Both the position numbers and the translations under genes were made by a program. This document shows positions 1 to 64,000 of a DNA stretch of 64,000 nucleotides, in pieces; the stretch's first letter is position 1, and each line of letters starts with the position of its first letter. Source of the DNA: an uncultured Acidobacteriota bacterium (GTDB lineage Bacteria > Acidobacteriota > UBA6911); the NCBI GenBank assembly GCA_963843575.1, contig CAWJKZ010000018.1, positions 97,195-161,194 on the forward strand. The letters run 5' to 3'. The notes beneath the pieces were generated by a model, which was not told where the DNA came from, made no database searches, and saw only the letters and a program-made list of their open reading frames with translations.

Positions 1-903
1 GCTGATCTGGATGTATGCAGAGCGTTTGCCCCTGATGGTCACCGACGGGTTGGACACCTGGACCGAGGCTTTGAAGATCGGCTCCAGGAATTCCCTGCGC
101 CCGATTAGCGTCTGTCTGAAGCAGACGGCGGTACGGTGCGCCGACAACGCCTCCTTGATGGCTTCGAGACTCTTGTCGGCGGCGAATACCAGGGTGAAGG
201 GCCTCCACGCCCCCGGTCCCGCCTCCCATCTCTGGGCGATGGGGTCGTGCATGTCGGAGTTGCTCATGAGAGTGAGGTTCTTCTCCAGGCACCAGCGGTA
301 GACCTCGGGATAGTAATCCTGGTCGTTGACCACTTCGATGCCTTGCAGCAGGCCCTTTTCGAGCAGTTCCGTCTGTTCCGGATACCAGCGAGCGACGCCG
401 TCCGGCTGCTGGCCCGTCCAACCCGGGTGATTCCAGAAGATGAAGGCGCCCTGATCCGATGCCGCCTTGAGGGCTTCCCGCCAATCCTCGACATCGAGGG
501 GCTTGCTCGCCTTGAGAAAGAGCGCGTTGAGGTGTCCCGGGGGCATTTTGCGCGTCACCTCGGAACCCTTGATGACCAGGATGCCCAGGTCGTCACCGAG
601 GCCTTTCGCAATTTCGTACGACCTGTCGTGGTTGGCGGGGAGATCGTCTTTGTGCGGTTGATACTCGATATGGTCCGTGATGGCGATGACGTCGAGCCCT
701 TCCCGCCACGCCTCCTCTGCCCGGGTGTCGGGCCAGACGCTCCCGTCGGAAAAGACGGTGTGAATGTGGAAGTCGCACTTGAGGGTTTTATAGCCCGGAA
801 TGTCGGGAATCCGGATCGGGCTCCGGGCCCGTGTGACTTGTCCTTGTGTTATGCCCAACGCGCACATCATCGCCGCAGCGAGCAGGAGCGTCTGTTTCGG
901 CAT
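1..903 (-). CDS. PHP-domain phosphoesterase (Sb-PDE-like), exported; 3' end runs off the window
   Basis: Not in the ORF track; translated by hand from ATG at 903 with AAGGAG RBS: MPKQTLLLAAAMMCALG...KTLKCDFHIHTVFSDGSVWP...AITDHIEY (PHP HxH and TDH motifs, signal peptide). Confidence 0.85.
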   Translation of the reverse strand, partial: MPKQTLLLAAAMMCALGITQGQVTRARSPIRIPDIPGYKTLKCDFHIHTVFSDGSVWPDTRAEEAWREGLDVIAITDHIEYQPHKDDLPANHDRSYEIAKGLGDDLGILVIKGSEVTRKMPPGHLNALFLKASKPLDVEDWREALKAASDQGAFIFWNHPGWTGQQPDGVARWYPEQTELLEKGLLQGIEVVNDQDYYPEVYRWCLEKNLTLMSNSDMHDPIAQRWEAGPGAWRPFTLVFAADKSLEAIKEALSAHRTAVCFRQTLIGRREFLEPIFKASVQVSNPSVTIRGKRSAYIQIS

Positions 904-999
904 TGGCTCTTTCTCCTTGAATTGGGGGCACCAAAATAGCACAGCGAGGACTTGGGGACTACCGCTCGCCTCAGTCCTTCGAGCTTCGCGGTAGGTTCT

Positions 1000-3507
1000 T
1001 CAACGGGCGGCGGGGCTGAGGCAGCTGCGGATCGTGGAGACGAGGGTTGAGATGGCGGCGGCCTTGCTCACGAACGCGACGGCTCCGGCGTCGCGCATGG
1101 CCTCCAGCAGATCGGGCTCGTCGGAGATGGAGAGGCCGATGACCTTGGTGGCCGGCAGTTCCCTCATGACCTGGACCGTGGCGGCAATGCCGTTGAGTCG
1201 CGGCATGTTGATGTCCATGAGGACCACATCGGGTTTCAGCCGGCGGGCCATTTCGAGCGCCGCCTGGCCGTCCGCGGCCTCCCCGACGGTCTCCATGTCG
1301 TCGTGTTCCTGTAGCAGGCTGCGCAGCCCTTCGCGAATGAGCATGTGGTCATCGGCGAGCAGGACGCGAATTTTTGCCCTGGCGGCCGGGGCCGGCACGC
1401 CGCCGGTCACCGGTGCCACCCGCGGTTGTACGGGTGTCCTGGCCGGCGAGTCCATCGGTGCCCACAAGGTGACGCGGCTGCCGCGCCCCGGTTTGCTCTC
1501 GATCTCCATGCGCCCGCCGAAAAGGTCAAGCCGGCCGCGGATGCTGAAGAGCCCGAACCCCGCCTGTGCGCTCCCCTCGCCAAGGCAGGCTTCCGGGTCG
1601 AACCCGACGCCGGCGTCGCTGACCACGACCCGGACCTGGTTGTCTCCCGACCTCGACAGGTGGACCTCGGCCGTCCTGACCGCGCCGTGTTTGACGATGT
1701 TGAACAGGAGTTCGCGCGCGGCCTGGAACAGGAGCACGCGGAGGTCCTCGTTGTCGGGGTCCGCCTCGCGGCTGGCGTGGACGGAGACGGTAAGGCCGTG
1801 TTTGGAACCGATCCAGCGGCCGAGCCACTCGAGGGCGCGCGCCAGCCCGAGGTCATACAGCACCGGCGGGCTCAGTTCGAATGTGAGGGAGCGTGCGACG
1901 CTGATGCTCTCCTTGAGCAGCTCTTCCATCTGGTCGACGGTGGCGCTCGCCGGCGGTTCGGTCTGCTTCCTGATGGTGTCTGCGCACAGCTTGGCGGCGA
2001 CCAGAAGTTGCTGGAGCTCGTCGTGGATTGCCTGGGCCAGGCGCCTCCGCTCGCGTTCCTCGGTGTGAGTCAATTCGGCGGCGAGCAGGCGCAGCTCAGC
2101 GCTGCGCTGCTCCAGCTCCTTCTGGGCGCGGTCGCGTTCCGCGCGGGTGCGCAGGGCGGTGAGGCCGAAGGCCAGGTCGTCGGAAAGGTCACGGAGCACG
2201 ACCAGCTGCCGGTCGTCGAAGGCGTCCGGTTCCGAAGCGTAGATCGTCAGGTTGCCGAAGACCCGTCCGTTGGCGCACAGCGGCAGGGCGACCGTGGAGC
2301 GGAACCCGCAGCGCAACGCCTCGCCGCGCCAAGGCAGGAGCTGCTCGTCGCTCAAGAAGTCTCGGCCGATGCACGGCTGACCGGTGCGTATGGCCTTTCC
2401 CGTGGGACCGGCCCCGAACGGGTCGTCTCCCCAGCCAATCCGCACCAGGGACAGGAAACCGTCCTCGTGGCCGGCGTGGCACACGGGCCGCACGGTCTTC
2501 GCCGGGTCGTCTTCGGCGAGCCCGACCCAGGCCATGCGGTAACCTCCCCTGTCCACGATGATGCGGCAGATGTCCGCCAGCAGATCCGTTTCGCGGGTGG
2601 CGCGTGCGATGGCCTCGTTGCAGTCGGTGATGATTTCGAGGGTTTGATTGACGCGCCTGAGGTCGGCCGTCCGCTCCTGTACCATGCGCTCCAGGTCGTC
2701 GCGCATGTCCTCCAGCTTCTGCTCCGCCTGTTTGCGCAGGGTCACATCGACGATGCCGCCGACGAGGCGAACCGCGCGTCCCTCGCGGTCCAGCACCACC
2801 GACCCGTTGTCCTCGACATGGAGGAAGTTCCCGTCGCGGTGGCGTATCCGGTATTGAACCGAATAGCGCTCCAGGTGGGCGAGGCCCCGGCGCACTCCCT
2901 CTGTGACGGGCAGATCTTCCGGGTGTACCTGATCGAACCACCAGGCCATCGTCTGGTCGCGCTCCTCGGGTTCGTAGCCGAGCAGCCGCGAGAGGCCCTG
3001 CACCGACAGGGCGCGCCCCGCGACCAGGTCCACGTCGTAGACGAGGGCGTGGGCAGCCTCGGAGGCGAGGCGAAACCGCGTCTCGCTCTCGCGCAGCGCC
3101 GCCTCGGTGCAGCTGCGTTCGACGGCGTAACGGATGGCGCGCGCGATCTGACGCGCGTCACTCTCCCCCTTGACCAGATAGTCCTGCACGCCGCGGCGCA
3201 CGGCCTCCAGCGCGAGCACCTCGTCCTCGAGGCCGGTGAGGACCACCAGCGGGATGAGCGGTGCTCCCGTGCGCACGGCGAGGAACGTGTCGAGGCCCGT
3301 ACTGTCGGGCAGCGAGAGGTCGAGCAGCACGACGTCGAACTGCACGGCGCCCAGCCGCTCGAGCGCCTCGTCCAGGCGTTCGACGCGAGTGACCTCGAAC
3401 CGTTCGGCGGCCAGGGTGGCCAGTTGTTCCTGCAGCAAGAGCGCATCGGAGAGACTGTCCTCGACCAGCAACACCTTGATGGGCGGTCTCGTCAACACAC
3501 ACCTCAC
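1000..3507 (-). CDS. Hybrid sensor histidine kinase (REC-PAS-GAF-HisKA_3-HATPase-REC)
   Basis: N- and C-terminal receiver domains, [16 protein letters not shown]-box, DAGVGF G-box; GTGA overlap with upstream regulator. Confidence 0.93.
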
Positions 3508-3959
3508 CTTGACATATCGGGAGGGAGCGTAACCACCTGCAGCCAGAAGTGCTCGATGGACCGGACGATTTCCAGGAACTTGCTGAATTCCACGGGTTTG
3601 GTGATGTAGCAGTTGGCCTGCAACTCGTAGGCGCGCGAGACGTCCTGTTCGGCCTTGGAAGTGGTCAGCACCACCACGGGGATTGAGCGGAGTGCGGCGT
3701 CCGACTTGAGCTCTTCCAGGACCTCCCGACCATCCCGGCGGGGCAGGTTGAGATCGAGCAGGATCAAATCCGGCCTGTGCGCGTCGGCGAACTCGTTCCG
3801 CCGCCGCAGGAACTCGAGCGCCTGCACCCCGTCCTCGACCACGGTCAGGCGGTTGCTGCCCTTGGCCTCACTGAGCGCCTCGAACGTCAGATCGGCGTCA
3901 CTGGGGCTGTCCTCGACCAGAAGGATCTCGACAGGCCTGAGACGATTCGACAATGTCAT
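3504..3959 (-). CDS. Single-domain response regulator, Rcp1/BphR-like
   Basis: C-terminal part of ORF 3504..5804 from ATG 3959: [11 protein letters not shown]...[11 protein letters not shown]...ANCYITKPV...HFWL; ATGA overlap with kinase. Confidence 0.92.
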
Positions 3960-6900
3960 GAACGATCTTCCGTCTGGGGAATGGTGAAGTGAAAGGTCGA
4001 GCCCTCGCCGGGTTTGGACTCGACCCAGATTGTGCCGTCGTGGCGTTCGACGATGCGTTTGCAGATGGCGAGGCCGATGCCGGTGCCGGGGTACTTGCGG
4101 CGCGTGTGCAGCCTCTGGAAGAGCAGGAAAATCCGTTCGCTGTATTGCGGATCGATGCCGATGCCGTTGTCGCGGACGGAAAAAACCCACTGGTCCGCGC
4201 GCCTTTCGGCCTGCACCTCGATCTCGGGGTCGCGGGTGCTGCGGAATTTGATCGCATTGCCGATCAGGTTCTGAAACAGTTGTGCGATCTGGGTTGCGTC
4301 GACCCGGAGGGTGGGCAGGAGCTTCCAGGTAATCTTGGCGCCCGACTCCCGGATGCTGACCTCCAGGTTGGACAGCGCGTTGGCCAAAGCCGCCGTCATG
4401 TCGGCCGGTTCGAAATCCTTCCCCCTGGTCCCCACGCGCGAGAACGCCAGCAGATCGGTGATGAGCGTCTGCATGCGCGCGGCCCCGTCGGAGGCGGCTG
4501 CTATGAACTGGACGGCCTTGTCGTCCAGCTTGTCGCGATAGCGATGCTCCAGCAGCTCCACGTAGCCGGCCACGGCCCGCAACGGTTCCTGAAGATCGTG
4601 CGAGGCAGCGGAGGCGAACTGCTCCAGGTCGCGGTTGGAGCGGGCGAGCTCCTCGGCGGTGCGCCGCAGGGTCTGCTCGGCACGGTTGCGTTCCGCGATC
4701 TCCAGCTGGAGCCGCGTGTTGGTCTGCTGCAGCTCGGTGGTCCGCTGCTGTACCAGCTCCTCCAGGCGGCCCCGATACCGGGCCACCTCGGCCTCGGCGC
4801 GCTTGGCTTCGGTGATGTCCGTGCAGGCGCCGATCCACTCCCGGATGACCCCCGCGCTTTCGAATACCGGGACCCCGTGCACTGCAAAGTGCCGGTATTC
4901 CCCGTCGCTTCGGCGCACTCGGTACTCGGTCTCGTAGGGCACCTGGCTGTCGACGGACAGCGCCCACCTCTCCATGGTGGATTCCTGGTCGTCCGGGTGC
5001 AAGGCCTGCACCCAGCCCCACCCGAGGGCCTGTTCGAGGGCCTGCCCGGTAAATGCCCGCCAAGTCGGGATATCCGCAACGACCTCTCCCCGCGCGTCCG
5101 TGGTCCAGATCATCTGCGCCGAGGCGGTGACGAGCGACCGGTAGCGCGCTTCGCTGCTCTGCAGAATGCGCTGGATGGCGTTTCTCTCGGTGACATCGCG
5201 CGCCGCCGCGAACACCCCCTGGACCTCGCCCGCCTCGTTGCGATAGACCGTGGCGTTGTAGAGCACGTCGGTGCAGCACCCGGAAACACTCCGGATCGTG
5301 AGCGGATAGTCCGTTACCTGCCCCTCGGCGATCACCCTGCGGAAACCTGCCTCGGCTCTCTCGGGTTCGGTGAAATACTCGGAGAAGTTGCTCCCGATCA
5401 GCCGTTCGCGCGGCAGACCGGTCACCAGTTCCGTGGCCCGGTTGACGTCGGTGATCGTGCCGTTCTGGCTGATGGTGACGAGCGGGTCCAGGCTGGCTTC
5501 GATCAACGAGCGGGCATACTGCGAGGCTGCGCGGGCTTCCATCTCCGCACGCTTCGCCTTGGTCACCTCCACCAGCGAGAACAACAGGAAATCGATTTCC
5601 CCCCTCCCGTCGTGGACGGGGACCAGGGCCCAGTCCCAGAACGTGATCCCCAACTCCGGGTGATCGGGGAACACGAACGGTTTTGCCGAGGTCATGAAGG
5701 GCTTCCCGGTCCGCATGACCTCTTCGAAGATGGCCTGATTCTCGGGATTGGGAAAATACTCGAAGTGGTTGTGGCCGGGGAATTCCGAGACGTCGCGCAG
5801 GCACCCTCGCGCATACGCCTCATTGACGCGGATGAAATCGAAGTTGCGGTCGAGGATGACAAGCGGGGTGAGGCTGTGCTGGAAGAGTGCTTCCAGGGAG
5901 CGCGCCTGTTCGACGACCGCCTCCTGCGACTTCACGCGCTCCAGGATTTCCCCCTGGAGCGCCTTGTTGGCAGCCTGCAGTTCCGCCGTGCGGTCGGCAA
6001 CCCTCCGTTCCAGCTGCTCGTTTGCGGTGCGCAACGCGTCTTCGGAGCGCTTCAGTTCGGTGAGGTCATAAATCGTGACCACCGCGACGACGGTCTGCCC
6101 CTCCTTGTTGGTCACGGGGGTGGCGCTGAAGCTCCCGATGAATGTCCTGCCGGTATCGCGGCGGGTCACGCGGATGAGCGTGTTGACGACGTGCTCGCCC
6201 CGCCGCGCCCGCGCCATGGGCCAGTCCTTCTTGGGAATCGGCTTGCCGTCGGGCTCGGTGGTTTCAAAGATCTGGGGGGCCCTGGCCAGCAGGGTCTTCA
6301 GTTCCTCCGCCGATCCCACGCCGTAGAGATCGAGCGCGGCCAGGTTCGCGCTGAGAATGTTTCCGCCGGGATCGCCGATCACCAGCCCCTGGCTGATGCT
6401 GTTGACGACGGCCTCGAGCTGTTTCAGGTTGAGGTCCGCCTCGAGAAGCAGCCGTTCGCGCTCCTGCTCGGCGCGCCTGCGCTCGGTGACGTCGACGAAC
6501 AGGGCGGCGAACTGGCGGGGCGCCGGGCTGTAGGCAAACACCTCGAACACGTGCCCGAGGGCGCCGCTGCTGAACTCGAAGTGCGCGGGCTGGCGTGTCA
6601 GGGCCACGTTCCCGTATGTCTGAATCCAGAACGGCTCGATATCGGGGATGACCTGGCGCACGGTCTTGCCGATGACGTCGTCGGGTTTCAGGCCGGTTAG
6701 GCGCTCGAAGGCCGGGTTGACCTCGAGGAAGCGGTAGTCGATCGGCTCGCCGCGGTCGTCGCACATGATTTCATGCAGGGCAAACCCCTCGCTCATGGCG
6801 TTGAACAGGGCGCGGTAGCGACCCTCCGTCTCGCGCTGCAGTTCCCTGGCCTGCCGGTGGTTGTGGCTTTCGAGGAGCTGCCATCCCGCCTCGCTCTTGA

Positions 6901-7495
6901 GCAGGACGAACTGGTGGTTGCGCACGACGTCGAGGATCTCGGCGGCACCGCACCGTGCCAGGGCGTAGGAGCAGAGCGCGATCATGCGGTAATTCCCGAT
7001 GACGGCGTTGATGGCTTCCTCGTAGTCCGTGAAACTCTTCCAGTCCTTTCTTTCGAGCCACACGGTGTTTCCGGTGAGCCGCAGTCCCGCGAATCCCCTG
7101 GCCCGGGCGTCGTCGAGCTTGGCAATCCAGCCGTTGAGGACGCGGTTGAGGTCGAACACTCCGTCTTTGAGGTACCACTCGGAGTGGGTCAGGATTTCGA
7201 TCTGGCCTTTTTCCACGTAGTCGTCGAATCGGGGAACCGCGCGGCGCAACGCCGCCTCGGCCTCGCTCGCGCTGAAATTGGGCGCCGTGATCCACATGCA
7301 GTACTCGTTGCCCTCGAGGCCGGCTTTGAAGTAGGGCACCAGCATGTCGGCCAGGTCCTGCGAGTTCTCGTAGAAGTGGCAGAAATGTGTACCCCATCGG
7401 GCGTCCCCGATCGCCTCTATGCCAGTCCTTCTCATGTCGGATTCGGGCGTTATCTTACGCGGGGCCCGTGCTGCGGCGGGAGAATGCGGGTGCAT
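3956..7495 (-). CDS. Sensor histidine kinase, MEDS + multiple PAS + Cph1-like HisKA/HATPase
   Basis: [14 protein letters not shown] motif, about five PAS domains, [10 protein letters not shown]-box, FQRLH...[12 protein letters not shown]; start ATG 7495 with GAGGT RBS. Confidence 0.9.
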
Positions 7496-7688
7496 CGTGT
7501 TTAATACCTCGTCGAGAAACGAGACTCGAGCCGGCAGGACGGCTCCCGTCGCGCCGGCGGCGAATTCTGTAGTGGTCAGGCAGGGATTATATGGAAACGC
7601 TCGCCGCCGGAGTACATAAAATCCGCCCGAGTGAATCGGGTCGGGTGAAGTGCGGGGCTTGGGCGCCGCCGCTGGCGCTCCCCGCCGC

Positions 7689-7772
7689 CTTCGAGATTCT
7701 TCGAGTCCTTTCAGCCTGGAAGTCAGTCCAACGCGCACCTCGAAGACTGGAAGATCTCGAAGAATCTCAAAG
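7689..7772. repeat. REP-like inverted repeat, family A (CTTCGAGATTCTTCGAG / CTCGAAGAATCTCAAAG)
   Basis: 17-bp arms with 1 mismatch and ~9-bp internal periodicity; related copy at 46613-46669. Confidence 0.75.
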
Positions 7773-7793
7773 ATGGAGGCTGGGGGCCGCCCT

Positions 7794-8892
7794 TCAGTTG
7801 CCGACCATCGAGGCGCCGAAGAAGCTCAACACGTCGCCGATCGGGTTTGCCACGGCCAGGGAACTGCTGCCCGCAAAGAGGAGTCCGATGGGTTTCGGGT
7901 TGGCGGACACGTCCTGGACGAGCAGCGAGCCGGAGTCGCCGCTGTTGAGGAACGCGCTCCCCTTGTTGCCGACGATGATCTGGCCCGTGAACGTCTTGGT
8001 GAAGGCGGCGCCGCCGGCGCACTCGTTGTCGTAGGCGACGGTGACGGTGGCGTTGAGCCCGCTGACTTGGCCGCGGGTGAGGCCGGTCGTGCGGCCGCTC
8101 TTTTTGACCTTCTGTTTCATGGATGCCGTGGCCGTCTGTGCCGAGACCGTGCCGATTTCGAGGATCGCTCCGTCGGGCCTCACCATCCCGGGGACGACCC
8201 GGGCCATCGAGGCGTCGATGTTGGCGCCGGGCAGAGCCCAGCTCTGGACGAGCGTGCCGACGGTGCATGGTGCCGACCGAGCCGCAGGCGGCATCGATCA
8301 GGCCGGGCTGGATGATCGGGTCGCCGGTCGCGGCGGTGCGGCTGTTGCCGCCCGCCACGATGTCGGCCTCGAAGACGTGGTAGTTGCTCAGCAGGTGAGG
8401 ACTCCCGCCGATCGAAACCAGGGCCCCGATGGTGCCTCCGCAGCAATAGCCGTTGGCCCGATCGTAGGCCCATCCACCGGAGGTCCCCAGCTGGATCGGG
8501 GCAGCCTGGGCGGCCGTGTGCGGCGTTCCGGCGCTCCGGACGGACTTGCCCATCATGGAACGGAACGGTTCGGTGAACTGCAGCGAGACGCGGGTCCCGG
8601 CGATGCCGGCCGGGAGGTTCCGCGCGGTCTTGTCCGGGTTTTTCCCCTGCGCGTTGACGAAGACGAGGATCGTGATTTCCCCGTCGTCGTCCTGGCCCAC
8701 GGCCGTCCCGAGTACGTCTCCGTAGCGCATCAGGGCCGGCGTGGCCGCCTCTTGCACCTCGAGGACCCGGCGGACCTTCGGGTGCTTCGGGGTCAGCTCG
8801 CCGTCGGGATCCTGGGCGGCGACGGCCAGGGTGACAAGGGCAAGTGCAAAAGCGAAAAGCGCGGCTGAAACTCGTTTGAGAAGGGTGCTCAT
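7794..8892 (-). CDS. Secreted Nal1-like trypsin-family serine protease, split by a 1-nt frameshift near 8265
   Basis: Signal peptide, GTIGA, LSNYHV (His), NIDA (Asp), KSGRTTGLT, GDSGS (Ser), GLLFAG; the two halves are in ORFs 7723..9117 and 7794..8294; 1099 nt = 3n+1. Confidence 0.85.
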
Positions 8893-9141
8893 GTTCTCTC
8901 CGGTTCGTGATCGAGGAACGGCCCTGGTGGAGGTGGAACCCGCAGTGCGGATTGGACCTCCACCCGGTGATCGACCGCAGCGGCCAGCCGTGCAGGCGGT
9001 CAACGGACGCCAGCTCGACTGGGTTGAACGTGCGGTCACCGCCGGCACGTTGGCGGGGGATCGAGTTGACCACCCCGGTGCAGCGTGAAGGTAATTTACC
9101 GGTGCGGGCGCAGTCAATTCGCGGGAATACTCATTTCAGGC

Positions 9142-9157
9142 TGCGTAGATTTACCCA
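9142..9157 (-). promoter_or_regulatory. Putative NarL-family operator TGGGTA-N4-TACGCA
   Basis: Imperfect palindrome matching the sites at 9718 and 13454; upstream of the protease gene. Confidence 0.45.
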
Positions 9158-9202
9158 ATTGCCCGTGGCGACAGCTGCGCGGCCTGCAAGGGCACTTCGG
9201 CG

Positions 9203-9658
9203 TCAGTGGCTGGAACTGTTCGGCGGACAGTTGCCGCGGGGGCCGGCGGCTGGACTGCGGAAATACTTCGACACGTAATTGCGGCCGGCCAGCACGTCGG
9301 AGATGGCGGGGAGAAGCTCGAGGTCGATGACGTCCTTGAGGACGTAACCCTCGGCGCCGGCCGAAATCGCCTCCTGGAGATATTCCCGTTCCTTGTGTAT
9401 CGACAGGATCAGGATCTTCACTTCCGGGTGCTGCGCTTTTATCCTGCGCGCAACCTCCATCCCGTGGACTTTCGGCATGGTGATGTCGAGGATCACCAGG
9501 TCCGGACTCGCGCGGTCGTCTTCCATCATCTGAAGCAGCGCCAGCCCATCGGCGACTTCCCCGACCACGTCGAGGTCCTGTTCCGCGGCGACCAGCTTTC
9601 TAACGTACTCCCGGATCATCGGGTGGTCGTCGGCCAGTACCAGACGGAGCGCGCACAT
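9203..9658 (-). CDS. NarL-type receiver domain lacking the LuxR HTH
   Basis: LADDHPMIR...LDITMP...AGAEGYVLK; ends after the receiver domain; similar to the regulators at 9916 and 24477. Confidence 0.85.
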   Translation of the reverse strand: MCALRLVLADDHPMIREYVRKLVAAEQDLDVVGEVADGLALLQMMEDDRASPDLVILDITMPKVHGMEVARRIKAQHPEVKILILSIHKEREYLQEAISAGAEGYVLKDVIDLELLPAISDVLAGRNYVSKYFRSPAAGPRGNCPPNSSSH

Positions 9659-9717
9659 GGGGTCATTATCGGGCGAAGGGGTGGCGGAGGGAAGTTGTGA
9701 AAGTACCCAATTAGCAA

Positions 9718-9733
9718 TGGGTATTAATACTCA
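9718..9733 (+). promoter_or_regulatory. Putative NarL-family operator TGGGTA-TTAA-TACTCA
   Basis: AT-rich near-palindrome ~60 bp upstream of the 9658 start; extra TACCCA half-site at 9704-9709. Confidence 0.5.
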
Positions 9734-9753
9734 CTGCTCGGGTGGGCCGCTTG

Positions 9754-9909
9754 TGGAGTGCGGCGGCTCGACGCCGCTTTGGTGGCGGCGCCTTGGCGCC
9801 ACCAAAGGCCGAGGTCGCAGTCGCATCTCGCAATTCGGGCGTGGCGCCGAGGCGCCGAGCATTCCTGCCGTAGGACGAGTGGAAAGCGGCGCCGAGGCGC
9901 CGCACTCCA
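9754..9909. repeat. REP-like doublet, family B (TGGAGTGCGGC...GCCGCTTT and its reverse complement)
   Basis: Inverted copies at 9754-9780 and 9883-9909 with inner palindromes; single copy at 51183-51210. Confidence 0.8.
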
Positions 9910-9915
9910 GATTCG

Positions 9916-10563
9916 TCAGATGAAGCCCTTCTTGATGGCGTACTTGACAAGGTCGGCGGTCTTGTTGACCTGCAGCTTCGCCATGGCGTTGGCGCGGTGT
10001 CGCTCGACGGTCCTGGAGCTGATGAAGAGGATTTTCCCGATCTCTTTGCTGGATTTCCCCTCCGCGATGAGTTTGAGCACCTCCCGCTCGCGCAGGGAAA
10101 GGGGTTCGGTGGTGAGGGCGGGGCGCTTGCCGCGGCGCATCTGGGCCCAGTCGTTGCGCGACTCGTCCGCAAGGAACCGGGATATGTAGATCTTGCCCTC
10201 CAGAATCATATCGATGGCCAGGAAGAGGTCTCTTTCGGCGTCTTCCTTCAAGAGATACCCGTCGGCCCCGGCCGAGATTGCCTCGTTCAGGTAGTCCTGG
10301 TCCTTGTGCATGGTCAGGATGAGGATCTTGGCGGCCGGGCGCATCCGCTTGATTTCGGGGATGGCCTCGATGCCGCGCAGGTGCGGCATCGAGATGTCCA
10401 GCAGCACCAGATCCGGGTCGGCGGTGCGCAGCAATTCGAGCAGTTCGGGGCCGTTGCCCGCCTCGCCCGCGATCTCGAGGTCTGACCGTTCGGAGAGGAT
10501 CTTTTGCAGTCCCTGCCGCAGCAGCAGGTGGTCGTCGGCGAGCACGATCCGGTGTCTGGTCAT
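9916..10563 (-). CDS. NarL/NreC-family response regulator (REC + LuxR HTH)
   Basis: LADDH, LDISMP, LSLREREVLKLIAEGKSSKEIG...RTVERHR. Confidence 0.95.
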   Translation of the reverse strand: MTRHRIVLADDHLLLRQGLQKILSERSDLEIAGEAGNGPELLELLRTADPDLVLLDISMPHLRGIEAIPEIKRMRPAAKILILTMHKDQDYLNEAISAGADGYLLKEDAERDLFLAIDMILEGKIYISRFLADESRNDWAQMRRGKRPALTTEPLSLREREVLKLIAEGKSSKEIGKILFISSRTVERHRANAMAKLQVNKTADLVKYAIKKGFI

Positions 10564-13244
10564 TCCGCCTTTTCCTGCCTGGCGATAGGTATTGAGATCT
10601 GGACAGTGGTGCCCGCGGCGGGCCTGCTCGTGATCTGGAGGGTCCCGTCGAGCATGCGCACGCGTTCACGCATGATCGTGAGCCCGAGGCTCGGGGTGGC
10701 CGGCTGGGTATTCGGACGAAGCCCGGAGCCGTCGTCAGTAATGAGGCACTCGATGGCGGTGGCGGATGCCTTGAGGCTAACGGCCACGGTGTGCGCGCCT
10801 GCGTGGCGGGCGACGTTGGTGAGCGCCTCCTGGACGACGCGGTACAGGGTGATGTGACGGTCGCGCGGCAGCAGGGGGTCGACGCCATCCAACTCGGTCG
10901 TGACCTCGATGCCGGTGGCCCGGGCAAGATCGTGCCCGAGCCTCCTCAACGCGGCCGAGAGCCCGAGGTCCTCCAGGATGCTCGGGCTGAGGTCGCGCGA
11001 CAGCCGGCGCACGCTGTCGATCATGTCGTCGATATACGACCGCATCCCGTCGCATTCGACCTGGAGGTCGCGCTGCTCGGCCGGGAGTTTTTTCACGAAG
11101 GAGCCGAGCCGCAGTTTCAGCAGCGTCATCGACTGCCCGAGTTCGTCGTGCAGTTCCCTGGAGATGCGGCTGCGTTCGGTTTCCTGCGCCGTCAGGAGCT
11201 GGGCGGAGAGGAACCGCAATTCCTCTTCCGAGGCGCGCAAGGCCTCCTCGGACCGTTTGCGCTCGGTGATGTCGTGGAAGAGCTCGAGCTTTCCGATACT
11301 GCCGTCTTGGGTTTCGACGGGTGTGTCGAACAGGTCGTAAGTCTTGCCGGTTTTCGGGGAAGTCCACTCCCAGTGCACGTCGGATCCCGAAAATGCCGGA
11401 AGGCTGGGACACGAGGGGCAGGATTCGTCCATCCCCTTGAAATACTCGTGGCACGTGCGCCCGTCGACGGGTCCAAACTCCTTTTCGAGCCAGGGATTTT
11501 TGTATTCGATCTCGTTGCGTCGGTTGGCGATGTAGATGCCTTGGGGCATGGCGTCCAGGATGCGCTTGAGCTTGTTGCGCTCCTCCTGCACCGCCTGCTC
11601 CATGCGGAGGCGCTCTGTGATGTCGGTTCCCAGTTCCATCACGAGCCGGACGTTGTCGCGCAGGTCGAACGGGTAGTGATAGACGTGGTATTGCCGCCCC
11701 TCCGGCGAAGTCCAGACGCGCTCGGCGGCGGTGTTAGCCCTGAGGACCCTCAAGGTCGGGCAGTCCTCGCACGGCTCGTCGCGTCGCGCCATGACGGTGT
11801 AGCACGGGTTGACGCCGGCATCCCCGAAGATCTCGCGGAACCGGCGGTTGGTGAATTTTACGGAACAGTCTTCGCCGTGCAGGCAGACGAAGGAGGGGAG
11901 CCCGTCCAGGATTTTGAAGAGACGCTGCCGTTCCGAATCGAGCTCCTCGTTGAGGCCTGCCAGCTGTGCCGTGCGCTCGAGGACGCGCTGTTCCAGCTGG
12001 TCGTGGGCCCGCTTGAGCCCTTCCTGTGCCCTGATGCGTTCGATCGCGGGACCGAGCTGCCCGGCTGCGACCTTGACCAGGTCCATCAACGGCAGCATCG
12101 CCCTCGAGTCGGGCAGCCCCGCTAGGTGAATCACTCCCAGTTTGCGCGGGCCCACGCGGATCGGGGCGAGTGCGACGCCGTCGAACCCCTGCGCTCGGCA
12201 GGCGTTCCTGATCCATTGTTCGCGTTGTGGCGGGGACATCGAAACCGCGTCAGATGTTTCGAAGACGCCGGGATCAAAATCGGCGAAGGCGGTGTGTGCC
12301 AGTCTCCCGGCTTCGTCCCAGGTCCAGATGCCCGCAGCGGAACAGCCGGTCAGGCTCCTGATCTTGGCGACGCACTCCTGAAGCAGCGGCTTCACTTCCA
12401 GGTGCCGGTTGGCCAGCATCAGGAACTCGTTGGAGACCTGCAGCACTCGCTGCGTTCTCTTCAGCTCGGAGATGTCGCGCCAGGCCACGACCCCGCCCGT
12501 TATTGCGCCCTGGTCGTCCCGGATCGGCGCGGCGTTGCAGAGCGCGGTGATGACCGAACCGTCGGCCCGGTGCAGGACCCATTCCTCGTTGGTGACTACC
12601 TCGCCGTAGCGCGTGGCCCGCGTGAGCGGGAGCTGCGCCACCGGCGCGGGCTCGCCGGTCGGAGGGGAGCCTTCCCATGCTTCGTGCGCCGGCCGCGCCA
12701 TATTTTCCCCCAAACTGGCCCCGCGCAGCATCTCGAGCCCGTACTTGCTGCTGCGCTGTATCGCGGCGTCGGAGGCGTCCGCAATGGTGATCCCCTCCGG
12801 GATGTGTTCCAGCAACGCGTCGAGGGCTCTCTCGTGTTTGCGTGTCTGCTCCAGGTTGCGGCGCAACCGAATCAGCGCGTTAATGGTCGCAATCAGGAGC
12901 TCGGGCTCAACCGGATCGGCCACATAGCTGTCGGCCCCGGAGCCGAGTCCCTGGAGCCTGTCGCTCGAGTGGATGAACTTGGACGAAATTTGCACGACCA
13001 GGGTCGAGGCCGTGCCTGGTTCTGACTTAATCCGGCTGCACACCTCGATCCCCGAGATGTCGGGAAGGCTGACGTCGAGCAGGGCTACCTCCGGGCGCTC
13101 GCTCGCGACGAGCCGGAGAGCCTCCAGCCCCGTGTGCGCCTCGATGACCCGGAACCCGGCGTTGCGCAGGATGAAGCTCCTCATATACAGGACGTCTTCG
13201 TTGTCGTCCACGTTCAGGACGGTGGCGGTCGGTTGCGAGGACAT
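10560..13244 (-). CDS. Sensor kinase REC-PAS-GAF-PAS-PAS-HisKA_3-HATPase
   Basis: ERSRISRELHDELGQ H-box, QEALTNVARHA N-box; two PAS domains with C-x10-C-x2-CP; ATGA overlap with regulator. Confidence 0.93.
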   Translation of the reverse strand: MSSQPTATVLNVDDNEDVLYMRSFILRNAGFRVIEAHTGLEALRLVASERPEVALLDVSLPDISGIEVCSRIKSEPGTASTLVVQISSKFIHSSDRLQGLGSGADSYVADPVEPELLIATINALIRLRRNLEQTRKHERALDALLEHIPEGITIADASDAAIQRSSKYGLEMLRGASLGENMARPAHEAWEGSPPTGEPAPVAQLPLTRATRYGEVVTNEEWVLHRADGSVITALCNAAPIRDDQGAITGGVVAWRDISELKRTQRVLQVSNEFLMLANRHLEVKPLLQECVAKIRSLTGCSAAGIWTWDEAGRLAHTAFADFDPGVFETSDAVSMSPPQREQWIRNACRAQGFDGVALAPIRVGPRKLGVIHLAGLPDSRAMLPLMDLVKVAAGQLGPAIERIRAQEGLKRAHDQLEQRVLERTAQLAGLNEELDSERQRLFKILDGLPSFVCLHGEDCSVKFTNRRFREIFGDAGVNPCYTVMARRDEPCEDCPTLRVLRANTAAERVWTSPEGRQYHVYHYPFDLRDNVRLVMELGTDITERLRMEQAVQEERNKLKRILDAMPQGIYIANRRNEIEYKNPWLEKEFGPVDGRTCHEYFKGMDESCPSCPSLPAFSGSDVHWEWTSPKTGKTYDLFDTPVETQDGSIGKLELFHDITERKRSEEALRASEEELRFLSAQLLTAQETERSRISRELHDELGQSMTLLKLRLGSFVKKLPAEQRDLQVECDGMRSYIDDMIDSVRRLSRDLSPSILEDLGLSAALRRLGHDLARATGIEVTTELDGVDPLLPRDRHITLYRVVQEALTNVARHAGAHTVAVSLKASATAIECLITDDGSGLRPNTQPATPSLGLTIMRERVRMLDGTLQITSRPAAGTTVQISIPIARQEKAE

Positions 13245-13453
13245 CTGGACTCCGTGTGGAGGGTGGACATCATTATCTCACTGGAACTTCTGAAGTCAAA
13301 TGCGGTTCGGGCCTGCGTGCGGGTTCGTGCCCGCGTCGCCGATCCTGCAATCCACGGAGCCTTTGCGGCGGATCCCGCAGCTCACCTGAAGGAATATCTA
13401 ATGGACTAATAAGCTTCGGCGTCGTGCGTCTATCCAACCACCGGGCCTCGGAC

Positions 13454-13469
13454 TGGGTATTTCTACTTA
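13454..13469 (+). promoter_or_regulatory. Putative NarL-family operator TGGGTA-TTTC-TACTTA
   Basis: Between the divergent kinase and cytochrome cluster, ~100 bp before the 13569 start. Confidence 0.5.
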
Positions 13470-13568
13470 CCGCGGCTTGGGTGTTTGTGCGGATTGATCG
13501 GGGTCGCCTCCGGGCCGACAATGAGCCCACGGGTGAGGAGGCGGTCGCGTTTGCGGAAAATAGTGAAT

Positions 13569-14162
13569 ATGGTTCCGTCCAGATCGACGATCCGGTTGCT
13601 CAAAGCCTTCGTCGTCGTCGCGGCCGTGACGGCCGTGTGCGCCGTTGTTGGCCTGCGCGACCGCACCCGCCCTGCTCCCCACGGTGAGAGCGCCGCCGCG
13701 ACCCCAGCCGCCGCCGCCGCCCCTGGCGTCGAGACGCCGGATCACGAGCTGAAGGTCCTGGAGGCCGCCGCGCGCAAGAAGCCCGGGCACGCGCCGGTTC
13801 TGTTCAGGCTGGCCACCCTGGCCGAGGCGGCGGGCCGCGCGGAGGATGCACGGAAATACCTGGAGCAGATCCTGCGGGGGGAGCCGCAAAACCTGGAGGC
13901 CAGGCTCGAACTCGGGAAGGTGATGTTCGGGGCGGGCGACGTCGCCGCGGCCCTGACGCAAACCAACCTTGTCCTGAAGAGCCACCCCGATCACCCGGAC
14001 GCGCTCTACAACCTCGGCGCGATCTACGGCAACCTGGGCGACGAGCGCCTGGCCCGGGAGAACTGGATGCGGCTTCTTGCGACCAGCCCCTCGAGCGAAA
14101 GCGGCAGGCGCGCACGGCAGGCCCTCGACCGGCTGGGGGGTGGTCCCGGGGACCGCCCATGA
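13569..14162 (+). CDS. Membrane-anchored TPR protein (possible cytochrome maturation or assembly accessory)
   Basis: N-terminal hydrophobic segment, then TPR motifs (P.NLEARLELG, PDHPDALYNLG); ATGA overlap with next gene. Confidence 0.8.
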   Translation: MVPSRSTIRLLKAFVVVAAVTAVCAVVGLRDRTRPAPHGESAAATPAAAAAPGVETPDHELKVLEAAARKKPGHAPVLFRLATLAEAAGRAEDARKYLEQILRGEPQNLEARLELGKVMFGAGDVAAALTQTNLVLKSHPDHPDALYNLGAIYGNLGDERLARENWMRLLATSPSSESGRRARQALDRLGGGPGDRP

Positions 14163-16093
14163 TGCGCCCGGTCGCGTGGACTGCGGTCGTGGGACTGCTG
14201 CTGTCCTGCGGCGCCCCCGTGTGGGCGCAGATCTCGCCGGGGCCGCTGTCGCAAGCCCACGCCTCTCTGAGCGGCCCGTCGCACTGCGTCGACTGCCACG
14301 ACGTGGCGAAGCATCCGCCGGAATACAAGTGCCTGGGATGCCACAACGAAATCCGGCAGCGCCTGGACGAACGCAGAGGACTGCATCCCTCCGAGGTTGG
14401 GCAGGACCGCACCGGCCGGAGCTGCGTCCGATGCCACTCCGACCACAACGGCCGCGATTTCAACCTCATTCACTGGGACACCGCGGTGGAGAGATTCGAT
14501 CACCATCGTGCCGCGTATGCGCTCGAGGGCAGGCACGCCGGGCTCCCTTGCCGGGCCTGCCACAAACCCGAGCACATCGCCGACCCCGCCGCCCTCAAGA
14601 CCCGCGACCTGGCACGCACCTTCCTTGGCCTGTCGCGACAGTGCGCGTCGTGCCACACCGACGAACACCGGCGGCAGTTGCCCGGCGCGTGCGAGCGCTG
14701 CCACAATTTCAGGGGGTGGAAAGTCGATCTGAACTTCGACCATGCCAGCGCGAGATTCCAGCTCGACGGGGCGCACGCGCGTGTCGCGTGCGAACGCTGT
14801 CACCACAGGAGCCAGGACTCCAAGCCCTTTACCCTGTACCGCGGCCTCGACCACAGTCAGTGCTCCTCGTGTCACCGCGATCCGCACCGCGGCTCTTTCC
14901 GGGCCGAGTGCGCGTCCTGCCACTCCACCCGGAACTGGGCGCCGAACCAGGTCGCCTCGGCTTTCGATCACGCCAAGACCGTCTTTCCCCTCAAGGGGAA
15001 GCACGTCGGCCTCGCCTGCCGCTCGTGCCATTCCCAGCCTGACTTCAAGCAGCCCGTGGCCCACGGCCAGTGCGCCGATTGCCACAGGAAGGACCCGCAC
15101 GGCGGGCAGTTCGAGCGCCGGGCCGACCGCGGTTCCTGTTCCTCCTGCCACTCGGAGGAGGGATTCAAACCGGCGACCTTCTCTGTCCCCGACCACCAGC
15201 GGACGCGCTTTGCGCTTGAGGGCAAGCACCTTGACGTTGCCTGCGCGAAGTGCCACGTCCCGCGCGGGGCCGACACGGTCTATGCCATGGTTGAGCAGTC
15301 GTGCGCCTCGTGTCACAAGGACCCGCACGGTGGGCAGTTCCAGGGGCCGCCGCACCAGAACCGCTGCGAGCACTGTCACACGACCAGGGGCTTCCGGCCC
15401 TCGACCTTTACCCTCACGCAACACCGCCAGACCGGGTTTGCCCTGACCGGGAGCCACCAGGCCGTGGCGTGCGTCGAGTGCCACGCCGGCTCCGGCTCGA
15501 CGAGCGCGAGATACCGGTTTCAGGACACCGGATGCACCGCCTGCCACCGCGACCCTCACCAGGGGGAATTCGCGGCGCGCACCGCCGCATTGCGACCCGA
15601 TGGCAGACCGGCAGGGTGCGAGTCGTGCCACAACACCCTGACCTGGCGCGATCTGTCTAAGTTCGACCACGCCTCGACCCGTTTCGCGCTGCGGGGGATC
15701 CATCGTGGCCTGGCGTGCGAACAATGCCACAAGTCGACGACCTTCAAACCGGGCCTGAGCGGCGCCCTGTTCCGCTCGACGCCCCGCGAGTGCTCCGGGT
15801 GCCACGAGGACCCCCACGGAGGGCAGTTCAGCGGGAACAGCGACTGCGGCCGCTGCCACAACTTGGTGAAGTGGAAGCCGTCGCTCTTCGACCACGCAAA
15901 GGACTCCACCTACTCGCTGCAGGGGGCGCACCAACAGGTCCGCTGCGGGCTCTGCCACGTCAAGCAGAGCGCACCGTCAGGCCGCCCCATCCTGGTATAC
16001 CGTGGCACGCCCCGCACGTGCGGGGCGTGCCACGGACCCGGGTCCCCGCAGCTGACCGGCAGCCTGGAGACGGGAGGGTCGGCGACGCCATGA
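14159..16093 (+). CDS. Multiheme c-type cytochrome, 23 CXXCH motifs, exported
   Basis: Signal peptide; 23 CXXCH counted; repeating FDH..F.L.G.H / DPH.GQF triheme units. Confidence 0.95.
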   Translation: MMRPVAWTAVVGLLLSCGAPVWAQISPGPLSQAHASLSGPSHCVDCHDVAKHPPEYKCLGCHNEIRQRLDERRGLHPSEVGQDRTGRSCVRCHSDHNGRDFNLIHWDTAVERFDHHRAAYALEGRHAGLPCRACHKPEHIADPAALKTRDLARTFLGLSRQCASCHTDEHRRQLPGACERCHNFRGWKVDLNFDHASARFQLDGAHARVACERCHHRSQDSKPFTLYRGLDHSQCSSCHRDPHRGSFRAECASCHSTRNWAPNQVASAFDHAKTVFPLKGKHVGLACRSCHSQPDFKQPVAHGQCADCHRKDPHGGQFERRADRGSCSSCHSEEGFKPATFSVPDHQRTRFALEGKHLDVACAKCHVPRGADTVYAMVEQSCASCHKDPHGGQFQGPPHQNRCEHCHTTRGFRPSTFTLTQHRQTGFALTGSHQAVACVECHAGSGSTSARYRFQDTGCTACHRDPHQGEFAARTAALRPDGRPAGCESCHNTLTWRDLSKFDHASTRFALRGIHRGLACEQCHKSTTFKPGLSGALFRSTPRECSGCHEDPHGGQFSGNSDCGRCHNLVKWKPSLFDHAKDSTYSLQGAHQQVRCGLCHVKQSAPSGRPILVYRGTPRTCGACHGPGSPQLTGSLETGGSATP

Positions 16094-19000
16094 TCCATCG
16101 CGTCCAGACACAGTCACGCTGCCTGCCGCCGTGCACGGTCCCGGTCCTCCTCGGAGTGCTCGGGGTCCTGCTCTCCCTGGCGGCCACGGCTCCGGTGGCC
16201 GCCAGCCAGGAACAGGCGCGCGGACGCACGCGCAACCCGCACGGCCCCCTGCATATCGCCTGCGAGAACTGCCACACATCCACCAGCTGGAGCCCGATCC
16301 GGCCGTCACCCGATTTCTCGCACCGGGAGACGCGCTTCCCGCTGCGCGGGCTGCACACGAACGTCGCCTGCCGACTCTGCCACGTGCGGCTGGAGTTCAG
16401 CGACGTGGGAACACGGTGCGCCGACTGCCACGCCGACATCCACCGGCGCCAGTTCGGCGGCGACTGCGGGCAATGTCACACCGTCCGCGGCTGGAAGGTC
16501 ACCTCCCAGGCCATCAAAGGGCACCAGAACCGTTTCCCCTTGCTGGGAGCGCACGCCTCGACCGAGTGCCAGTCCTGCCACAAGAACGCGGCGGCCGGGC
16601 AGTTTTTGGGTCTCAGTACCGAATGCTCGTCCTGTCACCTGAAGGACTACCAGGCGGCGCGCAACCCCGATCACAAGGCGGCAAATCTCCCGGCGACCTG
16701 CGCCTCCTGCCACCGGTTCGATTCGTGGACCGGCGTGGCCTTCGATCATGCCCGATTCACCGGGTTCGCCCTCAGCGGCGCCCACACGCGGCTGTCCTGC
16801 GCTGAGTGCCACACCGGCGGCCGGTATACCGGAACCCCGGCGAACTGTTTCAGCTGCCACGCCCGGGAATACACCTCGACCGGCGACCCCAGCCACACTG
16901 CTGCCGGCTTCCCGACCGATTGTTCAAAGTGCCACACGACGCTGTCGTGGGCCGGCGCTTCCTTTGACCACAACACGACCCGGTTCGCTTTGACCGGGGC
17001 CCACTCCAAGATCGCCAGCTGCACGGCGTGCCATGTCTCCGGACGATTTGCCGGAACTCCATCGGACTGCTACAGCTGCCACATCCGGGACTACGAACGC
17101 ACCTCCAACCCCAATCACGGGAAGAGTTCCTTTTCCACCTCGTGCGCCACCTGCCATACGACCGCAGGCTGGGCCGGCGCAAAGTTCGACCACAGCCTCG
17201 CGCGCTTTGCGCTGACCGGCGCCCATCTGCAGGCTCCCTGCGCGTCCTGCCACAAGAACGGCCAATACACCGGCACCCCGGCCGATTGCGCAAGCTGTCA
17301 CCTTGCCGACTTCAACGGCACGAAAGACCCAAACCACGCGGCCGCGGGCTTCCCGCAGACGTGCGAGACCTGCCACACGACGACGCAGTGGAAGGGGGCG
17401 AAGTTCGACCACAACACCGGAACGAAGTTCCCGCTGACGGGGGCGCACGCGCGGGTGGACTGCGCGTCGTGCCACAAGAACGGCCAGTACAAGGGGACGT
17501 CGACGGATTGCGTCGGCTGCCACCTGGCCGATTTCAACGGCACGAAAGATCCGAACCACACGGCCGCGGGCTTCCCGCAGACGTGCGAGACCTGCCACAC
17601 GACGACGCAGTGGAAAGGGGCGAAGTTCGACCACAACACGGGAACGAAGTTCCCGCTGACGGGGGCGCACGCGCGGGTGGATTGCGCGTCCTGCCACAAA
17701 AACGGCCAGTACCGGGGAACGTCGACGGATTGCGTCGGCTGCCACCTGGCCGATTTCAACGGCACGAAAGATCCGAACCACACGGCCGCGGGCTTCCCGC
17801 AGACGTGCGAGACCTGCCACACGACGACGCAGTGGAAGGGGGCGAAGTTCGACCACAGCACGGGAACGAAGTTCCCGCTGACGGGGGCGCACGCGCGGGT
17901 GGATTGCGCGTCCTGCCACAAAAACGGCCAGTACCGGGGAACGTCGACGGATTGCGTCGGCTGCCACCTGGCCGATTTCAACGGCACGAAAGATCCGAAC
18001 CACACGGCCGCGGGTTTCCCGCAGACGTGCGAGACCTGCCACACGACGACGCAGTGGAAGGGGGCGAAGTTCGACCACAGCACGGGAACGAAGTTCCCGC
18101 TGACGGGGGCGCACGCCCGGGTGGATTGCGCGTCGTGCCACAAAAACGGCCAGTACCGCGGGCTCCCTGCGAGCTGCGTGTCGTGTCACAGGGCCGCATA
18201 CGACAGCACTACGAACCCGAACCACTCGGCAGCCGGTTTCCCGCAGGATTGCGCGGCGTGCCACGGCACCTCGCAGTGGAGTGGAGCCCGTTTCGACCAC
18301 AACGCCGCGACGAAGTTCCCGCTGACCGGCGCTCACGTGGCCGTGTCCTGCAAGGAGTGCCACGCGGGGGACCGTTTCGCGGGCACACCCGCGGACTGCT
18401 ACTCCTGCCACAGCGCCGCCTACACCGGAACGAAGAACCCGCCGCACGTGTCCTCGGGGTTCCCTCGGGACTGCACCCTGTGTCACTCCACCTCGGGCTG
18501 GCAGGGCGCCGTTTTCGACCACAGCCGGACGCGCTTCACGTTGACGGGTGCGCACACGACCGCCCAGTGCGTGCAATGCCACGTCAACAACGTGTTTGCA
18601 GGGACACCCACCCAGTGTGTCGCCTGCCATCTTTCGGAATACGGCAAAACCACGAACCCGAATCACGCGGCCGCGGGTTTCCCGCAAGACTGCTCACTGT
18701 GCCACGCGACTACAGGCTGGCAGGGCGCGAAGTTCGACCACACCGCCACCAAGTTCCCGTTGACCGGGGCGCACGTCGCCGCGAGCTGTGCTGCTTGTCA
18801 CTCCGGTGGCGTCTACGCCGGGCTGAACACCTCCTGCGTGTCGTGCCACCTGACGAATTTCAACAACACACGCAACCCGGACCATAAGGCCGGCGGTTTC
18901 CCCCAGCAGTGCGAAATCTGTCACGGCACGGCCGCCTGGACGCCTGCGTCCTTCGATCACGCCAGAACGGGGTTCCCGCTCACCGGGGCCCACACCTCGG

Positions 19001-19386
19001 TCCAGTGCGTCAACTGTCACGTCGGGGGGAGATACCAGGGAACCCCGACCGATTGCTACTCGTGCCACCAACTCGAATACCGGAGTGTCACCGACCCGAA
19101 CCACGCGGCGGCCGGTTTCCCGACCAACTGCACCCTCTGCCACACCACGGCCACCTGGAGCGGTGCGAAGTTCAACCACACCTTTCCGATCTATTCGGGG
19201 TCCCACGCGGGCAAGTGGAACACCTGCGGCGAGTGCCATCCGAACTCGAGCAACTACTCCGTCTTCTCGTGTACCAATTGCCACGAGCACGAAAAGACGA
19301 AAATGGACCAGGAACACCGGGATGTACGGAACTATGTTTACAACAGCGCCAACTGCTACTCGTGCCATCCGAACGGGCGGCATTAG
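16090..19386 (+). CDS. Giant multiheme c-type cytochrome, 43 CXXCH motifs, ~1098 aa, exported
   Basis: Start ATG 16090 (ATGA overlap), signal peptide, 43 CXXCH counted, ~74-aa triheme repeats. Confidence 0.95.
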   Translation: MIHRVQTQSRCLPPCTVPVLLGVLGVLLSLAATAPVAASQEQARGRTRNPHGPLHIACENCHTSTSWSPIRPSPDFSHRETRFPLRGLHTNVACRLCHVRLEFSDVGTRCADCHADIHRRQFGGDCGQCHTVRGWKVTSQAIKGHQNRFPLLGAHASTECQSCHKNAAAGQFLGLSTECSSCHLKDYQAARNPDHKAANLPATCASCHRFDSWTGVAFDHARFTGFALSGAHTRLSCAECHTGGRYTGTPANCFSCHAREYTSTGDPSHTAAGFPTDCSKCHTTLSWAGASFDHNTTRFALTGAHSKIASCTACHVSGRFAGTPSDCYSCHIRDYERTSNPNHGKSSFSTSCATCHTTAGWAGAKFDHSLARFALTGAHLQAPCASCHKNGQYTGTPADCASCHLADFNGTKDPNHAAAGFPQTCETCHTTTQWKGAKFDHNTGTKFPLTGAHARVDCASCHKNGQYKGTSTDCVGCHLADFNGTKDPNHTAAGFPQTCETCHTTTQWKGAKFDHNTGTKFPLTGAHARVDCASCHKNGQYRGTSTDCVGCHLADFNGTKDPNHTAAGFPQTCETCHTTTQWKGAKFDHSTGTKFPLTGAHARVDCASCHKNGQYRGTSTDCVGCHLADFNGTKDPNHTAAGFPQTCETCHTTTQWKGAKFDHSTGTKFPLTGAHARVDCASCHKNGQYRGLPASCVSCHRAAYDSTTNPNHSAAGFPQDCAACHGTSQWSGARFDHNAATKFPLTGAHVAVSCKECHAGDRFAGTPADCYSCHSAAYTGTKNPPHVSSGFPRDCTLCHSTSGWQGAVFDHSRTRFTLTGAHTTAQCVQCHVNNVFAGTPTQCVACHLSEYGKTTNPNHAAAGFPQDCSLCHATTGWQGAKFDHTATKFPLTGAHVAASCAACHSGGVYAGLNTSCVSCHLTNFNNTRNPDHKAGGFPQQCEICHGTAAWTPASFDHARTGFPLTGAHTSVQCVNCHVGGRYQGTPTDCYSCHQLEYRSVTDPNHAAAGFPTNCTLCHTTATWSGAKFNHTFPIYSGSHAGKWNTCGECHPNSSNYSVFSCTNCHEHEKTKMDQEHRDVRNYVYNSANCYSCHPNGRH
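17239..18160 (+). repeat. Intragenic tandem repeat, 222-bp unit, about 4 near-identical copies
   Basis: TGCGCGTC(C/G)TGCCACAA recurs at 17239, 17461, 17683, 17905 and 18127. Confidence 0.95.
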
Positions 19387-21037
19387 CGTCGCGGGCCTCT
19401 GGTGGCTGGCCTGGCTTGTGTGTTGCGGCAACGCGGTCGCGCAGACGGGCGACCCGGGGGTGAGGGACCGCTTCCGCGTCAAATACGTCGCCGAGGGGGC
19501 CGTCTATCTCGAAGGCGGACGCTCCGCCGGGTTGGCCGAAGGCCAGCGCCTGACGCTGCGGCGCGGCGAAAACAGCGGCGCCGAGGCCGTCGCCGAACTG
19601 CGGGTTTTTTCCGTGGCATCGGCGTCGGCCGTGTGCGAGGTGGTGTCGTCGGACGGGCCGGTCGAGCCGGGCGATGTCGCCTACCTGTCCACCGAGGACG
19701 TGCAACGCCTGCGGTTGCTCAAGGATAGCCGGGAATCCAGGAAGTACCCGCAGGTAATCTCGTTCACGGAAGGAGATCCGCTCGACGAGGAGGCCAGGGA
19801 AAGCGTGCCGCGCCCTCCACTGCCGGAGATCAACCGCGCGCGCGGGAGGTTCGGGTTCGAATACAGCTCCATCCGGGACCGCGAGGCACAAGGCACCGGT
19901 TCGAGCCAGCTCGGCGGCGTGGTGCGCGCCGACATGACGCGCGTGGGCGGTACCCACTGGAACTTCAGCGGCTATTACCGCGGCCGCTTCACCTCGCGCA
20001 GCCGTGCGCAGCAGGAGACCCTGACCGATCTGATCAACCGCACCTACCATCTCAGCCTTTCCTACAACAACCCCGGCTCGAATTGGGTGGCCGGTTTCGG
20101 GCGCCTGTATCTCCCGTGGGCGAGCAGCCTCAACACGATCGACGGCGGCTATGTCGGACGCCGTCGCGGCAAACACACCGTCTTCGGCCTGTTCGGCGGA
20201 TCCACCCCCGACCCCACCACCTGGAACTACACTCCCGGCCGCCAGATCGCCGGCAGCTTCGTCAACTTCGAAGCCGGCCACTTCGAGTCTTTCCGTTACA
20301 CGAGCACGTCGGGCGTCGCGCTCGCCAGGGTCCACTGGCACCCCGACCGCCAATTCGGTTTTTTCGAAAACGGGTTCTTCTACAAGGGTCTCTTTTCGCT
20401 CTATCACAACCTGGAAGCTGACCTGCTGCGCGGTGCGCCCGAGGCGCCGGCCAGCGGGCTGGTGGCCAGCCGGAGCTACCTTACGATTCGGGTGCAGCCC
20501 AACCGGTTTGTGGTCTTCGACCTGAATCACAACTACTTCCGGAACATCCCCACCTTCGACGAGCGGCTGGTCGGGACCGGTCTGCTGGACAAGCTCCTGT
20601 TCCAGGGCGTGAGCGGCGGCGTCCGGTTGGAGCTCCCGTATTCCATCAGCCCGTACTTCAGCCTCGGCCGCAGCGACCGGACGGGGGACGCCCGGACGGC
20701 CTGGAACCGGATGTTCGGTGTCGTAGTGCGCCGCGTCTGGAAGACGGGTTTGCGCGCCGATGCGAGATATTCCAGCTTCGACAGCTCCTTCGGCCGTGGC
20801 ACGTACCGCTCGCTGTCGTTGTCGCGGGAGTTGGGCGAGCGGTTCCGCTTCGACGTGCAGGCCGGCGATCAGGATCTGGTGTCGGCGATGACCCGGGACA
20901 ACCGCGCCCGTTGGCTCAACGCGGACGCCGATTGGTTCCTCGGCCCGCACTATTTCCTCGGGGCGGGCGTTACGTTTTATCGCGGGCGGGCGCAGAGTTA
21001 CGACCAGTGGTTCCTGAACCTGGGCTACCGGTTTTGA
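19334..21037 (+). CDS. Outer-membrane beta-barrel (porin-like) with small N-terminal beta domain
   Basis: Signal peptide ending AVA-Q, many alternating amphipathic strands, C-terminal beta-signal WFLNLGYRF; start ATG 19334 (or 19322) overlaps the cytochrome 3' end. Confidence 0.85.
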   Translation: MFTTAPTATRAIRTGGISVAGLWWLAWLVCCGNAVAQTGDPGVRDRFRVKYVAEGAVYLEGGRSAGLAEGQRLTLRRGENSGAEAVAELRVFSVASASAVCEVVSSDGPVEPGDVAYLSTEDVQRLRLLKDSRESRKYPQVISFTEGDPLDEEARESVPRPPLPEINRARGRFGFEYSSIRDREAQGTGSSQLGGVVRADMTRVGGTHWNFSGYYRGRFTSRSRAQQETLTDLINRTYHLSLSYNNPGSNWVAGFGRLYLPWASSLNTIDGGYVGRRRGKHTVFGLFGGSTPDPTTWNYTPGRQIAGSFVNFEAGHFESFRYTSTSGVALARVHWHPDRQFGFFENGFFYKGLFSLYHNLEADLLRGAPEAPASGLVASRSYLTIRVQPNRFVVFDLNHNYFRNIPTFDERLVGTGLLDKLLFQGVSGGVRLELPYSISPYFSLGRSDRTGDARTAWNRMFGVVVRRVWKTGLRADARYSSFDSSFGRGTYRSLSLSRELGERFRFDVQAGDQDLVSAMTRDNRARWLNADADWFLGPHYFLGAGVTFYRGRAQSYDQWFLNLGYRF

Positions 21038-21072
21038 CTGCGGAAAGCCGGACGCGGTATTTCGCCAGGCCG

Positions 21073-21102
21073 ATCCGTGTGGATCCGCGCAAATCCGCGT
21101 CC
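21073..21102 (+). repeat. Short ATCCGYG x3 repeat (10-bp period), REP-like
   Basis: atccgtgtgg atccgcgcaa atccgcgtcc in the intergenic gap. Confidence 0.5.
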
Positions 21103-21153
21103 TGAAAAATAGGTCAGCGTATTTGTGAACATCAGTACTAAGGCAGGAGACGC

Positions 21154-21951
21154 ATGAGAAGCGGAACTTTCGCGTTGTGGCTGTTCATCCTCGGCACGAG
21201 CCCCGTCGCCGGTGCGAAGAAACCTGCGCCCCCGGTAGGATCGCTCCCGATCGCGGATCTCATAGACAGGGTCGGAGAGAACGTCGAGGCTTTCGGGACG
21301 AGGTTTTCCGAGGTCAGCTGCACCGAATCGGTCGTACAGGCGAAGCTCGACAAGGCGGGGAAGGTGCTCTACCACCAGGAATCGGCTTTCGATTACCTGA
21401 TCCTGATGAATCTCCAGGGCGAGGAGCCGTCGCTCGAAGAATCCCGCGTGGTTCAAAAACAGGCCAAGGCGGCGGCAAACCTGCCACTGCTTCTCACCAG
21501 CGGGTTCCCGACGCTGCAGCTCGTCTTCCACCCCTACTACCAGGCCGGCTTCACCTATGAGCGACTGCCTGACGACCCGGCGGACGGCAAGGTTTTTGTG
21601 CGCATCCGGTTCCGCCACATCAAGGGAGCGCGCTCGACCTCAGCCCTGAGGCTGCGCGGCAGGGACTTCCCGCTCGACCTGGAAGGGACGGCGTGGGTGG
21701 ATCCCGACTCGGCTGCCATCGCGCGCATCACGGCGGGCCTGGAGTTCCCCGCCGAGGACCTGGGGTTGCAGTCCCTCCAGACCGACGTGCGTTACGCGGA
21801 CACGCGCTTCCCCGGCATCGAGACCACCTACTCGCTCCCGGTCGTGGCGACCGTGGAGGTGGAAACGCCGCGGCAGCGGTGGCGCAACACGCACCGGTTC
21901 TCCGCCTACCGGCTCTTCTCGGTGCGCTCCGAGAGCACGGTGTCCAAATGA
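21154..21951 (+). CDS. Exported hypothetical protein (beta-rich)
   Basis: AGGAG RBS, signal peptide ending VAG-A, ATGA overlap with next gene. Confidence 0.8.
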   Translation: MRSGTFALWLFILGTSPVAGAKKPAPPVGSLPIADLIDRVGENVEAFGTRFSEVSCTESVVQAKLDKAGKVLYHQESAFDYLILMNLQGEEPSLEESRVVQKQAKAAANLPLLLTSGFPTLQLVFHPYYQAGFTYERLPDDPADGKVFVRIRFRHIKGARSTSALRLRGRDFPLDLEGTAWVDPDSAAIARITAGLEFPAEDLGLQSLQTDVRYADTRFPGIETTYSLPVVATVEVETPRQRWRNTHRFSAYRLFSVRSESTVSK

Positions 21952-22880
21952 GCAAAAGCCTGACGGAACTGGTTGTAGGCTCCGCCGCCGCCGTCGAGCT
22001 CCCGCGCGAGCGGGGGCATCGGGCGGCGATCCTGCTTCTCGCGCTCGCGGCCGCGGCGCTGATGGTCGCGCTGACGCTGTACGGCTTCGACTACTACTGG
22101 CTGGATCAGGTGAGCCGGCCCCATTCTCCCAAGCACGCCCAGCTGAGGCCCGGAGGCGTCGTCGGGATCAGGCTGGGCATCCTGGGGATAGTGCTTTTAT
22201 TCTTGATCTATCTTTACCCGATCCGGAAACGCTGGGCCTGGCTGGGTAGCAAGGGGAGCACCAAGCACTGGTTCGACTATCACATCCTCCTCGGGCTCGT
22301 CGCCCCGGTGGTCGTCAGCTTCCATGCGTCCTTCAAGGCCCAGGGGCTGGCGGGGTTGGCCTACTGGACGATGGCCGTCCTGACGGCGAGCGGCATCGTG
22401 GGGCGGTACCTCTACGCGCAGATTCCCAGAAGCCGCGCCGCCGCCGAGAGCTCGCTGAAGCAGCTCGAGGCCTCCAGCACCCAGCGCGGCCGGATGGTGG
22501 AGGCCTCGGCCGGGTTTGCCCAGGTGGTGCGGCTGCCGGATATCAGGGAGGTGCAGGCGATGTCGTCGGTGCGGGCGCTCTGGCTGATGCTCGCCTGGGA
22601 CCTCCAACAGCCGCTGCTCCTGTGGAGGGTGAGACGACGCCTCTCCCCTGGACGCGGGCTGCTGACTTTGGGCGGGGTGCTGTCGACAGGCGACGCCGCC
22701 CTCGAGCAGGCTATCCGCGAGACCCGGCGCCAGGTGGTCATGACCAGGAAAATCCTCCTCCTGTCCAAGGCGGAGAAGATCTTTCACCTCTGGCACGTCC
22801 TGCACCGGCCCTTCAGCATATCGCTCGCCATCCTGGTGCTGCTCCACTTGGCCATCGTGTTTCTGTTCGGTTACTACTGA
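21948..22880 (+). CDS. Inner-membrane diheme-b protein, ferric-reductase-like transmembrane family
   Basis: Several TM helices; two His pairs at i/i+14 (DYH-x13-H and VLH-x13-H); SGIVGRYLY motif. Confidence 0.8.
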   Translation: MSKSLTELVVGSAAAVELPRERGHRAAILLLALAAAALMVALTLYGFDYYWLDQVSRPHSPKHAQLRPGGVVGIRLGILGIVLLFLIYLYPIRKRWAWLGSKGSTKHWFDYHILLGLVAPVVVSFHASFKAQGLAGLAYWTMAVLTASGIVGRYLYAQIPRSRAAAESSLKQLEASSTQRGRMVEASAGFAQVVRLPDIREVQAMSSVRALWLMLAWDLQQPLLLWRVRRRLSPGRGLLTLGGVLSTGDAALEQAIRETRRQVVMTRKILLLSKAEKIFHLWHVLHRPFSISLAILVLLHLAIVFLFGYY

Positions 22881-22908
22881 CATCCGAGAGGCGAAGGCGT
22901 CCCTGGCA

Positions 22909-24291
22909 ATGATCGACGAACTCTTCATATACGCCATCCTGGCCCTTGTCCTCGTTGTTCCCGCGGTCGTCTATTTCAGCCGCATGCGGAGGCGCGAGGC
23001 CCGGGCGCTAGCCGCCCTCGAAAAGGGGAAGCTCTTCTCGGAGCGCCCGCCCGTACAACACCCCAGCATCGACCTTGCGCGCTGCATCGGTTGCGGCACC
23101 TGCGTCAGCGCCTGCCCCGAGGGGGACGTGCTGGCGATCGTGGCCGGACGGGCAGCCATCGTCAACGGCCACAAGTGCATCGGCCACGCCCTCTGCGCCG
23201 AAGCGTGCCCCGTGGGCGCCATCACGATGACCATGGGGGATCCCAGCGTCGGCGCCGACATCCCGCACCTCAGCGCGGAATACGAGACCAACATACCCGG
23301 CATGTTCGTCGTCGGCGAACTCGGTGGCCTGGCGCTGATCAGGAATGCGGTCAACCAGGGCCGGGAGTGCATCGACACGATCGTCCGCAGGCTGGCCGCG
23401 GACCGCGCTGCTGCGGGGGAAGACGATCCCTACGACGTCTGCGTCGTGGGCGCCGGGCCGGCGGGCATCAGCGCCTCGCTGCGCGCCATCGAGAAGAAAC
23501 TGAGCTACATCACTCTGGAACAGGACGAGATCGGCGGCACAGTCGCCAAGTACCCGCGCCAGAAACTCGTCATGACCAGCCCCGTGGAGTTCCCGATGTA
23601 CGGCCGCTTCCGCAAGCTCGAGATCTCCAAGGAGAACCTGATGGAATTCTGGCAGACGGTCTTCCGGCGCGCGGATTTCAAAGTGCTCACGGGCGAAAAG
23701 GTCGAGCACATCACACGGGAACCGGATGCCACCTTCCGGGTCCGCGGCGTGAAAGGGGAATACCGCGCGCGCACCGTCATCCTGGCGCTCGGCAGGAGGG
23801 GAACGCCGCGCAAGCTGGGCATCCTGGGGGAGGGCTTGCCCAAGGTCATGTACAGCCTCATCGAGGCGGAATCCTACACCGATAAGAAAATCCTCGTGGT
23901 CGGGGGCGGTGACAGTGCCGTGGAGGCCGCCATGGGGCTCGCGCATCAGCCGGGCAACACCGTCACCCTCTCCTACCGCAAGGACGCCTTTGCCCGCATC
24001 AAAGAACGCAACAGCCGGAAAATCGAGGAGTTTATCCGCGCCGGAAAAATCCGGGTCCTGTTCAACTCCAATCCCGTCGAGATCCGGGAAGGCTCCGTCC
24101 TGCTCGACGTTCAGGGGACGCCGCTGGAAATGCCCAACGACTTCGTCTGGGTTTTCGCCGGCGGTACCCCGCCCAGGGATTTCCTGCAGAAAGTCGGCGT
24201 CGTGCTCGGCCGCGAAGACTTCACCCGCGAAACGCACGACGAGGCGCAGCGCGCCCGGAGCGAGTCCTCCCAGCCGATCCTGCCGAGCTAA
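22909..24291 (+). CDS. Membrane-anchored dicluster ferredoxin fused to thioredoxin-reductase-like FAD/NAD(P)H oxidoreductase
   Basis: N-terminal TM; CIGCGTCVSACP and CIGHALCAEACP; VGAGPAG (FAD); VGGGDSA and YRK (NADPH). Confidence 0.9.
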   Translation: MIDELFIYAILALVLVVPAVVYFSRMRRREARALAALEKGKLFSERPPVQHPSIDLARCIGCGTCVSACPEGDVLAIVAGRAAIVNGHKCIGHALCAEACPVGAITMTMGDPSVGADIPHLSAEYETNIPGMFVVGELGGLALIRNAVNQGRECIDTIVRRLAADRAAAGEDDPYDVCVVGAGPAGISASLRAIEKKLSYITLEQDEIGGTVAKYPRQKLVMTSPVEFPMYGRFRKLEISKENLMEFWQTVFRRADFKVLTGEKVEHITREPDATFRVRGVKGEYRARTVILALGRRGTPRKLGILGEGLPKVMYSLIEAESYTDKKILVVGGGDSAVEAAMGLAHQPGNTVTLSYRKDAFARIKERNSRKIEEFIRAGKIRVLFNSNPVEIREGSVLLDVQGTPLEMPNDFVWVFAGGTPPRDFLQKVGVVLGREDFTRETHDEAQRARSESSQPILPS

Positions 24292-24476
24292 GCTAATGCA
24301 TATCCGCGCAATACAAGCATATTGAACTGCAATTTCGATACTGCTAGGATTGGGCCGTCGGGGCCGGTGGCAGGGTGATCGAGCCTTGGTGCCGAGTGAG
24401 GTTATAGCCGCGAGCCGCCCCGGTTCGTCCCCGCCTGCCGACGCCGCGACGGGCCGGCCACGGACTCTATGATGCC

Positions 24477-25124
24477 ATGACGAAATGCCGCTTGATTCTC
24501 GCCGACGATCACCTCCTGGTGAGGCAGGGATTGAGGAGGATACTCGCCCAGCGCCCGGACCTGGAGGTGGTGGGGGAAGTGGGGGACGGGCTGGCGTTGC
24601 TTGGGGCGCTGTCGAGGCTGGCTCCGGACCTCGTGCTCCTCGATCTGTCGATGCCCAACCTGCGGGGGATCGAAGCGATTCCGGAGCTCAAGAGAAGCAG
24701 GCCGAATATGAAAGTGCTGGTGCTCACGATGCACCGGGACCCGGAGTACCTCTATCAAGCTATCGCCGCCGGGGCGGACGGCTATTTGTTGAAGGAGGAC
24801 GCCGACAGCGACCTCTTCTCCGCCATCGATACGGTCGTGGGCAACCGGGTCTACGTCTCCAAGTTCCTCTCGGAGCAGTCGCGCCGCGACTGGGCGGCGC
24901 TTCGCCGGGGCGGCGACCCCGGCACGGGCGCAGATGCGCTGTCGGTGCGTGAGCGCGAGGTGTTGAAGCTGATCGCGGAGGGGAAATCGAGCAGGGAGAT
25001 CGGCACGCTGCTGCACATAAGCGGGCGCACGGTCGAGCGGCACCGAGCCAACATGATGGACAGGCTGAACGTCCGAAGCACGGTCGAGTTGGTGAAGTAC
25101 GCCGTGAGCAAGGGGTACGTCTGA
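24477..25124 (+). CDS. NarL/NreC-family response regulator
   Basis: REC + LuxR HTH; 215 aa, colinear with 9916..10563. Confidence 0.95.
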   Translation: MTKCRLILADDHLLVRQGLRRILAQRPDLEVVGEVGDGLALLGALSRLAPDLVLLDLSMPNLRGIEAIPELKRSRPNMKVLVLTMHRDPEYLYQAIAAGADGYLLKEDADSDLFSAIDTVVGNRVYVSKFLSEQSRRDWAALRRGGDPGTGADALSVREREVLKLIAEGKSSREIGTLLHISGRTVERHRANMMDRLNVRSTVELVKYAVSKGYV

Positions 25125-25268
25125 CGTTCGAGCCTTAGGTGGGGCCCCCCCGTTGTGGCGGCGGCCTCGATTTTTTCCCGTCTCCAAGAAAAACAAACGA
25201 AACCGGGATTGGGCCGTAGAATGAGCATGAAGCCCTCGGCTCTTTCTCCATCCAGGTGAGGTGTAAGC

Positions 25269-28016
25269 ATGGACGCCCTGGTTCAAGACCTGCGCTACGC
25301 GGTGCGCACCCTGCGCCGCAACCCCGGATTTACCATCGTAGCGCTGCTGACGCTGGCGTTGGGCATCGGCATCAACGCGGCACTGTTCAGCGTCGTGAAC
25401 GCGGTGCTGCTGCGTCCGCTACCCTACCGAAACGCAGACCGCCTGGTCTGGGTGGCCCGGGAAGTCCCGGAGCTGAAGGCGGAGTTGCTGGGGAGCATTG
25501 ATTACTTCCGTTTCAAGGACCAGAGCCGGACCCTGGAAGCCATCGCCGCTTTCCAGGACCGGGGCGACGAGATGAACCTCGCCGGCGGCGACGTTCCCGA
25601 GCGTGTGCGGGGAACGCAAGTGACGCGCGACTTTTTTGGGCTTTTCGGCGTCTTGCCTGCGCTTGGGCGTGTCTTCACCGACGACGAGGACCAGCCCGGC
25701 GGCGCCCGCTCGGTGATCCTCATGCACGGTTTCTGGCAGCGCCGCTTCGGCGGGGATCCGGGCGTGATCGGGAGAACGCTGGTGATCGACGACGCGCCGC
25801 GCACCGTCGTCGGGGTAATGCGGGCCGGATTCCGGTTCCCACGCCAGCCCGACCTGGATTTGCTCGAGCCGATGCAGCTGAGCCGCGGCCAGGCCGAATC
25901 GGGAGGGATGAGGCGCATCCGGGTGGTCAACGCGATCGGTCTGCTGCGCTCGGGGGCGACGGTCTCCGACGCCATCACGGAACTGCGATCGATAGCCGAG
26001 CGCTCCGAGACGCCGGCCGGGCCTGCGGGCGAAGGCAGGCCTCGGCGGGAGGGCGCCGGGGTGAACGCGCCGGTTCCACCGGATTCACGCGACGAGGTCA
26101 GGGTGGAGATAGGCCCAGGAAAGGGCCCGGACGAGGACATGGACCTGCGTGAGGAGGGCGCACGCCCGAGGCCGGGAGGGGGTCCTGCAGGCGCGGACGC
26201 AGCCCGGGGCACGCCCGCACCGCCCCCTGCCGGCGCCGTTCGGGGGCATAGCCCCGCAGGCGCTCCGGCCGAAGGCCCGCAGATGCGCTACTCGCGCACG
26301 GCGCCGGGACCCGCGGGCCCGATGCGGCGCGGGCCGGGTTTCATGGGGGAGACCCGGATCAATGTTGTCCCCCTCCAGCAGAAGATCGCCGGCAACGTGC
26401 GGCCGGCGCTATTGATACTGCTCGGCGCGGTCGGCCTCGTCCTCCTGATTGCGTGCGCCAACGTAGCCAACCTCCTGCTGGCCCGCGCGACGGTGAGGCA
26501 GAGGGAGATCACGATCAGGGCGGCACTCGGGGCGGGCCGCGGCCGGCTCGTCGCGCAGCTCCTGGCCGAGAGCTTGTTGCTGGGGGCGGCGGGCGGGCTC
26601 CTGGGCGTGCTCGGTGCCGCGTGGGGCGTCAAATCGCTTGTCGCGCTGGGACAGGGCGGGGCCGTCGGGGCGGTGCTGCAGCAGTTCGAACTCGGCATCG
26701 ACGGGAGCGTGCTGGGGTTCATGGCCCTCGTCTCCCTCGCGACGGGCCTGGCTTTCGGGATTGTGCCCGCACTCGCATCGACCCGGGTCGACATCAGCGA
26801 AGGATTAAAGGACGGCTCCCACGGGGCGTCCGCCCCGGGCCATCGGCTGCTGCGCAGCTCCCTGGTCGTGGCGGAATTGACGCTTGCCCTAATGCTGCTC
26901 GCCGGCGCTGGTCTGCTCCTGAACAGCTTCGCCCGCCTGCTGTCGGTCGACCTGGGGTACGACCCGGACAGGGTGCTCACGATGTCGGTCGATCTCAGCG
27001 GGCGGCGCTACCCGGACCCGGCCCAGAGGAAAGCGTTCTTCCGCCGGCTCCTGGAGCAAGTCCGTGCCCTGCCCGGCGTGGAATCGGCCGGCATGGCCAA
27101 CGCCCTGCCGATCAGCGAGCCGACGATGGTCTTCCGGGGGCTCGAGATCGAAGGGCGTGGGCAGTCGCCCGAAGACCCTTCGGTTTTTGCCAGCAGCATC
27201 ACGCCCGGCTACTTCCCCGCCATCGGAATGCGGCTGAACCGCGGACGCTTTTTCGACGAACACGACGACGAGCACTCGCAGCGCGTGGCCATCGTCAACG
27301 CCGCCTTCGCCTCGTATTTCTGGCCGGGTCAGGATCCCCTGGGCAAACGGTTCCGGATCGGGCCAGTGTTCGGAGGGGCGACTGTTGTCGGAGTGGTCGC
27401 CAACGTGAGGCGCCAGACGCTCGAGAGCGAGGCGATGCCGGAAATCTACCTGCCGTACCAGCAGGTGCCCGACGTGCGTTTCATGGCACTCGCCGTCCGG
27501 ACCAGGATGGCGGCGTCGGCGCTGGCGCCCGCCGTCCGGGAAACGGTTTCCAACCTCGACAACCAGATGGCCGTGCAAGGCGTCTCGACCCTGCGGGACC
27601 GCGTTGCGGCGGCGGTCGCGCCACGCAGGTTCAATCTCGTCCTGCTCGGATCGTTCGCCCTGCTGGCGCTACTGCTGGCCGCAGTCGGCCTGTACGGGGT
27701 GATGGACTACGCGGTCGCGCGCCGCACCCAGGAGATCGGGGTCCGGATGGCGCTCGGGGCGCAACCTGCCGACGTTAAGAAGATGGTCCTGAAGGAGGCG
27801 ATGCAGCTGGCCGCCATCGGCGTCGCCGCCGGGCTGGCCGGGAGTTACCTGATCACCCGGGTGCTGAGCAGTCAGCTCTATGCAGTGACCGCGACCGATC
27901 CGCTGACCTACGGCCTCGCCGCCGTCCTCCTGGCCTTGGTCGCGCTCCTGGCAAGCTACATCCCGGCGAGCAAAGCCACTCGGGTCGACCCGGTCGACTC
28001 CCTCCGGTATCAGTAG
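25269..28016 (+). CDS. ADOP-family duplicated ABC permease (MacB/FtsX-like)
   Basis: QDLRYAVRTLRRNPGF, LLIACANVANLLLAR, RRTQEIGVRMALGA, PA.KA.RVDP..LR. Confidence 0.95.
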   Translation: MDALVQDLRYAVRTLRRNPGFTIVALLTLALGIGINAALFSVVNAVLLRPLPYRNADRLVWVAREVPELKAELLGSIDYFRFKDQSRTLEAIAAFQDRGDEMNLAGGDVPERVRGTQVTRDFFGLFGVLPALGRVFTDDEDQPGGARSVILMHGFWQRRFGGDPGVIGRTLVIDDAPRTVVGVMRAGFRFPRQPDLDLLEPMQLSRGQAESGGMRRIRVVNAIGLLRSGATVSDAITELRSIAERSETPAGPAGEGRPRREGAGVNAPVPPDSRDEVRVEIGPGKGPDEDMDLREEGARPRPGGGPAGADAARGTPAPPPAGAVRGHSPAGAPAEGPQMRYSRTAPGPAGPMRRGPGFMGETRINVVPLQQKIAGNVRPALLILLGAVGLVLLIACANVANLLLARATVRQREITIRAALGAGRGRLVAQLLAESLLLGAAGGLLGVLGAAWGVKSLVALGQGGAVGAVLQQFELGIDGSVLGFMALVSLATGLAFGIVPALASTRVDISEGLKDGSHGASAPGHRLLRSSLVVAELTLALMLLAGAGLLLNSFARLLSVDLGYDPDRVLTMSVDLSGRRYPDPAQRKAFFRRLLEQVRALPGVESAGMANALPISEPTMVFRGLEIEGRGQSPEDPSVFASSITPGYFPAIGMRLNRGRFFDEHDDEHSQRVAIVNAAFASYFWPGQDPLGKRFRIGPVFGGATVVGVVANVRRQTLESEAMPEIYLPYQQVPDVRFMALAVRTRMAASALAPAVRETVSNLDNQMAVQGVSTLRDRVAAAVAPRRFNLVLLGSFALLALLLAAVGLYGVMDYAVARRTQEIGVRMALGAQPADVKKMVLKEAMQLAAIGVAAGLAGSYLITRVLSSQLYAVTATDPLTYGLAAVLLALVALLASYIPASKATRVDPVDSLRYQ

Positions 28017-28251
28017 GGGACGGACCAAGCTAAGTCTTTAAACCACTATGGCTTATAGGTATTAGTCGTCAAAAAGCGCCCTTATTTCGCGATTTTGGTG
28101 CCATTTTCCTCGATTAGCGCTGATTTTACCGGATCTCGGATCCACCCGCGAGCCATTCAGGCTAATTGAAAAAAAACAGCCCCAAAAAATGCAAATAGCG
28201 GGTGATTTTCACGGGAAATTCATCATAACCTACTGTATTCGTTAAACTTGC

Positions 28252-28830
28252 TCAGGTCCGTCCCCTCTTCAGCGGGGTGGTGTAGAGGAAGAGGGTGTGG
28301 CTGGCGTTGTCTTCGTTGGAGAGGAACTGGATCGACTCGTCGGGTTCGAAACCTTCCAGTCCGTAGTTGTGGAAAACGAGACGAGTGCCGCGCTTGAGCT
28401 TCGCGAACTTCGGGATCAGCTTCTGGTTGATTTCCGGCAGCAGGTACAGCGGCAGGACGTCGGCTCCTTTGAAGTCGACCGCGAAAAGGTCCGCTTCGGC
28501 GATGGTCACGAGGCGGCTGACGCCGTTGCGCGCCGCGTTGGCGCGGGCTGCGGCCACCCGTTCCGGGTCGATGTCGTACCCGAAGCCTCGGCACCCGTAT
28601 TTCTGGGCCGCGAGGATCACCATGCGGCCGTCGCCGCAGCCCAGGTCGTAAACGACGTCGCCCTTTCTTATCCGGCCCATTTTGAGCATCGCCGAAACCA
28701 CGTCGTACGGCGTGCCGACGTAGACCACGTCGGGGGTGCGTGACTGCGCGGGCGGAGGGGGTGGTGGGGCCGGGTTGTCGAGGCCAGTCAGGGAGAGCGC
28801 CATCAGGACAGCGATGGTGAGTCGTGGCAT
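28252..28830 (-). CDS. Class I SAM-dependent methyltransferase with signal-like N-terminus
   Basis: DVVYVGTP, VYDLGCGDGR, GYDIDP. Confidence 0.9.
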   Translation of the reverse strand: MPRLTIAVLMALSLTGLDNPAPPPPPPAQSRTPDVVYVGTPYDVVSAMLKMGRIRKGDVVYDLGCGDGRMVILAAQKYGCRGFGYDIDPERVAAARANAARNGVSRLVTIAEADLFAVDFKGADVLPLYLLPEINQKLIPKFAKLKRGTRLVFHNYGLEGFEPDESIQFLSNEDNASHTLFLYTTPLKRGRT

Positions 28831-28849
28831 GAGCGGTGGCCTTTTCCCT

Positions 28850-29627
28850 CTATCGGAAGATGGACAGCATGGGCAGCTGATCTTTCATGCGGTCGACGGC
28901 GGCATCGCTGATGTCGCAGCCGGCGGCGTGAACGATGCGCAAGTTGGGCATAGACGTGAAGCGTCTCAAGTCGGCGTCGGCGATGCGGCAGTTGGTCAGG
29001 TTCAGGACGTTGAGCCTCTGCGACCCCTGCAGTCTGGCCAGGCCCGCGCCGGTAACTTTCGTGTCCTGCACGGCGAGCACTTCGAGGGCCTTCATGCGCG
29101 CCACCTCAGCCAGATCGTCGTCTCCGACGCCGGTGCCGCTCAGGTTGAGGACTCTCAGGCCGGTTGCTGCGACGCGCTTCAGGGCCCGTCCAGGAATCCT
29201 GGTGCGTTGCAGTGAAAGGGCCTCCAGCCGCACCAGGCCCGACAGCCAGGTCGGGTCGTGATCGCTCAAGTCGACGTCGTGCACGTATAGCCGCTTCAAC
29301 GCCGCGCACGCCTTGAGCTGCGCCAGGCCGGCGGGAGTCACCCGGCCCCCGCCGATTTCCAGCCATTCCAGGCTGCGCAGCTTCGCGACCTGGCCGAGCG
29401 CCGTGTCGCTCAGTTCGCCCCTGGAGGCTTCGATCCAGCGGATGCGTCCCGCGGCGTCCTGTTGCAGCGGTATGCGCGCCCGCGCCATGCGCGGCGGCCG
29501 TCTGTTCGGCGCGAGCCGGGGCGGAGCCGGCGCCCGAGGAGCGTCTGCGCTGCGCTGCGGCCGTGAGCGTCAGGGCGCCGAGCAGCACGATCGTCAGACA
29601 CCAGGCCGGGCGCCAAGAACCGCTCAC
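28850..29627 (-). CDS. Exported leucine-rich-repeat protein, 1-nt frameshift (position uncertain, ~29490-29550)
   Basis: GGAGG RBS + GTG 29627 + signal peptide in one frame; LRR units (LEALSLQRT.I, LRVLNLSGT.V) in ORF 28850..29488; 778 nt = 3n+1. Confidence 0.75.
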
Positions 29628-29753
29628 ACGATCGTCCTCCCACTTTCGTATACACCGAAACCGCGCAAACCGCCAACGGAATAGTCCGGCGAACGGCCGG
29701 TGCGGAACGGATGGGGGCACGCGCGCAGGAACCGCTGGAGGTGGCCGGGCCGC

Positions 29754-31856
29754 CTAACGGGAGTCGACGGCAAAGGGGAAGACGGCGACGTTTTTCTCGA
29801 AGGCCACGGACCAGGGGAGCTGTCCCGACCGGACGAGGGACTCGGCGGCACACGCGTCGAGCGCCTTCGCAAAGTAGTATCCCTGGCCGAATTCGCAGCC
29901 GAGGCTCTGAAGCATGCGCATTTGCATCAGGTTCTCGATCCCCTCGGCGATCACCGCCATTCGCAGGCTGCGGGCGAGGCTGGCGATGGCCTGGACGATC
30001 TTCCACGTGTCGTCGCTGAGCCCCAGCTTGCCGATGAACGACCGGTCGATCTTCAGGGTGTCGACGGGGAACTTGTGCAGGTAGCTCAACGAGGAGTACC
30101 CGGTCCCGAAATCGTCCATGTGCACTTCGATGTCCATGGTGCGGATCCGAGCCAGGGTCTCCGAGATGACCCTGGTGTTCTCCATCAGGGCGGTTTCGGT
30201 GATCTCGAGATGGAGGCTGCCGGGATCGAGCCCGGATCGGCTCAGGGTCTGTTCGAGCATGCCGAGCAGGTGCGGACTCGAGTAGTGCCGGGCGCAGAGG
30301 TTGACGTTCACCGACAGAGGCTCCCGACATCCGGCTTGCCACTTCGCGACCTGGCTGCAGGCCTGCAGGAGTACCCATTCCTCCAGCGGGACGATCAGGT
30401 CCGTGGATTCGGCCATCCCGAGGAACTCCTCGGGAAGCACGAGGGTCTGTTCGCGTTGCCAGCGCACCAGTGCCTCGAATCCCTCCAGGGCGCCGGTCTT
30501 CAGGCTGACGATCGGTTGGTACTGGACTCTGAACTCGCCGCGGTCGAACGCCTTGCGGAAGTCGGATTCCAGCTGCATGTGGCTGACGGCGAGCGAACGC
30601 ATTTCCCGGTCGAAGATTTCACAGCGCGCCCGGCTGTTCCTGGCGCGGTGCATCGCGGTGGAGGCGTCGCGCAGAAGCTCGTCCGGCGTCGCATAATCGG
30701 GGGTGGCCACCGTGATGCCGGAGGTCGAGGTGACGTGGACGGTCCGCGCTTCCAGCTGGAAGGGCTTTTCCAGTTCCGTGTGCACCTGGGTGACGACGTG
30801 CATCGCTTGGCCGGCGTCGCACACCTCTTCGAGTAGCAAGACGAACTCCGCGTCGCCGCAGTGGGCGACCGTGTCCTGCGGCGAGACGCATTCCTGGATC
30901 CTGCGCGCAACCTGGAGCAGCAACTGGTCGGCACAGGCGCAGCCGAAGCTGTCGTGCACGAGCCGGATCCCGTCCACGTCCAGCGCCACGACGGCGAAGG
31001 TGTCGCCGTGCTGGCGACGCACGCGGCTCAGCGCCCGTTCGAGCCGGTCGGCCAGCAGGATTTTGTTGGGGAGGCCGGTCAGCGGGTTGTAGACCTTCCG
31101 GTCGGTGATGTCGGTCTGGGACCCGGCGATGCGGTGCGCCTCGCCGTTGCCGTTGCGCAACGCGAGGCCCCGGCACAGGACCCAGCGGTAGATGCCCGCG
31201 GCGTCCAGGATGCGGTATTCGCTCTCAAAGTGCGTGCTGCCGCCGCTGATGTGCTGTGCCAGCAGCTTCTGGACGTGGTCCTTGTCGGCGGGGTGCAGGC
31301 GGCCGAACCACTCGTCCGGGGAGCGTCCCACCTCCGTGTCCACGTAGCCGAGCATCGATTTCCAGCGCGGCGAGAAATAGATCTCCCCGCTCTTCAGATT
31401 CCAGTCCCAGAGGCCGTCGTTGGCCCCCTGGGTGGCCAGGGAGTAGCGCTCCTCGCTCTCGCGCAGTTTCCGTTCCATCTGGTGCCGGTAGAGGGCGACG
31501 TCGATGTGGCCGTGCAGTTCCCACTCATCGAAGGGCTTGAGCAGGTAACCCAGCGGTTCGGTGACCTTCGCCCGCTGCAGCGTGCTGTCGTCGGCGCAGG
31601 CGGTGAGGAAGATGATCGGGATGTCGTGCCTCGACCGGATGGCTTCCGAGGCCTGCACCCCGTCCATGTCACCCTTCAGCATGATATCCATCAGGACAAG
31701 GTCCGGCCGGGTCTCGTTCGCCCTGGCGATAGCCTCCTCGCCGGTCGCGGCGGTGCCGACGACCTCATAGCCGAGGATCTTCAGGCTGTTCTTCAGGTCC
31801 ATCGCGACGATCGACTCGTCCTCGACGATCAGTACTCTTGCCCTGCTGGCCGTCAT
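29754..31856 (-). CDS. REC-PAS-degenerate GGDEF-EAL c-di-GMP phosphodiesterase
   Basis: GGDEF replaced by GDAEF; intact EAL and DDFGTGYSS. Confidence 0.93.
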   Translation of the reverse strand: MTASRARVLIVEDESIVAMDLKNSLKILGYEVVGTAATGEEAIARANETRPDLVLMDIMLKGDMDGVQASEAIRSRHDIPIIFLTACADDSTLQRAKVTEPLGYLLKPFDEWELHGHIDVALYRHQMERKLRESEERYSLATQGANDGLWDWNLKSGEIYFSPRWKSMLGYVDTEVGRSPDEWFGRLHPADKDHVQKLLAQHISGGSTHFESEYRILDAAGIYRWVLCRGLALRNGNGEAHRIAGSQTDITDRKVYNPLTGLPNKILLADRLERALSRVRRQHGDTFAVVALDVDGIRLVHDSFGCACADQLLLQVARRIQECVSPQDTVAHCGDAEFVLLLEEVCDAGQAMHVVTQVHTELEKPFQLEARTVHVTSTSGITVATPDYATPDELLRDASTAMHRARNSRARCEIFDREMRSLAVSHMQLESDFRKAFDRGEFRVQYQPIVSLKTGALEGFEALVRWQREQTLVLPEEFLGMAESTDLIVPLEEWVLLQACSQVAKWQAGCREPLSVNVNLCARHYSSPHLLGMLEQTLSRSGLDPGSLHLEITETALMENTRVISETLARIRTMDIEVHMDDFGTGYSSLSYLHKFPVDTLKIDRSFIGKLGLSDDTWKIVQAIASLARSLRMAVIAEGIENLMQMRMLQSLGCEFGQGYYFAKALDACAAESLVRSGQLPWSVAFEKNVAVFPFAVDSR

Positions 31857-31874
31857 TTTTCCCCTCTTCTCAGG

Positions 31875-34737
31875 CTACCCCTTGTTGCGCGGGATATTGA
31901 TCTCGCACTGGAACCCGTCCTGGTTGCCGTACCTGATCGCCCCCCCCAACTGCTCCGTGAGGCTCCGGACCAGCTTCAGGCCGAGAGACTCGTTGGCTTC
32001 CACGTCCGCGATTTTCGGAAAACCGACCCCGTTGTCGGTGACCAGCAGCTTGAGCGCCTGCTGGTTTTCGTCGGCGAAGCGCACCCGGATCTCGCCGCCG
32101 CCGCCGTTGGGGAATGCATATTTGAGCGCGTTGGACACGAGCTCGTTGATGATCAGGCCGCACGGGATGGCGACGTCGAGGTTCATGGGAATCGATTCGA
32201 CCTCGAGATTGAGCCGGATAACGTTGGAGTTGACCCTGTAGGAGCGGAGCAGGTGCCCGGTCAGGTTGCGGACGTAGCCGGCAAAATCGATTTTGGCCAG
32301 GTCCCTCGACTGGTAGAGCCGCTCGTGGATCAGGGCCATCGCCTTGACCCGGTCCTGACTCTCCTTGAACCGCTGGTTGGCTTTCGGGTCTTCGATTTCG
32401 CTCCCCTGCAGGCTCAGCAGGCTGCTGATGATCTGCAGGTTGTTCTTCACCCGGTGATGGATCTCCTTGAGCAGAACCTCCTTCTCCTTCAGGGACGCCT
32501 TGATCTGCTCCTCGGCGTGCCTGCTGGCCGTCACGTCGTGGTACTGCCAGAGGTGGTAGCTGTAATCTTCGCCGATCGACAGGGGGACGTAGTTGCGTAT
32601 GAAGATGTGCTCTTGCCAGAGCAGTTCCTCTCCCAGGACGGGCGTGCCGGCCTTGATGATCTCCTCGATCCGCGCCGAGAAGTGAGCGGGCTGGAGAAAC
32701 AGCAGCCTGGAATCGACGCCAAACAGCGACTGGGGCGGCACCGGTACGCTGAACATGCTGATGAACGCCTGGTTGACGTGCGTGATCCGGCGCGCGACGT
32801 CCTCGACGACCACGCCGGATTGCAGGTGGTCGATAAGGCTGGAGAGCATCACGGTCGCCGCGCGCAGCTGTTCCTCCGTCTTCTTGTGTTTGGTGATGTC
32901 CTCGGCGAGGCCGACGATCCGGTACACCTGCCCGGACTGGTCGCGGACCGGGAACGCGCGGTCCCGCACCCAGCGCAGCGAACGGTCAGGGCGCACGACC
33001 CGGTACTCTTCGTCGTATTCGCCCCACGCCTGCTTGACCAGAGCCTCGCAGACCCGGGTGTGGTCCTCCTCGTGAATGGCTTCCAGCCAGGCCAGCGGCT
33101 GGCGCTGCAGCGCCGAAGCGCTCCGGCCCCAGATCTCCTCGTAGCCCGGGCTGACGTACTGTTTCGAGCGGCCGTCCGAGGTCGAAATCCAGAAGACCGC
33201 CTGGATGTTGCCCGTCAGCTGGCGGAACTGCTGTTCCACCCGGACATTGGCCAACAGCGTTCCCAGGATGTGCCCGGCCATCTTGAGGCCGTCGACCTCC
33301 GCCTCGGGCCAGTCCCTGTCCATGAAGCACTGCTCGAGTCCGAGGCAGCCCCACCACTGCTGGTCGACGAACATCGGGACCAGGACCACCGACCGGATGC
33401 CCACCGCCTCGAGCAGGTCCTTCTGCTTGCTGCGGATGTCCCTGGTGACCAGTACCTGTGCGCGACCCACCGAGAGACGGTTCGAATAATCCTCGACGAG
33501 CTGGCGCCGCAGGAGGTTGAAGACGCTCCGGTCCTTCTCGTCGGTGGCGAGACCCGGGGTGGTCCAATCGTAGAGCCACGTCTCGCCCTGGCCGCTCCGC
33601 TCCGGGAGACGCTCCGTGATGAACACCCGGGTCACCGAGGTCGCCTCGCCGAGCCTGCGCATGACTTCCTGGAGGCCGCTCTCCCAGCCGGCCTTGCCCA
33701 GGAACTGCTGAGCCGCGTAGCTGACCGCGTCCAGAATCGCGTCCCGCCGCTGCATCTGCCTGTCGGTCACCCTGAGCTGGGTCACGCCGCTCCCGATCAT
33801 GTAGGCGTTGACCGATGCGGCCAGCAGGATCAACTGGTGCTGCGCCGCATCGGCGCGTCCGCCGGAATACACGGACGCCAGGACGAGCAGCATCATCTGG
33901 GCCGGGACCGCCACCGACAGGCCTTCGAGCCCGCGCCACACGGCCACACAGGCCAGCGGCACCGACAGCAGCAGGAAATCGGGGAGCGCCAGGGGCGCAC
34001 TGTGCTTGACGGTGAGCCAGACGGCCGCCGCCGACATGCCCAGAACCGCCACGGCGAAGAGGGTTGCTGGCCTGCTCATCCGGAGGCTTTGCAGATAATG
34101 GGTCGGGGCGGCCTTCCCTCCGTTGACCCCGTCGAGCATCGTCTCCAGCCATGGCCTGCCGTGCAGCAGGAGGAGGGGCGTCACGGCCAGGATCGCGCCG
34201 GCGAACCCGAGTAGGTTGCTGCCAAACTCGGCCACCAGGGACTCGCCCGAGGTGGTGAGCCCGAGCGCGCGCATCGTGACGGGGACCGTGGCGAGCGCAA
34301 TCGAGGCCGCGCTGCCCGCAAGCATGAAGTACGCGACATCGCGGCCGCGCTGCAGCGTGACGACGCATCCGGAGATCAGTCGTCGCAGCACGGCGGCCGC
34401 TGCCGCGTAGACCAGTGTCAGCGCCAGGCACTGTAAGGTGCAGACCGACAGGGGTCCGGGGCCGGGGAAGATCACGAGGTTGTCGGTCAGCCCGGCCGCG
34501 AGGATTACCGGAGCGTAGCGAACGCCCGTACATGAGGAGCAGACCGAAGCTCAGGCCCGCCGAAGCGTGCCACTGGTCGAGAACCGGCAGGCCGGCCGTG
34601 CGCGCCCCGAACCCGAGCGCGAAATAGAGGGCGAGATAAAACGTGACGATGATGAGCGCCCGCGGATTGTAGGCAGGCCTGCGCGCCAGCCCCAGTTCTC
34701 CCGGCAGCCGTTCCGTCCTTGTCGCCGATGCCTGCAT
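31875..34737 (-). CDS. MASE1-GAF-PAS-PAS-HisKA_2 sensor kinase, 1-nt frameshift at ~34526
   Basis: EIHHRVKNNLQ H-box; N-terminal TM region from ATG 34737 joins if one G of TACGGGC is removed (LLMYGVRYAP). Confidence 0.88.
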
Positions 34738-34764
34738 CAAACGGGTCCTCGCTTGACCAATAAC

Positions 34765-34849
34765 GAAGCCGGAAGCCGGAAGCCGGCGGTCGACCGGCAT
34801 CCTTACTTTGATGTTTTGGGGCAAATCGTGGCTTCCGGATCCCGGCTTC
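34765..34849. repeat. Inverted heptamer arrays (GAAGCCG x3 ... CGGCTTC-like x3)
   Basis: Direct reading of 34765-34785 and 34829-34849. Confidence 0.6.
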
Positions 34850-34905
34850 GAACTTCTTTCCTCTTGGCCGCGCGCCACGGACAACCCACAAAGGGTGTCG
34901 TCGCC

Positions 34906-35035
34906 GACTCTGCCTTCATATCGGCAGGCGATCCGGCAACTGCGTTACTAATTCGGCGACGATTTGCGGCCGGCCGGGGACCGGCAAATTAGTAATGTCG
35001 TGGGGTTGCTGCTGCCGAAGAGAGTATGAGGAGTC
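34906..35035. repeat. Long imperfect nested inverted repeat in divergent promoter region
   Basis: CTTCATA/TATGAGG, TCGGCAG/CTGCCGA, GCAAC/GTTGC, CGTTACTAATT/AATTAGTAATG. Confidence 0.6.
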
Positions 35036-35065
35036 TGCAGTCCAGAACGTTTTTGGGGGCACAAA

Positions 35066-36247
35066 ATGACAGCTCAGAAGGTCCGGTTCGCGATACTGGC
35101 ACCATCTCCGGAAATGCGCGAATTGCTGGGCAGGCACGTCGAGGCGTCGGAGCTTGCCGTCGTCAGCGCTTCGGTCGAGGAATACTGCGCGGCAGAGGAC
35201 GACGGTCCCATGGTGCAGCTCATCGACGCGCAGCCTGAGATCGTCCTCGTCGACATGGAAGACCAGAGGGACGCCGTCAAGGCGCTTCAGCTCCTCCATG
35301 GCGTGATGCCGGACTCCTTGCTTTTCGCGTGCGGCCCGACCCAGGACCCGCGTCTCATCATCGAAACGATGCAGGCCGGAGCGCGGGAGTTCCTGCCGAA
35401 ACCCGTTTCGGCCGGCAGCCTCGGGCTGGCCCTCGGGCGTTACCTCGAAATGAAGGAGCGGGTCCGCTCTGGCCCGAAGGCGCGCGGGAGGATCTACAGC
35501 GTCACTTCGGGAAAGGGAGGCTCCGGGACGACCTCCGTCGCGATCAACCTTGCCGCGACCCTCGCAAACCTGCCCGACACCCGGGTGGCCGTCGTGGACC
35601 TGAACGGCTCGGTCGGAGACGCCGCCGCGTATCTGAACGCGAAGCCCGAATTCGGCGTGGCCGACGCCCTTGCGGCCTCTTCGAAACTGGACCAGGTGAT
35701 TTTGAACAGTTTCATGTGCAAGGTCGGCAACCTGTCCTTGCTCGCCGGGGCGACGGATTACACGCCACCCTCGAGCCCCACGCCGAGCGCGCTGAGCCGC
35801 CTCCTCAAGGTCGTCGTCGGGGGCTACACCCATACCTTCATCGACATGCCTTCGTCCCTGGACCAGGAACTCGTCAGGGTCACGCTCGAGGCGAGCGAGG
35901 CGGTCCTGGTGGTGATCACGCCCGAGTTACCCGCCATCTGGCGCACCCACCGGCTGATGACGTTTCTGTCCGACACCGGCTGCGCCGACCGGATCCGCCT
36001 GATCCTCAACCGCGACGACAGCCGCGACGAGATCAACGCCAAGGAGATATCGAGGGCCCTGAGTCAGCCCGTCTACTGGCGCCTGCCCAACAGCTATCTC
36101 ACCGCAATTCAGGCCATCAACCAGGGGAAGCCCCTGGTTGAGGTCAATCACTCCGGTTTGGCCGCGAGCTACCGCGGGCTGGCATCCGACCTGACTGGCC
36201 TCGTCTTTGAAAAGCCGCGCCGCGCCTTCGCCGGCCTCTTCTCCTGA
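35066..36247 (+). CDS. cpaE: CpaE/TadZ-like pilus assembly protein (atypical receiver + MinD-like ATPase)
   Basis: MQAGAREFLPKP, SGKGGSGTTSVAINLA, LILNR, AINQGKPL. Confidence 0.85.
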   Translation: MTAQKVRFAILAPSPEMRELLGRHVEASELAVVSASVEEYCAAEDDGPMVQLIDAQPEIVLVDMEDQRDAVKALQLLHGVMPDSLLFACGPTQDPRLIIETMQAGAREFLPKPVSAGSLGLALGRYLEMKERVRSGPKARGRIYSVTSGKGGSGTTSVAINLAATLANLPDTRVAVVDLNGSVGDAAAYLNAKPEFGVADALAASSKLDQVILNSFMCKVGNLSLLAGATDYTPPSSPTPSALSRLLKVVVGGYTHTFIDMPSSLDQELVRVTLEASEAVLVVITPELPAIWRTHRLMTFLSDTGCADRIRLILNRDDSRDEINAKEISRALSQPVYWRLPNSYLTAIQAINQGKPLVEVNHSGLAASYRGLASDLTGLVFEKPRRAFAGLFS

Positions 36248-36364
36248 AGCCGGCGTCAGGTCTTGATGGTTGATTTTTTCCGCTTTCGGGAGAGAATTGT
36301 CCTCACCCGGGGCGGGTCAAGAACTCAACGGCCGGGACCTGACCCCGATTCTATTGGGGGGCGT

Positions 36365-37728
36365 ATGGAGAGAAGGGCTTTTCTCGCACTGGCAGTCTCG
36401 GGAACCGCGGCGGCGACCAACTCCGCCCTGCTCGGCACGAGCCGTGCCGGCTGGCGTGGCGCCAACGACCGCGTCCGGGTGGGGATCGTGGGGATCCGGG
36501 GCATGGGTCAGTCGCACATCGCGGAGTTCTCGCGCCTCCCGAACGTCGAGGTGGCCGCGCTGTGCGACGTCGACGAGAGCTTGTTTGCCGGGATCATCAA
36601 GCAGCGGCTCACCGACCAGGGAAAACGCGCGCCCAGGACCTTCACCGACATGCGCGCGCTGTTTGACGACAAAGAGATCGACGCCGTGAGCGTCGTCACG
36701 CCGAACCACTGGCACGCTCTGGCCGGGATCTGGGCAATGCAGGCCGGCAAGCACGTGACCATCGAAAAGCCGGTGTGCCACAACTTCTTCGAGGGCCAGA
36801 AGCTCGTCGAGGCCGCCCGCAAGTACAAGGTGATCGTCCAGCACGGCATGGAGCAGCGGAGCAACCCCTGTGGCAAGAGCGCGGCCGAATTCATCCGCAG
36901 CGGCGGCCTGGGCGACGTCTACCTGGCCAAGGGGTTGTGCTACAAGTGGCGCGACACCATCGGACACTTCGAGGACGAGCCCGTGCCGTCCGGCGTGCAC
37001 TACGACCTCTGGCTCGGCCCGGCTCCCCAGCGCCCTTCAACCGAAACCGCTTCCACTACAACTGGCACTGGAACTGGGACTACGGCAACGGAGATATCGG
37101 CAACCAGGGTGTCCACGAAATGGACGTGGCGCGTTGGGGCCTGGGCGTGACGCTGCCAACGAAGGTCAGCGCGACCGGCGCCCACGTCATGTTCTCCGAC
37201 GACCAGCAGACACCGAACGTGCTGATGGCTCTTTTCGAGTTCGATCCGCCCGGGGGCGGCGACCGGAAGAAGGTGCTGCAGTTCGAGGTGCGCCACTGGA
37301 TGACGCCGCGGGAGGGGGGCATCGGCGAGGGGAAGGGCCCCGGCGCCCAGGACACCTACATGGTGAGCGACGAGAACACGGTCGGAAACATCTTCCTGGG
37401 CTCGAAAGGCTACATGGTCAAAGACGTCGCGGGCTGGAAGACCTTCCTGGGTCGGAAGCAGGAGCCCGGCCCCTCCGGCGGCGGCGAGGCCAACCACTAC
37501 GAAGATTTCATCAACGCCATACGCGCCGGCGATCCGAAGCTGGCCAACGGGGACATCGCCGAAGGGCACTACTCGGCGGCCCTCGTGCACCTGGCCAACA
37601 TCTCCTACCGGCTCGGCCGTTCCCTAAAGTTCGACCCTGCCGGAGAGTGCATCGTCGGGGACGAGGAAGCCTCGAAAATGCTGCGCCGCGAGTACCGCAA
37701 GCCTTTTGTGGTTCCGGACAGGGTGTGA
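36365..37728 (+). CDS. Tat-exported Gfo/Idh/MocA oxidoreductase, 1-nt frameshift at ~37034
   Basis: RRAFL Tat motif, TPNHWH, GKHVTIEKP, LWLGPAP then FHYNWHWNWDYGNGDIGNQGVHEMD in the next frame. Confidence 0.9.
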
Positions 37729-37901
37729 AGTCCCACGTGGCTCGAATCCTGCTCACCCGGCGGATTTCAACTCGCTTCTCCCTCTTCGTCGTCCGGAAGG
37801 GCGGGACCGTGCCGCCTCCGTCCCGGCTGTGCCCGTTGCCGCCCTTGTGCGAACCGCAATAGGACGGGGGGCGGCCGATCGCAAATCATGTGGAGGAAGC
37901 C

Positions 37902-39812
37902 GTGCGCAGAGTTTTGCTGCTGACCGTGCTGGTCACGGGGCTGTGGAGCACCCGTTCGGTGTCGCAGGCGCAACTGGAAGGCTACGTCCGCGAGCACTAC
38001 ACGAAGTACGAGTACCTGGTGCCGGTGCGGGACGGCGTGAAGCTGTTCACTTCGGTGTATGCACCGAAGGACGACTCGCAGAAGCACCCCATCATGATGA
38101 CGCGGACGCCCTACAGCGTGGCGCCTTACGGGGTGGACAACTACCGGACCTCCCTCGGACCGTCCGAACACTTCATGCGCGACGGATTCATCTTCGTGTA
38201 CCAGGACGTGCGCGGCCGCTACATGTCGGAAGGGGAATGGGTCGAGGTCCGGCCCCACATCCCGAACAAGACTAGGCAGTCGGACATCGACGAGAGCACC
38301 GATACCTATGATTCCATCGATTGGCTCGTCCGGAACCTGCCGGGCAACAACGGGCGGGTCGGCCTCTGGGGTGTCTCCTACGGCGGGTTCTATACCTGTG
38401 CCGGAATCATCGACGCGCACGCGGCCCTGAAGGCGTCGTCGCCGCAGGCGCCCATCGGCGACTATTTCATGGGCGACGATTCGTTCCACAACGGCGCGTT
38501 CATGCTCGCGGCGAATTTCGGGTTTTACACCTTCTTTTCGGAGCGCAAGGGCGGACCCGCACCGCCGGGCGGCGCTCCCCCGTTCGCGCTGAACAACCCG
38601 GACGGCTACGACTTCTTCCTGCGACTCGGCCCGCTGGCGAACTCGAACCGAGACTACTTCAAAGGCCAGAATCCTTACTGGACCCTGAATCTCGACCACA
38701 CCACATACGATGATTTCTGGAAGGAGCGGGCGATCGTGCGCAACCTGAAAGCGATCCGGCCCGCCGTTTTGACCGTGGGCGGCTGGTTTGACGCCGAGGA
38801 CCTCGCGGGTCCGCTGGGCGTCTACCGGGCGATCGAGACGACTAGCCCCGGCATCTCCAATAGTTTGGTCATGGGCCCCTGGACCCATGGCAGCTGGTCG
38901 CGAGGGGAAGGCGACCGTGTGGGCAACCTCGACTTCGGCTCAAAGACAGCCGCCTTCTACCGCGAGAAGATCGAGTTCCCGTTTTTCACGCACTTCCTGA
39001 AGGACCGGCCGGCAGAGGCGCAGCCGGAGGCGCGCGTTTTTCTCACCGGCCTGAACGAATGGCGCACCTTCGCCAACTGGCCCCCCGCAGACGCGACCCG
39101 TCGGAAACTCTACTTCCAGGACCACTCCGGCCTCGGCTTCGACGCTCCGTCATCCAGGGAGACGACCTTCGACGAGTACCTCAGCGATCCCGCCCGGCCG
39201 GTGCCCTACCTGGGGTACGTGGCGATGGGAATGACCCGGGACTATATGACCGAGGACCAGCGCTTCGCGGCAACCCGTCCGGATGTCCTTGTCTACCAGA
39301 CCGGCGCGCTGCAGGAAGACCTCACGGTGGTGGGGCCTGTGGGGGTGGAGCTGCACGTGTCGACGACCGGCACGGATGCGGACTGGGTCGTCAAGCTCAT
39401 CGACGTCTATCCCACGGGTTACCCCACTCCGAAACCGGCGGGAAACGAACCCCCGCTGCCCAACTCAACCAAGATGGGTGGATATCAGCAGCTGGTGCGC
39501 GGCGAGCCGTTTCGGGGCAAGTTCCGGCTCGGCTTCGAAAAGCCGGTGCCCTTCGTCCCCGGCAAGCTGGAGCGCATCGAATTCACCATGCCGGATGTCG
39601 GCCACTGCTTTCGCCAGGGGCACCGGATCATGGTGCAGGTCCAGAGTTCCTGGTTTCCTCTCCTGGACCGGAATCCGCAGACGTTCTGCGACATACCCAA
39701 CGCAAAGGAATCCGACTTCCGGAGGGCGACCCAGCGGGTGTACCGCTCGGGCGGCCAACCGTCGGGCATTTCCCTACCGGTGCTCGGGCGGGCGGCATCG
39801 CGTCCACGATAG
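37902..39812 (+). CDS. CocE/NonD family hydrolase (alpha-amino acid ester hydrolase-like)
   Basis: RTPY, YQDVRGRYMSEG, GVSYGG nucleophile, GPWTHG, PepX_C-type C-terminus. Confidence 0.93.
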   Translation: MRRVLLLTVLVTGLWSTRSVSQAQLEGYVREHYTKYEYLVPVRDGVKLFTSVYAPKDDSQKHPIMMTRTPYSVAPYGVDNYRTSLGPSEHFMRDGFIFVYQDVRGRYMSEGEWVEVRPHIPNKTRQSDIDESTDTYDSIDWLVRNLPGNNGRVGLWGVSYGGFYTCAGIIDAHAALKASSPQAPIGDYFMGDDSFHNGAFMLAANFGFYTFFSERKGGPAPPGGAPPFALNNPDGYDFFLRLGPLANSNRDYFKGQNPYWTLNLDHTTYDDFWKERAIVRNLKAIRPAVLTVGGWFDAEDLAGPLGVYRAIETTSPGISNSLVMGPWTHGSWSRGEGDRVGNLDFGSKTAAFYREKIEFPFFTHFLKDRPAEAQPEARVFLTGLNEWRTFANWPPADATRRKLYFQDHSGLGFDAPSSRETTFDEYLSDPARPVPYLGYVAMGMTRDYMTEDQRFAATRPDVLVYQTGALQEDLTVVGPVGVELHVSTTGTDADWVVKLIDVYPTGYPTPKPAGNEPPLPNSTKMGGYQQLVRGEPFRGKFRLGFEKPVPFVPGKLERIEFTMPDVGHCFRQGHRIMVQVQSSWFPLLDRNPQTFCDIPNAKESDFRRATQRVYRSGGQPSGISLPVLGRAASRPR

Positions 39813-39858
39813 CTACACCGGCGCTCGGGGCCGCGTCGGGCCGACGCGGCCCACTGCG

Positions 39859-41127
39859 TCAACGGGATGTGTAAGGGCCGTGCACGGACTTGATCCTGTA
39901 GGTTTCGGCTGAATCGTCGAGGACGAAGACGCTGTACGTGTCGCCCCCCGGTGCGACGCGGATGACGATGTGGCCATGGCCGCTGGCGAGTTTGTCGAGT
40001 CCGACGACAACGAGGCGGTTGGCTTCGTGCATGTTGGTTGCGAAGATGTCGCGCGGGCCCGGGTAGACGCGCGTGGATTGCAGGCGGCTGTACACCCTGG
40101 CGGTGGGGTGTGCCGATTCCCACACGTTCAGCAGCCAGACCCGTGGCCGGAGCGTCGACACGAACGTGGCATTCTGCGAGTCGATATAGCCGTGGTGGTT
40201 GAGGATAGCGGCATCCACGGGGCCGACGGCCTGCGACACGGGGGTCTCGACGTCGTGCCACCCCGGGTAGCCTTCGAACGGGATGCCGGGGATGTCGCCC
40301 CCGCTGTAGAAGTCGAACTTGCCGTAGCTCAGCCGGATGCCCGCGCTGCACATGTTTTCCGAAGGCCGGTCCTCGGCCGGGACGTCCTTCAACTCAGGGA
40401 AATGCTGGCGCGTGTTGTTCCCGACTCCCGTCCAGACCTCCCCGTTGGCCATGATGTTCCGCACCTGGAAGCCGGGGTATTTCCCGGGCTCGCGCCGCAG
40501 CACGATCTGGTCCGACCGGCCCGGCTGGAAGCGTTCGATGCGCATCCCGTTATGTTCCGTCTGCCAGGCGAGGAAAGCCCGGTAGTTCTTCACGCCGGCA
40601 TCCTGCAGCGGTGCGGGGTAGTCGTACCCAGGCCACCCGCGGTCGAGCATCCTGCGGATCGGGATCTGTTCGGCGACCTCCGTGAGTCCAGACAGCTTGT
40701 ACGCCCCGTTCTTCGAGGGTTTCGAGGTGTCGGACACCTGCCCCATGTGGTCGGAGTGGAAATGGGTGAGCAGCGCATAGCTCAGCTCCGGCTGGCTCTC
40801 GTGCCTGAGCATCTGGCGGACATAGCGGGCGAGCCATTCGCCGGGCGTACGGGAATCGTCCGGCCGGGGGTCGACGAAGCGCGGATTCCTGCTGGTCTGC
40901 GCGCCCGCGTCGACCAGCATCGTGGTGCCATCGGGGAAGAGGAAGAGTGCGGAATTCCCACGGCCAGTGCTGATCTGGTGGATTTCGAGCGTGCCGGGGG
41001 TCCACTGCGACAGGACCTCTCCCACCGCCTGCGCCCTGGCCTGCGCCGCGACGGTCAGGGCCGCGGCGAACCACAACAGGCGGACGGCTGCGCGGGTCCG
41101 GAATGCGATTCTGATCATCTCATTCAC
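39859..41127 (-). CDS. Exported metallo-beta-lactamase-fold hydrolase (ComEC/Rec2-like)
   Basis: THFHSDHMG, LVDAG, GGD, NHHG. Confidence 0.88.
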   Translation of the reverse strand: MNEMIRIAFRTRAAVRLLWFAAALTVAAQARAQAVGEVLSQWTPGTLEIHQISTGRGNSALFLFPDGTTMLVDAGAQTSRNPRFVDPRPDDSRTPGEWLARYVRQMLRHESQPELSYALLTHFHSDHMGQVSDTSKPSKNGAYKLSGLTEVAEQIPIRRMLDRGWPGYDYPAPLQDAGVKNYRAFLAWQTEHNGMRIERFQPGRSDQIVLRREPGKYPGFQVRNIMANGEVWTGVGNNTRQHFPELKDVPAEDRPSENMCSAGIRLSYGKFDFYSGGDIPGIPFEGYPGWHDVETPVSQAVGPVDAAILNHHGYIDSQNATFVSTLRPRVWLLNVWESAHPTARVYSRLQSTRVYPGPRDIFATNMHEANRLVVVGLDKLASGHGHIVIRVAPGGDTYSVFVLDDSAETYRIKSVHGPYTSR

Positions 41128-41140
41128 CTCGGGTTAATCT

Positions 41141-42874
41141 TCAGGACTCGATCTTACCCGAACTCCCCCTGCCGGCGCGAGGGCCTCGATTGTCGCGCAC
41201 GGGGGCGTGGTCAAGATTAGCCACCCGCATGCCGATGGCATAGGCCAGACGGGTGATGCGCGTCATCTTCGGGAAATCGATCTTGTCGACGGAGTCCGTA
41301 TTGGCGTGATAATCGGGGTGCAGGCCGGTCGTCATGAAGACGACCGGGATCCCCTTGGCGGCGTAGCTGTAGTGATCGCTGCGGAAGTAGAACTGCTCGG
41401 GATCTGCGGGGTCATTCAGCTCGAAGTCGAGCTTGAGCGGCTGCGGCATGCTCCGGTTGGTTTCGACCGAGATGTTGTGCATCTCGGTGCTGATCCGGTC
41501 GGAACCGATGAGGTAGACCGTGTCGGCTTCTTCTTTCTTGTCGTCGTGGCTCCGGCCGATCATGTCCATGTTGATTTCGGCGACGATGCGGTCGATGGGA
41601 ACCGATGGGTAATCCGCGAAGTAGCGTGACCCATACAACCCGCGCTCCTCGCCGGTGTGCCAGACGAACAGCATCGAGCGGCGCGGTTTCGGACCCAGTG
41701 CGGCGGCCTTGGCGATGGCGAGCAGCGCGATCGAGCCCGATCCGTCGTCGTCGGCGCCGTTCCAGAAGCGGTCGTCCAGGGCGCCTTCCGTGATGCGGCC
41801 TTTGGGCTCCGGCCGGCGCGGACCGGACTCCGTTTGCACTACCTCGCCCTCGGCATAGCCGACGTGGTCGTAGTGGGCGCCGAAAGCGACGTAGCTGTTC
41901 CTCAACAATCGGTCCTTGCCTTCCACAATCCCGACCACGTTGCGGGTGTATTGTGTGCGCACCACCCTGTACTCGGCGTCGAGATTGAACGTGAGCTTCA
42001 CCTTTTGCAGCGCGAATCTCGGGAGCGGTTCCTGGGCGGCCGCTTTCGCCTTGAGATCCGCGTAGGAGGCCTCCTGGCCGCGGAAGAGGAACTCGAAGAA
42101 CTCATCTTGGGCCGCGACGTTCGGCGGGAGCGGGTTGTCCAGCCGCTGGACCGTGGTGAAGTCCGCCCGCTCGATCGGCGGACCGCCGAACCCGCCCCCC
42201 GGGCGCGCCGCCGCGCCGGCCTGCTGCTCGCGCCGCTGGGGGTTGTTTTCCGGGCCGCCGCCCGGCCGGGCCGGACCAATGCTCGCGACGGCGCCCTTCT
42301 GCTCCGTGGCGAAACGGCCGCGCCCGGAGATCAGACGGCGGTACTGCCCCGCGAGTTCCTTCGGCCCGGCGGTCCCGAGGAACACGGCGACGCTGCCAGC
42401 GATGTCGACTCCCTTGTAGTCGCTGTAGTTCGCCGCGGGTGCCTCGAGGCCATAGCCGACGAACCGGATCTGATCGGAGGTGAAGCGCCTGCGTGCCCCG
42501 ACATTCGGGGGGAGCGTGATAGCCTCGCCCGTTTTAAAAGTGCGGGTCTCGCCGCCGTTTTCCACCGTGACGGTGGAACGATTGTCGCTCTTGACACCGA
42601 GGACGGCGACACGCTGGAAGTAGGAACCGTTGTCGCCCGCCGGACGCACCCCCCAGGGTTTGAGCTGGCCGGCGATATAGGCGGCCGCGAGCCCGAGCCC
42701 CTCGGAATAGGTGGTTCTCCCTTCCAGTTCGTCGGAGGAGAAATAGGTGAGCCACTGCTGGAGTTCGTCGGTTCGGATGAGGCTGGGATTACCCACCGGC
42801 AACGCCGAAACGGGGAAGGGGCCAACGAGCAGGGCGAGTTGCAGGAAGCCTGCGGTCAGGAAGCGTAGACGCAT
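41141..42874 (-). CDS. M28 family metallopeptidase with PA domain
   Basis: GAHYDHVG, NGADDDGSGS, GEERGLYGS, NMDMIGR, RSDHY, HPDYH. Confidence 0.95.
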   Translation of the reverse strand: MRLRFLTAGFLQLALLVGPFPVSALPVGNPSLIRTDELQQWLTYFSSDELEGRTTYSEGLGLAAAYIAGQLKPWGVRPAGDNGSYFQRVAVLGVKSDNRSTVTVENGGETRTFKTGEAITLPPNVGARRRFTSDQIRFVGYGLEAPAANYSDYKGVDIAGSVAVFLGTAGPKELAGQYRRLISGRGRFATEQKGAVASIGPARPGGGPENNPQRREQQAGAAARPGGGFGGPPIERADFTTVQRLDNPLPPNVAAQDEFFEFLFRGQEASYADLKAKAAAQEPLPRFALQKVKLTFNLDAEYRVVRTQYTRNVVGIVEGKDRLLRNSYVAFGAHYDHVGYAEGEVVQTESGPRRPEPKGRITEGALDDRFWNGADDDGSGSIALLAIAKAAALGPKPRRSMLFVWHTGEERGLYGSRYFADYPSVPIDRIVAEINMDMIGRSHDDKKEEADTVYLIGSDRISTEMHNISVETNRSMPQPLKLDFELNDPADPEQFYFRSDHYSYAAKGIPVVFMTTGLHPDYHANTDSVDKIDFPKMTRITRLAYAIGMRVANLDHAPVRDNRGPRAGRGSSGKIES

Positions 42875-42969
42875 GAAGTCTCCTCTTGCGGGGCGATTGG
42901 CATCATGGACGAGTACGACACCCGCTGCTGATTTGTTTCAGGGAGGGAAGAGCTGGCGCGGCGGGGCCC

Positions 42970-45081
42970 TCAGGGGGCCTCGGCATAGGCGGGCGGGGCT
43001 TTTTTGGTGCGGAGCAGCCTGAAGATGTTCGTGTAGTCGTCGGTCCACGACACGAGTTTCTGACCCTCGGGCCACCGGGCGATCGCCGTCTCGATGTCGG
43101 GGTTGTCCAGGAAGCGCCGGTTGGCGGTGATGAGGACCCAATCGGTGCTGTCCGTCCCCTGGCGCGAGTTCCCTTCGGCGGGCACCCAGAACGCGTGCGC
43201 CCGGCTCCCCGGCACGGATGCCGGGAGGCTGCGCACGACCGGCCCCAGGTCGAAATACCGGCTGCTGATGTGCAGCGCCAGGATGCCGTCGTCCTGCAGA
43301 TGGTACCTGTAGATTGCATAGCACTCGCGCGTGAGCAGGTGGACGGGTATGGCGTCGCTGGCGAAGGCGTCGATGGCGAGTATGTCGAAGCGCTGGGGCT
43401 CCCCGCGCTCCCGCTCGCGCTCCAAGGAAACCCGTGCGTCGCCCAGCACGACATCGACCACGGCGTCGGAATCCCGGCGATAGGTGAAGTAGCGCTCCGA
43501 GAAACGGACGACCTCGGGATTGATTTCGTAGAAGCGGAAATAGTCGCCCTGCTGCCCATAGCTGGCGAGGGTGCCGGCACCCAACCCGACGATGCCCACC
43601 CGGAGCCCCGCGTGGCCGTCGGTGCGCTTCGGGTGATAACGGATGGCCAATCCCACGCCGCTGTTCGGCCCGAAATACGACGTCGGCCAGTAACGTTTCT
43701 CCGGCGAGCGGTACTGGAAGCCGTGCTCGATGCGGCCGTGCATGAGGACGTAACGGTGTTCCTCGGGATTGTCCTGCTCCTCCTCGAGGACGCGCAGCAT
43801 GCCGAAGAAATTGCGCGTCACGTCGAGCGTGCCCTCCAGGCCGCGGCCGATGTGCACGGCGAGCGCCGCGGCGAGCCCGACCAGGGTGACGTAGCAGGCC
43901 GACCACGCCCAAATCGGCCGTCCGCCGCCGAGACGGCTGCTCCGGTCCCGGAACATGATCGAGAGCAGAAGGATCGGGGTGACGAGCAGCACGAGATGGT
44001 ACTCCCAGAGCCCCGCGAACAACAACGGCGCCGCCAGGGTCACTAGCGCTCCGCCGAGCGCCCCGCCTAGGGCGACGATGAAGTAAAACGAAGTCAGGTC
44101 TTCCACCCCGGGTTTGAGCCTCACCAGTTCCCCGTGGCACACCATGCAGCAGACGAAGAGCGTGAGCGCATAGGATGCGATCTGCAGCCGCACATCGAGG
44201 AAGACGCCTTGAAACAGGACGACGCAGGCCTGGGCCAGCGCTCCCGCGAGCGCCACCGCGAAGATACCGCGCGAGTACCACGGGCGACGCTGGAAGCACA
44301 GGATGAAGGTGAGGAGGTAGAGCCCGAGCGGCAGGATCCACAACAGCGGCACGACGGCGACGTCCTGGCAGATCTGATTCGTGGTCGCAAGCAGGTTGAC
44401 CGACCCGCACGCGGTCAGCGCGAGCCACAGCAGCCGCCTCCCGGCGGAAGGGCGCGGGTGCGCCGGCGCCTGCGGCGGGTCTACGGAACCCTCCGCCCGG
44501 CCGAGCCGGAAGATGCCGGCCGCACAGGCCGCCGTCAGCACGAAAAACAGGCCGTACCACCACGACCAGAGACGCGATTGCTGGTTGAGGGTCAGGGCCG
44601 GCTCGATCAGGAGCGGAAACGCGGGGAGCGCCAGCAGGGAACCGAGGTTGGAGAGGGCGTACAGCGGGTACGGCGACGTGCCCGGCTTCGTGTGGGGGAA
44701 CCAGGACTGCAGCAGCGGCCCGGTGGCGGACAGCAGGAGATACGTCGGGCCGATGCTCACGACGAGCAGCGTCATGATGCCAAGGACGGGCGAACCGCCC
44801 GGTTGGGGCCTCCAGATGCCGGCCGGCACCACCGGGAGAGTCAGGACTGATCCCAGGACGAGAAACCCGTGCAGGAACGCCTGCCGGCGCACCGGAACGC
44901 GCACCGCCATCAGGTGGGCATAGCCGTATCCAGCCAGCAACATGAGCTGGAAAAAGAGCATGCAGGTTGTCCACACGGCCGGGCTGCCGCCATACCAGGG
45001 CAGGATGTACTTTCCCATCAGGGGCTGGACGAGGAACAGGAGGAAGGCACTGACGAAGAGGGTCGACCCATAAAGCACCAT
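42970..45081 (-). CDS. Fused membrane protein / spermidine-synthase-like methyltransferase
   Basis: LVQPLMGK.ILPWYGGSPAVW, YALSNLGS, GLGAGTLA, YEINP, GDAR, DAF.SDAIPVHLLT. Confidence 0.92.
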   Translation of the reverse strand: MVLYGSTLFVSAFLLFLVQPLMGKYILPWYGGSPAVWTTCMLFFQLMLLAGYGYAHLMAVRVPVRRQAFLHGFLVLGSVLTLPVVPAGIWRPQPGGSPVLGIMTLLVVSIGPTYLLLSATGPLLQSWFPHTKPGTSPYPLYALSNLGSLLALPAFPLLIEPALTLNQQSRLWSWWYGLFFVLTAACAAGIFRLGRAEGSVDPPQAPAHPRPSAGRRLLWLALTACGSVNLLATTNQICQDVAVVPLLWILPLGLYLLTFILCFQRRPWYSRGIFAVALAGALAQACVVLFQGVFLDVRLQIASYALTLFVCCMVCHGELVRLKPGVEDLTSFYFIVALGGALGGALVTLAAPLLFAGLWEYHLVLLVTPILLLSIMFRDRSSRLGGGRPIWAWSACYVTLVGLAAALAVHIGRGLEGTLDVTRNFFGMLRVLEEEQDNPEEHRYVLMHGRIEHGFQYRSPEKRYWPTSYFGPNSGVGLAIRYHPKRTDGHAGLRVGIVGLGAGTLASYGQQGDYFRFYEINPEVVRFSERYFTYRRDSDAVVDVVLGDARVSLERERERGEPQRFDILAIDAFASDAIPVHLLTRECYAIYRYHLQDDGILALHISSRYFDLGPVVRSLPASVPGSRAHAFWVPAEGNSRQGTDSTDWVLITANRRFLDNPDIETAIARWPEGQKLVSWTDDYTNIFRLLRTKKAPPAYAEAP

Positions 45082-45542
45082 GTACTGTCCTTCGCCCCGG
45101 GGAGAGCCGGTGTCCGCGAAGCCTCGGCGAATTTTACGCCCCTTCCCGGGTCAAGTCTGCCGGAAATCGGCCCCGGCCCGCGTAGTACCATAGTGGTGAG
45201 GGGAGGTGGCCGCCGATTGAGGGACATCGACATTCCATTGTCGTGGCGCCCGGCGCTGGAACACCGCCTCCGGCATGAATCGTCCGTCACGGGATTTTGG
45301 TCGGCGACAGCGGCGTGCGGTGACCCGGCCTGTGACCTCCTCGAGGTCGCCATCCGGATGTGGGGCGCGACTCCGCCACAACCGTCGTAGCCCCGCACCT
45401 TCTCCCTCCGGCCAGCCTGCCAATCCCGTGTTGTATTTCCGCGTCAGAAGTTCTATAAGCTGGACATACTAATTTTCACAAATCGCCGATCGCTGGTCCG
45501 AATCATCCAAGCACGTGTCGCGACCGGCCCGCGATCCTTGAA

Positions 45543-46565
45543 CATGGAACCGCAACCATCACCGTGCAGATGAAAATCAATCCCGCCAAGCTGGCCGGTT
45601 GGACGTTGAACTCGGGTTCTCAGGGCGCCAACGGCGACACCTTGACCGCCAACGAGTTCGACGGCTACATCTGGATGGACGATCTCGGCACGACCGCCGA
45701 CAACGCGGCCATGCTGCACATGCCCTGGCATGTCCTGCCCCGCCTCTCCGGCAGGGTGGAGGTGAGCGACAAGAACGTAGCCCCGAACGGTACGGTGTCG
45801 GTGACCAACAACGGGGCCGGCCCCGCCTATATCGATACCTACTCGCTGCTTGCGACGAGCGGTAATCTGCCGGAGAGCGTGTGGGGTGCAAACAAGGCCA
45901 TCGTCGACTTGAAGCACGTGGGCGTGGCCACCTACCCGGTCCCCGCCGGATACTGCTCCGCCAACCCGTCCTTCGTGATGGCCCTGCAGATCACGACGTG
46001 GGAGCGCCAGGCGCATGCCAACGCCCCGGCGGAATTCGACGTCTACTTCGACACCAACCGCGACGGCACGCCGGACTTCGTCGCATACACCTTCGACCTC
46101 TCGAACTCGACCACCTTCGACGGCCGTAGCGCCACGCATGTGGTCAATTTGTCGAACAACACCGGATCGGTGTACTTCTATACTGACCACGCCACCAACA
46201 GCGTGAACACTACCCTGTTGTTTTGCGGCGAGCAGATCGATATGAACGCCGCGAACTTCGGCCAGATGATGGACGTCGGGGTGTACGCCTTCGATTGGTA
46301 CAACTCCGGCGCCCTGACCGACTCGGTCGAAGGCTTGACCTTCGCCCCGTTGGGGGAGCGCTACGTCGCCCAGTTCGGCTCAATCTACTTCAGCACCGAC
46401 CTGGCCCCGTACGGCGGCACGCCGCTGACCTTGCTCGATATGGGGGCGGCGGGCACCAACCCGGCCGAGCTGGGTTTGCTCCTGATCAACACCGCCACCC
46501 GAGGCAGCGTAAAGAGCGGGGCGGCCATCAAGTACGAGGCGACGCCTTTGTTCATCAAGCCGTGA
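45543..46565 (+). pseudogene. C-terminal fragment resembling the non-catalytic tail of a large secreted S8 peptidase
   Basis: Beta-rich, host-like codon use, EFDGY...LHMPWHVLPR, DTNRDGTPDF; no signal peptide, RBS or catalytic domain; in-frame stop at 45456. Family assignment is from recall. Confidence 0.55.
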
Positions 46566-46612
46566 GGGACCTGACCAGCGAGCCATCGAGCCGGCCTCGA
46601 AGGCTCCAGGAA

Positions 46613-46669
46613 CTCAAAGAATCTCGAAGGTGGTGTTTTTTGAGCAAGACAACTTCGAGATTCTTTGAG
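46613..46669. repeat. REP-like inverted repeat, family A
   Basis: CTCAAAGAATCTCGAAG / CTTCGAGATTCTTTGAG perfect 17-bp arms, extended outward by degenerate units. Confidence 0.8.
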
Positions 46670-46764
46670 GCCTTCGAGCCTTGGAGGTGAGCCGCAAGGG
46701 GCATCTCTGGTCAGTGAAGCTGAACGATTAAGTCCGTATGGTCCGACTTCAGACAGGAGGCACT

Positions 46765-48156
46765 ATGACCGGCCCATTCTCGAGACGCGAATTTATCGCT
46801 GCGACAACGATCGGGGCGGCGGCCGCGCCGCACGTTTGGCCCTACTTCCCGGCCGGTAACGACGGGTTGCCGGTGACCCGCATCCGAAAAATCTACCTGG
46901 CCAAACCCGTGCCGACCTGGCCCAAGCCCGATCTGAACGTCGCCGCGGAAATCCGCCGTATCGACACGCAGCTCGCGGCCCTGGCGGACCGCATGCCGGG
47001 GATCCGCCTGGAGGGAGGGGAACTCTACCGCGTCCCGGACGAAGTGCCGTCCTCGCTACAAGCGCTCGGCAATCCCGACGGTCTGCTGGTCTTCAATCTC
47101 ACGTCGACGGTCAGCTCGCACATCGAGAAGCTCGCCTCGACGGGGCTCCCGACGATCCTTTTTTCGCAGCCGTACAGCGGGCATGACTGGTCGTCTATTC
47201 CCGAGATGCGTAAACGCGGGCTCTGTATCGTATGCATTTCCACGAGTGACTTCGGCGAGATCCCCACGGCTACTCGGCTCATACGCACAGCCCACCTCAT
47301 GAAAAACACGCGCATCCTGTACGTGAACACTTCTGCGCCTGGGATCGAAACCTGCGCCCGCATCCGGGAGTGCCTCGGCACCGAAATCGTCCACGTTACC
47401 CCCGAACGGGTGAACGCCGCTTTCGAAGCCGCCAACGAGGCCGCTTGCCGCTCGGAAGCGCAAGAGTGGATTTCCGGGGCAATGCGGGTGGTCGAGCCTT
47501 CCCAGCAGGACATCGTCGGCTCCGGCCGGATGTACCTGGCCCTGCGCAAAATCATGGAAGAGGAACGCGCCCAGGCCGTTACAATCAACTGCCTGGGACT
47601 GTTCTACGCGAAACGGCTCCCCGCCTACCCCTGCCTCGCGTTCTGCAAGATGAACGACCTTGGGCTCGTCGGCGTGTGCGAAGGCGACCTCGATTCAACC
47701 CTCACGCAGCTGATGTTTACCTATGCCTTCGGAGTGCCCGGCTATGTGAGCGATCCCGTGATCGACACGTCCAACAACACGGTGATCCACGCCCACTGCG
47801 TTTCGGCGACGCGGATGGATGGGCCTTCCGGCGAGCGTGCCCAGTACATCATCCGGAGCCACATGGAAGACAACAAGGGCGCGTCGCTCCAGGTCAAGAT
47901 GCGCATCGGCCAGGTGATCACGATGGCGAAGCTGATCAACCACGACACCATGCTCATTTCTACCGGTACTATCATTGACAATCCCGAGTCCGACCGCGGC
48001 TGTCGCACCAAGATCACCACCAAGGTCGCGAACGCGCGCAAGCTTCTCGAAGGGTACGAGGGCGGCCTGCACCGCGTGATTTTCTACGGCGACAGACTGA
48101 GACCAATCCATGATCTGGCGGGGCTGATGCAGTTCAAAGTGGTGGAGGAGGTTTGA
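46765..48156 (+). CDS. L-fucose/arabinose isomerase-like protein with Tat signal
   Basis: AGGAGG RBS, SRREFI, TINCL...YPCL...CEGD, AHC, CRTK, LHRVIFYGD. Confidence 0.8.
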   Translation: MTGPFSRREFIAATTIGAAAAPHVWPYFPAGNDGLPVTRIRKIYLAKPVPTWPKPDLNVAAEIRRIDTQLAALADRMPGIRLEGGELYRVPDEVPSSLQALGNPDGLLVFNLTSTVSSHIEKLASTGLPTILFSQPYSGHDWSSIPEMRKRGLCIVCISTSDFGEIPTATRLIRTAHLMKNTRILYVNTSAPGIETCARIRECLGTEIVHVTPERVNAAFEAANEAACRSEAQEWISGAMRVVEPSQQDIVGSGRMYLALRKIMEEERAQAVTINCLGLFYAKRLPAYPCLAFCKMNDLGLVGVCEGDLDSTLTQLMFTYAFGVPGYVSDPVIDTSNNTVIHAHCVSATRMDGPSGERAQYIIRSHMEDNKGASLQVKMRIGQVITMAKLINHDTMLISTGTIIDNPESDRGCRTKITTKVANARKLLEGYEGGLHRVIFYGDRLRPIHDLAGLMQFKVVEEV

Positions 48157-48186
48157 GAGGTGTAATCCGCGGCAGAAACAAAAAAA

Positions 48187-48413
48187 GGTCGCCGCGGTTC
48201 CGTTTCCTTGCCCCGGCTCTTTCGGAATGCTCTCTCCCGCTGCCCGGGATCGAGCTTCAGTCGAAAGGCGCTACCCGTCGCCGGAGCTTTCTTCCGGCGA
48301 CACCAGCCGACTGCGAGCCGGCCAGCTTCGACCTCCTGGCAGGACGAACAAACCTGTTAAGCCCGTCCGTGATGCCTTTACCGGTGTTCAAGGTCCCGCA
48401 AACTGCAGCGACC
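48187..48413 (-). ncRNA. Candidate structured non-coding RNA (~227 nt), family unassigned
   Basis: 5'/3' closing stem, several internal hairpins, upstream sigma70-like promoter, downstream U-run, no credible ORF. Confidence 0.6.
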
Positions 48414-48420
48414 AGCTGCA

Positions 48421-48450
48421 ACTTTGCCTTGGATGGTTGGCGGGCGTCAA
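48421..48450 (-). promoter_or_regulatory. Sigma70-like promoter TTGACG-N18-CAAAGT
   Basis: Places +1 at about 48413, the first base of the closing stem. Confidence 0.5.
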
Positions 48451-48470
48451 CATTATTTCTGCTGGAAAAG

Positions 48471-48526
48471 ATATCCACAGGGCATCCGGCGGCGGATGCG
48501 ACAGGTTGCGCGGCCGCTGTGGAAAA
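48471..48526. promoter_or_regulatory. Two opposed DnaA-box-like 9-mers
   Basis: ATATCCACA (48471-48479) and TGTGGAAAA (48518-48526) versus consensus TTWTNCACA. Confidence 0.4.
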
Positions 48527-48804
48527 CTACAGTTTCCAGTTTTGGATACTGACGCCGGCTGGGCCTTCAAAACCCAGGTCACGCTTCCAGAATCCAGTGC
48601 GCTTGGCGCAGAACGGCGTGCCGTGAATCTCTCATGAGTTCATACCATATCGTGAGCAGGGTCCCGTTCTGCAGCTGCACCGTGCTCGGATAGCCCAGGT
48701 CGCCGGACGCGCCATCCTCGGAGATGACGAGCGGCTCGGACCACGAGATTCTCGGAGTCTTGGAGCCGACGTAAGCCCTACGGCTCGCGAAAGCCCCGGT
48801 CCGT

Positions 48805-49956
48805 CTATATTCGGTACTGCGGGATCTTCAGGAGCTCTCCATGCTTCAGCGCCGACTGGTGGGCGACGATGCCCGCCGAGGTGAGGTTCAGCGCGGTGGC
48901 GACATCCACGATCGGTGTGCGGTCCTCGAGGATGGCGGTGACGAACTCGTGCATGAGGTAGCCGTGCGATCCGCCGTGGCCTCCGGGTTCCACGCCCGGT
49001 GGGAGCAGCGGGCGTTCTGTCGACGGCAGGTTCTTCTCGAGGCCCTGGTACTTGCCGTCGAATGAGCCCTTCTGCCCCCGCACACGCCCCACCTCCCCCT
49101 CGTGCCCGGGAGTATCCCAGCTGACCCCCATGCGGGACGTCCCGCCACCCGTCGTGCGAAAGAGCGCGATCTCGGTTCCATAGGGATTATGGTATCGGTT
49201 GTTCGCCTGCTGAAGATGGTGGAGGCGGCTCGGCACGCCCATGCAGGAGACCTCCGTGAAGCTCCCGCCGGTCACTCCGATCTGGTACGCGTTCGAGTGT
49301 GTCGGATACCACTGCGGGGGGAGACCGACGCGCCAGTCCCGGTAGGACGGGATCGGTTGCTCCATGTAATGGAAATACTCCCCCTCGGAATAGACGATCG
49401 CGCCGAGTGCACCCGTCCGGAAAAGCGTTCGCATTGCGAACAGGTCCCCTCGAAAAAACGATGTTTCGAACATCATGTATTTGAGTCCGCTGGATTTCAC
49501 CGCCGCCAGCAGCGCGTCCGCCTCCTCGAGGGACCCATACACCGCCGGGACGGCCGACGCCACGTGCTTGCCGTGTTTGAGCACTTCGATGCAGTGGCGA
49601 GCGTGACTCGGCGCGTCGGTGGCGACGAAAATGGCTTCGAGGGTGTCGTCTTTGACCATTTCCTCCAGCGAGGGATAGCTCGTTGCGCAGCGCACGACCT
49701 TGGCTAATTCCGCGCACCGGTCGGGGAACAGATCGCTGACGGCCGCGACCTCGACGTTCGGGTGGTGCTGGAAGCTGAACTCCGCCGCGAAACGGCAGAC
49801 ACCGTAGCCGACCAGGCCGACGCGCAGTTTGCGGTCGGAGACCGGCGTCCATCTTCTCGGATCGTCACGACCCGGTCCGGACGCGGCAAATCCCAGACCG
49901 GCCGCACCCAATCCGACGGTTCTCAGGAAAGACCGCCTGGTGTTCGGATGGCTCAT
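48805..49956 (-). CDS. Tat-exported Gfo/Idh/MocA oxidoreductase
   Basis: TRRSFL, VGLVGYG, GKHVASAVP, GHGGSH; GGAGG RBS before ATG 49956. Confidence 0.9.
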   Translation of the reverse strand: MSHPNTRRSFLRTVGLGAAGLGFAASGPGRDDPRRWTPVSDRKLRVGLVGYGVCRFAAEFSFQHHPNVEVAAVSDLFPDRCAELAKVVRCATSYPSLEEMVKDDTLEAIFVATDAPSHARHCIEVLKHGKHVASAVPAVYGSLEEADALLAAVKSSGLKYMMFETSFFRGDLFAMRTLFRTGALGAIVYSEGEYFHYMEQPIPSYRDWRVGLPPQWYPTHSNAYQIGVTGGSFTEVSCMGVPSRLHHLQQANNRYHNPYGTEIALFRTTGGGTSRMGVSWDTPGHEGEVGRVRGQKGSFDGKYQGLEKNLPSTERPLLPPGVEPGGHGGSHGYLMHEFVTAILEDRTPIVDVATALNLTSAGIVAHQSALKHGELLKIPQYRI

Positions 49957-50023
49957 GGAGCACCCTCCTCCGGAACGGACGACCGACAGTCCGCCCGTCA
50001 AGCGCCGGGCGGTCACTCGGGCA

Positions 50024-50872
50024 TCACGGACTCATCATCTGCTTCAACTTGTCGGATACCCAGTCCACAGCGATGCGGATGAGCGCCTCGCCCTTCTCCG
50101 CGGTCGCCAGCAGCGAGTCACGGTAATAGGTCCGGTCCTCTTCGGCGTCCTTGGGGTTTTTGAGGTTCAGCTTGACGCTCGCGTACTCGACCCCTTCCCG
50201 GCGTACCCGCTCCGGGAAGGCGGCCAGGGCGAAGGAGGTTTCGAACTCGGCCGAGTGGCCTGGAATCATTTCCATGCCGCTCTGCATGTACCGGCCCGCG
50301 TTGTCTCGGGTGTATCCCTCCCAGTAGGAGCAGGCCTCCAGCCGCACTCCCAGTCGCCGGCGCCATTCGGGCAGCTGAGCCTTGATGGGCTTGTCGTTGC
50401 CCCCGTGCCCGTTCAGGATGAGGATCGTGTTCAACCCGTGGGTCTTCAGGCTTTCGCAGATCTCGAAGACCACGGCGAGGAATGTCTCCGAACGCAGCGT
50501 GAGGGTGCCCTTGCGCTCCATCCAGTACGGCGATATTCCCACGGGCACGGGTGTCGAAACGATCACCTGGGGGAAGAGCGTCAGGGCGGCGTATTGCGCG
50601 ACGAGGACGGCGCTGGCCGTGTCCTGTATCATGGCCAGATGTTCGTTGTGCTGCTCGGTGCTGCCGGTCGGCACGATGGCCGCTTTCAGCCTGCCCGACT
50701 CGACCGCCTCGCGGATTTCCCTGCGTGTGCATTCCCAGAGCAGGACCTTGCGGGCGCCGACGTAGTACCGGTCCCCCGTCCGTGCCAGCTGCGTGTCGGA
50801 TGCTGCCACTGCCGGGCATCCGGCTGCGGTCATGGAGGCCAGAAAGCTGCGGCGGGTGAATTCGGATGTCAT
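50024..50872 (-). CDS. Creatininase/amidohydrolase family protein with Tat signal
   Basis: PTGSTEQH.EHL...D, LNGHGGN, GHSAEFETS. Confidence 0.9.
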   Translation of the reverse strand: MTSEFTRRSFLASMTAAGCPAVAASDTQLARTGDRYYVGARKVLLWECTRREIREAVESGRLKAAIVPTGSTEQHNEHLAMIQDTASAVLVAQYAALTLFPQVIVSTPVPVGISPYWMERKGTLTLRSETFLAVVFEICESLKTHGLNTILILNGHGGNDKPIKAQLPEWRRRLGVRLEACSYWEGYTRDNAGRYMQSGMEMIPGHSAEFETSFALAAFPERVRREGVEYASVKLNLKNPKDAEEDRTYYRDSLLATAEKGEALIRIAVDWVSDKLKQMMSP

Positions 50873-51182
50873 GGACGGATCCCTCGGATTGTGATCCGGC
50901 GCGGCGCCCGCAGGGCCTCCGGGGCTCGCGGGCCCGACAGGGAGATTCTATCCCCATGGGGTGGCAGGTAGCATCGGAAAACCGCGCACGGGTTGGCCGC
51001 GGACTACCAAGTGTGTCACGGCGGCGCGAAAATTGTGCGGATCTCAATGCAAGGAACGAGAAAACTGAAAACCTCGCCACGGAAGACTCGGATGATTTCA
51101 CCCCATGCTTAGGGGCTCGCGGGCAACGCTCGCCTCGGCGCCGCATCACGTGGTCGCTGGGTTCCGCGTGGCACTCTCCGTT

Positions 51183-51210
51183 TGGAGTGCGGCGCCCCGG
51201 CGCCGCTTTT
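51183..51210 (+). repeat. REP-like element, family B, single copy
   Basis: TGGAGTGCGGCGCCCCGGCGCCGCTTTT. Confidence 0.7.
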
Positions 51211-51293
51211 CGCAGTGTCCCAGCTCAGATTGCCCGACGCCTCGGCTCCGCATCACGTGATCGAGGGGTTCCGCAAGGTGTACTCCGGTTGCG

Positions 51294-53255
51294 TTATTCC
51301 GGTTCCAGGACGACCAGTTCGTAGTCGCGCAGGGCGGGCACGGTGACCAGTGTCCGGGTACCTTGTCGCCGCACCTTCAGGGTGACGGGATTTCTTACCG
51401 TGCGTGCCTGCCGGTAACGGCCGGCCACCTCGATGCGGATGTCCCTCATCGGTACAGGAGCGAAGTAGCCGGTGTGCGAGTGTCCGGTCAGGTTCACCAG
51501 GTGCAGGAGTCTGCGCCGGCCCTGTTCCATGAAGGTCAGGACGACCAGCGGGTGCGCGTCGGTCTTCACCTGGCGTTCGGGGTGGAGTTGCGCGACGAGG
51601 TCGCGGAACAGCCCCACGTGTGCAGGCAGGCTGTGCCGGTAATAAAGTCCGCCGAGGTCCCAGGGCGCCCACGTGACGGCGCCGCGGCCGATCTGTGTGG
51701 TGACGACTCCCGGAATGGTCGTATCCCTCATGTCTACGTGGATCTTTTCAGGTGGCCCGATCATGGAAGGCGGGACCAGCGAGAGAGAATTCGTGCCGTC
51801 CGCATCCAGTTCGGTGAAGGGCCCGTTGACCATCAGCAGATCCGTATCGCGCAGGGAAGGGTAGAGTGCGTGGTTGCGCACCCGGACGTACCCTTTCAGG
51901 TCGGGCACGGTGCGGATCACGCGGGCTGCGGGAAGCTCCGGGGGACGCGCGCCCAGGAGAAGGAGCCGGCCGCCCCGCTCGACGTACTCGCCCAACTGCC
52001 TGGGCGCCCCGTCCGTGGCTATCACGAGATCGAACTCGCGCGTCCCCAGCCAGCGCAAGTTGTCGGATACGGCAAACGGAATGTGCTCTTCGGTGAGCAG
52101 CCGGAACGCGCCGCGGTAGGAAGCCTCGTCGGTGGGATGGCCGGCGACGTTCCCGAGCAGGAGAACGCGGGCGGCGCTGCGCTGGCCGACGAAGTACTGC
52201 TCGTGTGCGGCGGCCCAGCGGAAGATCGGTTTGGCCGTTTCCCAGGCCTGGCGGTCCTGCAGGTCCAGGGTGCCGTTGACTTCGAAGGTCAGGGCGCCGC
52301 CGTTGGCGAGTTGCTGCCACATACGGGTAGCGATCTCCTCGCGGGGCACGGTGGCGAAGCGCCACCAGTAATCGACGAACTGCATGTTGAGGTCGACTGC
52401 CATTTTGCCGGGCTCGCTGTTGCGGGCGCGGTTGACGTGGTCGCTGGCGCTGAGGGGCCACAGCGGCAGAGGGCGCCGCACCGCCGTGTTCGATTCCGAC
52501 ATGATGCCGTCGGTGAGGTCCTGCGTGTAATTGAAGTAGCCGGCGCGCGGCCGGATGTGGCGGATCAGGTCCCCGATCTCCTGCGACACCTCGCGTGCGC
52601 AGGTGCGCATGAAGGCTCGGTAGTCTTCGTCGGCCTTGTCGGGGAGGTCGCGGCCGGAAAAGCGGCGGTACCGGTCGCGGCAGCCCTCGCAGTGACAGAG
52701 CCCTACGGGGTTGCCTTCGTAGTCGGCGGCCTGGTTGCCGAACATGTTGAAGAAGAGTCCGTCGACGTCGTAGCGCTCGAGGCCCTCGGCGAGGATCTTC
52801 ATCGCCTGCGCCCGGTAGTAGCCGCCGTTGATGCAGGTGGAGTAGAGCCCATTGTAGGTCACGGGCGATCCGTCGGCCTTCCGGAAAAACCACTCCGGGT
52901 GGGCATCGTAGACGGGCTTCGGGGTTTTGCTGAGGTCATAGCGGCCGACGACGCGGATGCGACGGGCGTGGGCCTCGCGCAGAAAGTCGCCGAACGTGTC
53001 GCGTCCCGCGGGCAAATACGGGCTCGGGTAGTGGAACTCCACCCGGGTGGGGTAGTAGGCGCAGATGCCACCCATACCCATGAGCACCACGTTGGCACGC
53101 ATGTCGGCCAGCTGGGCGGCCAGGCGCGCCGCGTCCAGCGCGGCATCGGTCTCGCGCAGGTTGGTCTGCACCCAGCGGACCGGCTCGGTCATCCACCACT
53201 CTTGCTGGGCTTGCACGGGCCCGGCCAGCAACAGCAACAGCGTCAGGCATTTCAT
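51294..53255 (-). CDS. Putative glycoside hydrolase (GHL6-like TIM barrel + trimerisation-type domain), exported
   Basis: Signal peptide, QTNLRETD, HPEWF, DGLFFN, CHCEGC, HLVNLTGH. Confidence 0.8.
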   Translation of the reverse strand: MKCLTLLLLLAGPVQAQQEWWMTEPVRWVQTNLRETDAALDAARLAAQLADMRANVVLMGMGGICAYYPTRVEFHYPSPYLPAGRDTFGDFLREAHARRIRVVGRYDLSKTPKPVYDAHPEWFFRKADGSPVTYNGLYSTCINGGYYRAQAMKILAEGLERYDVDGLFFNMFGNQAADYEGNPVGLCHCEGCRDRYRRFSGRDLPDKADEDYRAFMRTCAREVSQEIGDLIRHIRPRAGYFNYTQDLTDGIMSESNTAVRRPLPLWPLSASDHVNRARNSEPGKMAVDLNMQFVDYWWRFATVPREEIATRMWQQLANGGALTFEVNGTLDLQDRQAWETAKPIFRWAAAHEQYFVGQRSAARVLLLGNVAGHPTDEASYRGAFRLLTEEHIPFAVSDNLRWLGTREFDLVIATDGAPRQLGEYVERGGRLLLLGARPPELPAARVIRTVPDLKGYVRVRNHALYPSLRDTDLLMVNGPFTELDADGTNSLSLVPPSMIGPPEKIHVDMRDTTIPGVVTTQIGRGAVTWAPWDLGGLYYRHSLPAHVGLFRDLVAQLHPERQVKTDAHPLVVLTFMEQGRRRLLHLVNLTGHSHTGYFAPVPMRDIRIEVAGRYRQARTVRNPVTLKVRRQGTRTLVTVPALRDYELVVLEPE

Positions 53256-53623
53256 GCGGCATACCCGTCGAAAGCACACCGTGGGTCTTCGAGCAGTCAG
53301 CGCGCATTATCGGCCGCGTCTGGTTCGGCCGGGAAGGAAAAACTCGAGAACGGCTCATCCACTTCCGCCTGACCTGCGAGCAAGCGATCGAGACCATCGC
53401 GATCCGGAGCGCCGACACGAAAGACAAATCAGTTTTGCGGGTCGCCTGCCCCGCGGGTATTCTTTATAGCATCTTGGGTGGTGGCGAGGACGGTGACAGT
53501 TCCCGCGTTAACGCGTCGTCACCGATCGCGCCGTCGGGTGTGCGCGCTCCTGAACCGTTTGTCTGACCAGCCGGAGGCTCCCGGTCTCACGGTGAAAAGT
53601 CTCCGACACTCGGGAATCCCGCA

Positions 53624-54602
53624 TTGGACGCTAAAGGCGATACCACGCGCCGGGCACGCAGATTCCTGCTCGTGCTGTGCTTGATGCTTCTCGTTGTTAC
53701 TGTGGTTTCCCTGTATCTCGATCTTCGCGGGATCGATGAGCAATACAGGGACCTCGCGGCAGAAATGGCGCGGTCTTACTATCGGGCCATCGATGCCATG
53801 AGGGAGTGGAACCTCGATCACGGTGGAATCTACATGCGAACCGATGGAGGGATATCCCCCAATCCGCATCTTAGCAGCCCGGTGCGGGAGGTGATGACAA
53901 CGGCAGGGACGAAGCTGGCCTTGGTCAATCACGCCCAGATGACCCGTCTCCTGTCGGAACTGCTTACGGACGAGAGGGGCATTCACATGCACATCACGGG
54001 ACTCCTCCCGATTCGTCCGCAAAACAGTCCGGATCAGTGGGAGCGCGAGGCGCTCGCCGATTTCGCCGGTGGAGGCAAGGAACGATTCGAGATCGTCAGG
54101 AATGCCGGGGCGAGTTCCTTTCGGTACATGGCACCGCTGAAAACGGACTCGACGTGCAACTCGTGTCACGACGAGAAGCACAGAAACAACGGGGAAGTCA
54201 GCGGCGGAATCAGCGTAGGCTTCTCGTACGAACCGTTCCTCAAGGTGATGTCCGGTGAGCGTCGTCGGAAAGTGCTCGTTCACGTCCTGTTCTTAGGCCT
54301 GGGGTTGGCACTGATCAGCGTTACCGGGAGGAGGCTGACCGGAAGTATCGCGGCACTGCAGGATTCGCTGCTGCGCATCAAGCGCCTGGAGGGGCTCCTG
54401 CCGATCTGCTCCAGGTGCAAGAACATCCGCCTGGAAGGCGCGGACTACCGCCAACAGGAGTCCTGGATCGCCATCGAGCGCTACATTCAGGAGCGAACGG
54501 ATGCCGAGTTCACTCACAGCTTGTGCCCCCCAATGCGCCCATGAACTCTACCCGGAGCTCTCCCTGAAACGGAAATCCCGAACAGGCGAGGGCGCGGACT
54601 GA
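53624..54602 (+). CDS. DUF3365/Tll0287-like c-heme membrane sensor with C-terminal Cys zinc-ribbon tail; 1-nt frameshift in C-run at ~54528
   Basis: WN.DHGGIY, NSPDQWE, FRYMAPL..CNSCH; tail LLPICSRCK...THSLCP continues as QCAHELYPEL if one C is removed. Confidence 0.85.
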
Positions 54603-54735
54603 AACAACGATACATTGGCTTGACCTGAAGAGAACCTTTCAGGACGAACTTTCCTGTCGGCTGAGCGGTCCAAATCTTCCACCAATATCGAAAGGTTCGA
54701 GTGCGAAGTCGAGCCCAACCGGGCACACCCCTACC

Positions 54736-54842
54736 TTATTGCACACCTTCCTGCTCGGTCTTTCTGGCGAATGCCAGATCTCTGCGGTTGGCCTGGCTTT
54801 CGCGGCAAACGCTTCCTTAAGATTGCTCTCGGTAGTGGCCAT
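54736..54842 (-). pseudogene. rbr: Rubrerythrin N-terminal remnant
   Basis: AAGGAG RBS, MATTESNLKEAFA then frameshifted ESQANRRDLAFARKTEQEG and stop. Confidence 0.8.
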
Positions 54843-54944
54843 GGACTCCTTACGGAAGTCAGATCTGGTCAGAAACGGTATCCAAGATAGACCGAAGGGG
54901 TTCAGCGCCAACCCGCGTAAGTGGGGCGAGTCGGCGCCGGTGCT

Positions 54945-57572
54945 CTACCTGAGGCGCAAAATCTGCGGCTGGATATTCCAGCCGGTGACGGCCAGGGTGG
55001 CCCTGCCGGGCAATGCGCGGCCGGGATAGCGCGCCGTCACGACCCGGGACCTGCCCGGGAGAAGCGAGATGCAGTTGTCGTCCCACAGCACGGGGAGGAT
55101 CTCCTGTTCCGAACCTTCCGGACAGATCCCCAGGTGCACCTGGAAAGCGAGCCCCTCCCCCGGATTCCGCAGGCTGACCCGCACCTGGTCCCCGCCGTTC
55201 GTCTTCTCCAGCACCCCGGAGGCCTCCACGTTCACGCTCGGCAGCCTCCCGAGCGCCGTCAGGTCCTCGAAATACTCGATCGGCGTAAACGCCGTGTCGG
55301 GAGTCTTGTCCCACGCCATCTTCGACGGCGTGGCCGGCAGCCAGTAGAAATTCGTCCCAATCTCTTTCCCGCTCGCGTCGCGCAGCGTCAGCTCCAGAAA
55401 GTACGGCGTCGAAGTCGGCTCCTGCGGGAACGGCGGAATGGTCATCGCGCGCGCGATGCCGTCGGCCGCGACGTCCACCTTCGCCTCCCGCGAGAAGATC
55501 TGGTGCATACGGAAATCGAGCAGCCGCGCCGAGGCCGTCAGCCCGTGCACGTCCTCTCGCCGCGTGCTGACGACCGCGACGCTGCGGTCGTCGTACGAAT
55601 ACTGCGCGTGCAGCGGCTCGCACGCCTTCTTCGTGCCGAAGTACCCGCCGGCCGGATACAGGTAATAGTCATAGAGGTGCCAGTACATTGAGGGCCATGG
55701 GTTGTTGAGCATCCACTGGATGACGCCTGTTGCCGTGTACTTGTTGCGTGCGTGCGCCTCCATCATCGCGCGTTGGCCGTCGTACGCCATCGCCTGGGCT
55801 TTGCGCAGGTAGTCCTGCAGGTTGGCGGGCGGGCCGTACGTCTTGTTCATCGCCTCGTGCCAGCGCGACATCGTCATGAAGCGCTCGCCCGCGCTGTGGT
55901 ATTGCCAATGCTCGTCGATGGGCCACAGGTGTTCCGGCGCGAGAAACTTCTTCAGGCTCTCGAGCGGAGGGATCGCCGGCCCCGGCCCGGTCTCGGTATT
56001 GAATCCCCACGCGCCTCCCCACTTCTTCGCATCGTCGACGTACCAGTAATTCGGCGGCTCGTAGTCGTACGGCCCCGTCATTTTGACGCCGGACGGTCCC
56101 GTCACCTGCGTCGTCGCCGCAGCCGCGGAATTGATGACCGGATTCGGCCAGGAAGCCGCCGTGAGCGTGTCGACGTAGGCCTTCTCGACTTCGGCGGGAG
56201 GAGGCCCGTCGCTGCCGTTGAGCCACACCAGCATGCAGGGATGGCTCCGCATCCGCACGACCTGCGTGCGCAGTTGTTCCGCGGCGACATTCACGGTCCC
56301 GGGCGCCCAATCCGCCCAGCGCTCCCAGATATCGCAGCAGCAGAACCCGGCCATGACGAGGATTCCCTTCTCGTCGCACAGGTCAAAGAAGCATTCCTCC
56401 TCGAACATCCCCTCGAGCCGGATCGTGTTCAGCCCCATGTCCAGGACGTAACGGATCTCGGAATCCAGCCGCCCGGGTATGGGCCGCAGCAGCATATCCC
56501 TCGCCCACCCTGCGCCGCGGATGAGGATGCGCTTCCCGTTGACGAGAAAGACGCGGTTCCCCTCCTCGGTGAGTTCCGACGTGACCTCGCGGATCCCAAA
56601 CCGGATGCGCTGCTCGTCCGACGGTTTGCCGTTTTCGAGGAATCGAACGGCAAGATCGTGGAGAGCGGGGGGCCCCATCTCGGCGGGCCACCACAACCGC
56701 GGGTTCTGCACCCGTAGGGTGGCAAACTGGTCGCTCGCGAAAGTGACCGACCGCGACTCGTGCGGCTGCAAAGTCACTTCCTGCCGGAGCGGCATACGGT
56801 CCACGACGGCTTCGACGACCCCGTGCAGGCTTTGTCCCGATGTGTTGCGCAGCTCGGCCCTCACGGTCAGGTCGGCCGCGGTACAGGACTTGTCCACGAA
56901 TTTCGTGACGACCTGCGGGTGGCGTACAGCGACGGGCCCGGTCGCAGTGAGATAGACGCCGCGCCAGATCCCCATGCTCTTGTCGGGCGGCGTCGGCGCC
57001 CAGTCGACCCAGTTGATGCCGAGTTCCCTCTCAGTCGGGGCGAAAATCTCGAGCGCAAGCACGTTCGTTTCGCCGGGATGGATAAAAGGGGTGGCGTTGA
57101 ACTCGTAGATCCGGTACGCGCCCTGGACCTGTTTGGAATCCGCTAGCCTGCGCCCGTTAAGCCAGATGTTGGCGCGGTAGTTGATGCCGTCGAAGTGCAG
57201 CCACACGGTCCTTCCCGCGTATTCGCGCGGGACCCGGAACTCGGTGCGGTACCACCAGGAGCACGCGTAAGGGCTGTCCTTGGCCATCGGCTCGTTGTTG
57301 AACGAGTTCAGGCCGATGCGATAGGTCATCCCGGGGTATTTGCGCAGATTCATCCCGAAGTACGGGTCCGGGAATTCGCCCGCGGCGACCTGCGTGGCCA
57401 CAACGGTCGCGGGCACGGCGGTGCGGTACCAGCCCTGCGGCCGGAAAGACGAGGTGGAGATGACGGCGCCGCCCTCGGTCACCCTCCGTGACGATTGCAG
57501 CGACCAGGAATCGCGCAACGGCAGCGGCTGAGCCAGCGACAGCAGCAGAGAGCCCGAGATCAGTAAGTGCAT
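54945..57572 (-). CDS. GH2 exo-beta-D-glucosaminidase (CsxA-like)
   Basis: WVDWAP.PPD, GLNTIRLEG, WLNGSD, KMTGPYDY, FNTETGPG, QWMLNN.W. Confidence 0.9.
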   Translation of the reverse strand: MHLLISGSLLLSLAQPLPLRDSWSLQSSRRVTEGGAVISTSSFRPQGWYRTAVPATVVATQVAAGEFPDPYFGMNLRKYPGMTYRIGLNSFNNEPMAKDSPYACSWWYRTEFRVPREYAGRTVWLHFDGINYRANIWLNGRRLADSKQVQGAYRIYEFNATPFIHPGETNVLALEIFAPTERELGINWVDWAPTPPDKSMGIWRGVYLTATGPVAVRHPQVVTKFVDKSCTAADLTVRAELRNTSGQSLHGVVEAVVDRMPLRQEVTLQPHESRSVTFASDQFATLRVQNPRLWWPAEMGPPALHDLAVRFLENGKPSDEQRIRFGIREVTSELTEEGNRVFLVNGKRILIRGAGWARDMLLRPIPGRLDSEIRYVLDMGLNTIRLEGMFEEECFFDLCDEKGILVMAGFCCCDIWERWADWAPGTVNVAAEQLRTQVVRMRSHPCMLVWLNGSDGPPPAEVEKAYVDTLTAASWPNPVINSAAAATTQVTGPSGVKMTGPYDYEPPNYWYVDDAKKWGGAWGFNTETGPGPAIPPLESLKKFLAPEHLWPIDEHWQYHSAGERFMTMSRWHEAMNKTYGPPANLQDYLRKAQAMAYDGQRAMMEAHARNKYTATGVIQWMLNNPWPSMYWHLYDYYLYPAGGYFGTKKACEPLHAQYSYDDRSVAVVSTRREDVHGLTASARLLDFRMHQIFSREAKVDVAADGIARAMTIPPFPQEPTSTPYFLELTLRDASGKEIGTNFYWLPATPSKMAWDKTPDTAFTPIEYFEDLTALGRLPSVNVEASGVLEKTNGGDQVRVSLRNPGEGLAFQVHLGICPEGSEQEILPVLWDDNCISLLPGRSRVVTARYPGRALPGRATLAVTGWNIQPQILRLR

Positions 57573-57779
57573 GCCCCGTGTATAGCAGATTCCGTGCGTC
57601 TAGGGCACCCACTTCAAACCCGGAAGACCGGAAAATTTAGCACCACACCCTTCAGGGCCCGACTGCTGCAGGGACTCCGCGGCGGGAAGGCTTCGGCAAA
57701 AAAAAGTGAGCTTGGCACGTTTATGGCACAACGGGAATTTGCCAGACAGTGCGGGTGAGCGCAAACCATTGATTCTAAA

Positions 57780-57827
57780 TGGTACGCCTGGCTGGGTTCG
57801 AACCAGCGACCTTCGGCTCCGGAGGCC
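57780..57827 (-). pseudogene. 3' half of tRNA-Arg(CCG); integration (att) core
   Basis: Minus strand GGCCTCCGGAGCCGAAGGTCGCTGGTTCGAACCCAGCCAGGCGTACCA: anticodon loop, T-arm and CCA; D-arm and 5' acceptor strand absent. Confidence 0.85.
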
Positions 57828-58233
57828 CGTTTCGCCTTCGTCAAAAGATTGCAATAACCCTGCAAATGGTTGCAAACAGCGATCATGGCGGGTTTTCGCA
57901 TAACCTCGCCTAAGTAGCTCCGCAATCTCCACATAGCTTTCATGGGCAGTAAACGGGCAGTGGCTTGTCGGCCAGCTCGCGCAAAGCAGGCTATGTTCGT
58001 TGCGGTTCACTTTCGTTGAAGGGATGTTCGTCATGCTCGACCAGGCCGCGGTATGCGTGGACGTCAGTACTCGCATCGAAACGCCCCTCGACGAGCTCAC
58101 GTTCGAAGAGCTCGACCAGCTCGGCCGGCGCATCACGGAGTGGATCGCGCGTGCGGACGAGCTGCACGATCGGGTCATGGTGGATTTGCTGATCGCAGCC
58201 AAGAGCCAATGTCAACAGGCTCAAAGGGCGCCT

Positions 58234-58815
58234 ATGAGCGACATCCCAAAATCACTGAGATTCCGGATCCTCAAGCGCGACGCCTTCAAGTGCTGTTATT
58301 GCGGTAAGTCGGCCGAAGCCGGCGCTATCCTTCACGTCGATCACATCATTACTCGATGCAGTGGGGGAACAAATGATCCAGACAATCTGACGACAGCCTG
58401 CGCAGACTGTAACCACGGAAAGGGTCCACATCCTGGAAACGGGCGGCGTTCCGGTGCGCAGGACATAGCGACCCTCAAAACAAGCCGTCGCCTTCCTCGC
58501 TCCAAGGAAATTGCGGTTGAGACCGGCTTTGTGGGCCAATTCTTTCATTCCCGCTTAGACGGGAAGATCAAATGGCAGGGCCACGTTGTCTCTCAGATCG
58601 GTCCCGATAGATATCTCGTCCAATTGGCCTCCTGGTTGGACGGTTATCCTACTGAACGCAAGATTGTCAGCTTCGATGATATGGCAGGCTGGAGTTTCTA
58701 TCGGACGGCGCACCAAATGCGGTGGGCCGCCGCCCAGGAATTTCACTGGTCCATAGACGATTTCGAAGCTGGGGAACGCTGCATCGATAGAATGAACCGT
58801 GAGGCGCTGCTATGA
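58234..58815 (+). CDS. HNH endonuclease with C-terminal extension (frame open further upstream to 58000)
   Basis: RDAFKCCYCG..HVDHI..GG..NL..ACADCNHGK. Confidence 0.85.
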   Translation: MSDIPKSLRFRILKRDAFKCCYCGKSAEAGAILHVDHIITRCSGGTNDPDNLTTACADCNHGKGPHPGNGRRSGAQDIATLKTSRRLPRSKEIAVETGFVGQFFHSRLDGKIKWQGHVVSQIGPDRYLVQLASWLDGYPTERKIVSFDDMAGWSFYRTAHQMRWAAAQEFHWSIDDFEAGERCIDRMNREALL

Positions 58816-60200
58816 GCGACGAGACGCGCCTGCTGCCGCACTCGCTCGACGCCGAGCGTGCCGTCCTTGGTGCAGTTCTGGTTCATCCACCGGCACTGTA
58901 CCAGGCTACCGAAATCATTCATGCAGACGATTTTTACCTCGAGGCCCACCGCCGCATTCTTGATGCGATGCTGCGCCTTCAGGTGTCCGAGACGCCCATC
59001 GACTCGCTAACGCTCAAGACGGAACTCCAGCGCTCCGGAGAACTCGAAAAGGTTGGTGGTACGGGCTATGTCGTCAAGCTCACAGACGGCATTCCCGGGG
59101 CTATCAACGTCCGATCTTACGCCGAGATCGTGCGGGAGAATTCTATTCTCCGCCGGCTCATCCGTTTCGGCAACGGGGCGGCCCAACGTGCCTACGGAGC
59201 CCAGGAATCATCCAAAGACATTCTCGAGGACCTCCAGCTGGACCTCGTAAAGCTGCTGCAATCCAACAAAAGGAGCGGCTGGCTCAAAATCGGCGATCTC
59301 GTCCAAGAGGCCTATAACGAGCTCGATGCCCTCTCGCGCCGCAAGCGGACGGTGATCGGGCTCGACACCGGTTTTTCAGACCTGAACTCACTTATAGGCG
59401 GATTCCAGCCGGGCCAGCTGATCGTCATAGCCGGCAGGCCAGGTCATGGCAAGACCTCGCTCGGCCTGAATTTGATTGCCACGGCTCTTCAACATCATCA
59501 CCGCGTTGCTCTGTTTACGATCGAGATGTCGGCCCTTGAGATCACAAAGCGGATCCTCTACGCGGATGCCGAAGTGGACAGCCACAAAGTCGCCGCCGGC
59601 TACATCAGCAAGGACGAATGGACGCGGATCGGCACTGCAGCGGGCAAGCTGGCCGAAACCAATCTGAGCGTCGATGAATCCGGGTCCCTGACCATCATGG
59701 ATCTACGGTCCCGCGCGCAGCAGCTCGCCCTGGCCGGCGGCCTTGACATGCTCGTAATCGACTATCTGCAACTCATGGCCGGATCCCATTTACGCCGCGG
59801 CGAACACAACCGGGTCCAGGAGATCAGCGACATTTCGCGCGCGCTGAAAGCCCTGGCGAAGGACCTGAGGATCCCGATCATCGCCATGAGCCAACTGAAC
59901 CGCGAGGTCGAAAGGGAGTCCAAGCGCCGGCCGCGGCTGGCGGACCTGCGCGAGTCCGGTTCGATCGAGCAGGATGCCGACGTGGTGCTTTTTATCTGGC
60001 GTGAGGAGTTGCGCGGGGCGACGGACGACAACCGTGGCCAGGCCGAGCTCATCATCGGCAAGCAGCGCAACGGGCCCGTGGGCGAGACCGTAAACCTGAC
60101 CTTCATCAAACAGTACACGAAATTCGTCAGCTGTTCGAAGCGGGAATCGGACACGGGAAACAATACGGAACGTGAGTTGTGGTACCAGCAGGAATCGTGA
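58812..60200 (+). CDS. dnaB: Replicative DNA helicase DnaB (phage-borne)
   Basis: PHSLDAERAVLG, GRPGHGKT, VIDYLQLM, SQLNR, DLRESGSIEQDAD, KQRNGP. Confidence 0.97.
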   Translation: MSDETRLLPHSLDAERAVLGAVLVHPPALYQATEIIHADDFYLEAHRRILDAMLRLQVSETPIDSLTLKTELQRSGELEKVGGTGYVVKLTDGIPGAINVRSYAEIVRENSILRRLIRFGNGAAQRAYGAQESSKDILEDLQLDLVKLLQSNKRSGWLKIGDLVQEAYNELDALSRRKRTVIGLDTGFSDLNSLIGGFQPGQLIVIAGRPGHGKTSLGLNLIATALQHHHRVALFTIEMSALEITKRILYADAEVDSHKVAAGYISKDEWTRIGTAAGKLAETNLSVDESGSLTIMDLRSRAQQLALAGGLDMLVIDYLQLMAGSHLRRGEHNRVQEISDISRALKALAKDLRIPIIAMSQLNREVERESKRRPRLADLRESGSIEQDADVVLFIWREELRGATDDNRGQAELIIGKQRNGPVGETVNLTFIKQYTKFVSCSKRESDTGNNTERELWYQQES

Positions 60201-60209
60201 GGCTCTCCT

Positions 60210-60764
60210 ATGGGCAGCGAAATATCCAAACGGCTAAGGTTCGAGACCTTCAAGAGAGACGAGTTCAAATGTCAGTATTGCGGAAGAACACCACCCCGTG
60301 TGGTCCTGGAAGTGGATCACATCGTACCCCTTGCGAGGGGCGGAGACAGCAGCCCGGAAAATCTGATAACGAGTTGTCAGGACTGCAATCGCGGCAAAGG
60401 CGCGCGACCACTCGATCAGGTGCCGGCGCCTCTAAAAGATCAGATGCAGGACAAGCAGGAGCGGCAAGAACAGGTCGAGGCGTTCAATCAGTTTCTACTC
60501 GACGCCCGAAACCGCGAGTTGCAGGCCATCGAGGAACTCGGTCTGTATTGGCATAACAAGTTCGAAATGAAGAAGGACAAATGGGTTTTTGGCCCCACGC
60601 GCGAAGCCTCCCTCCGGACATTTTTGAAGTTTCTCGCCCCGGTTGAGATCCTCGGCGCGATTGACCTCGCCCACGACCGGTTTCCGGTGTACTCACGTGA
60701 GGAGGACAACAAAACGTTCAGATATTTCTGCGGTATTTGCTGGAGAAAGATCAAGGGCGAGTAA
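60210..60764 (+). CDS. HNH endonuclease with C-terminal extension
   Basis: RDEFKCQYCG..LEVDHI.P..GG..NL..SCQDCNRGK. Confidence 0.9.
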   Translation: MGSEISKRLRFETFKRDEFKCQYCGRTPPRVVLEVDHIVPLARGGDSSPENLITSCQDCNRGKGARPLDQVPAPLKDQMQDKQERQEQVEAFNQFLLDARNRELQAIEELGLYWHNKFEMKKDKWVFGPTREASLRTFLKFLAPVEILGAIDLAHDRFPVYSREEDNKTFRYFCGICWRKIKGE

Positions 60765-61672
60765 TGGGCAGATACCAGCAGATGGATTTTGATGCCAGGG
60801 CCTGGCTGACAGATCCGAAACTTTCGCGATGCAAGGCATCGACCAGAGGAATCTGGGTGGATGCCATCTGTGCCATGCACGAACTGGATCGTTGCGGACG
60901 GCTGTTGGGCTCGGTCGAAGAACTGAGCCGAATATGCCGTTGCCGAGCCGACGAGATGCGTGCAGCGCTTCTTGACCTTCACAAAACCGAAGCGGCCGAT
61001 CTGGAAGTGAAATTGTCAGAGTCTGAACCGAATCACGCCATCGTCACGTTTCAGAATGGCGAAAAAACGGCATTCCAAGACGCCTTGATCACGGACAAAT
61101 TCGCAATTATCACGCTCACAAATCGGCGTCAGCGACGTGAGTGGGAGGCCAGGCAACTTGCTAATAATAGGGCACTTAAGTATCGTGAAAGAAAAACCGC
61201 CAACGCGAAAGCCGAGCGCGTCACGCGAAAATCACGTTCGCCCTCTTTATCTATATCTCTATTAGGGAACAATCTTTCAGATTGTTCCAATGCGTCCGGT
61301 GGAGGATGCAACGGTATCACACCTGAGGCATTTCAGGCTTTCTGGAATGCCTATCCTGCCCATCGTCGCATGAGCGAAACTCTGGTTTTTGATGCCTTGA
61401 TGCGGATACACGCTGACGCAAGTCTCCTTTCGCGCATGGTTGATGCCCTCCAGACTTTGAAAGCGTCGGATAGCTGGCGCGACAAGGGAGGGCAATTTGT
61501 TCCCAATATGCTTCGTTGGATTGAGGCGCACGGCTGGGAGGCGGTCTCCGTGGAGCAGGACGAACCCCCTCCGGAGCCGGCCGGATCGGACCCGGCCCCG
61601 CCGAAAGGCATGCGGTGGAAACGCGACGGCAAGGGCGAGTTGGTTCACCCGCTCACGGCTGAACCGAAGTGA
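60764..61672 (+). CDS. Phage replication initiator-like protein
   Basis: N-terminal WLTDPKLSRC...RGIW (YdaU/DUF1376-like), C-terminal FQAFWNAYP...GQFVP...WI; TAATG overlap. Confidence 0.75.
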   Translation: MGRYQQMDFDARAWLTDPKLSRCKASTRGIWVDAICAMHELDRCGRLLGSVEELSRICRCRADEMRAALLDLHKTEAADLEVKLSESEPNHAIVTFQNGEKTAFQDALITDKFAIITLTNRRQRREWEARQLANNRALKYRERKTANAKAERVTRKSRSPSLSISLLGNNLSDCSNASGGGCNGITPEAFQAFWNAYPAHRRMSETLVFDALMRIHADASLLSRMVDALQTLKASDSWRDKGGQFVPNMLRWIEAHGWEAVSVEQDEPPPEPAGSDPAPPKGMRWKRDGKGELVHPLTAEPK

Positions 61673-61687
61673 CCACGAGGCTGGAGA

Positions 61688-61879
61688 ATGCTCGAGCTCA
61701 AGGACGGTTTGACTTTCAGGGTGTCTGAGGTCGCGGAGATCCTGCAGATCTCGGACGACAAAGCGCGCCGCCTCATGCACGGAGGCTGGATACGCTACAT
61801 CAGGATCGGCCGGGAGATGCGGGTGACCAGGCCTGAGATGCTGAGGATTCTCTCGACCGGAACGAGTCCGAATCCTTAG
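61688..61879 (+). CDS. Excisionase-like helix-turn-helix protein
   Basis: GGAG RBS; RVSEVAEILQIS...IRIGREMRV. Confidence 0.85.
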   Translation: MLELKDGLTFRVSEVAEILQISDDKARRLMHGGWIRYIRIGREMRVTRPEMLRILSTGTSPNP

Positions 61880-62138
61880 CCGGCCGAAGGTCTATGACGG
61901 CATCGACGGAGTCGTTTTCCACATCGGCATTTCAGGACAATTGATCTGTCCTCGGTGTTAAGATCCCCTGTAAGTGTTGTGGACTCAGGCTGACAGCGAT
62001 CGCCGATCGGACTATAATTACACCACCCAAAGGTGCTTCAGATTTCAGTGAAATTGCCAGTGGAGGGTTTCTCCACGATCGGCAAAACAATTTTCCATCA
62101 CGAACTACCGGAATTGTTTACAAGGGGAGGACTCCAGA

Positions 62139-63911
62139 TTGAGGATAATGATTTCGTTGCTTATTGCACTGGTTGTGGCCCTGGAAGGGCCGTGGGCGCA
62201 GCGCTCGATTGACAATTTCTTTTCCGATTTCACTGCGGAATGGATGCGTGGGAATCCTGACGGCGCGACGTCAACACGGTATTTCGCAGGCGAGGAACAG
62301 GACCGTCTCGATCGTCAGTTGACTCCTCAGACCGATAGCTACAGGCACGGTCGCATAAAACTTGCGGAGAAGGGCCTGAACGAACTGCGCAAGTTTGATC
62401 GCAGCAGCATGTCCGAGTTGCAGCGCATTTCGGCTGAACTGATGCAGTGGCAACTTGACATAATTGTGAAGGGGGAACCCTATCTGGATTATTCCTTCCC
62501 ACTGAATCAATTCAACGGCATCAACGTGATTATTGTCGAAACCATGACCCTCCGGCATCCGCTGGCCAAGGAGCGGGATGCCGTCAATTATGTGGCCGCG
62601 CTAGGTCAGGTCTCGACGCGAATGAATGAAACGATTGCCGAAGGGGAACGCCTCGCAGCCAAGAACATGCTTCCTCCACGTTTTATCGTCGAGGCAACCA
62701 AGGCGCAGATGAAGCATTTTATCGCCGTCGCACCGAGCCAAAACCCGCTCGTAGCGACATTTGACCAGAGGATGGCCGCGGTGACTGCAATCCCCGAGCA
62801 GCGGCGGGCAGAACTCAGAAGTGAGGCTGAGAAGATCGTCAGCAGCCAGGTGTATGCGTCATGGCAGAAGGCGATTGAGCTGCTCGAGTCTCTGGTCCCA
62901 CGAACTTCTGACGAAGCCGGTCTTTGGCGGCTCCCGCACGGCCTGGATGCTTACGCGTATAGCCTTCGCCGTTTCACGTCGACAGATCTCAGTCCCGACG
63001 AGATTTATGATGCCGGGACGCGCGAGGTTGCACGTATAGAAAAAGAGATGGACAGGATTCTGCGCCAGTTGGGACGCACCGAGGGCACCGTAAAGGAACG
63101 GATCGATAGTCTGAAGGCGGACCTTGCCTATCCTCAAACCGAAGAGGGACGCAAGCTGATCATGTCCGATGTGGAGCAAATCCTCCGCGATGCGGAGAGA
63201 AGGGCACAGTCTCTCTTCGACGAGCGTCCGAAAGCGCCTGTCGTCGCACAGCCGTTTCCGCGTTTTCGGGAAGCGAACGCGGCGGCCAATTACAGCACAC
63301 CGGCGCCCGATGGTTCGCGCCCCGGAATCATCCAAATTCCCCTACGCGCTGAAAGGATGACGAAGTTCGGTTTGCGGACCCTTGTGTATCACGAGGGCGT
63401 TCCGGGCCATCATTTTCAGCTTGCGTTGGAGATGGAGAACAAATCCCTTCCACGATTCCGCCAGATCCGTGCGCTGGGAGTGCTCCCCGGCACTTCGGAA
63501 GGATGGGCTCTGTATGCCGAACGCCTCGCGGTCGAATCCGGGTGGTACGGCGAGGATCTGGAGGGAAGACTCGGGCAGCTCGATAATGAGTTGTTCCGTG
63601 CCCGGCGGCTCGTTGTCGACACTGGTATTCACGCAAAGCATTGGACGCGTCAGCAGGCTATCGACTATGGCATTGAACCCAGTGAGGTCGAGCGCTACGT
63701 TGTTTATCCCGGCCAGGCATGCTCGTACATGGTCGGGGAGCTCCAGATCATAGCGATGAAGGAGAAAGCCCAAAAGACTCTGGGCGCGCAGTTTTCGCTG
63801 AACCAGTTCCACAATGCAATTCTAAACACGGGTAGTGTGCCGCTCGGTCTTTTGGAGCGGCGGGTAGACTTGTACATCCGGGCAGCAGCAAAGGGGGGAA
63901 CACAACCCTAA
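62139..63911 (+). CDS. DUF885 family protein, exported
   Basis: GGGGAGG RBS, YHEGVPGHHFQ, EGWALYAE, RLVVDTGIH, EVERY..PGQACSY.VG. Confidence 0.95.
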   Translation: MRIMISLLIALVVALEGPWAQRSIDNFFSDFTAEWMRGNPDGATSTRYFAGEEQDRLDRQLTPQTDSYRHGRIKLAEKGLNELRKFDRSSMSELQRISAELMQWQLDIIVKGEPYLDYSFPLNQFNGINVIIVETMTLRHPLAKERDAVNYVAALGQVSTRMNETIAEGERLAAKNMLPPRFIVEATKAQMKHFIAVAPSQNPLVATFDQRMAAVTAIPEQRRAELRSEAEKIVSSQVYASWQKAIELLESLVPRTSDEAGLWRLPHGLDAYAYSLRRFTSTDLSPDEIYDAGTREVARIEKEMDRILRQLGRTEGTVKERIDSLKADLAYPQTEEGRKLIMSDVEQILRDAERRAQSLFDERPKAPVVAQPFPRFREANAAANYSTPAPDGSRPGIIQIPLRAERMTKFGLRTLVYHEGVPGHHFQLALEMENKSLPRFRQIRALGVLPGTSEGWALYAERLAVESGWYGEDLEGRLGQLDNELFRARRLVVDTGIHAKHWTRQQAIDYGIEPSEVERYVVYPGQACSYMVGELQIIAMKEKAQKTLGAQFSLNQFHNAILNTGSVPLGLLERRVDLYIRAAAKGGTQP

Positions 63912-64000
63912 CGAGGCCTTAGCAGGATGCTGAAAAACTCGAACCAATTGCGGTTTCGTGCATCTTTATTGATGAACCTCTCTGAAGTTCCTCCAAAGGA

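What the first reader, a model, noticed from the sequence alone, without database searches (positions are those of the whole stretch)
13569..24291. Candidate complete NAD(P)H-to-cell-surface electron conduit with 66 c-hemes
Seen: seven co-oriented genes, mostly with overlapping stop/start codons, encode a TPR protein, 23-heme and 43-heme exported cytochromes, a beta-barrel, an exported protein, a diheme-b type membrane protein and a membrane-anchored ferredoxin-flavoprotein. Known: porin-cytochrome conduits (MtrAB, Geobacter Pcc) normally exchange electrons with the quinone pool through CymA/ImcH-type proteins, while NOX and MsrQ/Fre use a flavin dehydrogenase plus a diheme-b domain to cross the membrane. 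Inference: this locus joins a split NOX-like module to a porin-cytochrome wire, giving a possibly quinone-independent path from NAD(P)H via FAD, Fe-S, b-hemes and c-hemes to the outside (or the reverse). It may be related to the proposed PCC3 clusters, but I know of no characterised system with this architecture and could not check.
Basis: partly seen in the sequence, partly recalled or inferred. Interest (0 to 1): 0.92.

Follow-up and report, generated by a model that had tools for sequence, protein, structure and literature searches.

The report
Flavoprotein-fed PCC3 multiheme electron conduit

Summary
Seven co-oriented genes at 13569-24291 encode a TPR protein, 23-heme and 43-heme exported cytochromes c, a ~22-strand outer-membrane barrel, an exported protein, a five-helix membrane protein (g6) and a membrane-anchored ferredoxin-flavoprotein (g7).

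By its motifs the cluster is a PCC3 porin-cytochrome cluster (He et al. 2017). g6 carries both WX3HX13H motifs and the SGXXG motif that define the PCC3 inner-membrane protein.

The PCC3 passages I read do not mention the flavoprotein, yet it is a near-constant partner:
- It lies next to g6 in 75 of 80 Acidobacteriota loci.
- It lies inside the cluster in 45 of 80 metagenome loci of a distant g6 clade (GC 31-74%), in several gene orders. The other 35 end at a contig edge.
- It is present in the same cluster on a Bacteroidota plasmid.
- Some lineages fuse an Fe-S domain to the g6 domain, and a heptaheme cytochrome to a g7-like flavoprotein.

The best reading is a split, NOX-like NAD(P)H dehydrogenase feeding a trans-envelope heme wire, probably outward and without quinones. 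The cofactors, the donor, the direction and quinone independence are all inferred. Nothing has been tested biochemically.

Earlier notes of this scan reached the same reading in other genomes.

The parts
13569..14162 (+). g1: membrane-anchored TPR protein (197 aa; earlier in-frame starts from 13485 are possible)
   Evidence: TPR families, PF14559 E 1.6e-15; below-threshold hit to the CcmH/CycH TPR domain PF23914 (25.3 bits against a cut-off of 42). Homologues found upstream in L002, L003 and L004, but at E<=1e-8 in only 5 of 80 loci. It is the least firmly attached member of the cluster.
14159..16093 (+). g2: exported 23-heme cytochrome c (644 aa), the likely periplasm-spanning wire
   Evidence: 23 CxxCH; Cytochrome_C7 E 5e-30. 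42 of 45 complete orthologues have exactly 23 CxxCH, as does the Emticicia homologue at 36% identity.
16090..19386 (+). g3: exported 43-heme cytochrome c (1098 aa), the likely extracellular wire built of triheme modules
   Evidence: 43 CxxCH; Cytochrome_C7 E 2.6e-48, 12 stretches. Orthologues carry 13-76 hemes, and 38 of 43 fit 22+3n.
17239..18158 (+). Tandem 222-bp repeat inside g3 (74 aa and three hemes per unit; 4.1 copies, 95% matches)
   Evidence: Tandem Repeats Finder, score 1616.
19334..21037 (+). g4: outer-membrane beta-barrel (567 aa; start uncertain, 19322 or 19334)
   Evidence: AlphaFold2 model, pLDDT 77.7: beta domain at 46-118 and about 22 strands at 169-566. Foldseek matches FimD/PapC ushers and porins at E 1e-9 to 1e-5, TM about 0.3. 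C-terminal ...LGYRF. Homologue present in 75 of 80 loci.
21154..21951 (+). g5: exported 265-aa protein of unknown family (lead only: LolA/RseB-like)
   Evidence: Signal peptide; no Pfam or NCBIfam hit. Homologue in 71 of 80 Acidobacteriota loci; not detected in the Emticicia or metagenome clusters. Atlas neighbours are unnamed Acidobacteriota clusters, one auto-named 'outer membrane lipoprotein-sorting'.
21948..22880 (+). g6: five-helix inner-membrane protein (310 aa), the PCC3 'IMP', a predicted diheme b cytochrome
   Evidence: W108-x3-H112-x13-H126, S148-G-x-x-G152 and W282-x3-H286-x13-H300. In 71 family representatives H112, H126, H300, G149, G152 and W282 are invariant, and H286 is conserved in at least 90%. 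AlphaFold2 pLDDT 87.8.
22909..24291 (+). g7: membrane-anchored ferredoxin-flavoprotein (460 aa), the predicted NAD(P)H-binding entry subunit
   Evidence: Hydrophobic helix at residues 5-23 followed by a run of R/K. Motifs CxxCxxCxxxCP and CxGHxxCxxxCP. Pyr_redox_3 E 2.8e-41. Nearest solved relatives are YpdA/Bdr, thioredoxin reductases and TrxR-type ferredoxin-NADP reductases. No CxxC in the flavin domain.
9916..13244 (-). Divergent hybrid histidine kinase (10560-13244) and LuxR-type response regulator (9916-10563): possible local regulators, not conserved with the cluster
   Evidence: Pfam. No homologues beside the cluster in most of the 80 loci.
24477..25124 (+). Co-oriented LuxR-type response regulator 186 nt after g7: local context only
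   Evidence: REC + GerE. Homologues at E<=1e-10 in only 3 of 80 loci, none adjacent to g7.

Best explanation
The operon encodes a PCC3-type conduit across the cell envelope, with its own cytoplasmic entry point.

Proposed path:
1. g7 sits on the cytoplasmic face of the inner membrane, held by one N-terminal helix. It takes a hydride from NAD(P)H onto FAD.
2. g7 passes single electrons through its two Fe-S clusters. One cluster has an invariant His in place of the second Cys.
3. g6 receives them. It is a five-helix diheme b protein whose two HX13H pairs place one heme near each membrane face.
4. From the outer heme the electrons enter the 23-heme periplasmic cytochrome g2, then the 22-strand barrel g4 and the 43-heme modular cytochrome g3 at the cell surface. 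They end on an insoluble or polymeric acceptor such as Fe(III) or humic matter.
5. g1 (TPR) and g5 are probably assembly or scaffold factors.

This route bypasses the quinone pool. It moves negative charge outward without pumping protons, so it would dispose of reducing equivalents (regenerate NAD(P)+) rather than conserve energy.

Shown here: the gene content, the motifs, the predicted folds, the synteny and the fusions. Inferred: every cofactor, the donor, the direction of flow, the contacts between proteins and the independence from quinones.
For: Motifs and folds
- The cluster meets the published motif definition of PCC3: a porin, a ~21-heme cytochrome, a many-heme repetitive cytochrome, and a ~300-aa IMP with five helices, SGXXG and two WX3HX13H (passages of PMC5566968; sequence).
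- g7 has an NAD(P)-type second Rossmann motif and lacks the CxxC of disulfide reductases. Its nearest solved relatives are NADPH enzymes.
- Among 71 g6 relatives, weak Pfam hits fall on DUF4405 (23), Ferric_reduct (14) and Ni_hydr_CYTB (7).

Synteny
- A g7 homologue lies directly after g6 in 75 of 80 Acidobacteriota loci. Of the 5 without, 3 end within 0.5 kb after g6, and 2 (L031, L054) have room but no g7.
- In 80 metagenome loci found with a distant g6 clade (GC 0.31-0.74), the flavoprotein is in the cluster in 45. None clearly lacks it, and 35 end at a contig edge. The gene orders differ: IMP-Flav-MHC-MHC-barrel; IMP-MHC-MHC-barrel-Flav; Flav-IMP-...; IMP-MHC-Flav-MHC.
- Emticicia oligotrophica plasmid pEMTOL02 (Bacteroidota) carries, in order, ccsA, IMP (29% identity), flavoprotein (41%, same anchor and same His motif), a 23-heme cytochrome (36%), a 40-heme cytochrome (43%) and a barrel (23%).
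- In G025 the cluster is split, and g2 and g7 stay together at a second locus.

Fusions, in four other Acidobacteriota genomes (five loci)
- 815-870-aa proteins join two cNMP-binding domains and an Fe-S dicluster to a C-terminal g6 domain.
- The next gene is FHA-helix-heptaheme. In three of the five loci it continues as helix-ferredoxin-flavoprotein, 31-35% identical to g7 over residues 34-437. This also fixes g7's out-to-in anchor topology.

Other cytoplasmic partners
- A distant g6 relative in G045 is instead preceded by NuoE/F-like and NuoG-like genes and followed by a decaheme cytochrome.
- In Sphingobium pMSHV a flavoprotein-cNMP-FeS protein precedes an IMP and a 10-heme cytochrome.

Complex prediction (g6 + g7): weak support. 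Score 0.33, best of 3 controls 0.00. The mark was reached by 116 of 157 solved complexes and 2 of 215 mismatched pairs, but at 0.60 or under by only 18 of those 157 and by both mismatches that passed. The runs agree in at least 71% of contacts, and the partner's pLDDT is at least 70.
Against: - There is no biochemical or expression evidence of any kind.
- g6 itself gives no Pfam hit at E<=0.01. Its structural matches to diheme proteins (Z 7.7-10.3) lie within the range that helical bundles reach by chance. Foldseek found nothing.
- The complex prediction is only weak support.
- Two Acidobacteriota loci (L031, L054) have g6 and no g7 within 10 kb.
- The published model places the IMP at the quinone pool, and I could not exclude a quinone site in g6.
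- The Gallionellaceae papers describe PCC3 as four genes without a flavoprotein. I could not inspect those genomes.
- Fusions of the g6 family to cNMP-binding, FHA and Ser/Thr kinase domains could point to sensing rather than bulk electron flow.
- Exporting electrons from NAD(P)H without proton pumping costs membrane potential, and 66 hemes is a large investment for a non-conserving route.
- Whether a cytochrome fits inside a 22-strand barrel was not resolved.
Confidence: 0.55

Rival explanations
1. The published PCC3 model. g6 is a quinone-active cytochrome b that links the cytochrome wire to the quinone pool, in either direction. g7 is an accessory enzyme (maintenance, priming or regulation of the hemes or Fe-S clusters) and not the main entry point.
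For: He et al. 2017 proposed this by analogy with cytochrome b of the bc1 complex and of hydrogenase (passages). 7 of 71 relatives give weak hits to the quinone-reactive Ni_hydr_CYTB family. FdnI and HyaC appear among the structural matches at Z 8.3 and 7.7. Two loci lack g7 near g6.
Against: It does not explain several findings: the flavoprotein stays in the cluster through at least four gene orders and across phyla; Fe-S domains are fused to the g6 domain and the flavoprotein to a cytochrome; and a NuoEFG-like module replaces the flavoprotein in another lineage. No quinone-site motif was identified.
Confidence: 0.2
2. The same hardware runs inward. Electrons from an extracellular donor (reduced humics, Fe(II), a cathode or a partner cell) pass through the c-hemes and b-hemes to g7 and reduce NAD(P)+.
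For: PCC3 was first found in iron oxidisers and proposed as an uptake route. The inner-membrane gene of one PCC3 copy rose with iron oxidation in Sideroxydans CL21 (passages). TrxR-type ferredoxin-NADP reductases are reversible (established knowledge).
Against: Moving electrons inward against the membrane potential onto NAD(P)+ (about -320 mV) needs a very low-potential donor; Fe(II) or humics would not do (inference from standard potentials). In Sideroxydans ES-1 both PCC3 clusters were down-regulated on Fe(II) (passages). The carriers seen here are Terriglobia and an aerobic heterotroph, not known lithoautotrophs.
Confidence: 0.13
3. The system is not a bulk respiratory conduit. It could be a regulated redox device, such as a sensor of extracellular redox state, an assimilatory ferric reductase like eukaryotic FRE/STEAP, or a detoxifying reductase.
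For: Members of the g6 family are fused or adjacent to cNMP-binding, FHA and Ser/Thr kinase domains. NADPH-flavin-diheme transmembrane enzymes in eukaryotes serve iron uptake and signalling (established knowledge). The cluster occurs in an aerobic heterotroph, on a plasmid.
Against: The window's own g6 and g7 carry no signalling domains. A sensor or an uptake reductase would not need 66 hemes, a dedicated barrel and an extracellular cytochrome whose length varies from 13 to 76 hemes.
Confidence: 0.1

Closest known systems
PCC3 porin-cytochrome c gene clusters (He, Barco, Emerson and Roden 2017, PMC5566968; Gallionellaceae pangenome, PMC9900912). Predicted from genomes, never characterised.
   Same: A porin gene beside two very large repetitive multiheme cytochromes (published medians 21 and 34 hemes; here 23 and 43), and a ~300-aa five-helix inner-membrane protein with SGXXG and two WX3HX13H motifs.
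   Different: PCC3 is described as four genes with the IMP exchanging electrons with quinones, and the passages I read mention no flavoprotein. Here a ferredoxin-flavoprotein is a near-constant fifth component, and g5 and a TPR protein are added. Published hosts are Alpha-, Beta- and Gammaproteobacteria; here they are Acidobacteriota and Bacteroidota. The barrel is predicted with about 22 strands, against up to 42 predicted transmembrane regions in the paper. Direct sequence homology to the named PCC3 proteins was not tested.
MHC + IMP + 'other redox protein' clusters without a porin (He et al. 2017, Supplementary Table 6) and PCC4
   Same: The same IMP motif class sits beside a cytochrome and an unnamed redox protein of 412-805 aa. 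The Sphingobium, G041 and G264-type loci I examined have this layout, and there the redox protein is a Pyr_redox_3 flavoprotein with Fe-S and cNMP-binding domains.
   Different: Those clusters have 7-10-heme cytochromes and usually no barrel. The table gives gene IDs and lengths for the redox protein, without its nature, and no NAD(P)H link was drawn in what I read.
MtrCAB (Shewanella) and OmaB-OmbB-OmcB (Geobacter) porin-cytochrome complexes
   Same: The logic of a periplasmic multiheme cytochrome, an outer-membrane barrel and a surface multiheme cytochrome.
   Different: No family membership. The DmsE/MtrA model TIGR03508 scores 34.6 bits against a cut-off of 192.2, and the barrel hits no model. 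Those systems are fed from quinol by CymA, ImcH or CbcL (established knowledge).
NOX / FRE / STEAP and MsrQ-Fre (ferric reductase domain superfamily)
   Same: NAD(P)H, then flavin, then two stacked b-hemes held by His pairs on two parallel helices, then an acceptor on the far side of the membrane. 14 of 71 g6 relatives give weak Ferric_reduct hits. STEAP4 and STEAP1 match at Z 8.7.
   Different: The dehydrogenase is a separate TrxR-like protein with two Fe-S clusters, not an FNR-fold domain. g6 has five helices and itself misses PF01794. The acceptor is a multiheme cytochrome.
Tmc and Hmc transmembrane complexes of Desulfovibrio
   Same: A periplasmic multiheme cytochrome, a membrane cytochrome b and a cytoplasmic Fe-S protein form a quinone-independent path across the membrane (established knowledge).
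   Different: The HmcA model NF045713 scores 66.8 bits against a cut-off of 400. There is no HdrD-like subunit. Those systems carry electrons inward, towards sulfate reduction.
Flavin-based extracellular electron transfer of Listeria (Ndh2-EetAB-PplA)
   Same: By function only: a dedicated NADH-oxidising route to extracellular acceptors that regenerates NAD+ rather than building a proton gradient (recalled, not checked here).
   Different: It uses a quinone and flavinylated lipoproteins in a Gram-positive envelope, and the proteins are unrelated.

Membership tests
PCC3 gene cluster (He et al. 2017) | Outer-membrane beta-barrel gene adjacent to multiheme cytochrome genes | tested here: met
   g4 model with about 22 strands and Foldseek matches to outer-membrane barrels. 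It lies directly after g3.
PCC3 gene cluster (He et al. 2017) | Two very large, repetitive, heme-dense cytochromes c (about 21 and about 34 hemes; low residue-to-heme ratio) | tested here: met
   23 and 43 CxxCH, or 28 and 25.5 residues per heme. 222-bp tandem repeat.
PCC3 gene cluster (He et al. 2017) | IMP of about 300 aa with five membrane helices, SGXXG on helix 4 and WX3HX13H on helices 3 and 5 | tested here: met
   310 aa. All three motifs are present, and they are conserved across 71 representatives. The model shows five membrane helices.
PCC3 gene cluster (He et al. 2017) | Sequence homology to the named PCC3 proteins (for example Slit_0867-0870) | not tested
The one genome-contig scan returned Acidobacteriota only.
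MtrCAB | MtrA/DmsE decaheme family and MtrB barrel family | tested here: not met
   TIGR03508 scores 34.6 bits against a cut-off of 192.2 for g2. g4 has no NCBIfam or Pfam hit.
Ferric reductase domain superfamily (NOX/FRE/STEAP/MsrQ, PF01794) | Match to the Ferric_reduct transmembrane model | tested here: inconclusive
   g6 gives no hit at E<=0.01. 14 of 71 relatives hit weakly, best E 1.5e-4. STEAP matches at Z 8.7 lie within helical-bundle background.
Ferric reductase domain superfamily (NOX/FRE/STEAP/MsrQ, PF01794) | Two His pairs on two parallel helices, spaced to bind two stacked b-hemes | tested here: met
   H112/H126 and H286/H300, 13 residues apart, on helices 3 and 5. By the positive-inside rule both helices run from inside to outside. 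Heme binding itself was not tested.
Diheme cytochrome b superfamily (DUF4405, Ni_hydr_CYTB and relatives; that they share a Pfam clan is recalled) | Profile similarity to member families | tested here: inconclusive
   DUF4405 hit by 23 of 71 relatives (best E 5.7e-6) and Ni_hydr_CYTB by 7 of 71, all weak. g6 itself hits none.
Thioredoxin reductase / YpdA (Bdr) disulfide reductases | Equivalog-level match and a redox-active cysteine or CxxC | tested here: not met
   TIGR04018 scores 165.9 bits against a cut-off of 339.9, and TIGR01292 scores 83.1 against 343.45. No CxxC occurs outside the Fe-S and N-terminal Zn-ribbon-like motifs among the 72 orthologues scanned.
TrxR-type ferredoxin-NADP+ reductase fused to a ferredoxin | Two-Rossmann TrxR fold without a disulfide, with an Fe-S partner domain | tested here: inconclusive
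   Pyr_redox_3/2 plus a Fer4 dicluster. FNRs 3ab1, 5ygq and 3lzw are among the solved relatives at E 6e-14 to 2e-10. Activity was not tested.
Hmc/Tmc complexes | HmcA-type 16-heme cytochrome | tested here: not met
   NF045713 scores 66.8 bits (g3) and 20 bits (g2) against a cut-off of 400.

The most novel reading that the evidence does not exclude
PCC3-type wires in at least two named phyla (Acidobacteriota and Bacteroidota), and in metagenome lineages with GC from 31 to 74%, are not quinone-linked respiratory modules. They are two-membrane 'NOX wires': a split NAD(P)H dehydrogenase (TrxR-like flavoprotein plus His-ligated Fe-S cluster), a diheme b protein and up to about 100 c-hemes carry cytoplasmic reducing power straight to solids outside the cell. 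This would give common, mostly aerobic or fermentative soil and peat bacteria a way to dump electrons that does not conserve energy. The length of the extracellular wire would be tuned by gain and loss of three-heme modules.
Probability: 0.45. Interest if true: 0.85.

Novelty: new variant of a known kind. Interest (0 to 1): 0.72.

Why it matters
How electrons leave the inner membrane is the least understood step of extracellular electron transfer outside Shewanella and Geobacter. PCC3 has stood as an untested prediction since 2017.

A conserved, cytoplasm-facing NAD(P)H-type flavoprotein partner changes the working model. The entry point becomes pyridine nucleotides, not quinones. The energetics become disposal of electrons, not energy conservation.

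It also makes the system testable with two small proteins (g6 and g7), and with a cultured carrier, Emticicia oligotrophica, which holds the cluster on a plasmid.

The cluster is common in Terriglobia. 335 relatives of g6 were found in one scan of species genomes, and 67 of 301 sampled Acidobacteriota genomes carry a g6-family gene. The answer therefore bears on iron and humic reduction and on carbon turnover in soils and peat.

Tried and rejected
- Foldseek of the g6 model against the PDB: no match at E<=0.001.
- Profile search of the g6 family against PDB sequences: only chance rows, E>2.
- The search for related loci with the wide g6 alignments A1 and A2 failed because no stretch was conserved enough. 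A narrower alignment, A3, worked, but it returned Acidobacteriota only. As a result I could not inspect Proteobacterial PCC3 clusters.
- tblastn of g7 against plasmids also hit a Pseudoalteromonas NAD(P)-binding protein among glycosyltransferase genes. It is unrelated to this system.
- RNA runs: no RNA holder was listed for 14300-24290.
- The downstream response regulator (24477-25124) and the upstream kinase/regulator pair are not conserved with the cluster. I dropped them as parts of the system.
- The 2026 peat preprint on Acidobacteriota EET clusters (10.64898/2026.05.27.727921; sections 9 and 12 and term passages read) describes clusters with 8-13-heme cytochromes. It does not contain the terms NAD, inner membrane, cytochrome b or PCC. 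It does not appear to cover this system, though its figures and supplements were not visible.
- Literature searches for a link between PCC3 and a flavoprotein or NAD(P)H found none in the full-text library. One search was too broad to be informative.
- The supplementary tables of He et al. are held only in part: Tables 3-5 are a few hundred characters each. A listing of neighbouring genes could have escaped me.
- Membership in MtrCAB and in Hmc was considered and rejected on scores below the cut-offs.

Full report
**1. What is there**

The + strand from 13569 to 24291 carries seven genes in one orientation. All have GC3 of 0.79-0.86, typical of real genes in this 65% GC genome.

- g1 (13569-14162): 197 aa, a hydrophobic N-terminal anchor and TPR repeats.
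- g2 (14159-16093): 644 aa, a signal peptide and 23 CxxCH.
- g3 (16090-19386): 1098 aa, a signal peptide and 43 CxxCH. Both cytochromes match Cytochrome_C7 many times over.
- g4 (about 19334-21037): 567 aa, no family hit. It ends in ...LGYRF. With 61 orthologues as alignment it folds (pLDDT 77.7) into a small N-terminal beta domain and about 22 barrel strands. Foldseek finds outer-membrane ushers and porins at E about 1e-9, with TM-scores near 0.3.
- g5 (21154-21951): 265 aa, exported, no family. The language-model atlas gives only unnamed Acidobacteriota clusters and a weak LolA/RseB-like lead.
- g6 (21948-22880): 310 aa, five predicted membrane helices (pLDDT 87.8).
- g7 (22909-24291): 460 aa. 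An N-terminal membrane helix, a two-cluster ferredoxin domain and a Pyr_redox_3 flavoprotein domain.

Three junctions are 4-base ATGA overlaps. The other junctions are a possible overlap and gaps of 116 and 28 nt.

**2. Which known kind it belongs to**

He et al. 2017 (PMC5566968; abstract, PCC3, PCC4 and IMP passages, and Supplementary Table 6 read) defined 'PCC3' from genomes. [quoted passage not shown] The IMP has five helices, SGXXG on helix 4 and WX3HX13H on helices 3 and 5.

g6 has W108-x3-H112-x13-H126, S148-G-x-x-G152 and W282-x3-H286-x13-H300. A full HMMER search found 2336 cluster representatives at E<=0.001. In an alignment of 71 full-length representatives, H112, H126, H300, G149, G152 and W282 are invariant, and H286 is kept in at least 90%.

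By its motifs the locus is therefore a PCC3 cluster. Direct homology to the named Proteobacterial proteins could not be tested. Later papers (passages only: PMC9900912, 10.1101/2025.02.27.639646, PMC8788666) still describe PCC3 as four genes and functionally untested. In Sideroxydans ES-1 both copies fell on Fe(II).

**3. The flavoprotein is a constant partner**

- Within the window's own family, a g6 homologue was found in 6 of 36 genomes. In three of them (L001, L003, L004) g2-g7 follow in the same order. Two further loci are cut by contig ends but hold g3-g7.
- One scan of species genomes found 335 relatives of g6. The best 80 loci are titled Acidobacteriota/Terriglobia MAGs, except one labelled Chlamydiota. 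A g7 homologue follows g6 in 75 of these 80. Three of the other five end within 0.5 kb after g6. L031 and L054 have room and no g7.
- In G025, where g6 has no g7 beside it, g7 (64% identity) lies on another contig directly after the 23-heme gene, which is also missing from the main locus.
- Four loci hold only a 23-heme cytochrome, g6 and g7, with no barrel. This points to a three-part core.
- tblastn against plasmids found the whole system on pEMTOL02 of Emticicia oligotrophica (Bacteroidota). The order there is ccsA, IMP (29% identity, both motifs), flavoprotein (41%), a 23-heme cytochrome (36%), a 40-heme cytochrome (43%), a barrel (23%) and a GW-domain protein.
- A metagenome scan seeded with a distant g6 clade (27-32% identity to g6) returned 80 loci with GC from 0.31 to 0.74. 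The flavoprotein is in the cluster in 45. None with enough flanking sequence lacks it, and 35 end too soon. The gene orders differ. Linkage kept through rearrangement argues for function and against mere inheritance.

**4. Fusions and alternative partners**

A profile search of 301 Acidobacteriota genomes found the g6 family in 67. Many of the weaker matches lay in open frames of 800 aa or more.

In five loci from four genomes these frames encode two cNMP-binding domains, an Fe-S dicluster domain and a C-terminal g6 domain with both His motifs. The next gene encodes an FHA domain, a membrane helix and seven c-hemes. In three of the five loci it continues through a second helix into a ferredoxin-flavoprotein that is 31-35% identical to g7 over residues 34-437. 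These fusions tie all four modules together. They also show that the helix before the g7-type domain runs from outside to inside, so the Fe-S and flavin domains are cytoplasmic.

Other lineages show the same theme:
- In Sphingobium pMSHV a flavoprotein-cNMP-FeS protein precedes an IMP and a 10-heme cytochrome. This matches the unnamed 'other redox protein' of He et al.'s Supplementary Table 6.
- In G045 the IMP is preceded by NuoE/F-like and NuoG-like genes. This is a second, unrelated NADH-type module in the same position.
- One representative fuses a multiheme cytochrome directly to the IMP.
- In G084 a Ser/Thr kinase is fused to the IMP, next to a 33-heme cytochrome.

**5. Anatomy of the two entry proteins**

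g7:
- The first Fe-S motif is CxxCxxCxxxCP. The second is CxGHxxCxxxCP, with His in place of the second Cys.
- This His is present in 70 of the 72 orthologues scanned (the other two lack the Fe-S region in the called frame) and in Emticicia.
- No CxxC lies in the flavin domain, so g7 is not a disulfide reductase.
- The second nucleotide motif (GGGDSA) and Y356, R357 and R363 are invariant. That such residues suggest NADPH is recalled, not tested.
- The nearest solved relatives are YpdA/Bdr (E about 1e-26), thioredoxin reductases and TrxR-type ferredoxin-NADP reductases.
- A subgroup (about 45% identity, 7 of the 72 scanned, plus L001) lacks the helix and has two extra N-terminal CxxC pairs.

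g6:
- By the positive-inside rule the N-terminus and the long helical insert (about residues 158-272) are cytoplasmic.
- Helices 3 and 5 both run from inside to outside. This would place one heme (H112/H286) near the cytoplasm and one (H126/H300) near the periplasm. This is inference.
- g6 itself has no Pfam hit, but 23, 14 and 7 of 71 relatives give weak hits to DUF4405, Ferric_reduct and Ni_hydr_CYTB.
- The wide structural search lists a designed diheme bundle (Z 10.3), E. coli superoxide oxidase CybB (9.8), cytochromes b561 (8.7), STEAP4 and STEAP1 (8.7), FdnI (8.3) and HyaC (7.7). All lie within the range that helical bundles reach by chance.

The g6 + g7 complex prediction gave weak support. 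Score 0.33, best of 3 controls 0.00. The mark was reached by 116 of 157 solved complexes and 2 of 215 mismatched pairs, but at 0.60 or under by only 18 of those 157 and by both mismatches that passed. The runs agree in at least 71% of contacts, and the partner's pLDDT is at least 70.

**6. The wire**

- 42 of 45 complete g2 orthologues have exactly 23 CxxCH, as does the Emticicia protein. A fixed length fits a periplasm-spanning element.
- g3 orthologues range from 13 to 76 hemes, and 38 of 43 fit 22+3n.
- In the window a 222-bp unit (74 aa, three hemes) is repeated 4.1 times at 95% identity. The outer wire therefore changes length by whole triheme modules, and has done so recently.
- Which cytochrome sits in the barrel, and whether 22 strands suffice, remain open.

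**7. Mechanism and rivals**

I favour (0.55) the path NAD(P)H, FAD, two Fe-S clusters, two b-hemes, 23 c-hemes, barrel, 43 c-hemes, extracellular acceptor. Outward flow follows the membrane potential and pumps no protons. It would therefore regenerate NAD(P)+ at a cost in proton-motive force, as in fermentative electron disposal. This is inference.

The rivals are:
- the published quinone-linked model, with g7 as an accessory (0.2);
- inward flow to NAD(P)+, which is thermodynamically hard except with very low-potential donors (0.13);
- a regulated sensing, assimilatory or detoxifying device, suggested by the cNMP, FHA and kinase fusions (0.1).

**8. Novelty**

The cluster type has been in print since 2017. 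The flavoprotein partner and the NAD(P)H reading were not found in the full-text searches or in the passages read. Figures, most supplements and subscription journals were not visible.

After my own analysis I looked up this scan's notes. Eight earlier reports on other genomes reach the same reading. They are unchecked AI notes, not independent evidence, but they show that the pattern recurs.

I rate the finding a new variant of a known kind, with interest 0.72.

Noticed in passing
window 17239-18158 (inside g3); L009-L088: The outer cytochrome grows and shrinks by whole three-heme, 74-aa modules. The window holds 4.1 tandem copies at 95% identity. Orthologues carry 13-76 hemes, and 38 of 43 fit 22+3n, while the partner cytochrome stays at 23 hemes in 42 of 45.
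   Followed up: yes
g7 residues 90-101 (window about 23176-23211); 70 of the 72 orthologues scanned; L089: The second Fe-S motif has His in place of the second Cys (CxGHxxCxxxCP), from Acidobacteriota to Bacteroidota. It may form a Cys3His-ligated cluster, which could be the exit towards the b-heme.
   Followed up: partly
L002 (G025:C2) and L179 (G025:C5): In one relative the cluster is split between two contigs: TPR, outer cytochrome, barrel, g5 and IMP on one, and the 23-heme cytochrome with the flavoprotein on the other.
   Followed up: yes
L172-L176 (G264, G187, G208, G204); L177 (G084): The g6 domain occurs fused to cNMP-binding plus Fe-S domains, and once to a Ser/Thr kinase. The neighbouring cytochromes start with an FHA domain. 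This suggests that some of these conduits are regulated by nucleotides or phosphorylation.
   Followed up: partly
L015, L019, L022, L023, L062, L081, L087, L001: A g7 subgroup (about 45% identity) lacks the membrane helix and has two extra N-terminal CxxC pairs, like a zinc ribbon. One g6 representative (P0065) carries an N-terminal zinc-ribbon hit.
   Followed up: no
L033, L036, L046, L052, L060, L073, L080, L084: These g7 orthologues are about 610 aa long, with a C-terminal extension of about 150 aa of unknown nature.
   Followed up: no
L089 8668-11754; L150, L157: A cytochrome c biogenesis gene (ccsA, system II) lies directly upstream of the cluster in Emticicia and in two metagenome loci. 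In 7 metagenome loci a TPR gene lies between the IMP and the flavoprotein. This fits an assembly role for g1.
   Followed up: partly
window 1000-13244 and 29754-34475: An unusual density of signalling genes: four large PAS/GAF histidine kinases (one with a MEDS domain, 3956-7738), three response regulators and a REC-PAS-GGDEF-EAL protein (29754-31856).
   Followed up: no
window 58000-64000: GC falls from about 0.65 to 0.555. The stretch holds a DnaB-type replicative helicase (58812-60200) and a DUF885 protein (62139-63911).
   Followed up: no
window 28850-29488 (-): A 212-aa leucine-rich-repeat protein, uncommon in bacteria.
   Followed up: no

Follow-up and report, generated by a model that had tools for sequence, protein, structure and literature searches.

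The window described here, a 64,000-nucleotide stretch of one contig from an uncultured Acidobacteriota bacterium, contains a gene for a 43-heme cytochrome that is, judged by sequence, the long cytochrome of a PCC3-type porin-cytochrome operon, a predicted conduit. Our preferred reading, which we hold with considerable confidence, is that this acidobacterium has a PCC3-type long wire cytochrome whose triheme units change by recombination between 222-bp repeats. Both the conduit and the variation in its heme number are in the literature, and novelty appears to lie in the three-heme step and in the recent events. The gene is composed of the following parts.

16090..19386, + strand: 43-heme wire cytochrome, identified by CXXCH count, unit anatomy, Pfam matches, and an ATGA overlap with the upstream gene
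16090..16206, + strand: signal peptide of about 39 residues, with a predicted cleavage site
16207..16797, + strand: N-terminal cap with 7 hemes, motif spacing 36, 16, 16, 34, 19, 25, with equal spacing in homologues
16798..19224, + strand: eleven triheme units, U1-U11, of 219-222 bp each, delimited by unit coordinates, identity matrices, and invariant residues
17310..18161, + strand: young tandem array, running from one third into U3 through U4-U6 to nucleotide 35 of U7
19225..19386, + strand: C-terminal cap with 3 hemes, spacing 15, 28, and the stop codon

The encoded protein is 1098 aa long and contains 43 CXXCH motifs (25.5 aa per heme), with 90 His, 88 Cys, and 2 Met by residue count; the variants CX3CH, CX4CH, and CXXCK were each counted zero times. 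Taken from stop to stop, the frame begins at 15715, and we chose ATG 16090 as the start on two grounds: its overlap with the stop codon of the upstream cytochrome and, as in orthologues, the signal peptide after it. This signal peptide reads as a Sec signal, with a hydrophobic core leading to A-x-A and a conserved QEQARGRTRNPHG-like mature start common to orthologues, and the protein has neither a lipobox nor an anchor. In the mature protein, one chain runs from a 7-heme N-cap through 11 triheme units to a 3-heme C-cap. Units are 73-74 aa with CXXCH spacing 33/16/25, and the triplets F-D-H, G-A-H, and P-x-H, together with the three CXXCH motifs, are invariant across the aligned units, giving six His per three hemes (10 of the 11 units were aligned, with U6 omitted as identical in protein to U5). 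The preliminary description, a chain of units of about 74 aa with three CXXCH motifs and three extra His apiece, is borne out by this anatomy, except that its PNH motif is exact in 8 of 11 units and reads PSH, PPH, or PDH in the others. Judging from the His counts, all hemes of the protein are probably bis-His ligated. Among Pfam families, PF14522 (Cytochrome_C7) matched 12 stretches at 162.1 bits (gathering cut-off 24.8) and PF02085 matched at 108.2 bits (cut-off 22.9). An AlphaFold2 model of residues 350-730, covering units 3-7, was of low confidence (pLDDT 60.4, pTM 0.22), and Foldseek found no match at E<=0.001 for this low-confidence model.

The neighboring genes form the rest of the operon and are listed below.

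13485..14162, + strand: membrane-anchored TPR protein (Pfam TPR families), first gene of the operon, start codon uncertain
14159..16093, + strand: 23-heme cytochrome of 644 aa with 23 CXXCH motifs, the "periplasmic MHC" of PCC3 type
19322..21037, + strand: outer-membrane beta-barrel protein of 571 aa, predicted from sequence reading, AlphaFold2, Foldseek, and synteny
21154..21951, + strand: secreted protein of 265 aa, family unassigned, position conserved in 3 orthologous operons
21948..22880, + strand: inner-membrane protein of PCC3 IMP type, 310 aa, with W-x3-H-x13-H twice and S-G-x-x-G
22909..24291, + strand: iron-sulfur flavoprotein with 4Fe-4S dicluster and pyridine-nucleotide oxidoreductase domains, syntenic in 3 orthologous operons

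The TPR protein scores weakly against the CcmH/CycH TPR domain (24.2 bits, cut-off 42), and a TPR gene also precedes the 23-heme gene in the relatives G007 and G019. The signal peptide of the 23-heme protein ends in a cleavage site of A-x-A-Q type and lacks a conserved lipobox; we considered whether it is a lipoprotein and ruled this out, as the Cys of its LLSC site is not conserved. The start of the barrel gene overlaps the 3' end of the 43-heme gene by 65 nt, and the barrel gene is syntenic in four relatives. The AlphaFold2 model of this protein (pLDDT 77.5) shows a barrel of about 22 strands together with a small beta domain at the N terminus, and Foldseek matched it to usher pores and porins with TM scores of only 0.3-0.4. 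No Pfam or NCBIfam family matched the 265-aa protein. In the inner-membrane protein, both Wx3Hx13H motifs and SGIVG, read as sequence motifs, are kept in four orthologues, and this protein probably binds two b hemes. Its match to Pfam Ferric_reduct is weak (E 0.03), and a protein-atlas search with it returned only unnamed clusters. The flavoprotein matched Pfam Pyr_redox_3 (2.8e-41) and Fer4 families.

This gene content corresponds closely to the PCC3 porin-cytochrome c gene cluster predicted in 2017 by He, Barco, Emerson, and Roden (PMC5566968), a type of system of which no member had been tested according to the available text of PMC5566968 and PMC9900912. As in PCC3, an outer-membrane barrel gene adjoins multiheme cytochrome genes, among them a very long, repeat-built cytochrome, predicted by He et al. 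to be extracellular (PMC5566968), with 22-39 aa per heme in PCC3 and about 25 here (43 hemes, 25.5 aa per heme, 11 units). The second, "periplasmic" cytochrome of about 21-27 hemes is represented by the 23-heme protein. The inner-membrane protein described by He et al. has about 300 aa, SGxxG on TM4, and Wx3Hx13H on TM3 and TM5 (PMC5566968), and the window encodes a protein of this size that has SGxxG and a pair of Wx3Hx13H motifs. Publications on PCC3 already note internal repeats as well as heme numbers that vary, with 10-35 hemes in Gallionellaceae and up to 85 elsewhere (PMC5566968, PMC9900912). The window operon differs in forming an acidobacterial branch, with 25-28% identity to giant cytochromes of the PCC3-host genera Aquabacterium and Bradyrhizobium (E 5.8e-56 to 3.9e-11), which are linked to PCC3 through their genera. 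It also adds the TPR protein, the 265-aa protein, and the iron-sulfur flavoprotein. The portions of PMC5566968 and PMC9900912 available to us do not describe the cap-(triheme)n-cap rule, heme counts of 10+3n, or young amplifications at the DNA level, and neither unit-wise tandem amplification nor a 10+3n rule in giant cytochromes was found in the literature searched, which included few subscription journals. Literature matches to "tandem repeat" concerned Borg elements, PgcA, and operon duplications instead.

Units in the center of the 43-heme gene are far more alike than chance allows. Tandem Repeats Finder reported 4.1 copies of a 222-bp period at 17239-18158 (95% matches, no indels, score 1616), and self-comparison at a lag of 222 placed the near-identical block at about 17310-18161, or about 3.8 copies. 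This block ends abruptly on the 3' side, 35 nt into U7, whereas on the 5' side it has a graded boundary within U3. DNA identity was 89-99% among U3-U6 and 55-71% for all remaining unit pairs, which agrees with the original observation of about four near-identical central units between diverged flanks. Between U5 and U6, the youngest pair, 2 of the 222 nt have changed, in 2 synonymous and no nonsynonymous codons, so that the proteins are identical, and U4 and U5 differ at 7 nt, amounting to 4 synonymous and 2 nonsynonymous codons. Since the differences between copies are mostly synonymous, they fit real copies under purifying selection.

Comparison with homologues suggests that unit number changes in whole steps. 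Heme counts followed 10+3n in 143 of 153 distinct complete homologues, with a range of 16-115. The five operons in which a barrel gene adjoins the long cytochrome, four of which share the whole operon, have long cytochromes of 43 (the window), 76, 49, 46, and 12 hemes, so that the comparison of orthologues proposed at the outset revealed no fixed count. The neighboring cytochrome has 23 hemes in all four operons that have one, namely the window and 3 of 3 syntenic orthologues. Length gaps between close relatives were 73-75 aa or multiples of this. Global alignment of the window protein with its closest homologue (P0023) contained a single 74-aa gap, and two homologues that are 94.3% identical (P0130 and P0141) differed by gaps of 73, 73, and 147 aa, equal to four whole units. 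Named close homologues came from Bryobacterales/Bryobacteraceae MAGs. No relative above 71% protein identity was present among 41 relatives, 51 family genomes, and 80 metagenome loci (62% at best among the metagenome loci), and the operon was not found in the sole same-genus genome, which is 81% complete.

The relationships among individual units point to turnover at the center of the chain. Window units 1, 2, and 7-11 pair one to one with P0023 units 1, 2, and 6-10 at 82-93% amino acid identity, and window units 3-6 each have P0023 unit 5 as best match (88-91%). Each of these four young units is similar to P0023 units 4 and 5, and nothing in the window protein corresponds to P0023 unit 3. In an IQ-TREE analysis of the DNA of 58 units, the last units (support 99/83), penultimate units (99/95), and second units (99/90) formed clades across genomes. 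Genome-specific clades were formed by central units 3-6 of the window (99/100), 15 units of G007 (99/95), 8 units of G019 (99/91), and 9 units of G017 (89/97). By these groupings, edge units are orthologous across genomes and central units cluster by genome. DNA-level arrays of like kind are present in three syntenic orthologues. Among 42 complete genes on metagenome contigs, none had units with at least 95% DNA identity and only 5 had units with at least 90%; very young copies are uncommon in this set as assembled, though short-read assembly would lose such genes. Taken together, the 10+3n counts, whole-unit gaps, and genome-specific central clades support the gain and loss of whole 222-bp, three-heme units in frame, as had been proposed from the window alone. 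The accompanying claim that the gene was lengthened is correct to the extent of one unit more than P0023; this is a net gain of only one, and turnover or homogenization accompanied it, since the four young units resemble P0023 units 4 and 5 and unit 3 is unmatched.

We propose that these changes would arise by misaligned homologous recombination between the 222-bp direct repeats, through unequal crossing-over or replication slippage across one unit. Because the units are themselves direct repeats of 222 bp, such recombination would act in whole, in-frame units and could add, delete, or overwrite them, three hemes per step. Recent events of this kind would have produced units 3-6 in this genome, and related lineages would undergo unit recombination independently. 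Heme number would then drift, or be tuned, by threes, with conserved caps and edge units that presumably dock to partners. Electrons may pass between the cytoplasmic iron-sulfur flavoprotein and the di-heme-b membrane protein, then through the 23-heme and 43-heme cytochromes, and may cross the outer membrane at the barrel; we infer the location of the 43-heme protein, its partners, and the direction of electron flow. Extrapolating from GSU1996, with 12 hemes in 12 nm, each unit would add about 3 nm of heme chain.

An error of assembly, in which the array was mis-built as a whole or given a wrong count of near-identical units, could mimic part of this pattern. Assemblers struggle with 222-bp repeats that are 97-99% identical, the draft genome is 88% complete with 3.3% contamination, and the gene is cut at contig ends in the fragmented relatives G051, G044, G052, and G023. 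The copy number given here is that of the one assembled contig. Eleven sequencing runs contain parts of the window (at most 0.18 of sampled words), all stored as contigs, and among the contigs of four of these runs compared with the window, no piece spans the array; one run matched the flanks only, in short exact pieces. We nevertheless consider such an error very improbable, as the copies are told apart by private, mostly synonymous differences and every unit has an intact frame and all 12 Cys/His ligand positions. Moreover, the closest homologue differs by exactly one unit at the site of the array, and arrays of like kind occur in three syntenic orthologues. The assembly comprises 27 contigs for 6.68 Mb and resolves two complete tandem 16S genes 5.6 kb apart within one contig, which suggests that long reads were used, and these would span a 0.9-kb array. 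A further question is whether the wire became appreciably longer at all or whether gene conversion among pre-existing units made U3-U6 alike. Conversion could account for much of their similarity, given only one unit more than P0023 despite four near-identical units, the resemblance of all four to P0023 units 4 and 5, and a graded 5' edge of the kind left by conversion tracts. However, unit number differs among relatives, always by whole units, so that conversion alone is insufficient, and the sharp 3' junction resembles a duplication joint. Homogenization without growth is therefore somewhat unlikely in our view, and conversion and duplication are outcomes of the same recombination between repeats.

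What the length is for is a separate matter. The 43-heme protein might stay in the periplasm and store electrons, as proposed for GSU1996, in which case length would set charge capacity and not reach. Its Sec signal, free of lipobox and anchor, is compatible with this location, capacitor roles have been proposed for GSU1996 (PMC10138318) and for PCC3 cytochromes (PMC9900912), and a range of 12 to 115 hemes speaks against a span of fixed geometry. Against this, all operons examined appear to couple translation of the long cytochrome to that of a large outer-membrane barrel, and the published expectation for the long PCC3 cytochrome, itself a prediction, is extracellular. We regard a capacitor confined to the periplasm as possible but doubtful, and favor a PCC3-type wire associated with the barrel.

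Other known systems share parts of this design. Like the window protein, the c7-type triheme polymers GSU1996, GSU0592, and GSU2210 of Geobacter sulfurreducens are single chains of concatenated triheme domains, and such "nanowire" cytochromes have been proposed to originate by module duplication and to act as wires or capacitors (PMC10138318, PMC11492766). The window protein could not be placed in this group: TIGR04257 (nanowire_3heme) matched one stretch, residues 1005-1066, below its cut-off (30.2 against 40 bits), a unit profile searched against solved structures recovered no GSU1996 or PpcA/c7 chain at E<=10, and the His-Met heme per triheme domain typical of GSU1996 is absent, as the 1098 aa contain 2 Met in total and six His are invariant in each unit. 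Motifs are also ordered differently inside a unit, the GSU1996 type has 12-27 hemes compared with 43 here and up to 115 in the family, and the window gene adjoins a barrel. A phmmer search of the PDB with the whole protein gave no match at E<=0.001. The best, though weak, solved-structure matches of the unit profile were the class III (c3-type) proteins HmcA, with 16 hemes (E 0.0019), and nine-heme cytochrome c (E 0.0023), which, unlike the window protein, are not made of tandem identical units; the NCBIfam HmcA model scored 66.8 bits against a cut-off of 400. MtrCAB and MtoAB also pair a cytochrome with an outer-membrane barrel to move electrons across the outer membrane. However, the DmsE/MtrA model TIGR03508 was below its cut-off on the 23-heme protein (34.6 against 192.2 bits) and had no match on the 43-heme protein, the window barrel has about 22 strands, and Mtr cytochromes are fixed at ten hemes. 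Recombination is also what varies repeat number in bacterial tandem-repeat surface proteins, which likewise gain and lose whole repeats in frame between conserved ends and around a homogenized center. In contrast to these, the window repeats carry three redox cofactors each, and copy number would translate into the length of an electron path and not into an adhesin stalk or antigen.

Bacteria of soils and sediments commonly encode giant multiheme cytochromes, but according to the available text of PMC11492766 solved structures stop at 16 hemes. Since such genes break short-read assemblies, MAG surveys will undercount them and misjudge their size. Unit-wise change would explain the wide variation in heme count between genomes. 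A more far-reaching proposal, which we consider quite unlikely, is that wire length is a fast-evolving trait under selection, with the unit array acting like a contingency locus, heme number differing between cells of one population, and length set by reach (through the envelope and matrix) or by charge storage. If true, this would explain how 12 to 115 hemes come to stand behind identical caps while the partner cytochrome is fixed at 23. The family forms a natural length series, in which caps and partners are constant and hemes range from 12 to 115 in steps of three, and the window gene catches a length step only a few substitutions old. Such a series makes it testable how conduction, charge storage, and reach depend on heme number in one chain.

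The open frame of the 43-heme cytochrome extends from 15715 to 19386 on the forward strand. The ATG at 16090 overlaps the stop codon of the upstream gene (ATGA), and the signal peptide begins there, as it does in orthologues. The product from this start is 1,098 aa long, with 90 His, 88 Cys, just 2 Met, no variant heme motifs, and 43 CXXCH, the number proposed in the preliminary description. The triheme units of about 74 aa proposed there were also recovered, as 11 units (U1 to U11) between two caps:

N-terminal cap: 7 hemes, CXXCH spacing 36, 16, 16, 34, 19, 25
Repeat region: 11 units of 73–74 aa each, CXXCH spacing 33, 16, 25
C-terminal cap: 3 hemes, CXXCH spacing 15, 28

When ten units were aligned (all except U6, whose protein equals U5), 24 positions were invariant, among them the three CXXCH and the His of F-D-H, G-A-H, and P-x-H. 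Of the extra His motifs originally described, FDH and GAH were therefore invariant among the aligned units, while the third is P-x-H and not strictly PNH. Six His per three hemes in the units are compatible with bis-His ligation of all hemes. In Pfam, the protein matched Cytochrome_C7 (162 bits over 12 stretches), MtrC/MtrF domain II/IV, and class III cytochrome. It fell short of the cut-offs of two NCBIfam models, that for HmcA and that for the Geobacter "nanowire" triheme domain. Among solved chains, the whole protein had no match, and a profile of the units matched only weakly to 16-heme HmcA and a nine-heme cytochrome (E about 0.002), and not to c7 or GSU1996, the Geobacter "nanowire" cytochrome.

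At the DNA level, Tandem Repeats Finder reported a repeat at 17239–18158 with period 222, 4.1 copies, 95% matches, and zero indels. Self-comparison at a lag of 222 placed a near-identical block at about 17310–18161, with a sharp 3' edge 35 nt into U7 and a graded 5' edge within U3. Identity was 89%–99% among U3–U6 versus 55%–71% for all remaining unit pairs, in agreement with the description of near-identical central units and diverged flanks. U5 and U6 differ by two synonymous and no nonsynonymous codons, U4 and U5 by four synonymous and two nonsynonymous codons, and the first 11 codons of U7 differ from U6 by two synonymous codons. These mostly synonymous differences have the look of real copies under purifying selection; sequencing noise would differ. 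The youngest pair, at 99.1% DNA identity, is among the youngest seen, with values elsewhere of 97.3% (related genome G017) and 96.4% (related genome G007). On the reverse strand, an antisense open frame of 281 aa with high G+C at third positions (17298–18143) falls within the array and is most likely a by-product of repeats and base composition, not a gene.

Comparison of relatives supported gain and loss of units. The whole operon is kept in three same-family relatives, and in a fourth the barrel gene directly follows the cytochrome. Heme counts of the long cytochrome are 43 for the window, 76 for G007, 49 for G019, 46 for G017, and 12 for G024, so unit number is not fixed among orthologues, whose heme counts had been put forward as a check. 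In each of the four operons with an upstream cytochrome, that protein has 23 hemes. All 58 unit DNAs of four operons were placed in a maximum-likelihood tree, in which cross-genome clades united the last (support 99/83), penultimate (99/95), and second units (99/90). Central units formed genome-specific clades, comprising U3–U6 of the window (99/100), 15 units of G007 (99/95), 8 of G019 (99/91), and 9 of G017 (89/97). A nearest-neighbor table of units agreed with the tree, and the orthologues hold their own 219–222-bp arrays. Conserved edges with a homogenized center are the classical signature of array evolution by unequal recombination, to which these unit genealogies point.

Across homologues, heme number differed in 20 of 49 pairs with caps at least 85% identical, all but one by a multiple of three, although these pairs are non-independent and several are one record twice. 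Gaps in global alignments of close pairs were 73–75 aa or multiples. For example, P0130 and P0141 (94.3% identity) have 88 and 76 hemes, with gaps of 73, 73, and 147 aa, and P0121 and P0127 (91.6% identity) have 112 and 85 hemes. The closest homologue of the window protein, P0023, is 84.8% identical over aligned columns and has 40 hemes versus 43, with a single 74-aa gap within the young array. U1, U2, and U7–U11 pair one-to-one with P0023 units 1, 2, and 6–10 (82%–93% aa identity). The best match of U3–U6 is in every case unit 5 (88%–91%), followed by unit 4, and unit 3 has no counterpart among the window units, so the recent events not only extended the chain but also took the place of older units. 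The proposed lengthening thus holds as a net gain of one unit relative to P0023, but it leaves out this replacement. Comparisons between lineages, through 10+3n heme counts, whole-unit gaps, and unit genealogy, support the proposed gain and loss in steps of three hemes.

We consider it very unlikely that the array copy number is wrong in the assembly. The young copies carry copy-specific, mostly synonymous variants, the reading frame is intact across the array, and P0023 differs by one unit at exactly the array position. Sequencing runs sharing sequence held at most 0.18 of sampled words, stored as short contigs, with none across the array. The assembly is itself contiguous (27 contigs for 6.68 Mb) and resolves two complete 16S rRNA genes 5.6 kb apart within one contig (tandem rRNA operons, C24:344647–351832 of the window's genome, G000), which suggests that it was made from long reads.

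The family comprised 6,874 proteins at E ≤ 0.001 among 8,000 candidates scored (603–1,922 aa), and longer proteins add 147 members. Source names were chiefly Bryobacterales and Acidobacteriota; some were Gemmatimonadota, Bacteroidota, Ignavibacteria, and Calditrichota. Heme count was 10+3n in 143 of 153 distinct sequences with both caps (range 16–115); by subset, this was 98 of 108 and 42 of 42, the latter being complete genes on metagenome contigs. At least two units with at least 90% protein identity were present in 86 of the 120 best homologues (window protein counted), several with identical units. Among the 42 complete metagenome-contig genes, five had units at 90% or higher DNA identity and none at 95% or higher, but this set is biased, since the gene is typically cut at contig ends in fragmented assemblies, where young-repeat genes would rarely be complete. 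Such ends occur in relatives G051 (C58), G044 (C360), G052 (C247), and G023 (C181), and short-read MAGs probably contain truncated versions of these repeat cytochrome genes and give too low a count of them. The highest CXXCH counts were 137 in P0129 (3,415 aa, caps not recognized), 115 in P0124, and 112 in P0121 (Bryobacterales MAG); the first two are above, and the third nearly equals, the 113 motifs cited as the record for one polypeptide (PMC11492766).

The operon genes overlap or adjoin tightly:

13485–14162: TPR protein, first operon gene
14159–16093: 23-heme cytochrome
16090–19386, forward strand: 43-heme cytochrome
19322–21037: outer-membrane protein, 571 aa, modeled as a small N-terminal beta domain plus a ~22-strand barrel (pLDDT 77.5)
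Secreted protein, 265 aa, without any family match
21948–22880: membrane protein, 310 aa, with two W-x3-H-x13-H motifs and S-G-x-x-G, kept in four orthologues
22909–24291: 4Fe-4S/FAD oxidoreductase

Each cytochrome carries a Sec signal peptide and lacks a conserved lipobox. The operon has every sequence-level feature of PCC3, a predicted porin-cytochrome cluster type. As described in the accessible text of PMC5566968, PCC3 combines a porin with two cytochromes, one very long and "extracellular" (median 34 hemes, maximum 85), the other "periplasmic" (median 21 hemes). Its inner-membrane protein, about 300 aa long, carries SGxxG and two Wx3Hx13H motifs, and its cytochromes have 22–39 aa per heme and internal repeats. 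In Gallionellaceae PCC3, the long protein has 10–35 hemes and the other cytochrome 21, 24, or 27, size "can vary," and AlphaFold models are long and mostly linear (PMC9900912). Giant cytochromes of Aquabacterium and Bradyrhizobium matched the 43-heme protein at 25%–28% identity, and homology to the original proteobacterial PCC3 proteins is only suggested.

In the window (21948–24291) and in all three syntenic operons, a 4Fe-4S/FAD pyridine-nucleotide oxidoreductase comes directly after the PCC3-type di-heme-b membrane protein. This placement of a flavoprotein is a hint that cytoplasmic NAD(P)H or ferredoxin, and not quinones, would be the electron partner of the conduit. The TPR protein has a weak likeness to the CcmH/CycH TPR domain (24.2 bits, cut-off 42) and, as a lead only, might be a dedicated chaperone for giant apocytochromes. 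In many barrel homologues (P0243–P0252 and others), which are 900–1,150 aa long, the barrel is preceded by an AMIN domain at the N terminus (P0246, E 6e-15) and by about 300 aa of Pro/Ala-rich linker; the window protein has neither. The operon flanks (1000–13244 and 24477–34475) are unusually rich in genes for two-component and c-di-GMP signaling, including hybrid histidine kinases (PAS, GAF, MEDS), LuxR-type response regulators, and a GGDEF-EAL protein. At 58000–61700, G+C falls from about 0.65 to 0.55–0.59 across genes for two HNH endonucleases and a DnaB-like helicase, and this region may have been inserted by a mobile element or phage.

The PCC3 cluster, its very large, variable heme numbers, and internal repeats are already published (PMC5566968, PMC9900912), as are the idea that GSU1996 arose by c7-module duplication (PMC11492766) and modular "grafting and pruning" of multiheme cytochromes (PMC9250108); the accessible text of the latter lacks the words duplication, tandem, repeat, and recombination. 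A 2026 preprint, as far as accessible, describes other Bryobacterales porin-cytochrome clusters with 8–13 hemes. A full-text literature search of incomplete coverage, with the PMC5566968 supplements on repeats and heme tables outside it, did not find the cap-(triheme)n-cap rule, the 10+3n counts, the conserved-edge and homogenized-center pattern, unit-wise differences between near-identical proteins, or DNA-level evidence of recent amplification.

Alongside the observed architecture, DNA repeat structure, unit-wise length differences among relatives, and conserved operon, we propose that misaligned recombination between 222-bp units, or slippage across one, would produce in-frame gain, loss, and overwriting, and that caps and edge units may be retained as docking sites for partners. 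The predicted conduit would comprise the cytoplasmic flavoprotein and di-heme-b membrane protein, the 23-heme and 43-heme proteins, and the barrel, with no flow direction assigned. GSU1996 holds 12 hemes in 12 nm, according to the title of its structure paper as cited in PMC10138318. If similarly extended, 43 hemes would span ~40 nm, with each unit adding ~3 nm. Such a length exceeds the periplasm width usually assumed, which favors reach beyond the outer membrane or a role as a charge store; our structure model was too poor to separate the two. We regard the gene as a variation on a system type that is already known and predicted, and its interest lies in how, and how fast, wire length evolves.

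Follow-up and report, generated by a model that had tools for sequence, protein, structure and literature searches.

Several kinds of stand-alone bacterial RNA share features with the RNA described here. 6S RNA (RF00013) is abundant, stable, encoded by its own gene and sometimes duplicated, and its ends are paired in a closing stem; its fold is a rod with a large central bubble. Ms1 RNA of mycobacteria, which occurs where 6S RNA is absent, is also very abundant and stand-alone, has a branched fold of 200-300 nt and is not a 6S RNA by fold. CsrB, RsmY and RsmZ are paralogous stand-alone RNAs with their own promoters and a terminator with a U-tail, and their loops contain numerous GGA motifs, with little conserved structure besides. 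Bacterial Y RNAs, whose partner is the Ro60/Rsr protein, pair their ends in a long conserved stem with a U-run behind it and may occur as several paralogues. The raiA motif RNA is an orphan stand-alone structured bacterial RNA. Orphan RNAs of this kind, including Acido-1 (Weinberg 2010, PMC2864571), are lineage-restricted, independently transcribed and covarying, are a few hundred bases long and have no attached mRNA.

We analysed a 64,000-nt stretch of DNA (the window) from an uncultured Acidobacteriota bacterium, whose minus strand carries an RNA with many of these properties. The RNA is of a new class, matching none of the 4227 models of Rfam release 15, which include Acido-1, Acido-Lenti-1 and raiA, and we consider it almost certain that the locus encodes a genuine, expressed RNA belonging to a new family. 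The whole window gave no family at the gathering score, and a search at E values up to 10 over the region and 18 homologous loci returned on the RNA only chance matches (E > 1) that differed from locus to locus, with no match to the 6S model and none to a ribozyme or riboswitch model. The sequence-only reading had named an Rfam scan as a check on novelty and had noted the lack of RNase P, tmRNA and canonical SRP motifs. No strong Rfam match was obtained, and ARAGORN, run on 26 loci including L001 around the window copy, found no tmRNA and no tRNA-like module. A full-text literature search yielded no description of the RNA in the portions of papers that it covers. The Soil-1 and Solibacter-1 motifs have no Rfam model, and PMC2864571 gives their details only in its supplements; the RNA may be the same as one of these two motifs.

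The window's genome (G000) encodes its own 6S RNA (G000:C14:427434-427617, 71.3 bits, above the cut-off), small SRP RNA (contig C10, 68.6 bits) and RNase P RNA (C14, 301.2 bits). Because the genome carries a separate gene for each of them, and none of their models matched here, these three identities were rejected. One branch of the earlier reading, a divergent 6S-like RNA, is thus not supported, as the RNA is a branched three-arm junction rather than a rod and a canonical 6S RNA lies elsewhere. Ms1, with which the RNA was compared through the Rfam scans only, differs in being actinobacterial and in occurring where 6S RNA is lacking, whereas 6S RNA is present here. The CsrB-type RNAs differ in their many loop GGA motifs, as the RNA has a single conserved unpaired AGGA in a rigidly conserved fold. 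The RNA differs from Y RNAs in having no Y-RNA model match and no tRNA-like module; no TROVE/Ro gene was found in G000 (88% complete) or among the neighbours scanned, and a Ro/Y RNA identity was rejected on that ground. In contrast to raiA and Acido-1, neither of which it matches in sequence or structure, the RNA is found in one family with one to three paralogues per genome. Separately, a sub-threshold Acido-Lenti-1 match (32.2 bits against a cut-off of 37) lies at L039 487-534, ~1 kb from the divergent copy of G045.

The minus-strand letters from 48413 to 48187 agree in sequence, strand and coordinates with the earlier description. This strand has a minimum free energy of -117.1 kcal/mol, compared with a mean of -91.2 (sd 4.9, z = -5.27) for shuffled sequences, none of which equalled it (0/200); the plus strand folds more weakly (-93.1 kcal/mol, z = -3.12). 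In the consensus architecture, a junction stands on P1-P2 and bears three arms, namely P3, P4 with its two hairpins, and P5 (Table 1). The window copy forms standard pairs at 67 of the 71 consensus positions, and two covariance models match it end to end (R1, 224.1 bits; R2, 217.9 bits). Most of the stems proposed in the sequence-only reading, those now called P1, P2, P3, P4, P4a and P4b, were recovered. The TGCC/GGCA stem occurs in the minimum-energy fold of the window copy and is absent from the consensus structure, and the proposed CGGGA/TTCCG hairpin gave way to the covarying P5.

Table 1. Positions of the RNA, its helices and its flanking signals in the window
Feature	Position	Strand	Sequence	Remarks
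RNA	48187..48413	(-)		227 nt, from predicted +1 G to last paired C of P1
P1		(-)	GGTCGCTGC / GCGGCGACC	helix kept across homologues
P1 5' strand	48401..48413	(-)		pairs with 48187-48199, 13 pairs; also terminator stem
P1 3' strand	48187..48199	(-)		from consensus fold and covariation
P2		(-)	CCTTG / CAAGG and CCGG / CCGG	helix kept across homologues
P2 5' strand	48380..48393	(-)		two bulged A; partner 48206-48217; near-invariant sequence
P2 3' strand	48206..48217	(-)		from consensus fold
P3		(-)	GGACGGGC / GTTCGTCC	helix kept across homologues
P3 hairpin	48341..48373	(-)		13 pairs, 7-nt loop, four conserved G.U pairs
P4		(-)	GTCGAAG / TTTCGAC	helix kept across homologues
P4 domain	48259..48333	(-)		stem 48333-48328 with 48264-48259, encloses P4a and P4b
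P4a	48326-48302	(-)	CTGGCCGGCT / AGTCGGCTGG	loop length varies
P4b	48301-48277	(-)	GTCGCCGGA / TCCGGCGAC	hairpin within P4 domain
P5 hairpin	48230..48254	(-)		48254-48245 with 48239-48230; covarying
UP-element-like A/T-rich stretch	48451..48463	(-)		A-rich runs in most copies, judged by eye, uncounted
-35 box	48445..48450	(-)	TTGACG	18-nt spacer to -10 box
-10 box	48421..48426	(-)	CAAAGT	7 nt from G at 48413
T-run, intrinsic-terminator tail	48180..48186	(-)		seven T directly after P1

A promoter of the form TTGACG-N18-CAAAGT, placing +1 at the first stem base, and a U-tail after the closing stem had been predicted for the window copy. We compared both signals in 79 distinct full-length copies with enough flanking sequence. 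In 72 copies, TTGAC begins 35-37 nt before the 5' end of the RNA; in the other 7, TTGCA occupies the -35 place. All 72 TTGAC copies carry an NANNNT hexamer that ends 6-7 nt before the first P1 base, with a spacer of 17 nt (62 copies), 18 nt (9 copies) or 16 nt (1 copy). At the other end, at least 6 T occur within the first 10 nt after P1 in 77/79 copies. A generic promoter and terminator scanner flagged neither signal of the window copy, so the weight of the promoter and T-run lies in their position being kept across copies. Since each copy retains both an own promoter and an own intrinsic terminator at a conserved position, as is general for stand-alone small RNAs, each copy is its own transcription unit. 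P1 serves at the same time as the stem of the terminator.

Homology does not extend beyond the RNA and its T-run. When 41 related genomes were searched at the DNA level, 13 gave matches; these all belong to the family of the window's genome (G000 and 12 of its 24 other members), and none of the 16 genomes of other families matched. The BLAST query was the RNA with its flanks (window 48170-48470, minus strand), and every alignment covers only query positions ~57 to 292, corresponding to the RNA and T-run. Likewise, in an alignment of 21 copies with flanks, conservation begins at the first P1 base and ends after the T-run, and the only upstream features common to the copies are the TTGAC block and an A/T-rich stretch. 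RNAalifold, applied to 20 copies, predicted 71 pairs, of which 30 showed compensatory changes.

Covariation was then tested on two separately gathered sequence sets. Set 1 comprised 32 sequences from species-representative genomes that were not chosen by pattern; set 2 comprised 72 distinct metagenome sequences gathered by the P3 pattern and then by model, so that P3 is fixed by the gathering. The results showed standard pairs in 96.0% of cells in set 1 and 95.3% in set 2, with changes on both sides of 44/71 pairs in either set. None of 500 shuffles reached any of the five measures in set 1, nor did any of 500 in set 2, and sliding the partner by 1-3 columns lowered pairing to 26.7-46.6% in set 1; the slid partner gave 28.8-46.1% in set 2. 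Both-side changes were found in P1 (6/13 pairs in set 1, 7/13 in set 2), P5 (6/8 and 7/8), P4 (5/6 in set 1), P4a (6/8) and P4b (9/9), set 2 being similar for the P4 helices. P2, with 12 pairs, was paired in 97% of cells in both sets. A mutual-information scan returned mainly consensus pairs, added one pair extending P4a, revealed a switch from U.G to C.A at the position closing the P3 loop, and gave no clear pseudoknot or long-range tertiary pair. Coding potential was considered and rejected, as copy lengths differ by non-multiples of three and none of the three ORFs overlapping the RNA has a Pfam match. The covariation results demonstrate compensatory change beyond all controls, as in conserved structured RNAs, and supply the covarying Acidobacteriota homologues that the earlier reading had said should be sought.

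The helices are constrained in two ways. In P1, P4, P4a, P4b and P5 pairing is kept and the sequence varies. In P2, P3 and several junction letters the sequence is fixed though pairing alone would permit change, and this includes bulged A and the G.U pairs. P3 is the most conserved part of the RNA, its four G.U pairs being kept in 30-32 of the 32 sequences of set 1, and an AGGA is conserved in the junction between P3 and P4. Because the P3 G.U and P1 U.G pairs would become C.A mismatches on the opposite strand, the RNA is read from the minus strand, in agreement with the earlier suggestion that G-U pairs favour that strand.

Expression was assessed from public sequencing runs. The RNA stretch is partly present in 20 of the 24 runs listed, of which 18 are recorded as RNA, from 10 studies. 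Four runs were compared with window positions 47950-48650. Metatranscriptome runs X1 and X3, whose figures are identical and which may be one data set, each contain a 205-nt contig spanning 48193-48397 with 0 mismatches, and X5, from another study, contains a 199-nt contig spanning 48199-48397 with one mismatch. None of the three contigs extends beyond the RNA. No coverage was found on the flanks (47950-48186 and 48414-48650), which include coding sequence on both sides, apart from a single 31-nt piece of a contig that continues unlike the window. Thus, contigs from at least two studies contain the RNA and not its flanks, as expected for a stand-alone small RNA. The sediment run X11 yielded 109 pieces, about half at 90-95% likeness to the window; its summed word depth, a rough value that mixes organisms, was ~55,000-60,000 on 48214-48261 and ~20,000 on 48334-48381, the most conserved parts. 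The contig pattern fits a discrete, abundant RNA, the contigs giving neither strand, exact ends nor true level. Some short X11 contigs join the 3' part to P3 (48227>48343 and 48254>48344, with sides of 25-28 letters); tentatively, these joints probably come from expressed relatives without the P4 domain, and they were not counted as processing. The claim of a stand-alone RNA gene of an unnamed class is thereby upheld by five lines of evidence: homology confined to the RNA, the covarying fold, the conserved promoter and terminator, RNA-library contigs confined to the RNA, and the lack of an Rfam match.

The RNA was found only in one uncultured Acidobacteriota family, in soil and sediment. Model searches detected it in 19/51 genomes of the family, in 0/86 genomes of 21 other families of the same class and in 0/149 other genomes sampled across the phylum, with stricter filters, used above 40 genomes, that can lose weak matches. 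Strong matches fall in seven genera of the family. Genus g2 has weak, shorter copies (51-61 bits, 187-209 nt) in 3/30 genomes, and in these three divergent copies P5 is missing in one, reduced in the second and weakly paired in the third; some relatives also lack P4b or have degenerate 3' halves. A gentler search of five family genomes without the RNA gave noise only, and a search with filters off beside prmA in five family genomes without the RNA gave only noise and a palindromic repeat. In one family genome without the RNA, a long palindromic array with a GATTGCG-like unit lies beside prmA (L180 2372-2523, G009:C48). The RNA is missing from G003, G007 and G009 (96-98% complete) and from most of genus g2, and because well-assembled family members lack it, it is dispensable. 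Scanning one genome per bacterial and archaeal species for the pattern returned 20 stretches; every one lies in an uncultured Acidobacteriota assembly, at a place that the other searches had already found. In the viral collection, a single hit falls at the extreme end of a 1268-nt contig.

Copies number one to three per genome. The window's genome has three, at 79-81% identity to one another. In a tree of 32 copies, the three copies of the window's genus form one group, in which the window copy has the longest branch; the duplication was therefore local and did not arise by transfer. The second genome of the genus (81% complete) carries two copies, neither of which corresponds to the window copy. 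Paired copies were seen at other loci. In L072 (G019:C63), two full-length same-strand copies (916-1152 and 3689-3925) flank a response-regulator/GAF/SpoIIE-type phosphatase gene. In L048, two copies 4.9 kb apart (G017:C116:30347-30566 and 35215-35446) score only 157 and 142 bits, and the aligned copy of this pair (L018/L048) has a 3' part unlike the family, lacks the T-run and may be decayed. In the window's genome, one paralogue of the RNA lies on contig C24, ~43 kb from two same-strand 23S rRNA genes that are 2.3 kb apart (G000:C24:346774-349798 and 352095-355119).

In the window, the RNA is neighboured downstream by a convergent 472-aa ORF and upstream by a GFO/IDH/MocA oxidoreductase gene, with a short orphan fragment between the latter and the RNA. 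The 472-aa ORF (46738-48156, plus strand) ends 24 nt from the end of the T-run and has no Pfam match at E 0.01. The fragment (48579-48779, minus strand) is a 66-codon open stretch whose TGA lies just upstream of the RNA promoter region; it reads as the C-terminal part of a larger protein, matches no Pfam family, is without a paralogue in the genome, and may be a gene remnant. The 403-aa oxidoreductase ORF stops at 48805 in a different frame. Because the downstream gene is convergent and the neighbours differ among paralogue groups, a cis role is disfavoured.

We clustered the flanking ORFs of 108 hits and ran Pfam on 27 proteins. No gene was consistently adjacent to the RNA, and only synteny groups emerged, involving prmA, a ProRS-like gene, an M28 peptidase, a dienelactone hydrolase, an MMPL protein and a weak YacP-like NYN match. 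The most frequent of these is prmA, divergent and upstream in 17-21 of the 108 hits, in shared synteny; one divergent g2 copy is among these hits, which suggests that this site is ancestral. A tRNA-Asp or tRNA-Met gene lies within 2 kb upstream of 13/99 copies, all within shared synteny. The translation-related neighbourhood is a hint only, as the loci share ancestry. The prmA neighbourhood also prompted a comparison with rRNA, and rRNA mimicry was rejected: local alignment with the 23S rRNA of the window's own genome reached a score of 22, whereas shuffled sequences averaged 21.6 and 91/200 of them were as good. Each paralogue group keeps its own synteny and the flanks are not repeated; the repeated flanks, nearby transposase or integrase and unstable synteny that would mark a mobile element were not found at these loci.

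In our preferred explanation, the locus is an independent gene encoding a stable, highly expressed structured ncRNA of ~230 nt and of an unnamed class, which acts through a protein partner; as a whole, with the proposed mode of action included, we give it a little less than an even chance. The data show the gene, its ends so far as conservation places them, its fold, its copy number, its narrow distribution and its presence in RNA libraries. Judged from conservation, transcription starts at a strong sigma-70-type promoter of the gene's own (-35 TTGAC, spacer 17-18 nt, -10 NANNNT) and ends where the 13-bp P1 meets the U-run, with both RNA ends sealed in one helix. P1, P4 and P5 act as a scaffold that varies freely by compensatory change, and a partner would recognise the RNA through the P2-P3 core with its bulged A and its conserved G.U pairs. 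This partner would be neither RNA polymerase bound in the 6S manner nor CsrA. Tentatively, and with the chances somewhat against it, we propose that the stable RNA acts in trans by binding a protein, which it would titrate or scaffold. The protein-binding reading is suggested by the fixed sequence of P2 and P3 inside helices, as expected for a surface read by a partner, and an own promoter for each paralogous copy is also known in RNAs that titrate proteins, for example those of the Rsm and 6S families. Tertiary packing, catalysis, ligand binding and alternative pairing would explain the fixed helices equally well, the last of these having also been judged a poorer fit. The neighbourhood of the 108 hits disclosed no partner protein.

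Other readings account for parts of the same evidence. An own promoter, a terminator stem with a U-tail, multiple paralogues and several conserved unpaired stretches would suit an sRNA that pairs with mRNAs through the unpaired letters of the P3 loop, the P3-P4 junction and the P5-P2 junction; however, the fixed sequence lies mostly inside P2 and P3 rather than in loops, and 230 nt with eight helices is far beyond the needs of a seed-bearing sRNA, which makes this role unlikely. We consider it similarly unlikely that the RNA works alone, whether as a ribozyme, by binding a ligand or by self-assembly, in the manner of the orphan ornate RNAs. Such a role would agree with the complex junction, the many invariant letters, the conserved G.U pairs and bulged A, the very high abundance in one RNA library and the lack of a conserved protein partner, but no pseudoknot or tertiary pair covaries, searching at E values as high as 10 gave no match to a known ribozyme or riboswitch model, and some relatives do without the arms P4b and P5.

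Sequestration of RNA polymerase by a divergent 6S-like RNA, or binding of the core polymerase in the way of Ms1, is very unlikely: the RNA is abundant, stand-alone and paralogous with sealed ends, yet it matches no 6S model, is branched without a central bubble and coexists with the canonical 6S RNA at G000:C14. Still less probable is a CsrB/Rsm-type sponge for CsrA. CsrA is encoded in the window's genome and the AGGA at the P3-P4 junction is conserved, but instead of many exposed GGA motifs only this one unpaired GGA is conserved family-wide (at ≥80%), the others being variable or paired. Moreover, CsrA occurs in 13/16 genomes with strong copies, the other three, G043 (100% complete, two copies), G008 and G042, giving no CsrA match; it occurs in 17/32 genomes with no RNA match and in 3/3 with only a weak, divergent copy. 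Finally, we find it scarcely credible that there is no RNA gene here and that the sequence is a mobile repeat, a cis-regulatory leader, a 3' UTR or a chance fold. Several copies per genome and the hit on a viral-collection contig would be compatible with such a reading, but unrepeated flanks, group-specific synteny and local duplication in the tree speak against it, as do a promoter and terminator for each copy, the convergent downstream gene and covariation above all controls, and the RNA-library contigs lying inside the RNA only contradict it.

Acidobacteriota are among the commonest bacteria of soil and sediment, and to our knowledge almost nothing is known of their RNA biology. Those RNAs of such size, complexity and abundance that are understood are central parts of the cell, namely 6S RNA, RNase P RNA, SRP RNA and tmRNA, and others of this kind, such as OLE and the cage-forming RNAs, proved unexpected. 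It is conceivable, though quite unlikely, that the RNA is a working part of the cell rather than a regulator, with a catalytic activity, an ability to self-assemble or an accessory role in the translation apparatus; the role in translation is suggested by copies that sit beside genes for tRNA-Asp, tRNA-Met, prolyl-tRNA synthetase, the L11 methyltransferase and a YacP-like nuclease. Newness is claimed here for the RNA class, and the covariance model lets this class be annotated in metagenomes and its partner be sought.
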